From NCBI GenBank assembly GCA_965208675.1, contig OZ242351.1:160001-224000 (forward strand): 64,000 nt of DNA, written 5' to 3'. Below, one piece after another: positions 1 through 64,000 of this stretch. A program made the translations under genes and the position numbers. A model generated the notes under the pieces. The model did not search any database and had not been told where the DNA came from. It saw only the letters and a program-made list of their open reading frames with translations. This DNA comes from Candidatus Poribacteria bacterium. Its GTDB lineage: Bacteria > Poribacteria > WGA-4E > PCPOR2b. Within the stretch, counting starts at the first letter, position 1, and the number at the start of each line of letters is the position of its first letter.

Positions 1-1724
1 TTGAGGGCGCATTCAACTTGGGTTTCTTCAGCGAGAGTGATTGGGGTTACGAAGGATGGTTCAATTGGAAGCCGCTTTCAACTGGATCCACAATCGTTGA
101 ATGCGGCAAAGGGCAAGGGTTCGATGACCCATTCTTTATCGTAAACAATCGAGCAAAGGGAGAATTCTTAATCGGTCATCTAGCTTGGCCAGCGAATTGG
201 CGCATGGAATTCGACTGCCATGAAGGTGTCAATGCTGACTATGAACGGCGGTGGGGGCCCTTACGGTCTTCCGCACAGGATCTTCTGAAATTTAAGCTGG
301 GGCCCTCGGCAGATGCGCCGCAGCGCATTATTGCGCCAAGGGAGACAATCGAAACGCCCGCTGTTCACCTCGGACTCGTCTCAGGAGATCTCGACGTGGC
401 TGTTCAGGCGATGCACGACCATCTGCGGCGCTTTGTACTCCCGTCCGTCGGTTCCGATTCGACCTGCCGGATTCAGTTCTTGGTCCCCGGCGACCAAGGT
501 TACCTTGAACGCGGGGGTTATGCCTTCGACGAAAACACTGCTGCCGAGGAAAATGACCCGAATCAACGAATCTTCGATGAGGCGGCCGTACGCGAATGTA
601 TTGACATTGCCGAGTCAATCGGGGCGGAACTGTTCACACTTGACGCAGGATGGTGGGACGAACAAGGGGATTGGTTCCCATCTCCAAGCCGGTTTCCCCG
701 TGGTTTGGAGCCCCTTGTTAAATATGCCCATCAGAAGGGGCTTCGATTTGGAATGTACGGCGAGATTGAACGGGCGTACGGAAAAGGGTGTAGAATCGTT
801 AAGGAACACCCGGACTGGATTGGACCCAGTGGCATTTTGAACCTGACACGGCCCGAGGTAGCCGAATACGTTGAGTCCGAACTCGTCCGGCTAATCGAAG
901 GTTACGAATTGGACCTATTCAGACTCGACTACAATCCCCTTTTCACGTACGAAGGTCCTACAACACACCGAGACGGCTTTGTCGAAAACAACTATTGGCG
1001 GTATTATAGTGCATTCTACACCATATTTGACCGAATCCGCAAAAGATATCCCAATCTAATCCTGCAACAGTGCGCTGTCGGCGGAGCTCGTAACGATCTC
1101 GGCGTCGTCAGCCGGTTTCATGAGGCCTACCTCACCGATGTGCTATGGCTGCCACACGTTCTTCAAAACTACAGCGGATTGACAATGGGGCTGCCGCCTG
1201 AAATCATCGTTACGGCGTTCGGCGCCTGCCGAGAGGGAATCGGGTATCCTGAGAATTTCGATACCTTGCTGCGTTGTATCTTTACGCTCGGCACACCCTT
1301 GATTTTTGCCGGGATGGTCGGGCCAAGTCGAGAGGGATTGACCCGCGAACGCCGCAGCGATTTCCTACGGTACGCGAAGCTCTATCGGGAATTTATTCGT
1401 CCGGTGTTGCCCATGTGCAAAATGTACCATCACGCGCCCGTTTCCGCTCGCGGCGGCGTGACTTCAAGCGGTTGGTTTGCCGTGGAGTATGCGTCCACAG
1501 ACCGTTCAAAAGCTTGGGCGACAATTGCCAAGATTGGTAAGTGCGAATCCGACACATACCTTTTTATACCCAAAGGATTGCATCGGGGAAAGACCTACGC
1601 AATCACGATCGATAGCACTGGCGAATCAGCTACAGCCGACGGATTGCGTCTAGTTCAGGAAGGTATACCGATTCGGCTGGAATCCCTCGCCGCCTCCGAG
1701 CTACTGATGTTTGTTGAACAGTAA
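1..1724 (+). CDS. GH36-like alpha-galactosidase / glycoside hydrolase, 5'-truncated by the window edge
   Basis: The frame is open back to the window start. Variant GH36 motifs: LFTLDAGWW (cf. DDGW), GDWFPSPSRFPRGL, GLRFGMYGEIE, LFRLDYN (nucleophile region), QQCAVGGAR (cf. CxSGGGR). Confidence 0.8.
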   Translation, partial: EGAFNLGFFSESDWGYEGWFNWKPLSTGSTIVECGKGQGFDDPFFIVNNRAKGEFLIGHLAWPANWRMEFDCHEGVNADYERRWGPLRSSAQDLLKFKLGPSADAPQRIIAPRETIETPAVHLGLVSGDLDVAVQAMHDHLRRFVLPSVGSDSTCRIQFLVPGDQGYLERGGYAFDENTAAEENDPNQRIFDEAAVRECIDIAESIGAELFTLDAGWWDEQGDWFPSPSRFPRGLEPLVKYAHQKGLRFGMYGEIERAYGKGCRIVKEHPDWIGPSGILNLTRPEVAEYVESELVRLIEGYELDLFRLDYNPLFTYEGPTTHRDGFVENNYWRYYSAFYTIFDRIRKRYPNLILQQCAVGGARNDLGVVSRFHEAYLTDVLWLPHVLQNYSGLTMGLPPEIIVTAFGACREGIGYPENFDTLLRCIFTLGTPLIFAGMVGPSREGLTRERRSDFLRYAKLYREFIRPVLPMCKMYHHAPVSARGGVTSSGWFAVEYASTDRSKAWATIAKIGKCESDTYLFIPKGLHRGKTYAITIDSTGESATADGLRLVQEGIPIRLESLAASELLMFVEQ

Positions 1725-1765
1725 TACCCCGAAAATCCTTACCCATACAAGCGGGAACCACTTCA

Positions 1766-2000
1766 TTCTCCCCCTCGTAGGAGGGGAGTTAAATTTGAAA
1801 CAATCCGATTCTTCCCCCTCTCTAGGGGACTTAGCACGTAAACATTCCATTTCTTCCCCAATCATATGGGACTTTGTAGGTAAACACTCCATTTCTTCGC
1901 CAATCATAGGGGAGTTAGAACGTAAACAATTCAATTCTTCCCCTTACAAAGGGGCATTCACTTCATTTCCTCCCCCTTACTAAGGGGGAGCGAGAGGGGG
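1766..2000. repeat. Degenerate ~42-bp tandem repeat (5 units) followed by the palindrome CTCCCCCTTA-C-TAAGGGGGAG
   Basis: Units begin TTCTTC(C/G)CC at 1809, 1851, 1893 and 1935 (exact 42-bp period), with a looser unit at ~1766. Each contains a CCCC..GGGG-like mini-hairpin. The palindrome is at 1970-1990. Confidence 0.8.
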
Positions 2001-2013
2001 TAATCAACAAACA

Positions 2014-3009
2014 ATGAAAAACCAAACAACAAACAATCTGCCCCAACCCACGACCAATCTGCGCATCGCAAAGACACATCTGGACGAATTCGGTTATTGC
2101 CTCGTAGCTGATGCGCTCAGTGCTGATGCGGTGGCGCGTTTACGAACCCGACTAGAAGAGCAGGCAACTGCCGAGAAACAGCGCGGGCTTGCCTTCGAGG
2201 ACGGAGGTGCAACGCAGAACTGGGGGGACTTTCGAAAACCGGACGGCAGTCTCAGGCCTGAAGCCTTTACCGAGGAACATGGAGGGCGTAACCAACGCAT
2301 CTGGATGCTAATCAACAAAGGGGTGGTCTTCCACCATCTGTTATTCCATGAGCGTATCCGCGAATTGATTTCTTACCGGCTCGGCGACGAATTCCTGTTA
2401 TCCAGCCATACCGCGAATATTGCCAAACCGGGCGGCGTCGCCATGGATTTGCACACCGATCAGTGGTGGATGCCGGCGCCAACACGTCGAGACCGGTCTC
2501 CGTTGCCGCCGGGTTCAATTAACCGTCGCCGCTTCGACGTGGATAAAGCAGGGCCTCCCCTGATGATCGCCCCATCCGTCGTCGTGAACGTCCTGTGGAT
2601 GTTGAGCGGTTTCACTGCCGAAAACGGTGGAACGCGGGTGGTGCCGCGGAGCCATCTTATCGGGCGGCAACCGGACGCTGATCGGGACACGGACGTTGAA
2701 ACCGTAGCCGCTGAAGGACGTGCCGGAACCGCTTTGGTGTTGGATGGACGTACGTGGCACGGTACCGGCGCTAATGTGACCGATGCCCCGAGGTGGGCAG
2801 TAATTTCGACGTTCTGCGGTCCGCAGTTCCGTCCACAGGAGAATTTTACCGTCGGTACATCATCTGAGGTGCTGAAACAGGCGTCCCCGGAACTATTATC
2901 ACTCCTGGGTTTTAAAGTATGGAATGCCTACGGCCGCATCGAAAGCCCCGCGGTCGAATTCATTTCACCAAGCGATACCTCACTCGGCGAAATGCAGCCC
3001 GATCCATAA
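2014..3009 (+). CDS. Phytanoyl-CoA dioxygenase (PhyH) family Fe(II)/2OG oxygenase
   Basis: HxD (LHTDQ), NGGTRVVPRSH, distal His (TWHG), conserved Arg (PRWA). Confidence 0.85.
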   Translation: MKNQTTNNLPQPTTNLRIAKTHLDEFGYCLVADALSADAVARLRTRLEEQATAEKQRGLAFEDGGATQNWGDFRKPDGSLRPEAFTEEHGGRNQRIWMLINKGVVFHHLLFHERIRELISYRLGDEFLLSSHTANIAKPGGVAMDLHTDQWWMPAPTRRDRSPLPPGSINRRRFDVDKAGPPLMIAPSVVVNVLWMLSGFTAENGGTRVVPRSHLIGRQPDADRDTDVETVAAEGRAGTALVLDGRTWHGTGANVTDAPRWAVISTFCGPQFRPQENFTVGTSSEVLKQASPELLSLLGFKVWNAYGRIESPAVEFISPSDTSLGEMQPDP

Positions 3010-3491
3010 TGCGGTGCCGCACCTACATCATTTCGTTGGAAAGACTTACCATCTACTCCTCCGTCATTAACGACGGCGGGAGACGCTTCAAAACTGCCAG
3101 GCAACCATAACATCTCCCATTGATGGACACATTGAAACGGCTGCAAAACGTAATCACCGAATCCGCATCGTTGCCAGAACCATCGCTTTCCGTTGAATTT
3201 GCGTACGTGCACGGGTAAGCCCAATGTGAACTTCTCTTCAGCCGATACGCCGTTGTTTACCGCCTTGAAAACGACGCTAATCATTTGGTATACTTGCGGT
3301 GCGAAGCGAATCGGTGAGATAGCACGTGCGGCGTGGATTCGATAATTTGCTCTACTCATTTGGAACGGACTGGCCGATGTTTCCGGCACTGTAAAAACCT
3401 GTCACCGAACTAGGTTAGAAAACTTTAAGCAAAAACCCGCCAATAGATCGCTATCGCTAGATTTAATTATGATTACGAGAGTTCAAAGTAG

Positions 3492-4574
3492 ATGATGTCC
3501 CCCAAAGAAACCGTGCAGTTTCAGAATGAGCTTACGGACTGGTTCGATGCACATCACCGTAAATTACCTTGGCGTGATACTCAAAACCCGTACGGTATCT
3601 GGGTCTCTGAGGTAATGCTTCAACAAACTCAGGTCACAAAGGTGCTGCATTATTACCAGGATTTTTTGGACAAATTTCCCGATGTTCAGTGTTTGGCTGA
3701 GGCAAACCTACAAGACGTGTTGAAAGCTTGGGAAGGCCTAGGCTACTACGCCAGAGCTCGAAATCTGCACAAAGCCGCCAAAGTAATAGTCTCGGATTTT
3801 GGCGGCAAAATACCGGCGGATTACGCAATTTTCCGGAATTTGCCGGGTGTCGGGGACTATATTGCCGCGGCTGTACAGAGTATCGCGTTTCATGCGCCTT
3901 ACGCAGTAGTGGATGGCAACGTAAAACGAGTCGTGGCGCGGTTGTTTCTCATTAATTCGCCTATCAACGCATCGTCCTCTAGTAAGACGTTTCAAAACAT
4001 GGCTGACATGTTGTTGGATCGAGATTCGCCGGGCGCATTTAATCAAGCGATGATGGAATTAGGTGCAACGGTTTGCCGCCCAAAATCTCCGCTTTGCGTC
4101 GTCTGTCCCGTAAAATCCGTATGTTGTGCTTTTCAATTTGCGCGGCAGCAAGAATTTCCAATCCGACTCAAACCCAAACCGCTTCCGGAATATCGCCTTG
4201 CAGTAGGTGTTGTCCGCAGAAATAACCACGTTCTAATTACTCAGCGAAAATTTGATGGATTACTTGGCGGTTTGTGGGAATTTCCCGGTGATGAAATCAG
4301 AGAGCAGGAGACGCCTCAAGAGGCTTGTATCCGGCAGGTTAAAGAACATGTCAATCTCACCGTTGAGGTAACCGAATTCCTCACGCGAGTCAAGCACGCT
4401 TTCACGCACTTCAAGATTGTCGCAGATGTCTTTTGCTGCCGTTACCAATCCGGCGAAGTCGCCTTAAACGGGCCGATCGATCATCGCTGGATTACGGTTG
4501 ACGAAATCGATCAATTCCCTTTTCCACGCGCCCATCATCAAATCATTCCTCGTGTTAAGGGAAATTCGGCTTAA
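3492..4574 (+). CDS. mutY: A/G-specific adenine glycosylase MutY
   Basis: LPWR, WVSEVMLQQTQV, WEGLGYYARARNL, HhH LPGVGDY, VDGNVKRV, 4Fe-4S CRPKSPLCVVCPVKSVC, C-terminal Nudix-like GGLWEFPG. Confidence 0.97.
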   Translation: MMSPKETVQFQNELTDWFDAHHRKLPWRDTQNPYGIWVSEVMLQQTQVTKVLHYYQDFLDKFPDVQCLAEANLQDVLKAWEGLGYYARARNLHKAAKVIVSDFGGKIPADYAIFRNLPGVGDYIAAAVQSIAFHAPYAVVDGNVKRVVARLFLINSPINASSSSKTFQNMADMLLDRDSPGAFNQAMMELGATVCRPKSPLCVVCPVKSVCCAFQFARQQEFPIRLKPKPLPEYRLAVGVVRRNNHVLITQRKFDGLLGGLWEFPGDEIREQETPQEACIRQVKEHVNLTVEVTEFLTRVKHAFTHFKIVADVFCCRYQSGEVALNGPIDHRWITVDEIDQFPFPRAHHQIIPRVKGNSA

Positions 4575-4783
4575 ACGCTGCCGGAGATGATTACCCGGTA
4601 AGTTGATATAAAACCGCCGCCTGCAAATAGTAGTTGAGTTGGTGCTCTGTGTTTATGCCATTTCAGGTTTTGCCGGTAATAAGTGTTTTTGCGGCCGGGT
4701 ACAGCGTTGCAATGATGCAACTTCCAGCACGAGTTTGGGTATAATACAGTAATTACCAAATGACGCTGTGCGAGGAGCACACA

Positions 4784-5326
4784 ATGAAATATAGATTCTT
4801 GAAACCCACCCTACTGCTGATTTCCTTCTCGTTAATCGGTTTCAATCTCGCCTGCAAGCAGGCGCGAGAAAGTGCAACCGTATCGGGAAAAAACGCGGAA
4901 TTACAAGAACAGAAAGAGGTAAATATGTCGGAGAAAGTCGAAAAAACAGAGGAAGAGTGGCGGCAGTTACTGACGCCCGAGCAATTTCACGTAACTCGGA
5001 GAAAGGGAACCGAACGGGCTTTCACTGGTGAATATCACGACTTTAAGGGAAAAGGCGTGTACAAGTGCATCTGTTGTGGAACCGAGCTCTTCAGTTCTGA
5101 AACGAAGTATGACTCTGGAACGGGATGGCCCAGCTTCTGGCAGCCGATTTCGGCGTATAAGATTAGTACCGAAACCGATAAGAGTTTCTTTATGACCCGT
5201 ACTGAAGTATTGTGCAGTCAATGTGATGCACATCTCGGTCACGTTTTTGAAGATGGGCCGCCGCCGACCGGGCTTCGTTATTGCATCAATTCTGTCGCGC
5301 TCAATTTCGCTGAGAAGCGAGAGTAG
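4784..5326 (+). CDS. msrB: Peptide-methionine (R)-S-oxide reductase MsrB with N-terminal lipoprotein signal peptide
   Basis: [19 protein letters not shown], CxxC pairs, [16 protein letters not shown]. Start at 4784 follows RBS GAGGAG. Signal [24 protein letters not shown]. Confidence 0.95.
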
Positions 5327-5461
5327 AAATGGATAATGCTAATCCCAACGCTCAACCCAATAAAGCTAATCGGCCGTTTCTTCGGTTCAGCTAAACGGTT
5401 CTTGCTTGGATTGCGGTGCTCCCTCACTTTGTGTACTCCAGTTACAAAGAACAAAATTGGG

Positions 5462-5490
5462 TTGACAACGACAAAAACCTTCAGTAGAAT
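5462..5490 (+). promoter_or_regulatory. sigma70-type promoter
   Basis: TTGACA-17 nt-TAGAAT upstream of the 5567 ORF. Confidence 0.7.
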
Positions 5491-5566
5491 TAGTAAAATA
5501 AGTGTTCGCCGCAGTGCGGATACGAATTCCCATATTGACGATTCAGGAGTGTTAGCGAGGTAAATT

Positions 5567-5926
5567 ATGGCAAATGAAAATGCTCTACAGAACGGTGATG
5601 GAGCGGTTGAAGCGCACAGTGGTGTCCTAATCAGTACAAACCAGGTGCAGTCTATCAATGTCCCAGGAAAATTCTCCAAAGAAAAAACTTCAGATGGGTG
5701 GCAAATCAGACTTCATGATGCTTGCAAGGTCGTAATTAATCTCACCACGAGCATGCGAAAAATTGAAATTAATTTAATCAAAGGCGATAGAATTGAAAAA
5801 GACGGGTCAGATATTCTCGTAATTAGAAACCATCCCGCTGATGTTTACAGATCACAGAGCCAGCCATCGCCGCTCGCCCGAAGCCGTGATGAGTTATTGC
5901 AACAGGGTGAAGCCGCGAAGGTGTAG
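5567..5926 (+). CDS. Hypothetical protein (119 aa)
   Basis: RBS GAGGT before the ATG and a strong upstream promoter. No motif recognised. Confidence 0.65.
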   Translation: MANENALQNGDGAVEAHSGVLISTNQVQSINVPGKFSKEKTSDGWQIRLHDACKVVINLTTSMRKIEINLIKGDRIEKDGSDILVIRNHPADVYRSQSQPSPLARSRDELLQQGEAAKV

Positions 5927-6114
5927 AAGATTTAACTCTAGATTAGAGCGCGGCCAAAACTCGACCGCATGAGTAGTGTCGCAACCAAGAGTGATAAGGC
6001 GGTATTCCGCGAACGAGGGTGCGGATAACGTAGTGTCATGGTCTCCGAGTGCGGTACATCTACCGAAGTAGTTTTGATAGCGCACGTATTTTTTAGGCAG
6101 TGGAGCGGACTGGC

Positions 6115-6642
6115 GTGAGACTAGAAAATACAACTTCAACACTTGATAGAATCCACAATATAGTTTTCAGCTTGCGCGGGGCAATGGCTCCAGCCCAGAT
6201 TATATTCAGCCCCGAAACATACCAAGAAATCATAAATCAGCAGGTTGTTCGACAAGCTATCAATGCTGAATCAGACGTCAGGCAAATGCTGGAGCGTCAT
6301 TTTTCAACGCCAATCGCGATTCGGGAGGAGAATTCCGATGTAATTATTACGAAGGAACTCTATCCAAACCCTTGCCCGATTTGTGGGTGTCGAATTCCAT
6401 TCCTGCGGGAACTCATTGAACGCCTCGAATCACAGCCTACCAGAAGGATTCGGTGTCCGAGAGGACATCGCTACGAGGGAGAGATTAAAACCTACTACCT
6501 TAACATTCGTCACGACCCCAATCCCCTAAAATCAAACGCCCACCCGACCTGCCCTCAATGTGGAAGTAAAAATTTACAAAAACTAAGCCAAACCGATTTT
6601 TTCTGCCTCGATTGTGAATGGGATAACCTCCTACAAATTTAG
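6115..6642 (+). CDS. Hypothetical protein with two zinc-ribbon motifs
   Basis: CPICG...CPRGH and CPQCG...CLDC. Start is GTG at 6115 (or 6100). Confidence 0.7.
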   Translation: MRLENTTSTLDRIHNIVFSLRGAMAPAQIIFSPETYQEIINQQVVRQAINAESDVRQMLERHFSTPIAIREENSDVIITKELYPNPCPICGCRIPFLRELIERLESQPTRRIRCPRGHRYEGEIKTYYLNIRHDPNPLKSNAHPTCPQCGSKNLQKLSQTDFFCLDCEWDNLLQI

Positions 6643-6811
6643 TCGTCAGGCGGGCAGATACGGTAGAGTGCTATTCTTGCCCATAATCGTATGATAAGTG
6701 TGTACCGCTTGTTTTTGATTGGGTAGTAAGAGAATCCATCCGCACCACGCTGATGATCCCGCTGGAAAGATGCCTTGTGTAATTTAAAATAACCCAGCAA
6801 AAGGAGAAAAG

Positions 6812-8426
6812 ATGAAAAAAAATCCGCGTTGCGGCATTCAGTGAATTACAGGACCGCCAACCCGCTCACGCATTGGTCGGAAACGTAGACCTGGTGATTA
6901 TTAAATACGACGATGATATTTCGGTGTTGTACGGGCGATGTCTTCACCGCGGTGCCCTGCTCGCAGACGGACATATTGATGGAAAAAACATAATATGCGG
7001 GCTGCACAATTGGGATTATCGCTACGATACGGGTATCAGTGAATATCACAATGAGGAGCAGTTGGAGAAATTCACGGCGTGGATTGAGGACGATGCTGTA
7101 TTTGTGGATGAAGAGGAAATCATTGCTTGGGAGAAGAAGAATCCTGAACCCTACATACGTGACGAATATCAAGGAGCATACCAAGATATACACGGCACAT
7201 CTGAAGAACCCTATGTGGGCTACATTCGCCATCTAGCCAGTTATGGGCTAAGCAAGGTCGGAAATCACGGCCGTATGGACGCGATGGGTGTGCCAAGGGA
7301 CCAACTTCCTAGCTGGGACGATCTACAATTTGTCACCGCTCAATTACAAGAATTCCCGCAGCTAGATGATGTTCCGGTTGGAACGGAATTGACCATAGTT
7401 CGAAACGCCAAAAAACCGCTCTACCTTGACATTCCCGTTTTTGTTTCTGACATGAGTTTTGGCACTTTGTCCGCGGAAGCAAAAATTGCCTTAGCGCGAG
7501 GCGCCGAAATGTCTGGGACGGGAATTTGTTCTGGAGAAGGCGGAATGCTGCCGGAAGAGCAGGCCGAAAACAGCCGTTATTTTTACGAGTTGGCTTCCGC
7601 GCGCTTCGGATTCTCCTTCGACAAACTCAACCTAGTTCAAGCCTTTCACTTCAAAGGGGGGCAAGGCGCAAAATCCGGCACAGGCGGTAATCTCCCAGCG
7701 GAAAAAGTCAAAGGAAGAATTGCCGAGGTGCGGGGGATAATAGCAGGACAGCCGGCTGTGTCACCGGCTCGATTTGTCGACTGGAACAGTTTGGAGGACT
7801 TCAAAGCATTTGCAGGCGAGGTACGTAAACTGACCGGCGGAATTCCCATCGGATTTAAGTTATCCGCACAGCACATTGAGGAGGACATCAATTCCGCCCT
7901 TCAAATCCCGGTTGACTACATCATTCTTGACGGGCGCGGAGGAGGTACGGGCGCAGCACCACAAATTTTTAGGGACAACATTTCAGTACCAACTATGCCA
8001 GCCATTGCGCGTGCGCGAAAATACTTGGACGAAACTGGGAATAGCAATGTTACCTTGATTGCCACCGGTGGCTTGCGGAGTCCTGCTGATTTCGCAAAAG
8101 CGTTAGCCCTCGGCGCTGACGGTGTAGCAATTGCCAACTCCGCGATGCAGGCAATCGGATGTGTCGGAATGCGTGCGTGCCATACCAACAATTGCCCGGT
8201 AGGAATCGCAACGCAAAAGGAAAACCTCCGTGCTCGGCTGATTGTGGATCAGGCCGCGCGCCGGCTCAACCGCTTTCTCGGCGCCGCAACTGAATTGATG
8301 CAGGCACTTGCTCGCGCCTGTGGGCACACGCATTTGAATCAACTGTGTGCGGCCGATTTAACAACCTGGAAACGCGATGTTGCTTACTTGACCGGCGTTA
8401 AATACGCGGGAATTGTTCCGTTATAG
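6812..8426 (+). CDS. Rieske 2Fe-2S domain fused to FMN-binding glutamate synthase-like domain; apparent 1-nt insertion in an A8 run near the start
   Basis: Rieske CLH...CGLH; SDMSFG, SGEGG, KGGQGAK, DGRGGGTGAAP, CxxxxxCHTNNCPVGIATQ. RBS AAGGAG plus ATG at 6812 joins the long frame only if the A8 run (6815-6822) is A7. Confidence 0.85.
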
Positions 8427-8579
8427 GCTAACGTTAACCCCACCTTTTTTGACTTGCCGCGGCTAACCCGCTGCTGCCGGTGATCAAGGAATCTCTAGAC
8501 GGATTTCCGTTAGAAGAACTATCCAAACCATAGCGAATTTTATCAATATTCCAGTCTCGGTTGGATTCATTTGCACTTT

Positions 8580-9608
8580 TCACCCATCTACCAGCGTCCC
8601 ACCCTGGTGCAATGATCTCCGGCGCGTGATTATGGGTTGAACCTGCGCTATCCACTCGCCAAGTCTAATTAACTTTTTCTGGAAATCTTCTCTGGACAAA
8701 AAGCCGATTCGGTCCAAAAATCGCTTACAGTGCGAATAATGTTTTGAAGAATCGGACGCATGGTTGTCAGAGAGAATCGAATGCATTGCGCTCATCAAGG
8801 TCAGAATTGGCCAAATCGCCTCTCGATAGTAACCTTCGGCTAACATCTGCCGTATCCCGTGCTCCCAATATGCACGTTTGTCCAGAGAAATATGGAAGTG
8901 AGGTATATCGCTAAAGGTGTTGACGTATGTAATGCTGTCAAGCACATCAATCAAAAACGTCTCGACTTCCGTTTCACCGACACCCTCCGCACCTAGCGTT
9001 TCCAACCCTGCCGGGTACAGTTCAGGGGCATCTAGGCGAACACTCACATCTTTCAATTCAACCATTAATCTGCGGTGATTCGGAACTTCGTTCAACATCA
9101 GGGCTGGTGATTCGCCAGTCCAGAAAATTGCGCAGCGCACATCCCAAAGGGAAGCCTGTTCTCCTGACTCAAAGCTGCCGCGAATTCTGTCGTACAGCGA
9201 CTTGGCGGCATCCAGCAGACGCTGGCTTCGCTCGATTTGGTATGAAGGGTGATCGTAAACTGAAAGAATATCCGCTCTAACTTGACCCAACCAGCCAGTC
9301 GGATCGTATACAATGATTCCCTTTGCGAGTTCTAATGCAAGAAATGAAGCATTTAATAGCGTATTCCAGTCGTCGAAACGCCGCTTGGGAAAGAATGTCC
9401 ATTCGAGCGGGACACCATGTTTCATCTCAAAAAACCCGGCTTCTAGCCCGTCCGCTTCAATGACAACTCGCAGGTCGACATCAGCATAATCCGGTGGCGG
9501 CTTCTTTACGATTGAACCGCACGCAAATACACTAATTACGTCTCCACGTTCCCGTGCGAGTCGGGTAGACTCTTCCGCCGCTACTTCTAAACAGAATTCC
9601 CGGTCCAT
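8580..9608 (-). CDS. Nucleotidyltransferase (pol-beta/KNTase-like) with helical C-terminal domain
   Basis: hGS..DxD signature (FACGSIV...ADVDL) and IVYDPTGWL. Confidence 0.7.
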   Translation of the reverse strand: MDREFCLEVAAEESTRLARERGDVISVFACGSIVKKPPPDYADVDLRVVIEADGLEAGFFEMKHGVPLEWTFFPKRRFDDWNTLLNASFLALELAKGIIVYDPTGWLGQVRADILSVYDHPSYQIERSQRLLDAAKSLYDRIRGSFESGEQASLWDVRCAIFWTGESPALMLNEVPNHRRLMVELKDVSVRLDAPELYPAGLETLGAEGVGETEVETFLIDVLDSITYVNTFSDIPHFHISLDKRAYWEHGIRQMLAEGYYREAIWPILTLMSAMHSILSDNHASDSSKHYSHCKRFLDRIGFLSREDFQKKLIRLGEWIAQVQPIITRRRSLHQGGTLVDG

Positions 9609-9796
9609 TGTCGATTATCCCCCAAGAAGGTAACATCAATGGCTGCACAGCATCTATTTCTACCAATACGGAAGAGACAGGTTATTACAAAATTGCGGTC
9701 AAGTTTTCTGCAAACTGACGGCACCGCCGCCATGCCGCCTCAACTCGAATTTCACAGAAAATTCGGCGTAGTTTAGGTTTCTGGCGCACTTCCTTC

Positions 9797-11326
9797 CTAC
9801 GCTTCATTCTCTTCTAAATATCTGTTCGCTGCTGCTAGTGCTTCTTTGGGAGTATTGATTTTTCCTTCAAACTGAAGCGCTTCAATATGCTTCAAAATGT
9901 GCCCGACTCTGATGCCCGGTTTCAACCCGAGTGTTCGAATGATGTCATGCCCGGTGATTAGTCGGCCGCGTTCAATCATCGGCGAGATTTCGTTGTAATA
10001 AAGATCTGCAATACTGCGCATTACTGCTTCTGTTTTGGTCGATTCGTCCGCCGGGCAAAGTCTGCCCTGTGTTGCGCGTTGATGCGCAGAAGATAGCAAA
10101 AGTACGCCTAACCATTCTTCATCTGCGTTCTTTAAAAAGTGAAGCATGGATTGGCGCGTTGGAGGCAATAAGCTGACAAGGTTCCGTATTTGAAGATGAC
10201 TTCGAACGAGACAGTGTATGAGTCTTACCACTTTTTTGCCTAATCTCAAACGCTTCGCAATGCCGGCCGCAATCTCCGCGCTAGCCTTCTCGTGACCGTG
10301 AAATTGCACGTCATCTTCAGAGTTGATTGTTTTCATTGCCGGTTTGCCAGGATCGTATAGCATCAAACCCAGCTTAATTATCTGCCATCGCTTCACGCCG
10401 TTGACGATGTATTGGTCTAAATACGCTTGAACTTCGCGGCGGTATCGCTCCAGCGCATCGGGAATTGGTTGCGCCTCAAAATTCGCGATTGCCGCCAAGG
10501 AAAATTCCCAGACATTGATACAGTGGTAATCACCCTGTTGTACACGCCGCATGTCCTCAATTTCGGGAATCACCCGTGAAAGGAGGCGAACATCGTCCAT
10601 TTGTCGTAGATGAATGGCAGAATTTTTGACATTCAAGATTTTAATGAACTCATCTCGGACGCGATCGATCGATACTGTTGATAGTTCTTCTTTATGCTGA
10701 CGAATCAGATTGACCGTGGACTCCGGAATCTCAAATTCTAATTCTGCTGCTAGACGATATGCACGCAACATTCGGAGCGGATCGTCCTCCACAACTCGGG
10801 GGTTAGGCAAACGTAAGCGTTTTGCTTCAACATCTCCAAAACCTCCGCAGGGATCAATTAGTTTTAGCGTTGGCTGCTTCAATAGCGAAGAAAGGTCAAT
10901 AGCAATGGCGTTAATCGTGAAGTCGCGCAGCTGCAAATCCGCCTCCAATGTTTCGGCGCGAAATTGCGTAAAGTCCAGTGTGAGCCTAGTCTTTCGTATA
11001 ACAACGCGTGCTGTCGGCGGGTGGTCTTCTAATTTCACAAACGCGTCGCCGGTACGATCTGCGAACGCTTTAGCGAACGGAATCGCATCGCGGTCAACAG
11101 CAAAATCGAGATCAGTAATTTCGCGGTTGAGAAGTAAATCCCGAACAGATCCCCCCACAAGGTAGAGCCGAACCCCCCGGTCTTCGGAGAGTGAATTTAG
11201 CTCAGAAAGCAGATGAATATTTGGTATATGTTTTAGTAACGTTGGGCTTGGAAGAGATTGCATGCTTGATGGAGAAATTTTAGGCGTGCTCGTCGAATAG
11301 TCAAATTCGATTTGTAACAAAATCAA
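9797..11326 (-). CDS. CCA tRNA nucleotidyltransferase / poly(A) polymerase family with degenerate HD domain (start uncertain)
   Basis: YLVGGSVRDLLL..DLDF, LRDFTINAIA, LIDPCGG, DDPLRMLRAYR, LITGHDI..LGLKPG. The HD motif position reads LYDPGK. Confidence 0.88.
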   Translation of the reverse strand: MILLQIEFDYSTSTPKISPSSMQSLPSPTLLKHIPNIHLLSELNSLSEDRGVRLYLVGGSVRDLLLNREITDLDFAVDRDAIPFAKAFADRTGDAFVKLEDHPPTARVVIRKTRLTLDFTQFRAETLEADLQLRDFTINAIAIDLSSLLKQPTLKLIDPCGGFGDVEAKRLRLPNPRVVEDDPLRMLRAYRLAAELEFEIPESTVNLIRQHKEELSTVSIDRVRDEFIKILNVKNSAIHLRQMDDVRLLSRVIPEIEDMRRVQQGDYHCINVWEFSLAAIANFEAQPIPDALERYRREVQAYLDQYIVNGVKRWQIIKLGLMLYDPGKPAMKTINSEDDVQFHGHEKASAEIAAGIAKRLRLGKKVVRLIHCLVRSHLQIRNLVSLLPPTRQSMLHFLKNADEEWLGVLLLSSAHQRATQGRLCPADESTKTEAVMRSIADLYYNEISPMIERGRLITGHDIIRTLGLKPGIRVGHILKHIEALQFEGKINTPKEALAAANRYLEENEA

Positions 11327-11465
11327 TACGAGCGCTCACCGATTTGCGCTGTGGGATAGTAGGCTATTTCGTTTGCTGCGGTAATAGGACGAGGCGAAAT
11401 GGTACCAGATTTTCCTCAATAGAGCGAATATGCGATCATTGAAAATAATCTGTCTCGGTGAAACG

Positions 11466-12224
11466 TTAAAACTGCTTTATTCGGCCCCAAGTGTAGGTGA
11501 GCTTGGCTTGTGGGGACACTGCAAGCTGCCATTCGCCAAAATTCAAGTCGGCATCTGGAATGTTATCGCCCGTAATCACCACTTCATCAAAGTGAACCTC
11601 GCAATTCTTGGCGAGTAGCACAGCCGCCCCTGCATCAAGAGATGTGCCAAATTCCGGGGGATTTTCATACTCGCATACCAACTCGTCGTTCAGAAACATC
11701 CGGTATAAATCCCCTTCGGCAACAGCTCGCACTCTATACAGGTGATTTTCTCTGAGGCTGCGGTTGTTTCTACCTTCAATCCGCAGATAAAATCCCTCCC
11801 AAAATCTTTGGCAAATTCCCAGTGTCCAGTGAACATGATCTTTTGCGATGATGATAAAATTTAAACCGTTGAGCACGTCTTCATTTGGCTTGTTATAGTG
11901 TATACCAAAACCGACCTCCGGCGACGACGGTGCACTTGGAAATGAGTCTTTGATCTCAAATTGGCACTTAAACTCGTAATTTCTCCATGTCCGATTTCCA
12001 ATGCCAAAGACGCTTGCGAAACCCCTGGCTTTTCGAGATTTGGCAACTAACTTCCCGGTTTCGGCAGACCATTGAGTAGTTTCGTCGAATTGGGAATTGA
12101 ATATCTTTCCTCCGAATTTCCGCCAACCGTCTGCATCCCCGTCGTCAAAATTGTCCCTCAATACGCCCGCCCATGCTGTTGTACCCAATAGAAGCATTAT
12201 CAATCCGAATATTGACCTTTTCAA
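11466..12224 (-). CDS. Secreted beta-sandwich (DUF1080/LamG-like) protein with C-terminal AVSPQAKLTYTWGRIK motif
   Basis: TTG start after RBS AAGGAGG. Signal peptide ...TTAWA-G, DNFDDGDADGW, EVHFDEVVITG, and the C-terminal motif. Confidence 0.75.
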   Translation of the reverse strand: MKRSIFGLIMLLLGTTAWAGVLRDNFDDGDADGWRKFGGKIFNSQFDETTQWSAETGKLVAKSRKARGFASVFGIGNRTWRNYEFKCQFEIKDSFPSAPSSPEVGFGIHYNKPNEDVLNGLNFIIIAKDHVHWTLGICQRFWEGFYLRIEGRNNRSLRENHLYRVRAVAEGDLYRMFLNDELVCEYENPPEFGTSLDAGAAVLLAKNCEVHFDEVVITGDNIPDADLNFGEWQLAVSPQAKLTYTWGRIKQF

Positions 12225-12549
12225 AATTCCCCTCCTTCTTTCGAGTAAAACCTCACACATGATTATCGGATAACGTTCCTTATGGTGGGTCGTCCGATGC
12301 AGAAGATTGCCAGACCGATGTGACTGTTATGGTCAATGTGGACCTGTGCCCGTATTCAATTAGTCTAAAACCCATTACCATCCGCGGTGAAGCCCCCAAA
12401 TTCCCGCTGCGAATTCGCATTGCGGTTCAAAAAATCTTACTTCGTCTGAACAGCATTGCGCGCTCTACCTACAAGCAACGAGTGTGAAGCGCTTTAAATC
12501 TCGACACACATTTATCAGCGCTCTCGGTAGAATCCGTCAGGCGTCGTAT

Positions 12550-13335
12550 TCATTTGGACCAAAAGACGGGCAAATTGTTTTTGCTAACCGAGTGATATTC
12601 GTCCTCTAGTCCGCACATCCAGTAAAACAGTTCAGCGGCATCGTTTATCGCTCGATGGTGTTCCCGGTGGAAATAATAGAGGGCTGGCCGTCCCTTGGCG
12701 TACCGAGGCTCAAAATCCGGCTCCCGAATCCAGTCGCGTTCGGGCGGAACCGTCCGCGTGTACCAATATTTCATTTGGTTTCGAATAGCGGTTGCTGTAG
12801 ACGCTGTGCGGCGGTGCCAAATGCGGTAAATCGTTAGAAATATTGTACCGGCGCTGCCGGCTGTCGAGACAGCACCGCGTATCCTACCGTAATGCCTCAT
12901 CCAACACTGCAAATTGAACAGAAAATGAGACTCTGGCAATAACTCCGTAGGACCAAGTTCAACCGGTGTGTCTTGAGGGTAATAAAACACCTGGAGACTA
13001 TCAAGACCGGGAATATACGACGAACCTCCGTCCGTGTGCCAACCGCCTTCCATACCGGCAGGACACTGGATTCGAGTATTCCCTAATTGGGTCGGATACG
13101 TGAAGTTTTTGCCCAAAACAGAGCGAATCGCACCAGCCGCTTGGGGATTCAACGTCACATTCTCAATGTACCAATCCTCCTCTGATGGCACAGCTCCGTC
13201 ATGTTCATCGCAATATTCACACACCCTCCGGTTGATTTCATCCGGGACAACCCCGTCCAGAATTAAAAATCCCTTCTTGCAGAACTCCAATACTTGTGAA
13301 TCCGTCAATGTGGGATCACAATCATGGGTAAGCAT
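12550..13335 (-). CDS. PhyH family Fe(II)/2OG oxygenase
   Basis: WHTDG, FYYPQDT..ELGPTELLPESH, IWHRR. Confidence 0.82.
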   Translation of the reverse strand: MLTHDCDPTLTDSQVLEFCKKGFLILDGVVPDEINRRVCEYCDEHDGAVPSEEDWYIENVTLNPQAAGAIRSVLGKNFTYPTQLGNTRIQCPAGMEGGWHTDGGSSYIPGLDSLQVFYYPQDTPVELGPTELLPESHFLFNLQCWMRHYGRIRGAVSTAGSAGTIFLTIYRIWHRRTASTATAIRNQMKYWYTRTVPPERDWIREPDFEPRYAKGRPALYYFHREHHRAINDAAELFYWMCGLEDEYHSVSKNNLPVFWSK

Positions 13336-13631
13336 GGTGGGGTACCTCCGTTAATCTAATGACTCTCATCAAAGTGAAAGTGATAATTGGAAAAAGGTTC
13401 GGCGGACTAAATCCAAGTTAACTTGTCCGCACTCTCCCGTTTCTAGCCTGCGCTGTATAGCATCAATCGCTCTTCTTAACCTTCAGTATAACATAAATGC
13501 AGCATGATTACCACATCAACCCTGACGTTTAGCGGAATCTGTTTTCCGCTGCGCATAGAGGAAAACAGATGAAATCAACCGTAAAATCGGGCATAATATA
13601 TCACAAAAGCTAAATGATAAAAGAGGTGTCC

Positions 13632-14348
13632 ATGGCGGTGATTACGATTATCGGACGCGGCCACTCCGGCACGCGCGCAATCTCACAGACATTGTATGCC
13701 AGCGGTGTGTACATGGGCAACACACTAAACCCTTCCGGCGACAAGGTTCCGCCTGATGCCATGTACGATGCCTGCAGAGTGATGGGAAGCCGCGTTAAGT
13801 GGAACGGGGGTTTATCATGGGACTTTGCACCGCTGCACACCATGGAGATTGACAGTGAATTCGAAGACCTGATACATGCCTATCTAGCTGACGTGCTTCG
13901 CAGTAAATCTGCGGATAAAGGTTGGAAAATACCCGAGACCACCTTGGTGTATCCGTGGATTGTACGCATGTTTCCTGACATCAAGTATATTCATTGGATT
14001 CGCGATCCAAGAGACTGTATTCTTAGAAGCCACATCACAGATGACCTGCAACGGTTTGGAGTTGACTGCCCCGCAGCGAATGACGTCCGCAGACGCAGAG
14101 CCATCTCTTGGCAGTACCAATATGAACTCGTGAAATCAACGCCTAAACCCAAAAACTATATTCTCATCAGATTTGAGGATTTCATTCTTAAGCACGACGA
14201 AACAATCCAGTGTCTTGAGGACTTTTTGGGCATTCCATTAGCCAAGATTATTGTCAGGGGAGAATCAGTCGGCCGCTGGAAAACGGATACGGGAGAGCAC
14301 AATTTTGACTTCTTTAGCGAAGCGTTGGCAGCGCACCATTACGATTAA
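13632..14348 (+). CDS. Sulfotransferase family protein
   Basis: PAPS-binding IIGRGHSGT, GWKIPET, IRDPRD, IRFEDF, SVGRWK. RBS GAGGTG. Confidence 0.82.
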   Translation: MAVITIIGRGHSGTRAISQTLYASGVYMGNTLNPSGDKVPPDAMYDACRVMGSRVKWNGGLSWDFAPLHTMEIDSEFEDLIHAYLADVLRSKSADKGWKIPETTLVYPWIVRMFPDIKYIHWIRDPRDCILRSHITDDLQRFGVDCPAANDVRRRRAISWQYQYELVKSTPKPKNYILIRFEDFILKHDETIQCLEDFLGIPLAKIIVRGESVGRWKTDTGEHNFDFFSEALAAHHYD

Positions 14349-14447
14349 AGGAAGCCGGCCTCCGCTCAATGGTTCACTGATTCATCTTTCCTTGGACCGC
14401 TCACAATTCATAATCCGCAATACACCATGCAACTACCTAGTTTGCGC

Positions 14448-14476
14448 TTGACTGATCCGGTCTAGACAGATATAAT
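14448..14476 (+). promoter_or_regulatory. sigma70-type promoter
   Basis: TTGACT-17 nt-TATAAT. Confidence 0.7.
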
Positions 14477-14605
14477 ATTTATTATTCTGCGCAACAGATA
14501 TGAGGTTGGGTTTTCATCAAAACCTCCGTGAAAAAGCTGCATTCTTTCCCCTCAAAACCTCATCCCTTCGCTCACTCCGGTACATTTTTCAAAGGCAGGT
14601 GATAT

Positions 14606-16546
14606 GTGAATCAATCCACGCCCACCAATAGCGGCACGACAAACAGCGTTGCCTTGCGGGCAGTGGTAATCGGACTCATCTTCGTTTTTGCAAACGCCTA
14701 TTGGGTTGGAAGAAATGACCTCATAACAGGGCCAAAACACAATTACATGTCTCTGTTCAGCAATGCCGTTTTCACGTTTTTTTTGCTGACGCTTGTAAAC
14801 CTCCTGCTGCGGAAATTGGCACGGCATTTTGCGTTATCGGACTCAGACCTCTTGGTCGTCTACATCATGGTTGTTATGATTACAACCGTTGCTGGGCACC
14901 AGACCATGAGCAAGTTGGTCGGAACACTTGTCCACCCATACTGGTTTGCCACGGCAGAAAATGACTGGCGTAACCTCTTCTGGCGGTATATTCCCGAATG
15001 GTTTACGACAACGGACGAAAAAGCGTTGATCGGCTTTTTTCGCGGCGAGACCACGGTGTTCACGCCGCATTTCCTCAGCGTCTGGTTGAAACCCATCGTG
15101 TATTGGTCAGCTTTCACCTTTGTCCTATTCTTCGTCCTCATCTGCATTAACACAATTATCCGAAGACAGTTTACTGAGCATGAACGGCTCACCTATCCGA
15201 TTACTTGGATGCCGCTTGAGATGGGGCGCGATCCTGTCGCCTTCCTTAAAAACAGGTTGATGTGGATAGGTTTTGGAATAGCGGCAGCAATTAGTCTATT
15301 GAACGGGCTGAGCAATCTGTATCCCGCTCTACCTTCTGTCCCCGTTGGGTGGACGCGGTTCAACTTCAATGAGAAGCCGTGGAGTTACATGGTCTATACG
15401 CGCATCTCATTTCAGCCCTTCGTTATCGGCCTTTCGTTCTTCATGCCGCTCGACCTCGCCTTTTCTGCCTGGTTTTTTTACTTCCTTAAAAAGTTGACAC
15501 AACTGCTCTTGGGCGCCACGATGGGTTGGCGGAATCTCTATCTTGATGAACAAGCGCAAGGCGCCTGGAACGCATTGGGGATTTTGGCGTTGTGGGTCGG
15601 ACGTAGACACCTCAAACGCGTATTCACGCACGCCTTTACGGGAAAGGGGGGTATTGATGACTCAAAAGAACCCATGCCTTATCGGACAGCACTCTTCGGA
15701 ATCGCCGGTGGATTCCTGTTTTTCATCTGGTTCGCCTTTAAGGCAGGTTTCTCGATCTGGGTGATGCTGCTGTTTCTGGTGCTGTACTTCTGCACGGCGA
15801 TTGGCATCAGTAAAATCAGGGCTAGTCTCGGCGTGACTGTGCATGAATTGTTGTGGGTGGATCCCGGCAGAACCATGGTTACATCGTTGGGTACACGGAC
15901 ATTCGGCCCCCGTAACTTGACCATTCTCTCATTTCTATACTGGCTCAATCGAGACCAGGCTGCCCATCCAATGCCAAGTCAGCTTGAAGCGTTTCGGATT
16001 GGTGAACAGGTAAATATGAACTCTCGCCGGTTATTCTGGGCGGTGATTATCACTTTTGCCGTCGGAATTCCCGCGACCTTTCTGATATACTTCGACATTT
16101 TGTATCACCACGGAGCCGCGAATCCTGCAACGTCCTTCATCATGGGGGTCGGAAGGGAAGGTTTGGGACAACGCCTTCAAACGTGGTTGACTTTCCCAAT
16201 GGCAGGAGACTACGTGACCATGGGTTTTATGGGGCTAGGCAGCGTTCTTACCGGCTTTTTCTTAATTATGAAGATGCGGTTCCTTTGGTGGCCCTTCCAT
16301 CCGGTAGGTTATGTACTCGGCGTAAGCCCGGCAGAGATGGTCTACATCTGGGTTCCCGTCCTCACAAGTTGGTGGCTAAAATTCATCATCCTCCGATACG
16401 GCGGCTTGCGGGCGTATCGGAAAGCCATCCCGTTTTTTGCGGGATTGATACTTGGGGATTATTCGATGGGCGGCATCTGGAGTATCATTAGCGCCATTAC
16501 CAAAATCACAACCTACAATATGGGGTGGCACCCTGTGTTAAACTGA
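14606..16546 (+). CDS. Multi-pass membrane protein, DUF6785/DUF6784-like (putative OPT-related transporter)
   Basis: Many TM segments; RRQFTEHERLTYPI, MPSQLEAF, WWPFHPVGY, LRYGGLRAYRKAIPFFAGLILGD. Confidence 0.7.
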   Translation: MNQSTPTNSGTTNSVALRAVVIGLIFVFANAYWVGRNDLITGPKHNYMSLFSNAVFTFFLLTLVNLLLRKLARHFALSDSDLLVVYIMVVMITTVAGHQTMSKLVGTLVHPYWFATAENDWRNLFWRYIPEWFTTTDEKALIGFFRGETTVFTPHFLSVWLKPIVYWSAFTFVLFFVLICINTIIRRQFTEHERLTYPITWMPLEMGRDPVAFLKNRLMWIGFGIAAAISLLNGLSNLYPALPSVPVGWTRFNFNEKPWSYMVYTRISFQPFVIGLSFFMPLDLAFSAWFFYFLKKLTQLLLGATMGWRNLYLDEQAQGAWNALGILALWVGRRHLKRVFTHAFTGKGGIDDSKEPMPYRTALFGIAGGFLFFIWFAFKAGFSIWVMLLFLVLYFCTAIGISKIRASLGVTVHELLWVDPGRTMVTSLGTRTFGPRNLTILSFLYWLNRDQAAHPMPSQLEAFRIGEQVNMNSRRLFWAVIITFAVGIPATFLIYFDILYHHGAANPATSFIMGVGREGLGQRLQTWLTFPMAGDYVTMGFMGLGSVLTGFFLIMKMRFLWWPFHPVGYVLGVSPAEMVYIWVPVLTSWWLKFIILRYGGLRAYRKAIPFFAGLILGDYSMGGIWSIISAITKITTYNMGWHPVLN

Positions 16547-16644
16547 AGTTTAACCGCGCGATGTTATTTCTTGACTGCATCGCGGTGTACTTAAGCGTGA
16601 ATGCCCGCACGCAAAACAAGTGATTTAAGGAAAGCTAAGGTAGT

Positions 16645-18339
16645 ATGAGTTCAGACAATGCAAAAGGCATTAAAAAAGGTTTAACAAACTACGGCGACCC
16701 TGAGTTTAGTGTGTACATTCGGAAGGCGTTTTTTAAGGCGATGGGGTACGGTGACGAGGAACTTGAACGGCCTATCGTCGGCATCATCAACACCTTCAGC
16801 GGGTTTAACAGTTGCCACCACAATTTCGGTGACCTAATCGAAGCGGTCAAAAGAGGGGTGCTGTCCCAAGGCGGGCTGCCAATCGAATTCCCGACTATTT
16901 CGCTCGGCGAAATGTTTACGGCGCCTACGACCATGATGTTTCGCAACCTGATGGCGATGGACACAGAAGAGATGATTCGCGCCCAGCCGATGGACGGCGT
17001 CGTCCTTTTGGGCGGTTGCGACAAGACTGTCCCCGCCCAGTTGATGGGTGCGGCAAGCGTGGATATTCCTGCAATCTGTTTAGTCGCAGGACCGATGATA
17101 ACAGGCGATTATCGCGGTGAACGACTCGGCGCATGCACCGATTGCCGCCGATTTTGGAGAGAATACCGCGCAGGCAACATAGATAAAGGGGATATTGATG
17201 AAATTGAAGGTCGGTTGTGTGCCAGTACCGGTACCTGCATGGTAATGGGAACGGCTAGCACCATGGCAGCCATGGCAGAAGCGCTCGGTATCATGCTGCC
17301 CGGCGGCGCCGCAATTCCTGCAGTGATGGCGGAACGCCGTCGGCAAGCTGAGGCGACGGGGAGAACCATCGTCTCAATGATACGAAAACAGCTGCGTCCG
17401 TCAAAAATTTTGACCCGGAAATCATTTGAGAACGCGCTCAGAGTCCTCATGGCGATTGGCGGTTCGACAAACGCGGTCATCCACCTCACAGCAATTGCGA
17501 GGCGTTTGCACATTGAATTGCATCTCAACGATTTCAATCAAATCAGCGATGAAACGCCGGTATTGGTGAACGTCAGACCGAGCGGTGAATATTACATGGA
17601 AGATTTTTGGAAGGCGGGCGGCGCACCGGTAGTCATGAAAGCGCTCGAAGATTTTCTAAACACAGACGCGCTCACCGCCTTAGGGTCAACTGTCGGCGAG
17701 AACCTGTCGGGCGTTCCTCAACCCCCGGCATGGCAGAACGCGATCTCGGCAATTGACAATCCTCTGTTCGGAACAGGTTCGCTCGTCTGCCTATTCGGCA
17801 ACCTTGCACCAAACGGCGCAGTCATCAAACGATCGGCCGCTTCTCCTAATTTACTAACACATCAAGGTCCCGCTGTTGTCTTTAAGTCGCTTGACGACCT
17901 GCACAACCGTATTGATTCCCCGGACTTAGAGGTCACGAAGGAGCACGTTATGGTGCTTCAGAATGCAGGTCCCATCGGGGGACCAGGCATGCCGGAAGCC
18001 GGTTACCTGCCCATTCCGAAGAAACTCCTACAAACAGGCGTCAAAGATATGGTTCGCATCTCTGACGCTCGCATGAGCGGCACGGCATTTGGCGCGGTGG
18101 TGCTGCACGTCTCTCCGGAAGCCGCCGTTGGAGGCGCATTGGCATTGGTGCAGGACGGCGACCTGATTGAACTCGATGTCCCCACTAAACGCCTAGAATT
18201 GCTGGTAAACGCCGAAGAATTGGCGAAACGCCGGGATAGTCTCACCCCCCCAACTCCCCATTTTGAGAGAGGTTATGGCAAACTCTTTATCGATCACGTC
18301 GAGCAAGCCCATCTCGGTTGCGATTTCGATTTTCTTTAG
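16645..18339 (+). CDS. IlvD/Edd family dehydratase (probably sugar-acid dehydratase subgroup)
   Basis: NSCH, MMFRNLMAMD, GGCDKT, GTCMVMGTASTM, GGSTNA, GNLAP.GAVIK, GMPEAG, RISDARMSGT, HVSPEAA. Confidence 0.92.
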   Translation: MSSDNAKGIKKGLTNYGDPEFSVYIRKAFFKAMGYGDEELERPIVGIINTFSGFNSCHHNFGDLIEAVKRGVLSQGGLPIEFPTISLGEMFTAPTTMMFRNLMAMDTEEMIRAQPMDGVVLLGGCDKTVPAQLMGAASVDIPAICLVAGPMITGDYRGERLGACTDCRRFWREYRAGNIDKGDIDEIEGRLCASTGTCMVMGTASTMAAMAEALGIMLPGGAAIPAVMAERRRQAEATGRTIVSMIRKQLRPSKILTRKSFENALRVLMAIGGSTNAVIHLTAIARRLHIELHLNDFNQISDETPVLVNVRPSGEYYMEDFWKAGGAPVVMKALEDFLNTDALTALGSTVGENLSGVPQPPAWQNAISAIDNPLFGTGSLVCLFGNLAPNGAVIKRSAASPNLLTHQGPAVVFKSLDDLHNRIDSPDLEVTKEHVMVLQNAGPIGGPGMPEAGYLPIPKKLLQTGVKDMVRISDARMSGTAFGAVVLHVSPEAAVGGALALVQDGDLIELDVPTKRLELLVNAEELAKRRDSLTPPTPHFERGYGKLFIDHVEQAHLGCDFDFL

Positions 18340-18400
18340 TGCTGCGTAGGAATGTAGTCCAGAATCAGACTGATTCGGTGAATCAGCAATATTCGATTTC

Positions 18401-18793
18401 TTAACCATCGTGGGACTTGAACTTGTACCGGTTAGTTTCAGGTTGCCAGTCTCTTATCATCGTTCTCTCTAGCTCCAACGTCTCCCGCTCTCCCGTAGTG
18501 GATACCGCCGAAAACTCGACGATATGGCGAAACATGCGAAGTTGCCGCCGTAAGTCTGGATTGTCTTCGTCCGAAAGGTGCTGCAGCAGTCGCCGGCGAA
18601 CGCATGTTGTGGATTGGCCGACGTAAAGGCGTTCCGGCGCATCCTCGGTGCCGGTCGGCAGCCACAATGCGTATAACCCGCATCTATCCTTCGGCAGTTG
18701 CAACACCTCGGTCCGAGTAAATGGCTTCCGCTCGTTCTCTAACCGGTACTTCACGGAGAATGGGTTGGTATTACTGTAGGGTTTGCTGGACAT
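18401..18793 (-). CDS. Small stand-alone GIY-YIG nuclease
   Basis: GLYALW...LYVGQS..VRRRLLQH, LELE...PETN. Confidence 0.78.
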   Translation of the reverse strand: MSSKPYSNTNPFSVKYRLENERKPFTRTEVLQLPKDRCGLYALWLPTGTEDAPERLYVGQSTTCVRRRLLQHLSDEDNPDLRRQLRMFRHIVEFSAVSTTGERETLELERTMIRDWQPETNRYKFKSHDG

Positions 18794-18846
18794 GGGTTAT
18801 AAAATAGGGTGCCTCAAGTACGGAACAGCGATTATTGTTTCCGCTA

Positions 18847-18910
18847 ATATGTATAGTTTTTGCTGATTTTTATACATATAATATGTGATATGTATAAAAC
18901 GTATACATAT
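18847..18910. promoter_or_regulatory. Four alternating copies of ATATGTATA/TATACATAT (putative operator array)
   Basis: 9-mers at 18847, 18871 (reverse), 18888 and 18902 (reverse), in an AT-rich patch upstream of the GIY-YIG gene. Confidence 0.45.
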
Positions 18911-18917
18911 TGATGAG

Positions 18918-18950
18918 AGAAATCGAGTTTTTTTGAAAAACTCGGTTTCT
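18918..18950. repeat. Imperfect palindrome AGAAATCGAGTTTTT..AAAAACTCGGTTTCT (REP-like or bidirectional terminator)
   Basis: Inverted repeat visible in the sequence. Confidence 0.55.
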
Positions 18951-19069
18951 TTGAGGCGGCACTAAGTTAGAAAATTGAGTTGTTCCCTATTTTCCATCGC
19001 ACTCCGAATGTTTCCGCATTCCGTAACCAAGTTATTGAAGACAACCTCGTTCTCGGAATCGCCCGCAAG

Positions 19070-19098
19070 GTAGTAGGCACACGCCGTGTGCCTACTAC
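19070..19098. repeat. GTAG-type REP palindrome GTAGTAGGCACAC-GCC-GTGTGCCTACTAC
   Basis: Perfect 13-bp stem. Its GTAGTAG end is shared with the RAYT-associated REPs. Confidence 0.7.
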
Positions 19099-19243
19099 GA
19101 TACCTTGAGCATCTATCTACAATAGTCTCACATACATATAAAATTCATAATGGCACAATCGAAGGCCAAAATCTACCAGTTTTTCGTGATTGCCCCTATT
19201 CGTCCTGACAAAAATATCGTTATAAGCTAATCCCAAAATTGTG

Positions 19244-19272
19244 TTGACAAAGCCCATCTACATAGTTATAAT
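19244..19272 (+). promoter_or_regulatory. Consensus sigma70 promoter
   Basis: Perfect TTGACA-17 nt-TATAAT upstream of the PorV-family gene. Confidence 0.85.
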
Positions 19273-19306
19273 GGGGATATTCGTAAGATAACAGAGGAGA
19301 GCAGAC

Positions 19307-20242
19307 TTGCCAGCGTATAAGCGGTTCATCATTGCCGTTATTCTATGTACGATGTTACAGCCGTGGACCGTCGCTGAAGGCGCGGACATACACCCAAACG
19401 CCGGGACAAGAGCCATGCCGTTTCTGAAAATCGGCATTGGGGCGCGAGCTATCGGCATGGGGGAATCCCAAGTCGCTGACGCAAGCGACCTTTACGCGTC
19501 GTATTGGAATCCGGCGGGCCTCGCTCGCGTTAAACGTCCGCAGATAGGCTTGATGCACAATGAATGGTTTGAAGGCATTAACCACGAGTTCTTTGGCTTT
19601 GTTCAACCCATCGGTGATACGGGCGCGTTCGGCGGCAGTGCAATCTTCCTCGATTTTGGCGAACTGCAAGGGCGTGACGCGAGCGGCAACGAAACGAAAA
19701 AGTTCCGTCCCTACGATCTCGCGCTCGTTCTCTCCTATGCCCGCCAGTTCGCATCTGCGATTTCGGTCGGAGTCAATGGAAAATGGATTCGGGAGCAAAT
19801 TGACGACACAAACGCCCAAGTCATCGCATTCGACGTGGGGGGATTATATACCGTTCCCAAGAGACCTCTCACCTTCGGGTTGAACATTCAACACCTCGGC
19901 GGCAAAGTGAAGTTTGTCGAGGAATCCTTTAATCTGCCGGTCAACATAAAGGCGGGTGCGGCTTATAAATTGCTCGACGATGCGTTCACCGTTGCCGCTG
20001 ATGTGAATCGCCCCTCTGACAATGATATCACGCTCGGATTCGGAACTGCACTCACGGTATCTCAACTGCTTCATCTGCGCACCGGTTACAAACACACCGT
20101 CGGCGGAAACGACTTGGGAGTATCATCGGGAATTACCGCTGGCATTGGATTTAGTATTGCGGGATTCCAGCTTGATTACGCCTTTGTCTCATACGGAAAC
20201 CTCGGACCGACCCATCGATTTTCGCTCATCTTAAATTTCTAA
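19307..20242 (+). CDS. PorV/PorQ (UPF0164)-family outer-membrane beta-barrel protein
   Basis: Signal peptide; FLKIGIGARAIGMGE, YWNPAGLA, DYAFVSYGNLGPTHRFSL, terminal Phe. Confidence 0.85.
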   Translation: MPAYKRFIIAVILCTMLQPWTVAEGADIHPNAGTRAMPFLKIGIGARAIGMGESQVADASDLYASYWNPAGLARVKRPQIGLMHNEWFEGINHEFFGFVQPIGDTGAFGGSAIFLDFGELQGRDASGNETKKFRPYDLALVLSYARQFASAISVGVNGKWIREQIDDTNAQVIAFDVGGLYTVPKRPLTFGLNIQHLGGKVKFVEESFNLPVNIKAGAAYKLLDDAFTVAADVNRPSDNDITLGFGTALTVSQLLHLRTGYKHTVGGNDLGVSSGITAGIGFSIAGFQLDYAFVSYGNLGPTHRFSLILNF

Positions 20243-20389
20243 GGATGCGGCACACCCAGTTTTCAGATGTTACCCCCAACTGACACCAATCGTCTGAATT
20301 TTCTAATCAGATCCATCCGGCGCCGTCGCTGATTTTCACGCCAGAAATGCGCCAAGTGGCGAGTCACCGCGCTAACTGAAAGACAGACA

Positions 20390-21220
20390 GTGTATCCAAC
20401 CATCATCGATCTCGGATCTATCCCGATTGGGCCGATTAACATTCCGCTGGCGATACATAGTTACGGGTTAATGTTGGCGGCAGCATTCCTGACTGTGATG
20501 TTCGTCACACAGCGGGAATTAGCGCGCAAGCAACTCGATCCGCAATTGGCGTCATCAGTTGTCTTTGCCAGCGCCGTCGGCGGTATCATCGGCGCAAAAC
20601 TCTACGCGGCGTTTGAGGATGGCAGTGTCTCCGTCAATGAACTGTTATCGACAAGCGGTTTAGTCTGGTACGGCGGAATGATGGGCGGCGCTGCGGCCGC
20701 ATTTTTCGTCCTGCATCGATCTACGAGTCCGACGCTTCCGGTGCTTGATGCATTCGCCCCTCTGTTTCTGCTTGGATACGGAATCGGGCGAATCGGTTGT
20801 TTTCTCGCCGGGGATGGCGATTACGGAGGACCCTCTGACCTGCCGTGGGCGATGGCGTTTCCGAACGGCACCGTGCCGACACATGAACTAGTTCATCCAA
20901 CACCGCTTTATGAAACCGGAATGTCGATTATCGGATTCGGTCTGCTGTGGAGGCTCCGCAAACAGAAGGAACAGACTCCAGGCTGGTTGACAGGCGGTTA
21001 TCTAATTTTGGCGGGGATTGAACGCTTCCTAGCCGAGTTTTGGCGAATCAACTCACCCGCTCTCCTCGGATTAACAACTGCCCAGTTTCTCAGTCTCGTG
21101 CTCGTTGGAATCGGGGGGTGGCTTGTCTACCGGGTTACGCATCGACGCGTCGCTGATGAAGCGGAGAATATCCCAACCCCTAACCCGCCGCGAAGAAAAC
21201 GCACGAGGCGAAGATCATAA
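20390..21220 (+). CDS. lgt: Prolipoprotein diacylglyceryl transferase
   Basis: SYGLM, GIIGAKL, GLVWYGG, IGRIGCFLAG, HPTPLYE, RFLAEFWR. Confidence 0.92.
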   Translation: MYPTIIDLGSIPIGPINIPLAIHSYGLMLAAAFLTVMFVTQRELARKQLDPQLASSVVFASAVGGIIGAKLYAAFEDGSVSVNELLSTSGLVWYGGMMGGAAAAFFVLHRSTSPTLPVLDAFAPLFLLGYGIGRIGCFLAGDGDYGGPSDLPWAMAFPNGTVPTHELVHPTPLYETGMSIIGFGLLWRLRKQKEQTPGWLTGGYLILAGIERFLAEFWRINSPALLGLTTAQFLSLVLVGIGGWLVYRVTHRRVADEAENIPTPNPPRRKRTRRRS

Positions 21221-21235
21221 GAAAGCATTGCCGGC

Positions 21236-22498
21236 CTAATTTCGCACCTGCCCGTTACCGTAGATTATGTACTTGTAGCTCGTCAACCCTTCAAGCCCCA
21301 TTGGTCCGCGGCAGTGCAGTTTCTGGGTGCTAATGCCGACCTCCGCACCGAGGCCAAACTCATAACCGTCCGTGAATGCAGTACTCGCGTTGACGTAGAC
21401 GGCAGCCGAATCAACCTGCTTGAGGAATAGTTGCGCCGCGGCATAGTTTTCCGTGACAATCGAGTCCGAATGATGCGAACCGTAGGTTTCGATGTGTTGT
21501 ACAGCGTCGTCAAAGTCTGACACGATTCGGATTGACAAGATTTTATCGAGGTATTCTGTACGCCAATCATCCTCGGTCGCAGGAACCACGTCGGGACTCA
21601 CCCGCTGCGTCTTTTCACAGCCGCGAAGTTCCACGCCTTCGGCCGTAAACTTTTCGAACATTGGCGGGAGGAACTGCGGAGCGATTCGCTCGTGGACCAG
21701 CAGAGTTTCCATTGTGTTGCAGACAGCCACCTTGTATCCGACCTTTGCGTTGTAACAAATCTGCTCTGCCATGTCGGGATCAGCGGCTTCATCTACATAG
21801 ACGTGGCAGACGCCGTCCGCATGTCCGAGGACGGGGATCTCCGAATCCCGCATGAGAGACCGCACTAACTCATAGCTTCCGCGCGGAACAATTAGATCGA
21901 TGTGCTCCGGCAGCGCAATCATCTCTCGCACCGCCTGCCGATCCGTAATGTCTACAAACTGGACGACGTCTTTGATGCCTTCCCTTTCGGCAGTCTCGCT
22001 TAATATATTGGCAAGCGTCGTGTTTGAACGAATGGCTTCCGAGCCCCCGCGCAAAATTACGCCATTGCCGGATTTGACACACAAGGCTGACACCTCGACG
22101 GTGACGTCCGGACGCGACTCGTAAATTACCCCAACAACGCCGATCGGTACACGGACGGTCCCAATGCGCAGTCCATTGGGGCGTTCCCACATACGCGTCA
22201 TTTCGCCGATCGGGTCTGGTAGCCCGGCAACCTGCCTCAAATTATCGGCCATTCTTGCAATCTTCTCTTTGTCCACAAGCAGCCGCTTCATCAGCGGCTC
22301 TGCGAGTCCAGTCTTTTGCCCCTCCTCCAAGTCAATCTGATTGGCTTCTAAGATTTTATCTTTGAACGCTAAAATGCTATCCGCCATTGCCAACAGTGCG
22401 CTATTGCGCACATCAACAGAAGTGTTTGACAGGTGGCGCATGGCATTTCTAGCCCATTCCGCTTTCGACTGGATCATTTCCTGAACCGTCTGACCCAT
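21236..22498 (-). CDS. proA: Gamma-glutamyl phosphate reductase
   Basis: IYESRP, ILRGGSEA, DLIVPRG, VCNTMETLLVH, VYVNAST.F.DG.EFGLGAEVGISTQKLH.RGPMGL. Confidence 0.97.
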   Translation of the reverse strand: MGQTVQEMIQSKAEWARNAMRHLSNTSVDVRNSALLAMADSILAFKDKILEANQIDLEEGQKTGLAEPLMKRLLVDKEKIARMADNLRQVAGLPDPIGEMTRMWERPNGLRIGTVRVPIGVVGVIYESRPDVTVEVSALCVKSGNGVILRGGSEAIRSNTTLANILSETAEREGIKDVVQFVDITDRQAVREMIALPEHIDLIVPRGSYELVRSLMRDSEIPVLGHADGVCHVYVDEAADPDMAEQICYNAKVGYKVAVCNTMETLLVHERIAPQFLPPMFEKFTAEGVELRGCEKTQRVSPDVVPATEDDWRTEYLDKILSIRIVSDFDDAVQHIETYGSHHSDSIVTENYAAAQLFLKQVDSAAVYVNASTAFTDGYEFGLGAEVGISTQKLHCRGPMGLEGLTSYKYIIYGNGQVRN

Positions 22499-22526
22499 GA
22501 AATTTTCTCCTTTCACGGTTCCTTTA

Positions 22527-23678
22527 TCAAAACAGGTTATCTCGATGAATCACCTCGTCATAGTGGTGATAGCCTAGAATCTTTTTTATTTCACTGGTGT
22601 GTTTACCCATTATTTGGGAAACTTCTAACTTACTATAATTCGCAAGCCCTCTAGCAAATTCATTCCCGTTTTCATCGTAGCAGGAAAGGGTGTCGCCGTA
22701 CTCAAAATCACCTTCTACGCGGCGCAAACCGGATGGAAGCAGACTCTTGTCGCGGTGGATTAGCGCGTCGCGGGCACCGTTATCGACGTACAGCGTTCCT
22801 CTGGGCAGGCGTGAATAAGCAATCCACCGTTTGCGGGCAGATATCCGCTGTTGCGGCAGAAACAGCGTGCCAATCTCCTCTCCCGCGAGAATACGACCGA
22901 CCACCGAGGGCTGGTTTCCGTTCGCAAGCACCAGAATCTCCCCAGATCCTGTCACAATTTCTGCTGCGCGCAACTTCGTAATCATGCCGCCGGTGCCGTC
23001 ACTGCTTCCCGCCCCGCCGGCAGAGCGCTGGAGTTTCTCCGTGATCGCTGGCACAACGCTGATAAACTCGGCGTTGGAATTTTTGCGGGGATCTTGCGTG
23101 TGAAAACCATCCTGATCCGATAGAATTATGAGCAACTCAGCCTCCGCGAGATTGGTCACTTGGGCTGACAGCGTGTCATTGTCGCCAAACTTAATCTCCT
23201 CCACAGCAACGGAGTCGTTTTCGTTTATAATTGGGATTGCGCCAAGTTGAAGCAGGGCACCCAGGGCGTCGCTTATGTGCGTGTAGCGCTCACGGTAACT
23301 AAAGTCGTCCTGAGTCAGCAACATCATCGCTGTGATTATGCCGTGCCGTTGAAACCGTTGTTCATAAGCGCGCATCAGGTGGTACTGTCCAACCGCTGCG
23401 GCCGCCTGTAAATTCGGAATCGTTTGCGGCCGCTGCCGGAAAAGCTTTCCCGTGCCCGCGGCGATTGCCCCCGACGACACGAGGATAATCTCTATCCCCT
23501 GCTGTTTCACCGATGCGAGATCGTCTACGAGGACATTAATGCGGCTCGGATTGAGAATGTAATTCTGGGAGATGACTCTGCTGCCAACTTTCACGACCAC
23601 CCGTTTGACGCGGGACAACAATTGACGCCTTTCAATCAGCGTCGCCCCCGTCGGGGCTGTATGTAAATTCGAATTCAT
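22527..23678 (-). CDS. proB: Glutamate 5-kinase (true start may be at ~23636)
   Basis: VVKVGS, VSSGAIAAG, QAAAAVGQ, PIINEND, FGDNDTLSA, GTGGMITK, C-terminal PUA domain. Confidence 0.97.
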   Translation of the reverse strand: MNSNLHTAPTGATLIERRQLLSRVKRVVVKVGSRVISQNYILNPSRINVLVDDLASVKQQGIEIILVSSGAIAAGTGKLFRQRPQTIPNLQAAAAVGQYHLMRAYEQRFQRHGIITAMMLLTQDDFSYRERYTHISDALGALLQLGAIPIINENDSVAVEEIKFGDNDTLSAQVTNLAEAELLIILSDQDGFHTQDPRKNSNAEFISVVPAITEKLQRSAGGAGSSDGTGGMITKLRAAEIVTGSGEILVLANGNQPSVVGRILAGEEIGTLFLPQQRISARKRWIAYSRLPRGTLYVDNGARDALIHRDKSLLPSGLRRVEGDFEYGDTLSCYDENGNEFARGLANYSKLEVSQIMGKHTSEIKKILGYHHYDEVIHRDNLF

Positions 23679-24942
23679 CTATTTTGACCGTATCTCCTGC
23701 TTGAGCGCCCGTTCTGTTAAGCGCGTTGATTACGCCCATCTTTTTGAGTTTCCGGTGAAGCAAAACAAGCGCCTGATCATTCTCCATATCTGTCATCAGT
23801 ACGGCGCGGTGCGGCTCCTCGCCGCGAACAACGAAACCGTCTTCTACTTTCAAGAGTTCAAATCTCCCGTTTTGAATGGGAAAGCTAGGCAACGAAATCA
23901 TATCGGATTCCACCGCGCCGCCGCTCTCCTGCCTTTCACGATTGCGTTCATGGATACGTTGGAGCCGTCCATACGCCGCACGAATTAACCCATCTACACC
24001 TTCTCCGGTAAGCGCTGAAATTGAAAAAATCCGTCGTTTACCAAAGTAATCCGTAATCTGTGGAAGAATGAGCTGTGCATTGGGCAAATCCGCTTTGTTG
24101 AGCGCGACTAACTGCGGCATTCGGACTAACCGCGGATTGTATAGTTCAAGCTCCTCGTTGAGTTGTTCATAGTCCTCAATTGGATCGCGACCGTCGACAG
24201 ATGCACAATCGATGACGTGGATGAGTAGTTTCGTGCGTTCGATATGCCGTAAGAAGTCGTGCCCCAACCCCGCGCCCGCGTGCGCCCCTTCGATGAGTCC
24301 GGGGATATCTGCAACCACAAAGTTTTGCGCCGCTCCGATACGCACAACCCCCAAGTTCGGCGCAAGCGTCGTAAACGGATAATTTGCGATTTTTGGCGTT
24401 GCGTCGGATACCCTTCCAAGCAGCGTCGATTTACCGGCGTTGGGAAATCCTACCAATCCAACCTCTGCAATAACTTTGACTTCCAGTTCAACACGCCGCG
24501 CTTCGCCCGGCTCACCCTTTTCCGCGACGCGCGGCGTTTGAAAGATGCTGCTCTTGAATCGCGCATTTCCCTTGCCGCCGACTCCGCCTCGCGCAACGAT
24601 GACCCGTTGGCCATGCCGTTTCAAATCGGCGAAATCATCGGTCATTTCAGGATCCCGGACGACCGTGCCGACTGGAACTTTTACAACGCGGTCATCCGCT
24701 TCCTTGCCGTGCCTGTGTTTTCCCCTGCCGTGTTGCCCATCGGGCGCCTTCTGGCGTGGTTGGTATCTGAGATCCAACAGTGTACTAAGTCCTTCTGCTG
24801 CTTCGAGAACCACACTTCCCCCACGCCCGCCGTCGCCGCCGTTCGGTCCCCCGCGCGGCACATACTTCTCCCTTCGGAAACTAATGCATCCGTTTCCGCC
24901 GTTTCCGCCCGCGACGTGAATCGTTGCTGTGTCTACGTTCAT
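23632..24942 (-). CDS. obgE: GTPase ObgE/CgtA
   Basis: FRREKYVPRGGPNGGDGG, GFPNAGKST, YPFTTL, DIPG, NKAD, C-terminal OCT domain. Start MNVD at 24942. Confidence 0.97.
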   Translation of the reverse strand: MNVDTATIHVAGGNGGNGCISFRREKYVPRGGPNGGDGGRGGSVVLEAAEGLSTLLDLRYQPRQKAPDGQHGRGKHRHGKEADDRVVKVPVGTVVRDPEMTDDFADLKRHGQRVIVARGGVGGKGNARFKSSIFQTPRVAEKGEPGEARRVELEVKVIAEVGLVGFPNAGKSTLLGRVSDATPKIANYPFTTLAPNLGVVRIGAAQNFVVADIPGLIEGAHAGAGLGHDFLRHIERTKLLIHVIDCASVDGRDPIEDYEQLNEELELYNPRLVRMPQLVALNKADLPNAQLILPQITDYFGKRRIFSISALTGEGVDGLIRAAYGRLQRIHERNRERQESGGAVESDMISLPSFPIQNGRFELLKVEDGFVVRGEEPHRAVLMTDMENDQALVLLHRKLKKMGVINALNRTGAQAGDTVKIDEFEFTYSPDGGDAD

Positions 24943-24961
24943 TGCTAAAACCTCTGAAGCG

Positions 24962-25349
24962 CCCCTCTGTAGGAGAGGCATCCCTGCCTCGACCATATTA
25001 TTATTGAGTCTGGGCGGAGCCGGTCTCGTCACAGTAAAATGTAGGTTGGGTTGAGCGGATAATTCCGATGTATTACCTAAGGCAATACGACGATATGAAT
25101 ATCAGACGATGCGATGACAGATATTATGTAGCGTAACCCAACAATCAACTGAGCGAATAGCGAAGGCGATAGTCTTCAGCGACATCAAAACTATCGCGCT
25201 CCCTGTTCAGTCGGTTGATTGCTCAACCTAATTTACAAGAACTAAGATTGACTATCTCTCAATGAATCAAGCACATCGGCCCCTGTAAGAGAGGCATCCC
25301 TGCCTCGACCATTTCTTATTGAGACTGGTGGCGGCGGGACTCGCCACAG
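24962..25349. repeat. Two ~70-bp direct repeats (GTA(G/A)-GAGAGGCATCCCTGCCTCGA REP-like) flanking a third inverted-repeat element
   Basis: Copies at 24962-25034 and 25280-25349. The inner element is bounded by TGTAGGTTGGGTTGAGC (25040) and GCTCAACCTAATTTACA (ending 25237), a 14/17 inverted match. Confidence 0.75.
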
Positions 25350-25441
25350 ATTGCAAAATTTCAGTAATTACAGTCTATAAAAAAAGCGGACAAAAACTGC
25401 AAAACCACTGTTTTGGCAGTACGATGAATCTGTAAAACAGC

Positions 25442-25591
25442 TAGGAGTTACGCAGTTGAACGTCCAAAGGTTCGTAGTAGGGCAATATATTGCCCGTTTC
25501 TACATAAAACAACATGTCAGGTCAAGGAAGTGAACGACCTGCCGGACGCGCAATAAATTGCGCAACTACAAGCTGCACTGCGTAAGTCCTA
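25442..25591. mobile_element. 150-bp MITE-like element with 15-bp terminal inverted repeats, containing a REP doublet
   Basis: TAGGAGTTACGCAGT ... ACTGCGTAAGTCCTA (14/15 match). Internal GGTTCGTAGTAGGGCAATATATTGCCCGT and ACGCGCAATAAATTGCGCAACTACAA. Confidence 0.7.
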
Positions 25592-25608
25592 ACAACATCA
25601 AAATACAC

Positions 25609-25637
25609 AAGATATCACAGATACACCCGAAAGTCAA
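25609..25637 (-). promoter_or_regulatory. Putative sigma70 promoter facing obgE
   Basis: Minus strand TTGACT-17 nt-TATCTT with TGn extended -10. Confidence 0.5.
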
Positions 25638-25707
25638 GCCGTTGCCATCTTCTCAATCGGAAAAGCAGTGTAAGATAGGTAGACCTTTTGACGCATCACC
25701 ATTTTGC

Positions 25708-25736
25708 TTGAAACTTGCCGCCTGCTTTGCTATGCT
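25708..25736 (+). promoter_or_regulatory. Putative sigma70 promoter for the VOC-SDR genes
   Basis: TTGAAA-17 nt-TATGCT with TGn extended -10. Confidence 0.5.
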
Positions 25737-25783
25737 ATCTCATCATCGGCACATGAACATAGCGGCTAGGCAGGAGGCGTCAC

Positions 25784-26263
25784 ATTATCGGCTCGGTAAA
25801 CATCCTTGATCACGTCTCAGTAACTGTAAGCGATATGGATCGGTCACTCGCGTTCTACCGAGATCTACTCGGACTCGAAGAAGTCGAGCGGCACCGGCTC
25901 GAAGGCGAAACCATCTCCGAAATGGCTGGCAAACCGGATGTGGTTATGCAGGTCGTACGGTTGCAAGCACCCGAAACCCCTGGGGTTTTGCTTGACCTGC
26001 AGCAATACATCACTCCCCAAGGCGAAAAATCTGACGCGCAGTTGGGTGACGTTGCTCATTCGCATTTTTGTTTCGGTGTACCGGACTTATTCGGAACCTA
26101 CACCTCGCTAAAAGCCAAAGGTGTCGAGTTCGTCTCGGAACCGGTTAATTTCGATCTCGAATGGGGTATCGTGCACGTGGTGTTCTTCAAGGATCCGGAC
26201 GGATTTGTTCTCGAACTGATGGAGTATCCAATCAAAAGAAAAGCATCGACCGATCAGCCGTAG
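25784..26263 (+). CDS. VOC/glyoxalase family protein (probable ATT start)
   Basis: LDHVSVTVSDMDRSLAFYRDLLG, HFCFGV, FFKDPDGFVLELME. RBS AGGAGG at 25772-25777. Confidence 0.88.
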   Translation: MIGSVNILDHVSVTVSDMDRSLAFYRDLLGLEEVERHRLEGETISEMAGKPDVVMQVVRLQAPETPGVLLDLQQYITPQGEKSDAQLGDVAHSHFCFGVPDLFGTYTSLKAKGVEFVSEPVNFDLEWGIVHVVFFKDPDGFVLELMEYPIKRKASTDQP

Positions 26264-26277
26264 TGCGGAGATAACTC

Positions 26278-27075
26278 ATGCCCAAGTACGATTTAGATGG
26301 ACAAGTAGCGGTGGTAACGGGCGCCGGACGTGGGATTGGCCGCGCCATTGCACTGCGCTTCGCCAAAGAAAAGGTGCGTGTAACTGCCGCCGACATCAAC
26401 TATGAAAACGCACAAGGTGTCGTCCAAGAAATCGAGGCGATGGGCGGTAAGGCAATGCCGCTCAAAGTGGATGTGACTTGCAAAGACGACACTGAACAGA
26501 TGGTTAGCCGGACGGTTGAACGATTCGGGCGGTTAGACATCTTGGTCAATAACGCCGGAATCGGCGTCATCGCCCCGCTATTGGACACCGGCGAGGAAGC
26601 CTGGGATGCGCTCATGAACGTCAATGCTAAGGGCGTTCTCCTCTGCTCGCAAGCCGCGGCGCGGCACATGATTGAACAGGGCAGCGGCGGCCGCATCATC
26701 AACAACGCCTCCGGCGCCGGCAAAATTGCGACTGGCAAAGATATTCCGCTTGGCGCTTACGCCGCCAGCAAGCATGCCGTGGTTGCACTGACCAAGCAGA
26801 TGGGGTTGGAATTGTCGTCGCACGGGATTCTTGTCAACTGCGTGTGCGCCGGCATTGTGGACACGCCGATGTGGGATCTGATCGACCGTGAGGTGGCGGC
26901 GTTGCAAGGTGCGCCGCTAGGGTCGGTAAAGGCAAGCGCCGTCGATCGGATACCGCTTGGTCGCATCGAAAAGCCGGAGGATGTCGCCAACATGGTCGCC
27001 TTCCTCGCCTCCGCCGATGCCAGCTACATTACCGCGCAAGCGCTAAACGTTTGCGGCGGCATGCTCCCCTATTAA
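26278..27075 (+). CDS. SDR family NAD(P)-dependent oxidoreductase
   Basis: TGAGRGIG, LVNNAG, YAASK, IPLGR, YITAQALNVCGG. Confidence 0.95.
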   Translation: MPKYDLDGQVAVVTGAGRGIGRAIALRFAKEKVRVTAADINYENAQGVVQEIEAMGGKAMPLKVDVTCKDDTEQMVSRTVERFGRLDILVNNAGIGVIAPLLDTGEEAWDALMNVNAKGVLLCSQAAARHMIEQGSGGRIINNASGAGKIATGKDIPLGAYAASKHAVVALTKQMGLELSSHGILVNCVCAGIVDTPMWDLIDREVAALQGAPLGSVKASAVDRIPLGRIEKPEDVANMVAFLASADASYITAQALNVCGGMLPY

Positions 27076-27111
27076 ACCCATTCCCCGCCGCGGAACGATT
27101 TCGGGCTGATG

Positions 27112-29645
27112 TTATTCCTCCAAATCAATCTCTAATTGCACAAACGCCTCTCTGATTTTATCCTCGTACTCTTGATTCGAAATCTGCCCTCCTGTAGCTG
27201 ACAGTTCGATTTGAAGGTTGTCGAATTTCGCTTGCAGCAGGTTCATCACGCCCATAATTCCTGACACCTTTCCTTTTGGAATATTGAACTTCAGTTGCAC
27301 ATTGTTGCGTCCATCCGGCTTTGGTTCTGGGTTCGGTGGTTTAGGGACAGGGTCAGGTCTTGGCGGAACTGGATCAGGCGGTGGTTGTTCATCATCCGGT
27401 TTTGTTTCCTTCAGACGGATGCAGACCGTATCGCGGATAATCACTTCGTTTCCAGCAAAGGCAACGGAGCCGGGACGCTCTTTGAAATATAGGCAGTCAG
27501 GCTCCCCATCCTGCAACCCACCGAGACCGAACATGCCTTTTTCAACACCTTCACGGATGCCGGACTCCCACACCGATTTGCTGATGATTCTCAGGCTGCC
27601 GGGGGTTTTCGCGCCAGACTGAAACAACTGTTCAGTGGAAACATAATCATTCGTGCCGAGATAGCGTTCTCTGAGAAGCAGCGGGGCAATCTGTTCCAAA
27701 ATTTCCCCGTCAGACCGCAGTTTCTCATAAACAACTTCATCAAGTTTCTTTGTCGCGCCGTAAGTTGGCACACCCAAATCCGTCTCCTTCAAGCCCTCTT
27801 TTGTCGGGATGAATAGGGTCCGGTAGTAGCGGCGCAGCATATCGTCCAAGCTGTTTTCCGCGGTTCTCAAACCGTCGCGAATCTCCTTCCGTTGCTCGTC
27901 GGAGAGATTCAATGTAACGTCCGTCTTGTTTAGGGCGCGGTAGGCAATCGTCTTTTTCAGTTGATTGTAGAACCCGCTCCGCTCGTGCGCCAGTGTCGTC
28001 AGAAAGAAAAGCGTGTTTCGATTGACTCTCGGGCTATTTCCCTTCGTTTCTAGCATCGTGTTCATCAGGGAACGGTCAGGCTGCTTCAGAATTACCAGTT
28101 TCAAATCAGCGTTGTCTGTAACCTCGGATGCGTCTTTCGGCCAAATCGACGTATTGAACCGTCCAACTGATAAATTCCTTTTGACCAAAGACTCCTCAAA
28201 CTCGTTGATTTCCGATTCCCTGATATTCTCCATGCGGGTCAGTAGAAGTCGGTTGAGGTTGGGCTGGTTGCTGAAATAGAATTTTTCACCCTCGTGTCGA
28301 AGGTAAAACAGCTTGTTTTGCAAATCGTTGGCGGCTTCGGTGACAACGCTAGACGGAATCCCCGTATTCACCGTATTGCGCTTGATTTCTCCGCGAGTCG
28401 CTCCCTGTTCAACGATGCCGCCCGAAAAGGAATACAGAAACACAGTCGTCGCGGCACGGCTACCAAGTTTGAGTCCCTTGTAGGCATCGCCAAGACCGAG
28501 ATCGGCCTTTTTCGCCCCGACTCCTCCCCCGTTATGTCCGCGGATATGATGCTGTCGAACTCGGGCCCGATGTGCTTAATCAACTCCCGTCGAATTTCCT
28601 GATCGCTCAAATCAAAGTCGCCGAGACTGATATATGGGATTGACCTCTCTTTAAGGGCACCGATGACGAGCGACAACAGCCGCAACACCCCCCGTGTGCG
28701 CTGGAAATTCGGGTAACTGCCCCACCGCTGATAGAGGACATCAATGGCTTCCGGTTGAAACGGATAGGCGGCTTCAAACCGTTTTCGGTATTCTGACGGT
28801 TCAGTGCCGGCGGGCAAAATGGATTCCTTGTCGGCGTAGTTCATAAAATCCTGAATCGCTTCAGCCGCGCCCTTCATATCAATCTGCGAGAAAAGCCGCC
28901 GCCGAATGACATCTGTAATCTCATGCTCTTGCACCGGCGTGTAAATCTTTTCCACCCGCCCTACAACATGTTGGAGCTGTTCGAATAGCTTTTCGGCTCC
29001 CTCGCCGAAGTGTTCCATCCCGCTTGACGGTAGCGTGATAACCAGTGCTATCTTCTCTAACGTACGAGCGGCTTCGGTAAACTCCTGCATAAAGGCAAGT
29101 GTCTGAGCGGACAGCGTACTGTCTTCGACGCGGACGCTATCGGCTTTGGTCATATATTCCAGCAACTCGTCCATCAAGATGAGCGCCGGTTGATTCGCCT
29201 CAAGCAGCTCGTAAATCGCATCTCTACCCGGAGCCGTAAACCCGTCAAACCGTGCTACGCTTCCCGCCAATTGGGACTCTAGCGCTCCCCAAAGTGTGTC
29301 TCGGCCGCTCATCGGTGTTCCGACAATCACGGCACGGGAGACATTCCAATCACTTGCTCTGTGATACATCGCAATCAGGGCGTGGGTCTTGCCGCCGCCG
29401 AAGGGGGTCTGAAGTTGAATCACCGGATCGCCGCCGCGTCCATCTAACCGACCTTCCACAACCGAAAGCAGGTGCTTGAGCCCATCCGTCTGATACGTTT
29501 TCTCGAAAAACTGCACGGCATCCTTGTATTCGTCCGGTCCGCGATTCTTGAACACCTCCCACAAATCCGCCGCGAAAACGTCCTGCGTGAGTCTTCCTTC
29601 TAGAATATCGCTGTGGGGTACGGCAATTGTGTGGAATGGAGTCAT
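27112..29645 (-). CDS. DUF499-family ATPase (~844 aa), split by a 1-nt deletion at 28515-28518
   Basis: PHSDILEGRL..DVFAADL, Walker A QTPFGGGKTH, Walker B LILMDE, AYPFQPE, FQRTRGVLRLL, QPNLNR. The two ORFs join as ...ESGAKKADLGLGDAYKGL... if one G is restored. Confidence 0.88.
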
Positions 29646-29746
29646 TTACATTTCTCCCTGATGATCTGTTCAATCTCCATCTTCAACTTAGGAATATTAG
29701 ATTGCAGGACGAAACCTCGGAGGTAGCATTTATATTCTAGCGACAT
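29642..29746 (-). pseudogene. Internally deleted DUF86/HEPN toxin remnant (34 aa)
   Basis: MSLEYKCYLRGFVLQSNIPKLKMEIEQIIREKCK. Resembles HEPN N- and C-termini fused together, with no RxxxxH. Overlaps the MNT stop and the DUF499 start (ATGA). Confidence 0.65.
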
Positions 29747-30038
29747 ACTCGACCTCCTTTTCGATTCGCGACCTTAAGCGCGGTTTGACAGAGTCGGCGG
29801 TGACAAGGTCAATTTTTTTCTGAAAAAGATCTTCGAGGAAAATGCGCAACCCCATGTACCGATCGAATGACAGTTCCTCAAACTCTACAAGTAGGTCAAT
29901 GTCGCTGTCTGCGTGGGCAGCATCCTTGACATAAGAACCGAAGAGCCCGAGCCATATCACACCGTGTTCTTTCAGTGTATCCCGGTGGTCAAGAAGCATC
30001 TGTTTAATTTCGAGCTTAGTGAGAACCGGGGGCTTCAT
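29730..30038 (-). CDS. Minimal nucleotidyltransferase (MNT) antitoxin
   Basis: LGLFGSYVK...SDIDLLVEF, LEDLFQKKIDLVT, KPRLRSRIEKE. Confidence 0.92.
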   Translation of the reverse strand: MKPPVLTKLEIKQMLLDHRDTLKEHGVIWLGLFGSYVKDAAHADSDIDLLVEFEELSFDRYMGLRIFLEDLFQKKIDLVTADSVKPRLRSRIEKEVEYVARI

Positions 30039-30057
30039 TATGTCCTTTGCATGCGCG

Positions 30058-30369
30058 ATTCGTAGTTACGAATTTCTTTGCGCGCTTACACGACGCGTCG
30101 CAAATTACACTACCGAACCTGTTGATTGTTTGGTTTGTAGTAGCGCAATTCATTGCGCGTTTTTGCAGTAAAAGAGTTGTGCTACTACGAACCTGCCGAA
30201 TCCTGTTTGGTAGGCCTCTATTAAGTTTGTCTCAAATCTCAAAGTCTTACGACATGTGCGTTGACACAACGAGTCGCAAATCACACTACCGAATCTATTG
30301 ATTGTTTGGTTTGTAGTAGCGCAATTCATTGCGCGTTTTAACGGGCAATAAATTGCCCTCGTTCGAACC
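30058..30369. repeat. Cluster of REP doublets (REPIN/BIME-like) downstream of RAYT
   Basis: GGTTTGTAGTAGCGCAATTCATTGCGCGT at 30132 and 30308, with inverted partners ending at 30193 and 30369. An ~85-bp direct repeat (~30079-30164 and ~30257-30339) recurs with a 176-bp period. Confidence 0.85.
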
Positions 30370-30963
30370 TCACCAATCCCACCCTTTTCCATAATCTCGG
30401 ACAGGATAAGAGTTCCAGAGATCGTGTATCCACTCAACGCCAAAGTGCTTTTGATACCAATGTAAACTTGAACAAGTCCAACCTAACGGTTTTTGTACGT
30501 AATTATGTTTTGTTGGATTGTAATGAATATAGTTAATCGTCGTGTAATAGTGCCGTACACTTCGAATCTGCCGATCACTGAAAAGATGCCAAACTTTGCG
30601 TCCAGACTCGCTTTCACGATGATTCAAGCCTCGCGCCGTGCGGGCATGAACTCGACGCAAGGGCTGACTGATAACTGAAAATGGCTGACATTGAACCAAT
30701 AGATGATAATGATTTGGTAATACGACCCAGCTAGCAATAGATATTCCGACGACTTGTAGTTCTGTCAGTAACTCGTCCAGGAGCCACGCCCGATCTTCCT
30801 CTGTTTGGAAATGTCGTTTGTGTTCGTAAGTAGCAGCAGTAATCAGAAACCAGCCTTTGGCGCGATGAAAGTGAGGTGGTTCATGTAGTGGAAAGTTTCT
30901 CGACTGCCGCTGACGCAGGGTTTCAGTTTTGTGCTCGGGTGTTAGCGTACGATATCGGTACAT
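30370..30963 (-). mobile_element. REP-associated tyrosine transposase (RAYT, HUH/Y1 family)
   Basis: FLITAAT, WVVLPNHYHLL (HUH), KVW...DRQIRS, YIHYNP (catalytic Tyr), W..SS. Flanked by REPs on both sides. Confidence 0.9.
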
Positions 30964-30983
30964 ATTCTTAAGCCTAAGTGCTC

Positions 30984-31133
30984 GTTCGTAGTAACACAAT
31001 TCATTGTAGGTTTGTGATAAGAACGAATGATAAATACCCCTACTAAAAACTCAACCCTGCAATTGATTGGAGGTTCGTAGTAGCGCAATTCATTGCGCGT
31101 GCGGACGGGCAATAAATTGCCCTACTACAAACC
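30984..31133. repeat. REP doublets upstream of RAYT
   Basis: Intact doublet at 31072-31133: GGTTCGTAGTAGCGCAATTCATTGCGCGT-GCGG-ACGGGCAATAAATTGCCCTACTACAAACC. Decayed copy from 30984. Confidence 0.88.
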
Positions 31134-33811
31134 TAAAATAGCCTACCCTGCCTCATCTCTTCTCTAACCCTCTCCCGTCCAGCGAGGAACCCGTCCAACA
31201 GCTTCTTCTCTTTGCTTTCAATAGACAATGTTTCCGAAATCGCCTGCGCCACGCGATAAAACGCCTCGCTCTCTCCGTAGCCGCTTTCTGCGAGCGCGAC
31301 AATCAGTTCATCTCGCTGCCCCTTTTCCCAGAGTAACAGGGCACGGTGCAAAAGGTCAATTAGTTCCCCAGTGTGCTTGAGGTCGTCCATCTTCCGGTTT
31401 TGTGGACCATGGACGCGAACATATGCCTTTTCCTTGACGACAAAACTCTTTCTACTCCACTCGCGGGCGAGGTCGACGCCGCAAGACTGCGCCAACTTCC
31501 GTGCATCGTCAAACTGGACACGTGCCTCTTTATATTCCCACCGCCAGAGAACGTAAAAGCGGGTAAGATCGGAGATTTCGCCCGCGAATCCATTTTGTAG
31601 AATTTGCCGCACTGCGTAATCGGTGGCAATCTCCCGTACATCGTCGAGCAGACGATCGGCGCGGGCAACACGTCCCTCATAGTCCATCACCTTATCGTAT
31701 TTGCCAAAAACCTCAATGGCGGAGCCGATGGCGGCTATGAAAAAGTCGGCACCGCTTAAGCCCTCCTCCCAGAGTCGCTGGAGTTTAGCATTGAGGTGCG
31801 TTGTCAACTCCGCTTTGACTTCATTGTAGAAGCCGGTAGGTTCACGTTCAATCTTCCGGGCGACGATATAAATGGAGGATGCAAGAGAGGCGGTCTCCAT
31901 GGCGTTTATTCTTCCTGTCATCTCTGTATTTATTGGCCAAGCACCCGTCACGATTAATCCAGAATCAAGCAATGAATTTATCAGAGTTTCCCAGCCCTCG
32001 GTTGATTTGTGGGCATATACAATGGTTGCCACACCGTCGTGTTTTAAAACACGGTAGATTTCCTGAAAGGATTGCTTAAGTTTCTCCTCAAAAAAACACT
32101 TCGCCGCGCTTTTTCCACCTTTTCGATATGGAGCAGACACTATTTCATTTGATTTAGGCGTTAACGGTGTTGAAAATAATTCTGGATACAAATTCCCTAC
32201 CGTCCTTTTTAGCCAGACGTAAAAAAAATCGGACAAGCTAGCATACCCAATATTGTCGTAATACGGCGGATCTGTGAATGCAGCATCGAAGAAATTATCA
32301 GGATAAGGAAGATTTGTAGCAGAGGACTGAGTGATTGTAGCCATGGCCGATGAACAAGAGTTGCCAATGTCTAATGGTTCTCTTATAGTTTCTATTGAGT
32401 TAATCCAACTCGTGCTTATTTTCCCTAAGCAATTTACCTCAAAGTAATCGAAAACCATTGGTATTGCATTTCTACCACTAAACACATGTATGTTTTGTTC
32501 CGATCCAACCTTCCATCTACAAAAGGATGTTGAAAACGAGGTTAATCTGTCTACTGCTAACGACAAATAACTCACCACTACTTTCGTATATTCCTCATGG
32601 TATCCTTCGGTCACCATCTTTTGGCACACTATCTTGACTTTTTCAGCGAGAGTAATCAATGTAAGCTTCTGCCTTGAATTGAATAGTTGGCCCCATTCAT
32701 TAAAGCCGTAACCCCTTCCTGCGACTGTGTCGGGGTTACTGGTGTTCATTTGCTCATTTGGCACTGAATCCAATCCCCATTCAGACGTCAACTGCTGCCG
32801 TTTATCTGTAAGGAACGCCTTGGCGGATTCAAACACCGAAAGATCAAGATCCGTAACCACGCGATAAAGCTTTCCGGTTGTGCCCGGCTTGTGTGTTACA
32901 ACGGCGATCATTCGTTCTCCCGCTTTCCCATCCTTAAACAACTGTCGTGTCAACTTCGCTTCTACGGTACCACGGCAGACAGGACACACCACCACAGCAC
33001 GTGAAACGGTGCCTTTAATCGGGTCAAAATTGTGGGGCACCGGTTCGTAACCATCGCCCACAATCTTGAAGTTTAATTCCTCATTGTCACTCAAAGGATA
33101 GAGTGAAACCTTCTTTTTGGGCTTATTCGCTAACCAGAAATGCCCCATTAGCGGAATTTCCGCCCCACACGACGGATTTTGACATGGAATCGTCCTCGCC
33201 CAGATCCACCCGACTGGGATTGAACCGTCGTTATCTTCTGGATAAAATCGCCCCAGTTCTCTTTTCGCCTCCGCAAGCACCCACGTACCCCATTTCTTGA
33301 CATCTTGGAACAAAGAATTTTGGGCTGGCTCGTTAAAATTAAGTTCTTCAGAGGCGCTTTTTATTGATCGTCCGAACTTCTGCGGGTATTGCAGCGTGCA
33401 CTTCTGAATCAGAACCGCAACAGGGTTGAGGTCGTTGGAATAGGTTTCACAGCCAAGCCGAAGCGCCTCCAGTGGAATTGCCCCGCCACCTCCAAAGGGA
33501 TCGAGAACTTTTGGAGGAACGCCTCCGTTGGCTTCGAGAATTTCTCTTCGTGCCGTTTCAATTATATTAGAGTTTAGTGAGTTTTCCCACTTTGAGAGAT
33601 CACTGATAAAATTCCGTTTCCTGTTCCAATCCTCGGTGTCTTTGGGCGGCGGAGTCAAGGCGGCGTAAGCGGTAGCGCGTGATGCGGCAAGTGGTCGCCG
33701 TGCCCACCAGAGATGGAGCTTTGAGATATGTCCGTATGGTGGAATCTTTTCATTAGCAGATTGCTCGCTGACTTCTTTGACGGGGAAACTCTCTTCAATG
33801 AAACGTTTCAT
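31133..33811 (-). CDS. DUF1156-domain adenine-specific DNA methyltransferase with Zn ribbon
   Basis: LHLWWARRPLAASRA, motif I VLDPFGGGGAIPLEA, DLNPVA, CQNPSC..CPVC, LFNSRQ, motif IV FTDPPYYDN. Confidence 0.93.
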   Translation of the reverse strand: MKRFIEESFPVKEVSEQSANEKIPPYGHISKLHLWWARRPLAASRATAYAALTPPPKDTEDWNRKRNFISDLSKWENSLNSNIIETARREILEANGGVPPKVLDPFGGGGAIPLEALRLGCETYSNDLNPVAVLIQKCTLQYPQKFGRSIKSASEELNFNEPAQNSLFQDVKKWGTWVLAEAKRELGRFYPEDNDGSIPVGWIWARTIPCQNPSCGAEIPLMGHFWLANKPKKKVSLYPLSDNEELNFKIVGDGYEPVPHNFDPIKGTVSRAVVVCPVCRGTVEAKLTRQLFKDGKAGERMIAVVTHKPGTTGKLYRVVTDLDLSVFESAKAFLTDKRQQLTSEWGLDSVPNEQMNTSNPDTVAGRGYGFNEWGQLFNSRQKLTLITLAEKVKIVCQKMVTEGYHEEYTKVVVSYLSLAVDRLTSFSTSFCRWKVGSEQNIHVFSGRNAIPMVFDYFEVNCLGKISTSWINSIETIREPLDIGNSCSSAMATITQSSATNLPYPDNFFDAAFTDPPYYDNIGYASLSDFFYVWLKRTVGNLYPELFSTPLTPKSNEIVSAPYRKGGKSAAKCFFEEKLKQSFQEIYRVLKHDGVATIVYAHKSTEGWETLINSLLDSGLIVTGAWPINTEMTGRINAMETASLASSIYIVARKIEREPTGFYNEVKAELTTHLNAKLQRLWEEGLSGADFFIAAIGSAIEVFGKYDKVMDYEGRVARADRLLDDVREIATDYAVRQILQNGFAGEISDLTRFYVLWRWEYKEARVQFDDARKLAQSCGVDLAREWSRKSFVVKEKAYVRVHGPQNRKMDDLKHTGELIDLLHRALLLWEKGQRDELIVALAESGYGESEAFYRVAQAISETLSIESKEKKLLDGFLAGRERVREEMRQGRLF

Positions 33812-34032
33812 TCCAGTTCCTCTTGTCCCATTTTTCGATTCTTAGCTAGTTTACGTAGCGCAGACTCGACCCTCCATTCTGACGCCTTTTCCTGAAGTTC
33901 AACCGAGGTATACTCACTTCGAAACTCTCCCAAGCCACCAATCCAACTTAATTTTGGCTTCTTTTGTCGCCGAAACTCCTCTTCAGTTGAGTAGGAATCT
34001 TGATTGCATTTATCAAAGACGTTAGATTTCAT
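33808..34032 (-). CDS. DUF2281-like small protein, N-terminally truncated or altered
   Basis: KKPKLSWIGGLGEFRSEYTSVELQEKASEWR resembles the DUF2281 C-terminal half. Coupled to the MTase start by ATGA. Confidence 0.55.
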   Translation of the reverse strand: MKSNVFDKCNQDSYSTEEEFRRQKKPKLSWIGGLGEFRSEYTSVELQEKASEWRVESALRKLAKNRKMGQEELE

Positions 34033-34054
34033 AATGTGTATCCCGCCGCTTTTT

Positions 34055-34081
34055 GGTTCGTAGTAGCGCAATTCATTGCGC
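34055..34081 (+). repeat. Single REP of the RAYT-associated family
   Basis: GGTTCGTAGTAGCGCAATTCATTGCGC. Confidence 0.85.
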
Positions 34082-34195
34082 ATTGGGTTAAGTGAAAAGT
34101 TGTCCTGCAATATACGGGCAAAGTATCGCATGCATTCGAGTCAGCGCGTTGTTTCTATACCGGCACGCGATCCACGACGTAATTTTAGGTGCATC

Positions 34196-36220
34196 TTAAG
34201 AAGCCCCGGTTTTTCCTTCGCCGAAAGCACTGCGAATCTCTTTGAAGAGCTTAATGGCTTTACACCGCGTTTCATCAGGCAACGCACTGGCATCGTTCAT
34301 ACCGCTAAGCTTTTTTTGCAATCGCTTTGCGATTGGTCCCTTGTTGATTTTAATATCTCTTTCGTTCATGAAACGCTCAACTCTTTTCCAGAGTATGTCA
34401 TTACCCTGTAACGTAATCTCTTCTACACCAGCGTTTGCAAGTTGTTTGCTGTAAGCATCTTTAACAATCTCCACAAAAAAATATTCAGGGAAAAGATCTT
34501 CAATCGCAAAATCACCACAGGCACTTACAGCATCGCCTAGTAGAATAACTTCGGTTTGATTCTTTTTATATCTCTCAAGCCACTGTTTAACGAGTTTATC
34601 CCGAGCACGTCTTCCCTCATCGTCAGAGTCAAACAAGGCAACCACGTTAAGATTCTGCCCAATCATAAAGGTCGTAATATGGACGGCGGGCGAGGCGCCA
34701 CCCCCCGCTGTAATAAGGACATCCTTTGGTAGAGCTTCCTCCCCATGTTGTTGGAGTAAGTTTGATAGCTCCGTGAGGATCCAGTAATCATCAACCCCCT
34801 CTACAACAAGATTGCGTTCGGCGACGAGAAAACTGTGTGAGGCATCCATTCCTAACGCCGCCTGAAGCACCAGTTTTGCTTCTGGTGGACTTTCCGTAAA
34901 GTTAGTTGTCACTACAATACCATTATCTGTTTCTGTCAATATTCGGATGCGGGCTGGGCAGTTGAGATCGATCATGAAGGGGAGATGTGTCGTATAGAGA
35001 AGCGTATTCCCCTTTGCATAGTGTTCAAGACGACGCAGTAGGTCTTTTTGAGCATCAGGATGAAGATGAAGCCCTGGTTCGTCCAGAAGAACGACACAGC
35101 CTTCAAACGTTCCTCCACTCTCATGCATAAACATGAGATCGAAGGAAAAAAACCACTGAAATCCTTTCGATCTTTCCTCTAGCCGAATGAGCGCTGGATC
35201 ATGATCGTCCTTTACGAAAGTGAAGAAACGCTGACCATCGGCACGGTATTCAACTTCATAGCGACGCTGACGAAGTCGATTCGAGATTTCACTCGTTAGC
35301 GTTGCGGCACCATCATCAAGATCTAATTGCCGTTGCTCAATTTGTTCCTCATTACCCTGCCCTAACTGAATCAGCTCGTCCAGGTCAAGAATAGATAAGC
35401 CAAGGATTGTTAAGAATGTGTTATCTGCGTCTGTGAGATGATTTTGGTCTTGTCGAGATTTAATCTCATCGAGCTGCGCGGTACCGCTGAAGGTCCTATA
35501 GTCGGACATATAGATAAAGGTGGGTAAATTATCGGTAATGTAATCGGCTGCTTCTAATCGGACAGAGGGTATTTGTTCAAGCGCAGGAACAACATTTTCA
35601 AGGCTAGAAAGGTACTGGTTCAAAAAATATTCCTCGATTTGCAGTGGTGGATCCGAAGGTGATAGCGAATCCTGCAACAACGCAGCGTGCTTTTCAGCTA
35701 TTTCACTCAACTCTACGAATTGCCCTTTAACAGCAAGGTGACACAATTCTTTTAGGCATTCCTCCGCGATTTCTTTGAAGCGGCCACCAAAGTCGTTTTC
35801 AATCTTGGGCACGCTTTCAAGAGCGTTATTGACGGATTTTGGGTCGAGTTCATGTAAGAAAATTCCCTCCGGGAAGTCTACCTCCAATTCCCCTGCATAA
35901 TTCCGTGAAACTTCCACAATATCTGGAAAGTTTTCCCGATTCGTAATTTGGGCGAGATAAGATTTCTCTTGGTCTGAAAGTCGAAAGCTTGCCCGACAGA
36001 CTTCTTGTTCTTCACTCCGCTCTCTTCGATGAGCACGAGGCCATTCCCTGTCCATCTGGTATTGATCCGGGCTGTAAGGGTTGAGTTTATGAAGTGCCTT
36101 CAGAAGGGAAGTCTTGCCCGACTCATTCTTACCGACTAGCACCGTTAGGGGATTCACGTCAACCCAGCCAGAATCACGAATTCCTTTGTACATTTTTACA
36201 CGAAAGGCAATTAGGTCCAT
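34196..36220 (-). CDS. OLD-family ABC-ATPase/TOPRIM nuclease
   Basis: Walker A GKNESGKT, signature RSKGFQW, Walker B/D-loop LLDEPGLHLHP, H-loop TTH, TOPRIM VVEGVDD and FDSD, IEDLF. Confidence 0.88.
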   Translation of the reverse strand: MDLIAFRVKMYKGIRDSGWVDVNPLTVLVGKNESGKTSLLKALHKLNPYSPDQYQMDREWPRAHRRERSEEQEVCRASFRLSDQEKSYLAQITNRENFPDIVEVSRNYAGELEVDFPEGIFLHELDPKSVNNALESVPKIENDFGGRFKEIAEECLKELCHLAVKGQFVELSEIAEKHAALLQDSLSPSDPPLQIEEYFLNQYLSSLENVVPALEQIPSVRLEAADYITDNLPTFIYMSDYRTFSGTAQLDEIKSRQDQNHLTDADNTFLTILGLSILDLDELIQLGQGNEEQIEQRQLDLDDGAATLTSEISNRLRQRRYEVEYRADGQRFFTFVKDDHDPALIRLEERSKGFQWFFSFDLMFMHESGGTFEGCVVLLDEPGLHLHPDAQKDLLRRLEHYAKGNTLLYTTHLPFMIDLNCPARIRILTETDNGIVVTTNFTESPPEAKLVLQAALGMDASHSFLVAERNLVVEGVDDYWILTELSNLLQQHGEEALPKDVLITAGGGASPAVHITTFMIGQNLNVVALFDSDDEGRRARDKLVKQWLERYKKNQTEVILLGDAVSACGDFAIEDLFPEYFFVEIVKDAYSKQLANAGVEEITLQGNDILWKRVERFMNERDIKINKGPIAKRLQKKLSGMNDASALPDETRCKAIKLFKEIRSAFGEGKTGAS

Positions 36221-36277
36221 AGGAAAATCTCAACTCTCCCAGATTCGTTATATTTTGTCGATATATCCTCTACACCG

Positions 36278-39200
36278 TCAGCGCAAATGGATTTCCTCAT
36301 TGCATTTTACCCCTTTTTTCTGAATTTCATCCAGAGAGATCAGATGCCGAACCACTTCAATCTGCTCTTCAGGGTGCGTCTCCTCGGCTGGGTTCTGGAT
36401 TGTGTACAGGACAGGCTGCGTTCTTGCGTTGAGTACGGCGTAAAGGAAATAGTCCGATTTGAACTGCTTGGCTTTGAACCACTCATTTTGCGTCAAAGAC
36501 ACGGCGCCAAGCCCGGCTCGCGCTTTGACTTCGATATACCGTTTCACCCCTCCCTTATCTGTTGAGCGGACATCGAAACCCAGGTTATCGGAGGAAACGT
36601 CTTCGGGCGTGCGTCCATATTGCCGTTCGTACCCCATCGCCACCTCCATGCCGATGCGCTCAATTTCCGGATCGCTTTTCATGGCTGAAGTTTCAGTTGG
36701 CGCGGGAATTACCCGGATCGCACCGAGGTAATTGGGCGTACTCTGGGTCAGGTTGCCTTCTTGGGCAGTGGTTAGTTCTAACGTTTTGAGGCTATCTTCG
36801 TAATCCTGCTTCTTTTCCTCCTTGTTGCGCACGAGGCGATCGACATTTTCACCCTTCTCGCGGCGCTCATAGAGCGAAATCAAATCGCTGTCCAGTTGGA
36901 GGATGAGGTAGTTAAGCGACTTGAGTCCATACTTCTCTTTAATCGCCGCCTGCCGTTTCCGTTCAACTGTAAGTTCGTCCTTATAAGCCCGAAGCACAGG
37001 TATTATATCAGGCATGACTATGGCTTTCAAGCCATCAGTGTCTTCCGATGCGACTTGCTGTGAACTTTCCGCTAGGTCCCAGATAACTGTGGGGTCAATA
37101 GGTTCGACCATTTTTGTATCGGTGCTCACATAGAAAGCAAACAGCCGCGCCCCTGCAACCTGCCCCTTGCCGTCGCGAATCTCGCCCTCATAGAACAGGA
37201 TGACGCCGTCCCAACTCCCGTCGGGGTCCTCAAAAACCGCCCCTTGTGTCAGGTTGTCCGTGAGGTTTTCATCCACCCAACCGAGCACGGCTTCAAACAC
37301 TGGATGACCAAAGGAGATGAACTCCGCGTCCGGGTTTCTGAACGCGAGTTCTTTTTCGAAAGTGGCTTTCGGATAAGATTTCATTATCCCGCCGTGTTTC
37401 CGCTTGAAGGCATCTTTTTCGGCAATCCTGCGAATCGGCACCGGAATCCTTTCAATTGCTAGAAATCCATCGCGTCGGTCTCGCAGCCTTCCGTTGAACG
37501 GCGCGACGGCTTTTCGGAAAAAGGCTTCCGTATATTCAGGAATCAGACGCCTTTCCCGTGCGCGTTCCGCCATCTCTCCGAGTCGAGTGTAGTCGATGTA
37601 ACGCGTGGCAAGGCTTTCGCCCAAGTTTTCTTTGACTTCGGCAATGTAATTTTCATTTACTTCAATGTTAATTTCTGCGAGAATCTCTTCGGTGCTCTTT
37701 GCGTTGGCTGCCGCCTCTAGCATTAGGTGATTGAGATTCACGTCGTATAACACTTCGTTCAACACGTCGAACACTTTGTCGCTTCCCAGGGCGTTTTTGA
37801 TCTCGTCAATCTTCTGAAAAAGCGCCGTCATCACCTCGCCTTCTCGCGTGTCCTTGGCGACGAGGTTATAGACGAATACCTCGCGCGTCTGGCCGTAGCG
37901 GTGGATTCGCCCCATGCGTTGTTCCAGGCGGTTGGGATTCCACGGCAGATCGTAGTTAATCATCAGGTGGCAGAACTGAAGATTGATGCCTTCACCAGCA
38001 GCTTCCGTGGCAATCATAATCTGGCTTTGGTTTTTGAATTCGCTCTCCGCCTCAATCCGCTCTTCGAGTCTCAATCCGCCGTGAATCACCGTGACGGTAT
38101 ATCCCCAACCCTCCATTTTGCGCTGAAGGTATGCCAAAGTATCCCTCGATTCGGTGAAGATGAGGATTTTTTCCCCGCGGAAACGATCCTCCAAATCGTC
38201 CAGCGTCCGCTTTAACTCTCCAAGTTTGAGTTCGCTTTCGTCATCAATTATCGTCCTCGCCAAATCAGCCAAGGTTTCAAGCGTTTCAATTTCGCGTTCC
38301 AGTTCCTCTCGATTTTCGGCGACAGAAAGCGTCTCCCAAATCTCCTCCTCCTTCCACCGTTCCTCCTCGCTCAAATCGTCGATGGTCTCAAAATCGTGGA
38401 CGTATTCCGTTCGTTTTCTTTCGACGGCGCCTTCCAACAATTCGCAGAGGCGCACTCGCCGCCGCTTCAGCGAAGTAAGCAGTGCATAGGTGCTTGACGC
38501 GAGTCGGCGCTGCAGGATAACGAGCGCAAACGCCACGTTGTTCCGTTTGTCCTTAGTCAGCGCCTTATTATATTGGCTATGAACATACTTGGAAAGCGCG
38601 TTGTAGAGTTCCATTTCGTGCGGAGAATCAACGCCGAGGTTGAAAGGAAGCGTCGTGACGTGCCGGGGCAAAAACAGCGGTTTACCCTCAAAATCCTTCA
38701 AATCTTCTTTCACCCGGCGGATAAAGAGCGGATTGTCCCCCGCCGTGACGGATTCACGTAAATCTTGACTGGTGGCGAAGAAGCCCGGTTCAAGCAGATC
38801 CAGGAACAATCGAAAATTCTCAGGGTCGCCCTTGTGCGGCGTAGCGGTGAGGAAGAGGAGATGGGTTGCTGATTTTGATAGCATCTCGCCCAGCCGATAA
38901 CGACTCGTCTTGTCGAGTTTATCGCCGTACTGGTACGCCGCCATCTTGTGCGCCTCATCTACAATAACCAGATCGAAGGGGGCTGACGCAATTGCGGGCA
39001 TGACATCGTCGCGTTTGGCAAAATCAATGGAGGTGATAATCTGGGACTCGCGGCTCCACGGATTTTCACCGGGTACCGAATCGAGAACGGCGCGATCCAT
39101 AATACGGAAACTCTCTTCAAACCGCTCCTTCAATTCCCTTCGCCACTGGTCTTTGAGATGCCCTGGCGCGACAATCAGTGTCCGGGAAATCAGATGACGG

Positions 39201-39625
39201 AGTTTTAACTCCTTGATAATAAGCCCCGCCATAATCGTCTTGCCGGCGCCCGGGTCGTCGGCAATCAGGAACCGGATGCGCGGCAGCTTGAGCACATGAC
39301 CGTAGACTGCCTCCACCTGATGTGGCAGCGGATCCACCTTAGAGGCGCTGACCGCGAAAAGCGAATCGTAGAGCGCTGCATTGCGGTAACGCCGCGCTTC
39401 AAGGCTGAGGAACACGTCCCGCGCCTTTGCCTTGAAGTCGAGCGAGACTTTCCCAACCTGCAACTCGTTCACTTCGTCGCGGGTGAGCATGGCGTCAATA
39501 TGATCTCGCGAATTGACGGTTGAGCCAACCAATCGGATGTATTCCCCAATCTCTTCCACGAGATCGATTTTCACCGGCTCGGGCCAATGATGGGATTCTA
39601 TGATGTCTCCGCTTTTAATGTTCAT
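36278..39625 (-). CDS. SNF2-family helicase with C-terminal DUF3883 (PD-(D/E)xK) nuclease domain
   Basis: PLPHQ, LIADDPGAGKT, DEAH, LTATPH, QRRLASS, ATEAAGEGINLQ, QRMGRIHRYGQ. C-terminal GFDVRS..YIEVKAR..LTQNEW. Confidence 0.93.
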   Translation of the reverse strand: MNIKSGDIIESHHWPEPVKIDLVEEIGEYIRLVGSTVNSRDHIDAMLTRDEVNELQVGKVSLDFKAKARDVFLSLEARRYRNAALYDSLFAVSASKVDPLPHQVEAVYGHVLKLPRIRFLIADDPGAGKTIMAGLIIKELKLRHLISRTLIVAPGHLKDQWRRELKERFEESFRIMDRAVLDSVPGENPWSRESQIITSIDFAKRDDVMPAIASAPFDLVIVDEAHKMAAYQYGDKLDKTSRYRLGEMLSKSATHLLFLTATPHKGDPENFRLFLDLLEPGFFATSQDLRESVTAGDNPLFIRRVKEDLKDFEGKPLFLPRHVTTLPFNLGVDSPHEMELYNALSKYVHSQYNKALTKDKRNNVAFALVILQRRLASSTYALLTSLKRRRVRLCELLEGAVERKRTEYVHDFETIDDLSEEERWKEEEIWETLSVAENREELEREIETLETLADLARTIIDDESELKLGELKRTLDDLEDRFRGEKILIFTESRDTLAYLQRKMEGWGYTVTVIHGGLRLEERIEAESEFKNQSQIMIATEAAGEGINLQFCHLMINYDLPWNPNRLEQRMGRIHRYGQTREVFVYNLVAKDTREGEVMTALFQKIDEIKNALGSDKVFDVLNEVLYDVNLNHLMLEAAANAKSTEEILAEINIEVNENYIAEVKENLGESLATRYIDYTRLGEMAERARERRLIPEYTEAFFRKAVAPFNGRLRDRRDGFLAIERIPVPIRRIAEKDAFKRKHGGIMKSYPKATFEKELAFRNPDAEFISFGHPVFEAVLGWVDENLTDNLTQGAVFEDPDGSWDGVILFYEGEIRDGKGQVAGARLFAFYVSTDTKMVEPIDPTVIWDLAESSQQVASEDTDGLKAIVMPDIIPVLRAYKDELTVERKRQAAIKEKYGLKSLNYLILQLDSDLISLYERREKGENVDRLVRNKEEKKQDYEDSLKTLELTTAQEGNLTQSTPNYLGAIRVIPAPTETSAMKSDPEIERIGMEVAMGYERQYGRTPEDVSSDNLGFDVRSTDKGGVKRYIEVKARAGLGAVSLTQNEWFKAKQFKSDYFLYAVLNARTQPVLYTIQNPAEETHPEEQIEVVRHLISLDEIQKKGVKCNEEIHLR

Positions 39626-39771
39626 GGAAAATGGTTACCTCATTTGATACTATTGAAATCATCAGGTGTATCGCTTCCGCCTAACCACACGCGTAAACGG
39701 TGACACTGAACGACCAAAACCGCGATCGGTCTTTAATTTGGATCTCAACTGAGTACTGTTGGGTTTGGCGT

Positions 39772-40932
39772 CTATGACAAATAAAAATATATCTGATCAA
39801 GGGCTAAAAGCGCCTGTAATGCTTTGACTGATGTATAATCTTCCTCGGCTGCAGCACCATGTGCAACGCTGTGCCTTGATACGTCAACCATACCCGTTTC
39901 AAGATTGAATTGTGTAAAAACGCTGCCGTTGAGATAATTCAAAAACATTCCGGGAAAGAGTAGCGACTGGCTGTCGCTCGCGACTCGCTGTTGTCCAACG
40001 TCCGTCAGATGGAGTATCAATTCTTTCAGCTTTACCCCATCGCCCTTTCCTGTGTCCTTAAAATACGCATAACGCATGACTCCTTCAATTTCGGTATAAA
40101 GGGTCTTAATGCAGTTTATAAAACCGCTTTCAGTCCCTTGCTGAAAAGCATCAATACCTGCTTGCAGCAGATGTTGCTTTTCCTGAAAAATGCAATTTTC
40201 CCACCACTTTTCAGTCATTCTTCTCACGCGTGATTCATCGAATGAATCAAGCAGTGCCCCTACCGTATCATCGTAAGTGAATTTCTCATTCTCATAGGTG
40301 CCGGCTAATGTTTTGTAGTCGTTTCCTAGAATTTCAATGAAGGGAAACCACCCATCTTTTAGCATTTCTTCAAATTGCGTTTCTGATTCTAGGCTTTGAT
40401 ACACATACTGAAAACTTAAGGTCCTATAAAGCCTCCCTAGGTTAACCTGCATTGACGCAATATCAAATCCGTTAGCAGGGCCTAGTAAGTTAAAATACAG
40501 TCCGAATTTCCAGCCGACTTTTAAGCAACAGATAACGCTGTCGTGTTCTTGTATTGCTACACCCGGAAACCTCACCTGTCGAATATCTGCAATATCGCTT
40601 TCTGTGACAACTGTTCCCGATTCTATACTGCGCTTGGATAGCATCTCTATCTCCATGGGAAAATCATTGATATAAATATGTGCGCTCAAATCAGGGTGAA
40701 TTAGTATCAGAAAACTATGGATATCATTGACGTTTAATAGGCGTTCTTTACCATCAAGGTGAAACCTAAGACCATTCAAATAGGTGCTTGATAGCTGCTC
40801 TATAAATCTGTAAAAATTTGCATCGTCGGACGTGAGACTGGCAGACGCCAATGCGTAGAAATAGTGTTCTTTAGGGACGTTGCAAACCGTAAACCCGGTT
40901 AGACTTTTGACCTTGTCAACGATTAGTCGCAT
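39772..40932 (-). CDS. Hypothetical protein with C-terminal HEPN-like RxxxxH motif
   Basis: EIEGVMR ... SRHSVAHG followed by a terminal helix. Visibly more AT-rich than the housekeeping genes. Confidence 0.7.
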   Translation of the reverse strand: MRLIVDKVKSLTGFTVCNVPKEHYFYALASASLTSDDANFYRFIEQLSSTYLNGLRFHLDGKERLLNVNDIHSFLILIHPDLSAHIYINDFPMEIEMLSKRSIESGTVVTESDIADIRQVRFPGVAIQEHDSVICCLKVGWKFGLYFNLLGPANGFDIASMQVNLGRLYRTLSFQYVYQSLESETQFEEMLKDGWFPFIEILGNDYKTLAGTYENEKFTYDDTVGALLDSFDESRVRRMTEKWWENCIFQEKQHLLQAGIDAFQQGTESGFINCIKTLYTEIEGVMRYAYFKDTGKGDGVKLKELILHLTDVGQQRVASDSQSLLFPGMFLNYLNGSVFTQFNLETGMVDVSRHSVAHGAAAEEDYTSVKALQALLALDQIYFYLS

Positions 40933-41075
40933 GACTTTTTATTTGCCTCCTATTCAATAAATATCTGTTTCACTTCCTTGCCAATCAATCTTTTAAGCCC
41001 GTGTTCCTTAGCTGTTCCGTTGGCGGGAAAGAGGCGACATCACCTGAGGATTCACTCTTACCTACCCCAAAATAC

Positions 41076-41105
41076 AAAAAAAGCCCCGCTTGATGACGAG
41101 GCTTT
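41076..41105 (-). terminator. Rho-independent terminator after rpmA
   Basis: Minus strand AAAGCCTCGT-CATCAA-GCGGGGCTTTTTTT. Confidence 0.8.
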
Positions 41106-41135
41106 GAGTTTGGATAATCCGATTGGAATATGCGG

Positions 41136-41402
41136 TTAGAAATCTGGGCGTTCTGCGTAGACGCTGACTTTTCTGCGGTATTTGTCCTTCCGCTCAAACC
41201 AGACGTAGCCGTCAATCTTTGAGAAGAGCGTATAGTCGCTCCCAAGCCCGACGTTCGTGCCCGGATGAAGGTGCGTCCCACGCTGCCGAACGAGGATGCT
41301 TCCTGCTGTCACGTGGTTTCCAGCGAAACGCTTCACGCCAAGTCGTTTGCCGCAGCTATCCCGCCCATTACTTGTACTTCCGCCGCCTTTTTTATGCGCC
41401 AT
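41136..41402 (-). CDS. rpmA: 50S ribosomal protein L27
   Basis: [35 protein letters not shown]. Confidence 0.98.
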
Positions 41403-41745
41403 TTTCTGCTGCCTCCTCGGGGCTATGTTCTTGTTGAATTTCAGTGATTCGTAATCGAGTCAATCTCTGCCGGTGTCCGAGCTTACGTTTGTAGCCTTTT
41501 CGTCTCTTTGATTTGAAAACAACAATCTTCTTCGCTTTTCCCTGCTCAACAACCTCTCCAATTACGGCGGCTTTTTCCAAATAAGGCTCCCCAACCTGCA
41601 GATCGCCTTCGCCGTCTCCAATCGCTAATACTTCCGGGAACGTAACAATTTCGCCTACGGGAACTTCAACCTTTTCAACATCAATCAGTGTCCCCACTTC
41701 AACGCGATGCTGTTTTCCACCGGCGGCAAATACAGCGTACATCAC
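41392..41745 (-). CDS. rplU: 50S ribosomal protein L21
   Basis: [33 protein letters not shown]. Confidence 0.98.
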
Positions 41746-41778
41746 TTTCTCCTTTAAAACGAACAGTTATGAATGCGA

Positions 41779-41846
41779 GCCTACATTATCGGAAATACCG
41801 GTAGGCACGATCAAAAAGTATATCAGACCACTTCTTCTTCTGTCAA
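41779..41846 (-). promoter_or_regulatory. rplU promoter and leader hairpin
   Basis: TTGACA (41846-41841)-18 nt-TATACT with TGn extended -10. Nested leader hairpin GCCTAC-CGG..CCG-GTAGGC at 41779-41806. Confidence 0.65.
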
Positions 41847-41849
41847 TAC

Positions 41850-43409
41850 TTAATCTACATAGATTTCACGATTTGTGTCTTGGGCGAATATCCGATAGTC
41901 TTCAAGGTGCATGTCGGGATCTCCCTTAAACCGAATGGTCAGTTTCATTGATTCTTCAAGTTGGCGAACCTTGCCGGCTTTCTCATTGAGAAGATGTGAC
42001 ACGATCATCTCGTTCGCCACGATTTCCAACCTTCTTTTTCGTGATTTCTGATGGGCTTTTTTAACGGTTCGGAGTAAGCCGATGGTAACCGTGTCCACCG
42101 AAAACACAGTGCCGTGTCCTTCGCAGTAGGGGCACGGCTCAGTGAGCAGCGTTGGCAGACTCGGTTTGGTTCTCTGCCGGGTCATTTCGACCAGGCCGAT
42201 TTCAGAAAAGTGGAGGATATTCGTTCGGGCACGGTCCTTTTTCAATGCCTGCTGCAACAGCTTGTACACCATCTTTCGGTGTTCGGACTGGTCCATATCA
42301 ATAAAATCGATAACGATAATCCCGCCAATATCTCTCAATCGGATTTGCCGAACCACCTCCTCAACGGCTTCAAGGTTTGCGCTCAGAATGGTATCATCCG
42401 GATCGCCTTTGCCGACGAATTTTCCCGTATTGACATCAACGGAAAACATCGCCTCCGTTTTTTGGATGACGATATGTCCGCCGCATTTTAGCCAGATCTT
42501 TTCGGTTAATGCCTTCTTAAGCTCTTTTTCAATGCCGTAGGATTCAAAGATAGGGCTGGGTTTGTCGTAGAGTTTGACGCGTGATCGAAGTTCCGGTAGT
42601 GCGGAGGATAGGTAATTGAGGGTTTCTCGGTATTTTTCTTTGGAATCAATGAAAATTTGGCTGACCTCGTTCGTCAAATAGTCACGGATCATTCGAGCGG
42701 TAAAACCGAGATCCTGATGCACCAAGTGGGGCGCGGACATTTTTTCGGACCGTTCGCAGATTCCCTTCCATTGATTAATCAAGTATCGAATTTCCGTCGC
42801 AAGTTCCTCTTCCGAAGCCCCTTCAGCCGCTGTGCGAATAATAAATCCACCTTCAACATCGGAACGCAGCGATTGCGCGATGTCTTTGAGGCGCTGCCGC
42901 TCTTCCGCGGATTCAATCCGCCGTGAAACGCCGATGCTCGACGAAGTGGATAAGTAAACAATGAATCTGCCCGGCAGGGTAACACAAGCGGTGACACGCG
43001 GCCCTTTTGTTCCAATGGGTTCTTTTACGACCTGGACGAGGATTTCTTGGTTCTTGCGAAGAAGATTGCTTATCGAATAAAAACTCCCCCTGCCGCCTCT
43101 TGGCGAATCTTTAGCGTTTGCGGCAAGACTCTCCTTCGTCGTATCCTTTTCTATGTCCTCTGCCTCGAAATCGTAATGAATATCCGAGGCATGGAGGAAG
43201 GCATGCCGATCCAATCCGATATCGACGAAGGCAATTTGCATACCGGGGAGTACGTTTTCAACGCGCCCCTTATAGACATTGCCGAGAGACTGCTCATCAT
43301 CCTTGCGTTCAATTTCAATCTCGCTAAGAACACGATCTTCTACGATAGCGCATCTGGACTCATATTCATCGTCAGAGATTAAAATCTCTTTTTGCATTGT
43401 CGCCTCCAT
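41850..43409 (-). CDS. rng: Rne/Rng family ribonuclease (RNase G-sized)
   Basis: GNVYKGRV..VLPGMQ.AFVDIG, QVVKEPIGTKGPR, DVNTG, LRDIGGIIVIDFIDM, EMTRQR, CPYCEG. Confidence 0.93.
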   Translation of the reverse strand: MEATMQKEILISDDEYESRCAIVEDRVLSEIEIERKDDEQSLGNVYKGRVENVLPGMQIAFVDIGLDRHAFLHASDIHYDFEAEDIEKDTTKESLAANAKDSPRGGRGSFYSISNLLRKNQEILVQVVKEPIGTKGPRVTACVTLPGRFIVYLSTSSSIGVSRRIESAEERQRLKDIAQSLRSDVEGGFIIRTAAEGASEEELATEIRYLINQWKGICERSEKMSAPHLVHQDLGFTARMIRDYLTNEVSQIFIDSKEKYRETLNYLSSALPELRSRVKLYDKPSPIFESYGIEKELKKALTEKIWLKCGGHIVIQKTEAMFSVDVNTGKFVGKGDPDDTILSANLEAVEEVVRQIRLRDIGGIIVIDFIDMDQSEHRKMVYKLLQQALKKDRARTNILHFSEIGLVEMTRQRTKPSLPTLLTEPCPYCEGHGTVFSVDTVTIGLLRTVKKAHQKSRKRRLEIVANEMIVSHLLNEKAGKVRQLEESMKLTIRFKGDPDMHLEDYRIFAQDTNREIYVD

Positions 43410-43777
43410 TCTTAAGTCGCTAATGCGTTGTCAGTTATCTCTCGCGGCGCTGCCGTGACAACTGCTACTGTGCACGACGGCGCAAAAGCGGGTGAAGCTA
43501 CCGGCTTTTATGTTCAATTTGACAATGCACTAGGAGGTTTTAAAGTAACAAAATTATGGAGGCAACGGGCCTAACATCAAGTTTAGAATTTGTTCAAGAA
43601 TTATCTTCCTATTAAAGATATATGAACGCACACGTCGGCACTGGTTTTCGATGTGGAGCGGAATCTTCGATTCAGGCACATTCTTTGCCTTGGATTACCA
43701 TGCGCGACCATGTGCTGTAAAATTCTCTTCATACAATCATGTCTTATTATCTTAAGTCAATATCCCGCTTGTATAAC

Positions 43778-43932
43778 TCCCGATCTGACACTGCTTCTGA
43801 ATGTCAGAAAACCGAACGTCGGTAAGGGTTGAGGATGTATTTGCTAAACCAACTTGTTCAAACACTAATCAAATACATCGCACATTCAGAATCCGTACCT
43901 GGATTCAATGATGTAAAACCCATGTGTCGGGA
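43778..43932. ncRNA. Candidate structured RNA (unidentified)
   Basis: Nested perfect stems 43778-83/43927-32, 43795-804/43882-91 and 43834-43/43870-79, plus side hairpins. Confidence 0.35.
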
Positions 43933-44021
43933 TTTTGATACAACGGTGACATTGATTTATTTCATTGAATGAAAGGTTGTCGGCCGCTTTTATCCGCGTG
44001 ACAACACTCGCTCAAAACCCA

Positions 44022-45596
44022 TTAAGTTCCTTTGCGCGGCGTCATTGTGATTACCGGAATGATTAACTCGCTAGGTGAAATCCCGCCGTGCTGGAAGCCG
44101 CCGCGAAACTGTCGCGTATATTCATGATACTGATTTGGATAGACAAAATAGTAATCTTCCTTCGTTATAATATAGTTTTTACTTGAACCCTCAGCGGGTA
44201 ACCTATATTCATTCGGATGCGCGATGTGTATAGCTTGATCTCTATTGCACCCGAGGTTCGTACCGACTTTGAAACGAAGGCTTGTGGACGTTTCGCGATT
44301 TCCAAGCGCTTTAGTAGGTCTATTGCAAAGAACGGAACCGTGGTCAGAGGTTAGGACGACGGTGGCGTTTCGGGTTGCAATAATCTTCAAGACCTCAAAG
44401 AGCGCGGAATGGGCGAACCATGATTTTGCCAGTGAACGAAAGGCAGATTCATCCGGTGCTATTTGCTGAAGTACATTTGACTGTGAACGTTGATGGGTTA
44501 ATATATCAATGAAGTTAACGACCAGAGCAGATAAACTGATTTGGTCGAAAGACGAAACTTGACGTAAAAACTCGTTGCCTCCCTTGGCGTCAAATATCTT
44601 GAAATACCTAATTCCTGGTTTAAGGTTCAGCCCGGCTCTTTGAAGCTTTTGTTGAAGGAGCTGTTTTTCATACCGATTCGTACTGGTTTCGTCTTCTGAG
44701 TTTTCCTGCCAATATTGCGGGAATTTCTTTGCAATCTCTTGAGGAAATAAACCGCTAAATAGTGCATTGCGAGAGTAGAGCGTTGCACTAGGCAAGATTG
44801 AGAAGTAAAAATCCCGATTGGTATAAAAATAGGGCCGAATCAGCGGCTCAATCGCCATCCAATGGTCGAGCCTGAGACAATCAACAACAATAAAATAGGT
44901 GGGTCGTTTTCCGCGTAGATGTGGGATGACAAAATTATCTAACACATCCACAGATAAAATTGGCGAGTTTTCCCCTTTTAACCAGCGGGTATAGTCTCGC
45001 GAAACATAGTCCGAAAATGAAGCATTACACTCCTTTTTTAGCTCTACGTGAGTTTCTTCAAGGCCTGTTTGTCCCAATTGATCGAATTCGAGATCCCATT
45101 CGACCAATTTCAGATAAATTTCAATCCACTTGCGCCAATCCGGGGCGGTCTCTTTTGTGTGTCGAATCTGATCGAAATCGTGCGTGTAGTTGCGGGGTAC
45201 TTGTCCTTCTGCAATCTTTGTCTGGTCTAGAACACGTTTCAAGGTAAGAGCGACCTGCGCTGCCCCGATTGGTTTCACCAGAAAATCGCTAATCCGTTTC
45301 CCCAACGCCTCATTAACTACCTGATCATCATGGCATTGTGTTAGCATTACCACGGGCAAGGTCGGGTCAATCGCGCGGATGCGGTCCAATGCTGCTAAGC
45401 CGTCCTGCCCAGGCATCATCTGGTCAAGTAAAACCACATCATACCGCTGATTATTGAGCAGTGAAATTGCATCGTCCCCGTTGGACACAGAGGTGACATC
45501 ATAAGACTTTTCATTCAGAAAAAGGATGTGGGGTTTCAGGGCATCAATTTCATCATCAACCCATAAAATTTTGTGAGCGATATTTTGCATTAACAA
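44022..45596 (-). CDS. PorX-like response regulator (REC + PglZ/alkaline-phosphatase domain)
   Basis: ILWVDDEID.LKPHI.FL, LLDQMMPG, VDCLRLDHW, SILPSATLYSRNA, TSDHGS, FQHGGIS..E.IIP. Confidence 0.9.
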   Translation of the reverse strand: MLMQNIAHKILWVDDEIDALKPHILFLNEKSYDVTSVSNGDDAISLLNNQRYDVVLLDQMMPGQDGLAALDRIRAIDPTLPVVMLTQCHDDQVVNEALGKRISDFLVKPIGAAQVALTLKRVLDQTKIAEGQVPRNYTHDFDQIRHTKETAPDWRKWIEIYLKLVEWDLEFDQLGQTGLEETHVELKKECNASFSDYVSRDYTRWLKGENSPILSVDVLDNFVIPHLRGKRPTYFIVVDCLRLDHWMAIEPLIRPYFYTNRDFYFSILPSATLYSRNALFSGLFPQEIAKKFPQYWQENSEDETSTNRYEKQLLQQKLQRAGLNLKPGIRYFKIFDAKGGNEFLRQVSSFDQISLSALVVNFIDILTHQRSQSNVLQQIAPDESAFRSLAKSWFAHSALFEVLKIIATRNATVVLTSDHGSVLCNRPTKALGNRETSTSLRFKVGTNLGCNRDQAIHIAHPNEYRLPAEGSSKNYIITKEDYYFVYPNQYHEYTRQFRGGFQHGGISPSELIIPVITMTPRKGT

Positions 45597-45642
45597 CTCA
45601 CCCCTTTTTCCCTTTTATCCTTCAAATTTAGGGAAGCCTCAA

Positions 45643-47157
45643 CTAGATTTCTTCTCGTTTCTCGCCGGATATTGTCCCGATTGGCAGTACAATTTCGAAC
45701 GTTGTTCCATCAGGCCCGGTGTCGACTAACCGGATTTTCCCATGATGGTGCGTCTCGACAATACGCTTGACAAGCGTTAATCCAAGCCCCCAACCGTGTT
45801 TCTTGGTTGTTACGCCGGGGTGAAAAATTTTTCGGCGGTCTTTCCGCACAATCCCCTTGCCGTTGTCCGTGTATCGAATAATGATGCGACGGTTCTTCTC
45901 ATCAAATCTCGGATCGATTTCGATTAAACCGCTCGGTTTGTCGAGGGCGTCGAGCGAATTGCGAATCAGGTTCTCAAAAACCCATTGCATAAGTTCTGCA
46001 TTGGCGAAGACGTATGGAAGTTCACTAGCCGCGACCCTGATGTCAACCGATTTGTTGCGATTGGGCAAGCGTTTTTGATAATAGGAAACGACATCGCCAA
46101 TCACTTCGTTGACGTTGACCTCCGTTTTTTGCGGTTCCGATCCAATCTTCCCAAAACGTGCCGTGATTTTCTGCAATCGGACGATGTCGTTATGCACATT
46201 TTCATAGATGCCGTTAACGGTAGCGTCGTCCTTTTCCCGATTTCGACTGGTCAACAACTCCAACCATCCCATCAACGAGGATATTGGCGTTCCCAGTTGA
46301 TGTGCGGTTTCCTTGGTGAGACCGCCCCAGAGCGCCGCCTGTTCACTAAATCTTATACGCCGATAGGTCAGAAATCCAACACCCAAGAATGTTGCAAACA
46401 CAGTTATTAAGACTATCGGCATAATCATAATGCCAAGATAACGCGTCGATTCGTAATAAAAATAACCCTTACGCAAGTCAGGTGTGGTCTGCAGCGGCAC
46501 CTCGCGTCCCAACACTTTGGAGCTCTGCACCAGTTTTTCAGCCCGTGCCAACTGTTCCGGTGTAGCATGCTTGGCAGTAATTAAGTCGCCGCCCCAGATT
46601 CGCCACATCTGCGGTTTCCGGTTCAAATCCGTCACGACAAAGGGAACCTGTTCTATCGCTGTCACATCGGCGTCGCCATGAAAAAAATAGGCAGAAAGTT
46701 CGCGATTTTCTAAGCTGTATTGAATGGACACCGGTCCATTCTTCCTCTCCATCCGGTCCAATGCGTCTTTGAGTTTGACTTGCTCGACGGGGGATAACGC
46801 AATTGACGGCTCGGTGTTGACTTTTTGGTCGATTGCTTCATCAACGCCCTTGGCAATCACAACTTCCCCGTTATCTGCATCTGTAATGATGAACGATAGA
46901 CGGCTTACCGTCAATAACTGCTTAACTATTTGCGTCAATCCATCTTGAAGTTCTCTGTCCTTCACCTCGGGTAATGTCGCCGCAAGGTGTGCCAACGGTC
47001 CGACCTGTTCATTCAACGCTCGATCTAGCTGGAGAATCTGTCTGGTATAATACACGAAGGCGAGCGACAGAATGAGTAGCCCAACGATAAAGTACGCTAA
47101 CAGGAATCTCGTCGTGGCGTACCCAGTCGGCACAATCCTTTTGCGCTTGAACAGCAT
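45643..47157 (-). CDS. Sensor histidine kinase
   Basis: Two TM segments; H-box KETAHQLGTPISSL, ENLIRNSLDA, DNGKG, GWGLGL. Confidence 0.93.
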   Translation of the reverse strand: MLFKRKRIVPTGYATTRFLLAYFIVGLLILSLAFVYYTRQILQLDRALNEQVGPLAHLAATLPEVKDRELQDGLTQIVKQLLTVSRLSFIITDADNGEVVIAKGVDEAIDQKVNTEPSIALSPVEQVKLKDALDRMERKNGPVSIQYSLENRELSAYFFHGDADVTAIEQVPFVVTDLNRKPQMWRIWGGDLITAKHATPEQLARAEKLVQSSKVLGREVPLQTTPDLRKGYFYYESTRYLGIMIMPIVLITVFATFLGVGFLTYRRIRFSEQAALWGGLTKETAHQLGTPISSLMGWLELLTSRNREKDDATVNGIYENVHNDIVRLQKITARFGKIGSEPQKTEVNVNEVIGDVVSYYQKRLPNRNKSVDIRVAASELPYVFANAELMQWVFENLIRNSLDALDKPSGLIEIDPRFDEKNRRIIIRYTDNGKGIVRKDRRKIFHPGVTTKKHGWGLGLTLVKRIVETHHHGKIRLVDTGPDGTTFEIVLPIGTISGEKREEI

Positions 47158-47195
47158 TAGTCTTCCTCTATCCGACGAACAGAAAATCCCACATT

Positions 47196-47224
47196 ATTCT
47201 ATCAGAAAACCGGTTTTAAGTCAA
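47196..47224 (-). promoter_or_regulatory. sigma70 promoter of the kinase-regulator operon with a palindrome in the spacer
   Basis: TTGACT-17 nt-TAGAAT. The spacer contains AAAACCGGTTTT. Confidence 0.65.
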
Positions 47225-47486
47225 GAATTGTTTAGTCGGAATAGCGAGTGGAATCATGCCGTGATTTTGATTTGACAGACGCAACGGTGTGGTTAGGCGG
47301 CATCGGTACATGCACTCACCCGAACGAATTGTGAGCGCGATAGTGTTCGCAAGTTTGGGGATTAGCATACAGTTTCCTGACGCCAAGATTGAGCGGACGC
47401 GTGGATTTCTTTTCCGATGCGAATTCAATTCCTAACTATGAATTATTGACGCAATTAATCCCTGTACGGTTTATCAATTTTTGGTC

Positions 47487-49076
47487 TCAAGGCATTTCGA
47501 ACGTTCGGCGTAGAATGCTTTGGTGGCCGAGGTCATTTTCGAGATGGTAGATAACCGTATGAGTACCGGCAGTAGCGTTGATGTGGCTAACATTGATTGT
47601 TGGGCTGAGTGTGATAACCTCAGCGTCGTCACCGGAGACTGTCTCTTGGTGAGAATATGGGCCAGAGCATCTTTCTCCGAGGGGATTAAGGATTTTCCAC
47701 GAGACCTTAATCCATTTTGGGCGCGGATTGAGTTTGATATAAACCACTAATTCATCCGCGAGCGAGTTCTCATTGAAGCCGAGTACACCAAATTCAGAGA
47801 GCATTTTGGCTGTCATAGTTATCGGCGGAACGTATTCCAAGTAGCCCTTGCCGGGAATTGCTCGCCAGACCCCCTGCGTGCCCCAAGCAATCTGTTTAAC
47901 AGGCAAATAGTCCAGGCCGAGGACGTTCACACGTATGCGTTCGCGCTGCAACGTTTCGATGACAAAATCTAGGCTATACTCGGACTTGCCATCGTAATCT
48001 GCATCATGGAATGCAGCGTCACTCGCGAATACGAAGAACCGTTGCCTTCCCGTACGGAATTTTATCCTGTCCACCGCTGTCATTAACGCGTCTAAACCGG
48101 ATTCGAGGAGATCACCCCCGCCCTCAAATTCAATCTCGTGAAGCCAAGTTTTAAACTTACTGCGTTCGGCCGTAACACCGCGTGCATTTGGTTTTTCTTC
48201 CGCGGCATCGGAAAAAGTGACGAGGCCAACCGCTGCGTTGTGTCCCGTTCGCGCTAAATGATCCAGAAATTCATCGGTATAAGCCCGAATTCCACGAACA
48301 TTGTCTTTCATGCTCCCCGTCTTGTCGACGATAAATACGATATCAACTTCGGGTGTGGTTGCGGCCTCCGCAATGTCTAGTGCGAGATCGGTCATCAGCT
48401 TGATGTAATTTCCTTGCGGTCGCGATGCCCCGCCGCTGCCGTAGCTGCCGTAAGAGTTTCCTACAGGTGCACCGCGCAGGACTGCGCCGCGCGTGTGCCA
48501 ATACCGCATATCGGCTGGACTAACCTCAAGAGAATTTGCTTTCAAACCCCTTCCCGACTCACTTAGGCTGATATTTTCGTTTTCGGTTGGAGCGGTAACA
48601 TCATCCGAACGCGTCGGTTGTAATGGCACAACTGCGGCAGCAATTGGTTGAGGTATCGGATACGCAGAATTTGGCAAGCGGGAATGAGGATTCAGTCTAA
48701 TCTGGTTAGATTTTGTTGACCGTTCCCCAATTTTGGAAGTTGTCTCCCGGTGCGCTGGGTTGTCGAATGAGGGTTCAACCTGCCATTCTGCATCAGAAGT
48801 GGGCGTTGGCTTGGGCGGATCAAACTTCTTTGCCTCTTCCGTGGGCTTAGCAGGAGGCGGCGGCTTTTGAGGCTTACTAGGACGGTCTTCTATACGGGGT
48901 AAATACGAGATATCAATCGCAATCTCATCATGAACGGGTCGAGTCTGATAACGTTCATGCCAAAGCCGGGATAAGATAAGCAGGATAAGGAGGTGAACCA
49001 TGAGCGAGTACATTAGAAAGGAGTAAGAATGTCTGCGCGGCTGCACGGTATCACCTGCTTTGAGAATGGAAGGCAC
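47487..49076 (-). CDS. Membrane-anchored vWA-domain protein with Pro-rich linker
   Basis: TonB-like anchor (SLMVHLLILLIL), Pro/Lys-rich linker, MIDAS DIVFIVDKTGSM, GGD..ESGLDAL, SDAAFH. Confidence 0.82.
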   Translation of the reverse strand: MPSILKAGDTVQPRRHSYSFLMYSLMVHLLILLILSRLWHERYQTRPVHDEIAIDISYLPRIEDRPSKPQKPPPPAKPTEEAKKFDPPKPTPTSDAEWQVEPSFDNPAHRETTSKIGERSTKSNQIRLNPHSRLPNSAYPIPQPIAAAVVPLQPTRSDDVTAPTENENISLSESGRGLKANSLEVSPADMRYWHTRGAVLRGAPVGNSYGSYGSGGASRPQGNYIKLMTDLALDIAEAATTPEVDIVFIVDKTGSMKDNVRGIRAYTDEFLDHLARTGHNAAVGLVTFSDAAEEKPNARGVTAERSKFKTWLHEIEFEGGGDLLESGLDALMTAVDRIKFRTGRQRFFVFASDAAFHDADYDGKSEYSLDFVIETLQRERIRVNVLGLDYLPVKQIAWGTQGVWRAIPGKGYLEYVPPITMTAKMLSEFGVLGFNENSLADELVVYIKLNPRPKWIKVSWKILNPLGERCSGPYSHQETVSGDDAEVITLSPTINVSHINATAGTHTVIYHLENDLGHQSILRRTFEMP

Positions 49077-49190
49077 ATGGGAGGTAAGATAGGGTCATGG
49101 CCTCTACAAATTTCTCCGCCAATCGTCGATCTCCATCTGTATTATCAGGCGGCAAACCCCAATTCATGGCGAGTTAGTTTGAAAATTCTG

Positions 49191-50957
49191 TCATTGGCTG
49201 ACAAGTCGTTGGAATTCGAGATTGTTGCGAATTCCGTCTAACGCCCTATCAGTCTTTGCCGTTTCTTGATAGGATTTATCACGCGAAAATGCAGTTTCAA
49301 ATGCATCCAGCGCCTTTTCGAGGTTATCGGTTTTTACGTACGTGAGACCCAAGTGATAATGGGCAGACGCCAAATAACCACCTAACTCCACAGCCTGTTC
49401 CAAGGCGGCAGCCGCTTCCGTATACTCGCCGCGTTTGTAGAGCACCCATCCAAGTGTGTCGTGAAATGTCGCGTTATTTGGTTCGTTCAGTAAGGTTTTC
49501 CTTGCGATGGATTCCGCTTTCTCCAAATGTACACCTGCATCCGCGAATGACCAAGCTAACGAGTCGAGACTAGCGATTGCGTACTCACGTACGTGGGCGT
49601 CAGGGTCACTTTCCGCCAATCGTTCAAGTCCCGGAAGTGCTCGAATGTCTCCGAGATCGCCAAGCGCGAATGCAGCGCTGCGGCGGACATTTTCTGCCTC
49701 CGAATTGAGCGCCGCAATGAGCGGCTTTACTGCTTGCCTGCTGCCAACGCGGCCTAAAGCAATCACGGCAGTACTGCGAATGAAATCCTTTTCGTCTTTT
49801 AGCATCGCAATTAACGGTTGCACTGCGCGTTTGTCTTCAAGTGCGCCCAAAGCAACGACAGCACTCACACGAACCGAACTATTTTCGTCCTGGAGGGCAT
49901 CAATGAGCGGCGCCACTGCCCGTTGCTCGCCAAGCCGTCCCAATATGCTCGCTATTTCAGCACGGATAGGATTATTTTCAACTTCGAAAAGTGTAAGCAA
50001 TGGCTCCACCGCTGCGGGACCAAGCTTCTCCAACGCTGAAGCCGCAGTGGCGCGCACCAGAAGATTTTCGTTGTTCAGGACCGGAATCAACAGCGCGATC
50101 GCCGGTTCACCGAGCGCTACCAGTGCCTCCGCAGCTTTGTCGCGGATTGAAGGCTCATCGTTAAGTGCGGCAACCAAGGGAATTCCTGCTCGCATATCGC
50201 CAAGCTGCCCTAAAACAGAAGTTGCAGCCTCACGAACCAACGGGCTCTCATCTTTTAACGCCTCAATTAGCGGCTCGACAGCGCGTTTATCGCCAAGTTG
50301 CCCAAGTGCTAAGGCAGCAAATGGGCGGGTATAGCTGTCCTGATTGATGACAGTCAGCAGCGGCCCCACTGCTTGTTTATCGCCAAGATGCCCTAACGCA
50401 ACCGCAGCCGAAAGGCGGACATCGTTCTTTTTATCCTTAAGCGCCGCGATTAACGGTTCTGTGGCGCGTGCGTCCCTAAGTTGGCCCAACGCGAAGGCTG
50501 TGCTGCTGCGTACTCTACTGTTTTTGTCTTTCAGTACATCAATCAGCGGTTCAACGACTCGTCTGTCGCCAAGTTGCCCAAGTGCAATGGCAGCACTTTC
50601 GCGGACATTACGCCTCTCTTTCTTGTCCTCAAGAGTAGCTAGCAACGGCTCGACTGCCTGTTTGTCGCCAAGATGACCCAACGCAACCGCAGCACTCTCG
50701 CGGACATCACGCTTCTCGCTTTTGTCATTGAGGCGATCCAACAGTGGAACTACTGCTCGCGAATCCCCAAGCCTACCCAATGCTTCCGATGCTTCTATAC
50801 GAGCACTCTTATCTGCGCTCGTCAGTTGTCGGGAATACTTAGCGAATTCATCCAGTTTTTCCTCGGCCGATGCAGGTTGAATAAATCCAAGTGTCATCGT
50901 GACAATGAGGATAAAAACAGAAATCGACTTGTAGTTTTTCATGTTATTATATGCCAC
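49191..50957 (-). CDS. Secreted HEAT/PBS-repeat protein with C-terminal TPR
   Basis: Signal peptide ...PASA-EE. About 13 repeats of VRxxAAxALGxLGDxRAVxPLIxxL. TPR DTLGWVLYK...AHYHLG. Confidence 0.88.
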   Translation of the reverse strand: MAYNNMKNYKSISVFILIVTMTLGFIQPASAEEKLDEFAKYSRQLTSADKSARIEASEALGRLGDSRAVVPLLDRLNDKSEKRDVRESAAVALGHLGDKQAVEPLLATLEDKKERRNVRESAAIALGQLGDRRVVEPLIDVLKDKNSRVRSSTAFALGQLRDARATEPLIAALKDKKNDVRLSAAVALGHLGDKQAVGPLLTVINQDSYTRPFAALALGQLGDKRAVEPLIEALKDESPLVREAATSVLGQLGDMRAGIPLVAALNDEPSIRDKAAEALVALGEPAIALLIPVLNNENLLVRATAASALEKLGPAAVEPLLTLFEVENNPIRAEIASILGRLGEQRAVAPLIDALQDENSSVRVSAVVALGALEDKRAVQPLIAMLKDEKDFIRSTAVIALGRVGSRQAVKPLIAALNSEAENVRRSAAFALGDLGDIRALPGLERLAESDPDAHVREYAIASLDSLAWSFADAGVHLEKAESIARKTLLNEPNNATFHDTLGWVLYKRGEYTEAAAALEQAVELGGYLASAHYHLGLTYVKTDNLEKALDAFETAFSRDKSYQETAKTDRALDGIRNNLEFQRLVSQ

Positions 50958-50963
50958 CCTTCC

Positions 50964-53732
50964 TCACTTTTCCAACACCTTCAAGTGTTCAACTCGTTCA
51001 AGGTATGTATCGTCCAACTCAAAAGCAGTGTCGAATTCTTCCTGCGCTTTCGCTTGCTGATTGTTCTTAAGGTATGCCAATCCCAAATGATAATGCGCCG
51101 AGGCTGATCCGAATCGTCCTTGGATTGCTTTTTCGTAGGCGGAAATCGATTCCGTAAACTTGCCCTGCTTGTAGAGCACCCAACCGAGAGTTTCATAAGA
51201 GGTTGGGGCATCGACGCGAAGCGCTATCGCTTTCTTCACAAGCGACTCTGCTTCATCCAATCTGTTACCCGCGTTGGCTAAAGACCACGCGCGAATATTC
51301 TGTAAACTAGCTGTCGCAGAATTGCAGATTTGTTCGTCTGCATCTCTCTTTTTCAGTTTTTCCAATTCAAGTACCGCCCGTTCATCTCGAAGTTGCCCCA
51401 ATGATTTCGCAGCAATACGGCGTACCCTCCTGCTTTCATCTCTGAGTGCAGCAATCAGCGGCGCAACCGCGCGCCCATCTCCCATACGCCCTAAAACAGT
51501 ACCTGCCATACAGCGCATCGCCTCATCATCGCTCTTTAACGCATCTGACAACAATCCCATCCCCCGTTTGTCCCCAAGCTGTCCCAACCCGATTGCGGCC
51601 ATTACCCGTATTTCATCATCTTTGAGCGCATTAAGCAGCGGCTCAACTGCCCGCTTATCACCTAAATGCGCTAACCCAGCCGCGGCCATTACCCGTACTT
51701 CATCATCTTTGAGCGCATTGAGTAGCGGTTCAACCGCCCGCTCGTCACCTAGCTGTCCAAGCGTAATGGCAGCATTTTTGCGAATGTAACTGTAGCTCTC
51801 TCCTGTGTCGCTATTGTAGTAACTGTTTTTGTTTCGAAGAACCGCAATCAGAGGTTGCACCGCTCGATTGTCATCAAGTTGGCCTAAGGTAGAAACAAGC
51901 ATATTTCTGAAATTGCCTTCTTCCGAATTGCGCACCTGGCCGCTATTCAAGACGCTGATGAGCGGCGTTGTTGCCCGTTTGTCCCCAAGCACTCCCAACG
52001 CAACGGCGGCATTCCAACGGACTTGCCAATTCTCATCATTAAGTGCCGCAACTAACGGTTTCATCGCGCGTGGTACGCCAAGATACCCTAATGCAAAAGT
52101 AGCTTCAAGGCGGACTTGCGAATCCTCGTCTTTAAGCACATCAACGAGTGATTGAACCGATCGCATGTCTCCTAGGCGGCCCAACGCATAAGCAGCGCCG
52201 CGGCGGACGATTTTATCCTGTTTTTTGTCTTTTAACACGGCAATCAGTGGCTTTGCCGCCGGTCTGCCGCACTGCCCTAAAGCACGGGCAGCATGCCAAC
52301 AAAACCCCCATTCTGTATATTTGAGCGCGGCAATCAGCGGTTCTATCGCGCGCTTATCACCAAGCCGGCCTAACGCTTTGGCAGCTTCAAAGCGAACTGC
52401 CCAATCTTGATTTTCGAGCGCGGCAATCAATGAATCTACCGCACGCCCATCCCCAAGCTGACCTAACGCTTTTGCGGCCTGTTGACGCACCTTCGCATCC
52501 CCGTCCTGAAGCGAAACGAGGAGAGGTTCAACCGCCCGCCTGTCCCCAAGTGTACCAAGGGCGTGTGCGGCGTTCGCGCGGCCGCCCCAATTCTTATCTT
52601 GAAGTGCAACAATCAACTCATCTACCGCTCGATTATCATTTAGCTGTTCCAACGCAGCTACAGCGCTGTTACGTATGGAACCCTGTTCGTCCTTCAGGGC
52701 GGCGATTAGGATATCAACCGCTCGCCTATCTCCAAGTTGTCCTAACGCGGCTAGGGCATTATTGCGGACAACACTATCACTATCGCTGGAAAGCGCTATG
52801 AGCGGTTCTACTGCTCGCGGGTCTCCAATCCGACCCAAAATTCGCGCCGCGTCGGCGCGGGCAGAACTTTTACCGCTCTTCAGTATAGATAGTAACGGAA
52901 TTACTGCTGGTTCACCCAGCCGCACTAGCGTCGAGACCGCAGCGGCGTGAACCAATACATCCGCCTCATTGAGGGCAGCTATCAGCGGCGCAACCGCGGG
53001 TTCGCCATGCTGCTCCAATGCGGCTGCGGCTCTTTCACGGACAGAACTTTCATTGTCACGAAAAGCGGCGATTAGCGGTAATACTGCTCGTGTGTTGTCA
53101 AGTTTTCCAAGCACCGATGCCGCGGCGTCGCGCACAAATGGGGTTCCATCTCTGAGCGCCTCAATCAGCGGTTCAACGGCCCGCTTATCGCCAAGCTGTC
53201 CCAACGCAAGAGCAGCAAAGGGGCGGGAAGGGTCATTTTCCTCAATGATTGCAATCAACGCCTCGCATGCCCGCGCATCGCCGAGATGGCCCAACGCAAT
53301 AGCAGCACTATTCCGCACGGCGCGCTGGTCATCTTTCAACGCCGCAATTAAGGGTTCCATCGCTTGTGGTTCGCCAAGCTGTCCCAACGCAAATGCAGCG
53401 CTGCTCCGTACACTGTCACCCGTAACTTTCAGCACCGCTATCAGCGGTTCCACTGCCCGTTTGTCACCCAAATTACCCAAGGCAATGGCGGCTCTCTCAC
53501 GGACAGTACAATCTTCCTCGTGGTCCTGAAGAACAGCCATTAGCGGGATAACCGCCCGCACATCGCCAAATAGTCCCAATTTCTCGGCAGCCTCATTGCG
53601 GAGAAGTTTATCCTCTCCTTCTAACTGCTTGATGTACACTGCTACTTCATCTTTGTGGTTATGGCTGTCGCATCCGCATAACGCTGCAAAACCAATCGCA
53701 ATGAAGACAGACGTCGTCCGGTGTATTCGCAT
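50964..53732 (-). CDS. HEAT/PBS-repeat lipoprotein with C-terminal TPR (paralogue of the neighbour)
   Basis: Start MRIH (53732) or MKEM (53741), lipobox LCG-C, more than 20 HEAT repeats, TPR ETLGWVLYK...AHYHLG. The ORF-track start overlaps the upstream GTPase and is too long. Confidence 0.88.
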   Translation of the reverse strand: MRIHRTTSVFIAIGFAALCGCDSHNHKDEVAVYIKQLEGEDKLLRNEAAEKLGLFGDVRAVIPLMAVLQDHEEDCTVRERAAIALGNLGDKRAVEPLIAVLKVTGDSVRSSAAFALGQLGEPQAMEPLIAALKDDQRAVRNSAAIALGHLGDARACEALIAIIEENDPSRPFAALALGQLGDKRAVEPLIEALRDGTPFVRDAAASVLGKLDNTRAVLPLIAAFRDNESSVRERAAAALEQHGEPAVAPLIAALNEADVLVHAAAVSTLVRLGEPAVIPLLSILKSGKSSARADAARILGRIGDPRAVEPLIALSSDSDSVVRNNALAALGQLGDRRAVDILIAALKDEQGSIRNSAVAALEQLNDNRAVDELIVALQDKNWGGRANAAHALGTLGDRRAVEPLLVSLQDGDAKVRQQAAKALGQLGDGRAVDSLIAALENQDWAVRFEAAKALGRLGDKRAIEPLIAALKYTEWGFCWHAARALGQCGRPAAKPLIAVLKDKKQDKIVRRGAAYALGRLGDMRSVQSLVDVLKDEDSQVRLEATFALGYLGVPRAMKPLVAALNDENWQVRWNAAVALGVLGDKRATTPLISVLNSGQVRNSEEGNFRNMLVSTLGQLDDNRAVQPLIAVLRNKNSYYNSDTGESYSYIRKNAAITLGQLGDERAVEPLLNALKDDEVRVMAAAGLAHLGDKRAVEPLLNALKDDEIRVMAAIGLGQLGDKRGMGLLSDALKSDDEAMRCMAGTVLGRMGDGRAVAPLIAALRDESRRVRRIAAKSLGQLRDERAVLELEKLKKRDADEQICNSATASLQNIRAWSLANAGNRLDEAESLVKKAIALRVDAPTSYETLGWVLYKQGKFTESISAYEKAIQGRFGSASAHYHLGLAYLKNNQQAKAQEEFDTAFELDDTYLERVEHLKVLEK

Positions 53733-53823
53733 TTCCTTCATTTTTCTACGTGTCAGCCAGTATAAATGGCGGAAATAACGTTGGAACCACATGCGTTCTC
53801 GATTTACACGTTCGGTAGTTGAT

Positions 53824-54855
53824 TTAATGCATATGAAATTCCAAAACATCTCCATCGTGGACAATGTCATTACGGCTAACCGTCTGTCCGTCATGCCAGT
53901 TGACTCCCCAGATTCGCGCGTACTTGAAGTTCTCCGCAAAGTCTTTGTGCAGCGACATGGCAGCTTCAATTACAGTGCCATTAATAGGAAGCACAATTGG
54001 ATCCTCGGGGTCAACTGGTTTTCCCGGGGATTTGGTGTAAACGCGTAAAATCTCCATTTGTTCATACATTGCTTTCTGCAACACATCAATACCTTCGCCC
54101 GTTATCGCAGAAAGCGGAAAGATTGGAAAATCGTCGGTGTAAAACTCGCGCAGAATCTCCAAGCGATCGGATGCATCTTCATTGTCCATCTGGTTCGCAG
54201 CGATTAATGCGCGTTTAGTAAATTTGGCGGCGAAGGCGCCCATACTGTTGACATCATTGATGGATACCTCCTCGTTGTCCTGCGGGCTAGGGTAGATTTG
54301 ACCGGCAATTTGAATATTTGCTTCCATCAATACAGACTTTACACTTTCAATCTGATCGAGTACATCATCGCTTGCAAGGCTTAGCACTAGCAACAAAAGA
54401 TCGGCATTTCTTACGATGTCAAACACCCAAGGTTGCACGAAATCTTCCGTGATTGGCGGCAGGTCAATCAGTTGAAACTGAATATTTTCATACTTTAGCA
54501 TTCCGACGGCTGGTTCAAACGTCGTATGGGGAGATGGTGAAACAACCGGATTAGCGTTTGTGAACCTAGCGACGATCTGTGACTTCCCAACGTTTGAGGC
54601 GCCGATCAGGGCAATTTGGCCTGCTCCGTGTTTTGGAACATGATAACTGTGTCCTTTCTTTGCCTGTTTTTTTCCTTCCCCCTTTTTAACCTTTGTAATT
54701 CGCCGACGGAGATCTACACGAACCTTCTCTGTACCCTTGTGTTTCGGAGTAATGCGCAGCATCTCCTCTAACAGTGGGAGTCGTTCATCATCAGTCCTTG
54801 CTGCCTCAAGTTGGTGCTTGAGTTTGTAGTATTCGGGAGGAAGGTTTGCTGGCAT
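53824..54855 (-). CDS. DRG/Obg-superfamily GTPase with C-terminal TGS domain
   Basis: MPANLPPEY, PKHKGTEK, G1 GASNVGKS, PHTT, QLIDLPP, RVYTK.PG, ARIWG, DGDVLEFH. Confidence 0.9.
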   Translation of the reverse strand: MPANLPPEYYKLKHQLEAARTDDERLPLLEEMLRITPKHKGTEKVRVDLRRRITKVKKGEGKKQAKKGHSYHVPKHGAGQIALIGASNVGKSQIVARFTNANPVVSPSPHTTFEPAVGMLKYENIQFQLIDLPPITEDFVQPWVFDIVRNADLLLLVLSLASDDVLDQIESVKSVLMEANIQIAGQIYPSPQDNEEVSINDVNSMGAFAAKFTKRALIAANQMDNEDASDRLEILREFYTDDFPIFPLSAITGEGIDVLQKAMYEQMEILRVYTKSPGKPVDPEDPIVLPINGTVIEAAMSLHKDFAENFKYARIWGVNWHDGQTVSRNDIVHDGDVLEFHMH

Positions 54856-54993
54856 TTTACCGGTAAATTTCAGTTCGATGAGAGCATAGAAAAAAACTTA
54901 TCAACATCGCCGCTATCGTATCCTACGGTCGGCGAATGACCGTCAACTTGCGATTAGGGTCAAGAAACAAGAAGAATCATCTGTCACTAGTAA

Positions 54994-55857
54994 TTATGAC
55001 TTTCGACCCGGTGCGTAACGCGGTGGAATTGGCTGAATAATTTCACGCTGCTCATCATTTAAGCTAGCCATTAAAGCCTCGCTGGGCACGTAATTGAAGC
55101 GGCACCGCAATAATCTTGAGGAATAGCGGTACAGCACGATCCGCCGATAGCCCGGATTGGTTCTGGCGGCAGATCCGTGCGTGAGCGCATCGGCAAACAT
55201 CAGCACATCCCCGGTTTCAAGATAGATTTCCTTCATACCCACCTGCGCGCCGGCAGTAACATCGCTTCGGTAACCTTCCTGCAGTAGCATGGGATGTTTC
55301 ATAGCCGATTTGTGGCTTCCTGGGATAATGGTTGTCGCCCCATCGCCGGGGCCAACGTCCTGCAACGCAATGATAACATCAATCTGGCCGACCATCCATT
55401 CGCCCGTGTTTTCTTGTCGGAAAGTCAAATAGCAGAGCGGAATCGCGCCGCCGCCATGAATGCCGATATACCCGCCCTGCCCCCTTATATTGAGCAGATT
55501 TTCATGGAGGGAGAGGCCGTTTGTCGGGTTAATAAAGCGGCGGCAGTGATCAATCCAAACAGGATAATTAATTAACCTCCGAAAAACTGGTCCTCCCTCA
55601 ATGATATTCTGGAAGTTGCATCCATCTGCGCCGCTGTAGGTGTGTGTTTCAACATCGCCAATCCAGTTGCCAGAATCTTCGTCGGTTTTGCGGCATTTGC
55701 CATCGACAAAATTCCAATGGTCATCAACCCACAGGTTCATCTCCTCAAGGTCTTGTTTCTGTACCGCCTTTTTCACGACGATGTATCCGTTCAGATCAAA
55801 AAGATAATCAATCAGATATTCGTCCGTTTCGTCGGCGTCAACCCAATCACGTGACAT
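54994..55857 (-). CDS. PhyH family Fe(II)/2OG enzyme with HxG iron motif
   Basis: YLFDLNGY, IHGGG, ALQDVGPGDGAT.IIPGSHKS, LTHGS, RRIVLYRY. Confidence 0.82.
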   Translation of the reverse strand: MSRDWVDADETDEYLIDYLFDLNGYIVVKKAVQKQDLEEMNLWVDDHWNFVDGKCRKTDEDSGNWIGDVETHTYSGADGCNFQNIIEGGPVFRRLINYPVWIDHCRRFINPTNGLSLHENLLNIRGQGGYIGIHGGGAIPLCYLTFRQENTGEWMVGQIDVIIALQDVGPGDGATTIIPGSHKSAMKHPMLLQEGYRSDVTAGAQVGMKEIYLETGDVLMFADALTHGSAARTNPGYRRIVLYRYSSRLLRCRFNYVPSEALMASLNDEQREIIQPIPPRYAPGRKS

Positions 55858-56351
55858 AACCGGTCTCCTTCTGTTCCCGATTTCCTGAGCTGTGTTGTAT
55901 CAAAACAGGGGTCTTCATATACCGGTCAACCATCTACAGAGCAACTCCCTTCGACTCAACCGGTTAACTTCCCGGTCTCCTGTTTAACGTGCATCTAACG
56001 TAACCGATTTAGTGTTTTTCCCTCACGCTCGGTGCTTCGGGACAGACTTGCAAATGTTATGTTTTTGTTGTATTATCCTAGCAAAATTCCAATTTTGAGT
56101 CAACAGAAATTCAATCCAGCTTTCGTTGATTTATGATAAGTCCTAGCGCATCCAAATTTGACGATATCGCACGATTCAAAACGCCATCGGATTCCAGCCT
56201 AGCGTTTTCTGCAAATTCTAGATTTATAAAGCCGTTCCATACATCGAAAAATGATAAGTAACTTTTACATCTGACCGCATCACGCATCGTCTCTAATCTT
56301 GACGATGATGTCTAGTCAATCGTTTAATGGCGCCAACGTAAGAGCAGCAAA

Positions 56352-59300
56352 ATGAGCATGCCAATTCACTCTAGATTTCACCCCCTAGTTGCAAAATGGT
56401 TTACCCGAAAAATTGGTGAACCCACCGACGTACAAGCACAGGCTTGGCCGAAGATAGCTGATGGTGATCACGTGTTGATTACTGCGCCGACAGGGAGTGG
56501 AAAGACTTTGACGGCGTTTTTGTGGTCAATTAATCAGTTAGTGACGGGATCGTTGCCCATTGGACACACAAGCGTCCTCTATGTTTCGCCGCTCAAAGCA
56601 CTCAACAATGACATTCGGCGTAACCTACTTGAACCGCTTCGTGGTTTGAGACAGGTCTTTGAAGCGTCGGGACAACCATTCCCCAATATCCGCGTATTAA
56701 CCCGCAGCGGAGACACGCCTCAGTCGGATCGGCGCCGTATGCAGCGCCACCCGCCCGAGATTCTTATAACCACCCCTGAAAGCCTGAATCTTTTGCTCAG
56801 TTCGAATAGCGGCCGGTCTGTTCTAACGAAGATTGCGGCGGTAATTCTTGACGAGATTCACGCCGTAGTCGGTACAAAGCGCGGGACACATCTGATTACC
56901 GCTGTAGACCGATTGGTGCGTCTTTCCGGGGAATTTCAACGAATCGCACTGTCCGCTACAATCCGGCCCATGGAAACTGTCGCTGAGTTTGTAGGCGGAT
57001 ATACCACTGATGGAAACGTGCATGACCCGCAGTATTCAGCGAGGATTGTTTCGACGGTGCGCTCAAATGCCAACAAAGATTACGATGTACAGGTACGATT
57101 CCCGCAAGAAGCAGCGGAAGACCCGAATCGCGAGTCGTTTTGGGACCCGCTCATTTATGCTTTTAAGGAAATTATCGTCCGGAACCGTTCAACCCTACTC
57201 TTCGCCAACAGCAGGAGGCTGTGCGAGCGGTTGACGTTGAAGATTAACGCCGACGAAGAGCAACCTATCGCATACGCACACCACGGTTCCTTGTCTCGCG
57301 AAATCCGGGAAACGGTTGAGGCAAAACTCAAAGCGGGTGAATTGAAAGCCATTATCGCAACAAGTTCACTGGAGATGGGCATAGACATTGGCGCGCTGGA
57401 TGAAGTTGTGCTTATCCAATCCCCATTCTCAATATCGTCGGCGATTCAGCGAATCGGCCGTGCAGGCCATCAGGTTGGCGAGGTGAGTCGCGCCACGGTG
57501 TTCCCGACTCATTCGCGCGACTTTCTTGATGCCGCGGTCCTATCCGAAGCCATTAATACTCACGCAATTGAAGCCGTTAAACCTGTCAAATGTCCCCTTG
57601 ATGTGTTATCACAGATTGTCATTTCAATGGCGGCAATGGAGACCTGGGACATTGATGAGCTGTATATGCAACTGAGAACGAGTTACCCATACCGATTCCT
57701 CGGCCGCGAGCAGTTTGACCAAGTGCTGAATATGTTGGCAGGGCGGTACGCCGATAGCCGCATCCGTGAACTCAAACCGCGTGTGTCGATTGACCGGCTT
57801 GATAATACAGTTTCATCCAGAAAGGGAGCCATACAAGCGGTTTATATGTACGGCGGGACGATTCCTGACCGCGGGAATTTTCATATGCGCCACCTTGAGA
57901 CTAACGCCCGAATCGGCGAACTAGACGAAGAGTTCGTTTGGGAAAACGGAGAGGGAAGCGTATTCACGCTAGGTACACAATCGTGGAGAGTTGAGCGTGT
58001 AAGCCACAGCGACGTATTTGTCCTGCCAAATAAATCTCACCGGAAGGAAACGCCATTTTGGCGGGCCGAAGACCATGGGCGCGACTTCCACTATTCGGAA
58101 CGTGTCGGCCTTTTTCTCGAAACCGCCAATGACCGGCTGGACGACCCTGGCTTTGCTGAAAACCTGCAACGCGAAAATTGCATGGACGAAACAGCGGCAA
58201 TACAACTGATCGACTTTTTAAAAAGGCAAAAGGGTGCAACGGGATGCGACCTGCCGCATCGACATCATGTCTTGGTCGAAAACGTCCCAACCGGTTACGA
58301 TGGAGGCCCGGGAAATCAAGTCGTAATCCACACCTTCTGGGGTGCCAAAGTTAATCGGCCATTTGGTCTGACGCTTTCGTCCGCATGGGCAAGCCGATTC
58401 GGTTATCAACTAGAAATCCATGCTACTGACGATTGCATTGTGTTAATGCTGCCGGAGGATCTGCCCGCGGAGGATCTGATGTCGATGGTAACAAGTGCCG
58501 CGCTTCAACCCCTCCTTCGAAAACAGCTCGAAGGATCAGGTTATTTTAGCGCTAGGTTTCGGGAGTGCGCCGGGAGGTCATTACTGTTGACGTCCGGCAA
58601 GATGAACCAACGGATTCCCCTCTGGTTGAGCCGCTTACGGTCACAGAAATTAATGACAGCCGTGATGAAATACGAGGATTTCCCCATACTGCTGGAGACG
58701 TGGCGTACCTGCCTACAAGACGAGTTTGATTTGGACAGCCTTCAGCAGGTGCTCACAGAGCTTGAATCAGGTGCTATTTCTTGGACAGCGGTAAATACAC
58801 GCTACGCCAGCCCGATGGCGCAAAATGCTTCTTGGCGCCAGATAAACGAGTATATGTATATGGTCGATTATGCAAAATCGAACCACACTTCAATGCTTCG
58901 GAATGATCTCCTTCGCGATGTCGTGTTTATGCCGAGTTTACGCCCGACGGTCACGCAAGTGCTAGTTCAAGAGTTTGAACACAAACGCCAGCGGTTGAGT
59001 CCGGGGTACTCGCCGCAGACTGCACGCGACTTGGTTGATTGGGTAAAGGAACGGCTCATCATTACTGAGTTGGAGTGGGAATCGCTCCTAAACGCAATCC
59101 ATAACGACCACCGCCTCGATTTAGGCGAACTTCTCCGCTCCGTTGGCGATAAACTTGTGCGGGTAAAACTCCCTCAATCCTCCAATTGGTCAATTGTTGC
59201 CGTCGAAACGATGCCTCGAATCCGCAGATTATTCAACGATAAAGAGGCGATTGATGTTGAACCATTCAACCAATCAACGGGTATTCCCCAAGAACAGTTG

Positions 59301-60902
59301 TTCTCACATGACCAATGTGGTGAACAGGACGACCCGATTGACATGCAAGCCCTTACCTTGGTGTTGGAAGAATGGTTGCAGTTCTATGGTCCGAAAACCG
59401 CCGAATTCATTCAAGATTCGCTCGGTATAGAAAGCGGACGATTGCAGTTAATGCTCGAAGACCTCGTTGATTCGCAAAGGATTGTCATCGGGCAACTCGT
59501 AGCAGATACCAACGATCAAACTGTCTGCGACAGTGAAAACTTCGAGATTCTTCTGCGCCTGACACGCCGAGACGCCATTCCGACGTTCGAACCGCTTGAT
59601 TTTGAATGGTTACCCGTCCTTCTTGCCGAGGGCCAAGGGCTCACATCTCCTGAAGACGATGAAGAAGGCCTGTTCGCTAGCATCGAACAGTTGGCTTGTT
59701 ATCCGCTGCAAGCGGGACTCTGGGAATCGGATATTCTACCTGCCCGACTCTACCCGTATTCTACATCGTGGCTCGATACTATCATGATGGAAGGCGGCCT
59801 CCGGTGGGTCGGCATGGAAAACCGACGTGTAGTTTTCTGCTTTGATTCGGATCGAGACCTTATGCAAGAGAAAAACAGCGACGGCGGCAGTGAGTCGTCG
59901 GACGCTGAGAGTGAAATCAGGGAAGAGACGGACGCGCCGATGCAGCGCATGAAAATGCTCCACGCAGAAGATATTGACAATCTGTTTCCTGATGAAACCG
60001 GTCGTTACGATTTTGCTTCCATGTTACGAACGTCATCGCTTAGTGCGAGCCAATTGACAGAGCAGATATGGAATTTAGTTTGGGCGGGTCTGGTAACCAA
60101 CGACACATTTATGTCACTGCGAAAAGGCGTACAGAGCAAGTTCAAGCACCCGGAAGTTGGCGTGTCCAAAGAACGCAGCAGGCATCGTCGTTTAAGCCGC
60201 CGCACCGATTTTGGCAGATGGAAGAGTTCAAGTTCCTACATCGGTAATTGGTACCGGCTGCCGTCACTAAATCTTTCCGACGACCTAATTGAGGCGGAAG
60301 AGCTAAAGAAAGATCGCGCGAGATTGTTGCTAAACCGGTACGGAATTGTGTTTCGGGAGTTGTTGCAGAGAGAACTGCCTACGTTCCGTTGGACGGATAT
60401 CTTTCGATCTTTGCGTATCATGGAGCTGTCCGGCGAGGTTCTGGCTGGTTGTTTCTTCCATGGAATCCCCGGCCCCCAGTTTATCTCACATCAGGCGTTT
60501 CGGAGGTTAAACCGGCATCTCCCGATAGATAAAATTTTCTGGATAAATGCCGCGGATCCGGCGTCCTTGTGCGGCCTTCAACTCGATGCCGTCAAAGGAA
60601 AAATGCCGAAGCGAGTTCCTAGCACTCATTTGGTCTTTCGTGGACGCAAAATTGTGATGATTTCAGAGCGCAATGGCAAAACGCTTAAGTTTAATGTGCC
60701 GCACGACGACCGGCAAATACAGTTGTATCTCGGAGCCCTGCATCATCTGCTCAGGCGCGAATTTCAACCAATTCCCCGAATCACAATCGAGATTATCAAC
60801 GGCGAGGACGCGGCGCGGAGTCCATACGCTGATGTGTTGCGGACCGCTTTTGAGGTGACAATTGATTACAAGCATCTTATTCTCTATCGCAAATCGGTTT
60901 GA
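56352..60902 (+). CDS. lhr: Lhr-family ATP-dependent helicase (full length, with C-terminal extension)
   Basis: APTGSGKTLTAF, YVSPLKAL, ITTPESL, DEIH, LSAT, HHGSLS, ATSSLEMGIDIG, QRIGRAGH, GGTIPDRG, LLNRYGIV, AADPASLCG. Confidence 0.92.
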   Translation: MSMPIHSRFHPLVAKWFTRKIGEPTDVQAQAWPKIADGDHVLITAPTGSGKTLTAFLWSINQLVTGSLPIGHTSVLYVSPLKALNNDIRRNLLEPLRGLRQVFEASGQPFPNIRVLTRSGDTPQSDRRRMQRHPPEILITTPESLNLLLSSNSGRSVLTKIAAVILDEIHAVVGTKRGTHLITAVDRLVRLSGEFQRIALSATIRPMETVAEFVGGYTTDGNVHDPQYSARIVSTVRSNANKDYDVQVRFPQEAAEDPNRESFWDPLIYAFKEIIVRNRSTLLFANSRRLCERLTLKINADEEQPIAYAHHGSLSREIRETVEAKLKAGELKAIIATSSLEMGIDIGALDEVVLIQSPFSISSAIQRIGRAGHQVGEVSRATVFPTHSRDFLDAAVLSEAINTHAIEAVKPVKCPLDVLSQIVISMAAMETWDIDELYMQLRTSYPYRFLGREQFDQVLNMLAGRYADSRIRELKPRVSIDRLDNTVSSRKGAIQAVYMYGGTIPDRGNFHMRHLETNARIGELDEEFVWENGEGSVFTLGTQSWRVERVSHSDVFVLPNKSHRKETPFWRAEDHGRDFHYSERVGLFLETANDRLDDPGFAENLQRENCMDETAAIQLIDFLKRQKGATGCDLPHRHHVLVENVPTGYDGGPGNQVVIHTFWGAKVNRPFGLTLSSAWASRFGYQLEIHATDDCIVLMLPEDLPAEDLMSMVTSAALQPLLRKQLEGSGYFSARFRECAGRSLLLTSGKMNQRIPLWLSRLRSQKLMTAVMKYEDFPILLETWRTCLQDEFDLDSLQQVLTELESGAISWTAVNTRYASPMAQNASWRQINEYMYMVDYAKSNHTSMLRNDLLRDVVFMPSLRPTVTQVLVQEFEHKRQRLSPGYSPQTARDLVDWVKERLIITELEWESLLNAIHNDHRLDLGELLRSVGDKLVRVKLPQSSNWSIVAVETMPRIRRLFNDKEAIDVEPFNQSTGIPQEQLFSHDQCGEQDDPIDMQALTLVLEEWLQFYGPKTAEFIQDSLGIESGRLQLMLEDLVDSQRIVIGQLVADTNDQTVCDSENFEILLRLTRRDAIPTFEPLDFEWLPVLLAEGQGLTSPEDDEEGLFASIEQLACYPLQAGLWESDILPARLYPYSTSWLDTIMMEGGLRWVGMENRRVVFCFDSDRDLMQEKNSDGGSESSDAESEIREETDAPMQRMKMLHAEDIDNLFPDETGRYDFASMLRTSSLSASQLTEQIWNLVWAGLVTNDTFMSLRKGVQSKFKHPEVGVSKERSRHRRLSRRTDFGRWKSSSSYIGNWYRLPSLNLSDDLIEAEELKKDRARLLLNRYGIVFRELLQRELPTFRWTDIFRSLRIMELSGEVLAGCFFHGIPGPQFISHQAFRRLNRHLPIDKIFWINAADPASLCGLQLDAVKGKMPKRVPSTHLVFRGRKIVMISERNGKTLKFNVPHDDRQIQLYLGALHHLLRREFQPIPRITIEIINGEDAARSPYADVLRTAFEVTIDYKHLILYRKSV

Positions 60903-61068
60903 ATACAAATTAACAAATGCGCCACTATGGGAAAATGAAAAAGGCTTTCTCAATGTCATTTCAGATTCGACTGCGCCAGTAGCACTACCATTGAGTAAAA
61001 AATCTACCGTATTCCACAGCAAATTGTGGGGATGCGAAAAACCCGTTGTGTCCTCGAAAAGCTATCCT

Positions 61069-62106
61069 ATGCCAGTGAAAAAATTTATGATTATGATTGC
61101 GATTGTATTGAACATTATGGTAAACGGTGTTGTGTCTGCTCAGGATGCTGGCGGGAGATTGGTCTTTGCCATCCGCAATCCATTCTTGCATCAAGATGGA
61201 TTCCGGGCAGCAACGGGAACGTTGGAGAAAGGCAGAAGTACGACAAAATGGTGGGAGTTCCATGAGTATAATGTTTGCACCATGGATCCAGCCGGAACCG
61301 ATTTTCGCCAACTCACAGACGATGGGGTTTCGCGCAGGCCGCGATGGTCACCGGACAGACAGCGAATCGCTTACATCTCTGGAGTTGATGGTGCTGAATC
61401 GCTATGTGTGATGGCGGACGACGGCACAGAGAAAAATCGGCTCGCCAAGGAAAAACATCGCATTCACGATTTTTGGTGGGCTCCGTCAAGTGATGCCATT
61501 CTTGTTGCGCTGGAAATTGAGCAAGCAAGGAACCAATTGGAAAACTGGGTCGTGACGATTGATGGAAAATCTACAAAGCGGTGGCGAACCAGCCGATGGG
61601 CAGAGGGATGGCGGCACTGGAATGTAAACGGCGCCAAAGTCAATGAACCGAGAAACAGATTGATGGATGCGCTGCCGGAAGGGACGAAATGGCCGGTGTG
61701 GTCGCCGGATCGGAAGTGGATTGCGTTTACGACAAACGATCGCTTCCTGGCGTTGGCGGAACCAGACATTGTCGGTGCGACAGGCTCATGGTTTCTCCAA
61801 CGCGACGAACCGCCGTGTCAAGGGATTGAGGAGTGGTCGCCGGATGGAAAGCAGATTCTCTTTTATACAGCGGGAAAAATCTGCGTCGCCGCGGTAGAGA
61901 ACGGCCGTTTCACGAAATACCGGAATCTTAGCCTTTACAGCGGGTGGGACGCGGCATGGAGTCCGGATGGTAGTCAAATTGCATTCGTTGGACACGATTC
62001 GGCCGGACGCGACACTAGCGAAATCTTCCTATTAGATGTTGAGACAGGAAATATGCGTCAGATTACTTCAAGCACCCACGGTTATTTGGATTTGCATTGG
62101 CGGTAA
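61069..62106 (+). CDS. Secreted TolB-like/PD40 beta-propeller protein
   Basis: Signal peptide ...VVSA-Q. Repeated PxWSPD motifs (PRWSPD, PVWSPD, EWSPDG, AWSPDG). Confidence 0.82.
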   Translation: MPVKKFMIMIAIVLNIMVNGVVSAQDAGGRLVFAIRNPFLHQDGFRAATGTLEKGRSTTKWWEFHEYNVCTMDPAGTDFRQLTDDGVSRRPRWSPDRQRIAYISGVDGAESLCVMADDGTEKNRLAKEKHRIHDFWWAPSSDAILVALEIEQARNQLENWVVTIDGKSTKRWRTSRWAEGWRHWNVNGAKVNEPRNRLMDALPEGTKWPVWSPDRKWIAFTTNDRFLALAEPDIVGATGSWFLQRDEPPCQGIEEWSPDGKQILFYTAGKICVAAVENGRFTKYRNLSLYSGWDAAWSPDGSQIAFVGHDSAGRDTSEIFLLDVETGNMRQITSSTHGYLDLHWR

Positions 62107-62206
62107 TGGTACCAAAAATTACCGATGCTTTTCCGATTCCCTACCGGATTTCGTGCAAGCTTCATTGACTTGCAGCCACAGGCGCGGTACAAAGAGTTAA
62201 ATTCAG

Positions 62207-63976
62207 CTAATTGTCATCGTCGCGCTCACTGAGTAACTCACCTCGCGCAAGGCGTTCGGCATTCTCCGTTGACCAAAGGATGTTCTTCATCAACTTCTGT
62301 GCAGTAATGTACCGGGTTGCAGCCAAAATGTGTATTCGCTTTTCCTCCGGATCGCCTGACAGGTCGAAGTGTCTCAAGGCGGCTTCAAGCACCTGGAACA
62401 TGTGAAGCTCTGCATCTTCACGAAGCAAGATGTGGCAGAGCGCCTGCCTAAGATTTTTGATGTCGTGTCCCTCCTCAAGGTACTGATTCACTAAAATCTC
62501 CGCTTCATAGACCTTCTGGAAATCCGCCATTTCTTGAAGGCGGTCCAACATCTGTTTGGAGGAATCATAGGTTTCGTCAAGTCGCTGTCCGGGTTTTGGT
62601 ACGCGTGCGGCGGGCATATTTAGCCAACGGAGATAGGTTAGGAACACCACACCGTGAAAGATTCCGCGTAATAGCTCTGCGCTCGGTGCGTAATGGAATG
62701 CGCAATAAAGGGCATGGGCGTACGAGTAGATGTTTGCCACATCGTGCCAATCCCCTTCATTTTTTAAGTGAAACTGCACAATGCGAATTGCAGACGCATA
62801 AGTCATCGCACGGCAGATGTCGTCCGGACTGACGCCTGCACGGAGTTTCTCTTCAACCGCCGCAACAATCGGTCTGAAATCTTCACCAAGTAGGACCTGC
62901 GAAAATTCGGATACATCAAGCGATGCCTCGTTTGCGGCATTTTCTTCCCATATATCGTGAATTCGAGAGAAGACCGAATCCAGCACGGAAATAGAATCAG
63001 CCCAGCGCGACGTTTCCTCATGCCGAGTTCGGCTGACCAAATCGACGATTATCGGGCGTAATATTTCATGAGCCCCTTCCCACTCGACGTAATCCAATGC
63101 CTCAAACATCTTATTCGCGAAATCGAGTGCGTGGCCGTTGCCGGTGAAGTAGAAGTCGGTCGCCGCAGTAAAGACGAAATCAGCGATGACTGACTTTGTG
63201 TATCCGCGGTCGTTGAGCGTCAACAAAATACGTTCCGCCGCGCCGCGGTGCCGTTTTTCTACAAAATAGCGGAACCACCGTTTGAGTGTTGTAAGGTCAT
63301 GCTCTTCGGATGTGCGCGGAAAAGGTGCGCGGTATGGGCGTGAACTCCCTGTTGTTCTTCGGCTAACCTGAGCGAGGCCATGCACCAGAAACAAATTGTG
63401 GTCTTTGGGGTCAACTTCGTTCCACAGGTTGCCCGCAAGTGTGAGAATCGTAACACCGGACGACCAACCTTCGCTGCTTTTGTGCGCACCGTAGTAAAGT
63501 CCTTGTTGAATTATTTCCCGCGGTGATGCTCCTGCGCCTTGTATAGCGGTGACCGCTTTCGCAATGAAAAAGGAGCTCTGGTCTTTGAGCCCTCGCTCCA
63601 GCGCACGCTTGCCGCGTTCAATAGCGCGGCGTTTGGCGGCTTCCTTCTCCCCGTGGGCAACGCCAACGTAGAGATAACCGTCATCACGAGACTCGACAGG
63701 GAATGCCTTTAAATCATCGCCGAACGCTTGAAAACAGCCGCCCGATTTGAGGTCGAATTCCCAGTGATGCCAATGGCAGATTAACACACCATCTCGGAGG
63801 CTGCCCTTGGACATCGGATAACCCATATGCGGACAGCGATTATCAACCGCGTAAAATTTACCCTCAAATTTGAAGATGGCGAGGTGAGTGCCGTTGACAT
63901 GAAACGGTTTGCCTTCAAGCTCTGCAAAGTCATCAGCACGGCACAGTTGGTGGTAGACGAGATTGGCTCCCTCCAC
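62207..63976 (-). CDS. Rieske 2Fe-2S protein with large helical C-terminal region (frame open to the window end)
   Basis: NRCPHMGYP...ICHWHHWEFDL, GHALDFANK, LLREDA. Confidence 0.85.
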   Translation of the reverse strand: MEGANLVYHQLCRADDFAELEGKPFHVNGTHLAIFKFEGKFYAVDNRCPHMGYPMSKGSLRDGVLICHWHHWEFDLKSGGCFQAFGDDLKAFPVESRDDGYLYVGVAHGEKEAAKRRAIERGKRALERGLKDQSSFFIAKAVTAIQGAGASPREIIQQGLYYGAHKSSEGWSSGVTILTLAGNLWNEVDPKDHNLFLVHGLAQVSRRTTGSSRPYRAPFPRTSEEHDLTTLKRWFRYFVEKRHRGAAERILLTLNDRGYTKSVIADFVFTAATDFYFTGNGHALDFANKMFEALDYVEWEGAHEILRPIIVDLVSRTRHEETSRWADSISVLDSVFSRIHDIWEENAANEASLDVSEFSQVLLGEDFRPIVAAVEEKLRAGVSPDDICRAMTYASAIRIVQFHLKNEGDWHDVANIYSYAHALYCAFHYAPSAELLRGIFHGVVFLTYLRWLNMPAARVPKPGQRLDETYDSSKQMLDRLQEMADFQKVYEAEILVNQYLEEGHDIKNLRQALCHILLREDAELHMFQVLEAALRHFDLSGDPEEKRIHILAATRYITAQKLMKNILWSTENAERLARGELLSERDDDN

Positions 63977-64000
63977 ATATTCAACAGGAGGGGTCTCGAC

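Follow-up and report, generated by a model that had tools for sequence, protein, structure and literature searches.

The gene cluster described here, which lies in a 64,000-nucleotide stretch of a Candidatus Poribacteria contig (the window), is almost certainly an Hma, i.e., Type-1 BREX-related (BR), anti-phage system. Hma, which consists of a helicase-nuclease, a DNA methylase, and an ATPase, was named in 2021 by Payne et al. (PMC8565338); a 2024 study tested its helicase-nickase against T4 (PMC11232893), and a 2026 paper moved the system to the Type-1 BREX-related class (PMC12839542). The best PADLOC matches of the three core genes are HmaA, HmaB, and HmaC, and all three genes are present in A-B-C order, with their catalytic motifs and the ATPase frame intact. 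The core itself is known: the cluster represents an ordinary example of a published three-gene system with swappable guest genes and, as a system, joins some 1,500-2,400 copies that have been catalogued. Overall, the locus is very probably best explained as an intact Hma system placed in a variable hotspot, with gaps that serve as exchangeable slots and a mechanism that follows the published model. The initial annotation had named a match to a characterised system as the outcome that removes novelty; PADLOC and Pfam were run, and the match is Hma. Indeed, the anatomy and logic that it had proposed (methylase, ATPase scaffold, helicase-nuclease, and passengers in the gaps) agree almost verbatim with the published model.

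Layout of the locus

ORF, Pfam, PADLOC, and NCBIfam evidence places nine elements, all on the minus strand, in the order first listed for them (Table 1). Coupling by ATGA overlaps, which had been described for several genes, is found at two of the eight junctions (DUF2281-like gene/methylase and HEPN remnant/ATPase); "several" was thus an overstatement. The MNT gene and the HEPN remnant overlap by 17 nt, and at the remaining five junctions the ORFs, as listed, lie 57-331 nt apart. According to the ORF list, two genes are embedded between hmaA and hmaB and three between hmaB and hmaC, a spacing that fits the limit of at most three embedded genes per core pair given in a preprint (bioRxiv 10.1101/2024.01.29.577857); embedded genes were present in 931 of the 1,485 Hma loci analysed there (63%). 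The locus lies between rpmA and the SDR/VOC/obgE genes, in an interval that is variable, and its cargo is more AT-rich (GC of 0.42-0.45 for the HEPN-like, OLD-like, and RAYT genes vs. 0.52 for hmaA and hmaC). Scans of the locus for promoters (22 vs. 14.7 +/- 4.0) and terminators (14 vs. 16.2 +/- 3.9) gave near-chance results, and no RNA dataset carrying the locus sequence was listed.

Table 1. Features of the Hma locus and its neighbour, in positions of the window
Feature	Position	Strand	Basis
386-aa HEPN-like gene, hotspot passenger; beta-rich N-terminal part and C-terminal HEPN-like domain	39772..40932	-	motif, fold comparison
hmaA, Swi2/Snf2 helicase with C-terminal NOV_C (DUF3883) PD-(D/E)xK nuclease, 1115 aa	36278..39625	-	PADLOC, Pfam, motifs
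OLD-like ABC ATPase-TOPRIM, 674 aa, embedded	34196..36220	-	Pfam AAA_15/AAA_21, PADLOC, motifs
Single REP, OLD-like/DUF2281-like junction	34060..34081	+	repeat and hairpin scan
DUF2281-like gene, shortened, 74 aa from second ATG	33808..34032	-	ATGA-coupled to hmaB; label via relatives
hmaB, DUF1156 amino-methyltransferase, 892 aa	31133..33811	-	PADLOC, PF06634, DPPY
Five GTAG-type REP hairpins flanking RAYT (starts 30137, 30313, 30343, 31077, 31107)	30137..31128	.	repeat families D1-D4
RAYT (REP-associated tyrosine transposase), 197 aa	30370..30963	-	NF047646 85.3 bits, cut-off 80
MNT nucleotidyltransferase (MntA-type antitoxin), 102 aa	29730..30038	-	PF01909 E 5e-14
HepT/DUF86 remnant, 34 codons	29642..29746	-	ATGA-coupled to hmaC; ends align to G006 HepT-like gene
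hmaC, DUF499 ATPase, about 844 aa, no N-terminal HEPN	27112..29645	-	PADLOC, Walker motifs, two ORFs in assembly

The core genes

For hmaA, the PADLOC HmaA model (PDLC00659, E 2e-201, residues 3-1091) is the best of 66, and Pfam recognises SNF2, Helicase_C, and, at residues 988-1076, NOV_C (PF13020, E 2e-20), a domain formerly called DUF3883. The helicase motifs are GAGKT at 126, DEAH at 223, and QRMGRIHR at 569. The nuclease residues D1018, E1032-x-K1034, and E1048 are kept in all five aligned proteins; this, together with the NOV_C match, bears out the C-terminal DUF3883 nuclease that had been assigned to the helicase. Judged by motif order, without alignment, D1018, E1032, K1034, and E1048 appear to correspond to the experimentally tested D1084, E1104, K1106, and E1121. 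According to PMC11232893, a homologous HmaA restricts T4, and the C-terminal domain of HmaA nicks supercoiled DNA. The RL-type PLD_Helicase model of PADLOC is restricted to residues 532-615 of this protein, with no N-terminal HKD/PLD nuclease, and the NCBIfam model NF042964 reaches 138.7 bits against a cut-off of 1100.

The methylase gene matches the PADLOC HmaB model (PDLC00661, E 2e-130) best among 17 models and carries PF06634 (DUF1156, E 1e-17) at residues 9-61, the motifs DPFGGGG at 104 and DPPY at 514, and two cysteine pairs (210-215 and 276-279). It had been annotated as an N6-adenine methyltransferase with DPPY; the motifs support an amino-methyltransferase but cannot separate m6A from m4C. 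Compared with six relatives, identity is 36-49% at residues 351-500 vs. 59-90% in the other 50-residue blocks, and this variable block is likely, from its sequence pattern, to be responsible for target recognition.

Seven further loci whose methylase shares at least 68% identity with this one were compared, all of them from kin and thus non-independent. Four of the seven contain all three core genes in order with different cargo, which supports the A-B-C co-occurrence proposed in the initial annotation, whereas three are incomplete: two (G010 and G023) have methylase and ATPase genes but, across the genome, nothing that matches the helicase at E<=1e-100, and one methylase (in G005) is solitary. 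The check for a constant core and variable cargo was thus borne out, as homologous loci fill the same slots with other genes: PDC-S06 and XisHI in G003, an ATPase and a DUF4435/AriB-like gene in G019, and an ATPase and a PIN gene in G005 and G006. Identity to the G003 proteins is 84% for the helicase, 89% for the ATPase, and 70% for the methylase, the loss in the methylase being concentrated in residues 351-500.

If the published model is applied to this locus, HmaB would methylate a host motif, with its specificity set by the fast-changing central block, HmaC would act as an ORC/Cdc6-like ATPase scaffold, and HmaA would move along DNA and nick invading unmarked DNA. The intergenic gaps are exchangeable slots, filled here by the probably working OLD-like backup, the RAYT with its REPs, the toxin-less MNT gene, and the shortened DUF2281-like gene. 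By analogy with this model, it is somewhat more probable than otherwise that Hma discriminates self from non-self by methylation. A possible, albeit rather doubtful, alternative within Hma is that it is not a restriction-modification system, HmaA being a stand-alone sensor-nickase that leads to dormancy and HmaB-HmaC a separable methylation module travelling alongside. Indeed, PMC11232893 reports that HmaA protected against T4 without HmaB or HmaC, that passage of T4 through a host overexpressing HmaB did not make it more resistant, and that 85% of hmaA genes occur with hmaB and 81% with hmaC; moreover, G010 and G023 have hmaB-hmaC pairs without a close hmaA. Nonetheless, the negative HmaB test, as described there, omitted HmaC, the A-B-C order is kept in the four complete loci although intervening genes turn over, and a hypervariable methylase block is the pattern expected from changing target specificity. 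Related complete genomes, which combine the same core with swapped methylase blocks and cargo, would be suited to a methylome test of Hma self-methylation.

The PADLOC HmaC model (PDLC00662) is the best for both halves of the ATPase gene (E 7e-94 and 2e-26), and the DUF499 ATPase scores 313.8 bits with HmaC vs. 107.9 bits with the DUF499 model; Walker A (GGGKT) is at 83 and Walker B (MDE) at 158. Two further DUF499 systems are present in the genome. In the assembly, a base lacking from a G run near 28514 splits the gene into two ORFs. Two sequencing runs of a single sample yield contigs that contain the extra base at full depth (15.3/15.3 in X1 and 28.5/28.5 in X4), and the homolog is a single ORF of 834-847 aa in six relatives. 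The frameshift is an assembly error, and, given the full depth of the extra base in X1 and X4, the real gene needs no repair; the "frame-repaired core" that had been called for is already intact in both runs. A frameshift of biological origin was rejected on the X1 and X4 contigs, the single-ORF relatives, and the in-frame codons of G003. It is very improbable that the locus is switched off or decaying through a real, slippage-derived break in hmaC, as its ruined toxin-antitoxin genes might suggest: although the break sits in a homopolymer, rare variants are dropped from Logan contigs, and Hma-type genes are broken elsewhere (the second methylase of G003, and G040), in X1 and X4 alike the sole contig over the site includes the extra base, the same five-G codons are in frame in G003, and a five-base run is short for a switch. 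The indels listed for X5 and X6 include no insertion at the site (0/39 and 0/28 depth), but these runs weigh little against an error because, judging by end distances, their contigs apparently end within ~5 bases of it.

The initial proposal of a distinct, uncharacterised three-gene machine has practically no chance of being correct, since the Hma models match near full length and the trio with its passengers has been published (PMC12839542, bioRxiv 10.1101/2024.01.29.577857, PMC8565338, and PMC11232893), even though its argument that the locus is not RL/Type-2 holds (no DUF3780 in the 11 ORFs scanned, no RL-type PLD-SNF2, and NCBIfam RL models far below cut-off at 131/1200, in the N-terminal half, 184/1000, and 139/1100).

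Embedded genes

The gaps had been proposed to host backup effectors. OLD/TOPRIM, HEPN, and MNT-HEPN genes are named as such inside Type-1 BR loci (PMC12839542), and the OLD-like gene is a candidate by sequence; however, only a remnant is left of the HEPN toxin, and the DUF2281-like gene has been shortened and lacks a PIN neighbour. The OLD-like gene matches AriA, Old, and GajA in PADLOC (E 1e-17 to 5e-15). Its best solved relative is the OLD-family nuclease 6P74 (E 4e-8), with an alignment that spans Walker B and VEG, and its motifs are GKNESGKT at 30, LDEPG at 379, VEG at 473, and DSD at 531, the acidic metal-binding TOPRIM residues being present. Judging from its family, the protein would trigger nucleic-acid cleavage on sensing a phage inhibitor, and this gene is probably the one working backup here. 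Gabija was ruled out, as no UvrD gene adjoins it.

The DUF2281-like ORF has no Pfam match of its own and owes its label to the copies of relatives (PF10047, E 4e-12 in G019 and 4e-4 in G003); it is without 13 core residues found in the G019 and G005 copies. No PIN gene adjoins it, whereas PIN genes occupy this slot in G005 and G006. The MNT gene matches PDC-S09 in PADLOC (E 4e-31) and reaches 50.7 bits with NF047752, under the cut-off of 60. G006 has an intact HepT-like gene of 114 aa in the corresponding slot; relative to it, the HEPN partner of the MNT gene has lost ~80 residues from its centre, among them the RxxxxH segment, and no intact HEPN toxin with RxxxxH is present in this pair.

The RAYT carries the HUH/Y1 motifs HYH at 97 and YIHYN at 157 and is single-copy (one close copy in the genome, the next being 26% identical). 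Six of the 35 genomic REPs lie in the island vs. 0.1 expected under an even spread and 0 in one shuffled genome. The same REP family is found at cargo junctions in five of eight close Hma loci (this locus, G003, G010, G023, and G006), a RAYT lies between hmaB and hmaC in three of the eight, and in G010 a 150-bp unit (the 3' end of hmaB plus a REP pair) is tripled. The RAYT might nick REP hairpins at Hma junctions and so drive the turnover of defence cassettes, which, if true, would be a host benefit of a domesticated transposase. This is improbable: 29 of the 35 REPs lie outside the island, and the same RAYT (66-83% identical) occurs without an hma gene within 1.5 kb in G011, G024, G031, and G035. 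The loci are, in addition, kin. Leftover hmaC and DUF2281 stubs point instead to cargo exchange by homologous recombination. A literature search on RAYTs, REPs, restriction, and toxin-antitoxin systems and passages of PMC5581495 yielded nothing on RAYTs inside Hma, and the word "transposase" is absent from the main text of PMC12839542.

The HEPN-like neighbour

The least-known piece of the cluster is the 386-aa HEPN-like gene. Its product carries the motif S352-R-H-S-x-x-H358-G (RHSxxH), with R353 in 77 and H358 in all 78 aligned homologs, a set of closely related proteins (48-88% identical). In fold comparison, the segment 245-386 matches HEPN folds at Z 5-6.2 (top VIA Z 6.2, rmsd 3.4, 111 residues aligned to 2HSB), all at Z < 8, and HEPN is named in 6 of the 16 top titles; Foldseek gave nothing at E<=0.001, and the N-terminal 178 residues, folded without alignment, reached a pLDDT of 32.7. 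No family in Pfam, PADLOC, or NCBIfam matches the protein, the 78 members giving chance-level Pfam matches at most, and its 30 Atlas matches include no named cluster (nearest, DUF4209 at 0.82).

The gene had been listed among those of the system. The idea that it is a fourth core gene was rejected: none of 66 homolog loci has an hmaA, hmaB, or hmaC match (tblastn E<=1e-6, up to 7 kb, many contigs being short), and a 72% identical copy in G001 sits in the same hotspot without Hma. It is an independent resident of that hotspot. The family comprises 410 clusters at E<=1e-30, and its members in Poribacteria often lie between type III mod and res genes. Outside Poribacteria, PADLOC matches (E<=1e-25) were obtained for 8 hand-picked neighbours out of 91, spread over 6 of the 46 loci (five short or weak loci excluded), which, for want of a background control, is a weak sign of a defence context. 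One narrow combination of topics (HEPN, type III restriction, embedding, and anti-phage) found nothing in the literature from 2022 on. The family is a reasonable anti-phage candidate, and one may tentatively suppose, at somewhat less than even chances, that it is an undescribed anti-phage RNase.

Comparison with known systems

The RL system is reportedly that of Gao et al. (2020). Like the present locus, RL, defined as Type-2 BR in PMC12839542, has a DUF499 ATPase, a DUF1156 methylase, and an SNF2 helicase; unlike RL, the present locus has no Pfam match to DUF3780 in its 11 ORFs. HEC-04 (bioRxiv 10.1101/2024.01.29.577857) likewise joins an ABC ATPase and a TOPRIM domain in one Hma-embedded gene and has the Walker A and TOPRIM E/DxD residues, but its model is absent from the best 25 of 105 PADLOC matches of the OLD-like gene, whose TOPRIM part alone has no match at E<=1e-4; judging from these profiles, the gene probably belongs to another OLD subfamily.

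Type-1 BR (PMC12839542) has the same tripartite core, with a C-terminal PD-(D/E)xK nuclease on the helicase in 79% of taxa and a DUF1156 N6-methylase; the optional N-terminal HEPN of its ATPase (1370 of 2446 taxa) is absent from the ATPase here. The 2021 Hma paper (PMC8565338) predicted an m5C methylase, whereas DPPY here indicates an amino-methyltransferase, in agreement with PMC12839542 and the PADLOC model text. Compared with PMC8565338 and PMC11232893, passengers also differ, Septu being found in published loci and an OLD-like ATPase-TOPRIM, RAYT/REP, and MNT here. Both papers describe, for Hma, the order seen here, HmaA (SNF2-NOV_C), HmaB (DUF1156), and HmaC (DUF499), on one strand and with genes inserted between them; the tested Halomonas locus (PMC11232893), annotated as DUF3883, DUF1156, and DUF499, has this order as well.

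Organisation of the locus and its neighbourhood

The nine co-directional genes proposed in the initial annotation lie in the order listed below, all on the minus strand (ORF list and family scans), and the best PADLOC models for the core are those of Hma: HmaA for the helicase-nuclease (E 2e-201, residues 3-1091), HmaB for the methylase (2e-130) and HmaC for both halves of the ATPase (7e-94 and 2e-26). All helicase motifs (GAGKT, DEAH, QRMGRIHR) are present, as are the helicase nuclease residues D1018, E1032, K1034 and E1048, the methylase motifs DPFGGGG and DPPY, and the ATPase motifs GGGKT and MDE. NOV_C is presumably DUF3883 after Pfam renaming. The ATGA coupling assigned to several genes holds at two of the eight junctions; the remainder comprise one overlap of 17 nt and five gaps of 57-331 nt. 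A terminator-like hairpin lies 3' of rpmA, so transcription cannot be taken to run on from the ribosomal genes into the array.

Features of the Hma locus and related sites (window positions unless a locus or contig is named)
Feature	Coordinates	Strand
Whole gene array	27112-40932	minus
386-aa HEPN-like gene	39772-40932	minus
hmaA (helicase-nuclease)	36278-39625	minus
OLD-like gene	34196-36220	minus
DUF2281-like gene	33808-34032	minus
hmaB (DUF1156 methylase)	31133-33811	minus
RAYT	30370-30963	minus
MNT	29730-30038	minus
HEPN remnant		minus
hmaC (DUF499 ATPase)	27112-29645	minus
hmaC frame break	near 28514
Terminator-like hairpin	41105-41080
rpmA-to-SDR hotspot	27076-41135
Joint in X1 and X4 contigs	26707-34054
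Internally deleted OLD-like contig	34261-36153
REP-ended element, about 150 bp	25434-25603
HEPN-fused ATPase and methylase, G003	L022:6225-13138
HEPN-fused ATPase and methylase, G001	L036:4120-12344
Tandem REP unit, G010	L027:14051-14520
Broken OLD-like cassette, G029	L120:8675-11876
Further core locus, window genome	G000:C1:3201614-3212541
Further core locus, HTH-fused helicase	G000:C1:2016059-2034514

The rplU-rpmA-SDR-obgE neighbourhood is shared with a Poribacteria record at 84-93% identity, and both runs from other studies compared with the region are sponge metagenomes. Together with the Poribacteria names among close homologues of the 386-aa protein, this makes a Poribacteria host probable. 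As a hotspot in its own right, the rpmA-obgE interval spans 16 kb in the window genome versus about 9, 7.5 and 18 kb in three same-genus genomes, of which only G003 carries Hma there. The counterparts of its rpmA-to-SDR part (L021, L031, L032) vary in content: G003 has a TIR (ThsB-like) gene with an unknown gene plus HigBA-like and HicB-like genes, G001 has trypsin-like and trypsin-TPR genes along with DUF2971 and a member of the 386-aa family, and G002 has trypsin-TPR, DUF2971 and one unknown gene. A few kb past obgE-proBA, G003 (with a split methylase) and G001 carry a HEPN-fused DUF499 ATPase with a DUF1156 methylase. A joint in runs X1 and X4 skips 7,346 bases to a REP (GTAG-type hairpin repeat) at 34054, its short side having only 24 letters; contig depth is about 28 inside versus 36-37 outside in X4, and about 15 versus 15.5 and 17 in X1. 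The joint probably reflects a repeat or DNA of another organism.

A constant core and an ATPase split in the assembly

A methylase match (E<=1e-20) occurs in 20 of the 41 genomes searched, the window genome included. Seven other loci have a methylase at least 68% identical: helicase, methylase and ATPase stand in order in four (G003, G005, G006, G019), two (G010, G023) have methylase and ATPase only, and one (G005) a lone methylase. A helicase match at E<=1e-100 is absent from the whole G010 and G023 genomes. An eighth locus, on a short contig of G008, holds part of the methylase and the ATPase, and two more distant ones in G040 (51-52%) are fragmented. The collection of homologous loci that had been proposed separates a constant core from variable cargo among close relatives. 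Within the methylase, residues 351-500 are 36-49% identical to six relatives versus 59-90% elsewhere. At 88% likeness, runs X5 and X6 reach a depth of about 30-70 across the helicase and ATPase genes, compared with 1-5 over the mid-methylase and 0-3 over the OLD-like gene. This fits allelic turnover, though absence would look the same.

In the assembly, hmaC is split; the ATPase is a single ORF of 834-847 aa in six relatives, and the same five-G codons are in frame in G003. Four runs were compared over 25500-42500. The sole covering contig has one extra base at the break in X1 (15.3/15.3 depth) and X4 (28.5/28.5), which are one sample, possibly the source sample, and so suit a test for assembly error, not independent population evidence. 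Among the indels listed, the extra base does not appear in X5 (0/39) or X6 (0/28), which are treated as uninformative because their contigs, judged by distance to contig ends, seem to stop within about 5 bases of the site. A minority allele is possible, since contigs alone were compared.

Passenger genes and their import

The slots between core genes hold exchangeable cargo. The helicase-methylase slot contains XisH/XisI and PDC-S06 in G003, an ABC ATPase with DUF4435 in G019, and an ABC ATPase with PIN in G005 and G006; the methylase-ATPase slot contains RAYT (G003, G010), MNT (G005), MNT with an intact HepT (G006) or nothing (G019). In the window, the OLD-like ABC ATPase-TOPRIM of 674 aa has its motifs intact. 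About 80 central residues are missing from the HEPN gene 3' of MNT and 13 residues from the DUF2281-like gene; we take DUF2281 to be a PIN antitoxin. The OLD-like gene is present in 4 of 41 genomes (E<=1e-40). In an orphaned cassette of G029, a broken copy is followed by MNT and an intact HEPN-like gene, then by an hmaC 5' stub of 60 codons; the 20 kb compared contain no further hma gene, and the stub implies that the family once sat in an Hma slot elsewhere. No hma genes lie beside the copies of G005 and G037 within the flanking DNA compared. A contig in X1 (depth 22) and X4 (70) carries an internally deleted OLD-like copy; as a second copy was not found in the window genome, it is assigned to a co-occurring organism.

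Leftover hmaC 5' stubs (G006, G029) and repeated DUF2281 ends (G003, G005) favour import of cargo by homologous recombination between Hma loci. A much less likely route is import driven by RAYT. This gene scores above the NCBIfam cut-off and has GTAG REPs on both flanks; 6 of 35 genome copies of the REP lie in the island (0 in one shuffled genome). RAYT is present in 10 of 41 genomes, in three between hmaB and hmaC and in seven away from hma genes. In G010, a 150-bp unit (hmaB 3' end and REP pair) is repeated three times in tandem 5' of RAYT. Between obgE and a VOC gene of the window lies an element of about 150 bp with REP ends, with about 16 related genome copies elsewhere (80-95% identity), probably a REPIN-like family served by the island RAYT.

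Embedding as such is already published: in bioRxiv 10.1101/2024.01.29.577857, 931 of 1,485 Hma systems contain embedded genes, of which mobility genes make up 3.1%, and HEC-04, an embedded ATPase-TOPRIM fusion, is validated. PMC11232893 puts the share at 66.5%, and PMC12839542 names TOPRIM/OLD, HEPN and MNT-HEPN as backup effectors.

The 386-aa HEPN-like gene

The Pfam, PADLOC and NCBIfam scans assign no family to the 386-aa protein. Homologues number 374 by word-indexed search and 410 clusters by profile search (E<=1e-30), the named close ones being from Poribacteria. In the predicted structure (pLDDT 85.8), the C-terminal 140 residues give weak but consistent HEPN-fold matches (best Z 6.2, rmsd 3.4, 111 aligned), and 78 homologues aligned from the 120 listed share an RHSxxH motif almost without exception. 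No hma genes were found near the homologues at 66 genome loci. A link with type III restriction-modification genes was read from loci L039-L046, L048, L051, L052, L059, L091 and L096. Among 15 Poribacteria-labelled loci, which are kin, 13 lie between or beside such genes: eight between mod and res, two between short mod/res fragments, two directly 3' of a mod-res pair and one before res on a short contig, leaving two with neither. Beyond Poribacteria, the association with defence genes is weak (6 of 46 loci, without a control). The protein may be an independently acting HEPN RNase that takes up residence in hotspots of defence genes.

Mode of action and relation to known systems

In the proposed scheme, the HmaB methylase would mark self, the HmaC ATPase would act as a scaffold, the HmaA helicase-nickase would attack foreign DNA, and the passengers would be backups that work independently. 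PMC12839542 provides the model for the first three of these steps; experiment shows no more than nicking by HmaA and its effect against T4, in another species (PMC11232893). There, HmaA alone restricted T4, not T5, T7 or EEP, and its C-terminal domain nicked supercoiled plasmid. Alternatively, HmaA acts alone and methylation is a separable module, as supported by the negative HmaB passage test in PMC11232893 and by the helicase-less loci among relatives.

Two further helicase, DUF1156 methylase and DUF499 loci occur in the window genome, with methylases 29-31% identical to hmaB; the one with the HTH-fused helicase also has several embedded genes, and an IS200-like ORF lies between its methylase and its ATPase.

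The core had been read as a distinct new machine, set apart from the restriction-like (RL) system, which reportedly comes from Gao et al. 2020. According to the Pfam, PADLOC and NCBIfam scans, it does differ from RL/Type-2, but this correct contrast points to the named Type-1 BREX-related systems, and with HmaA, HmaB and HmaC as best PADLOC models for an already named trio, the claim of novelty falls. Published work names Hma from 1,638 loci (PMC8565338), gives its genes as DUF3883, DUF1156 and DUF499 proteins (PMC11232893), and renames the trio Type-1 BREX-related, counting 2,446 taxa and separating Type-2 by DUF3780 and an HKD-helicase (PMC12839542). The locus is a further copy of the already described Hma kind.
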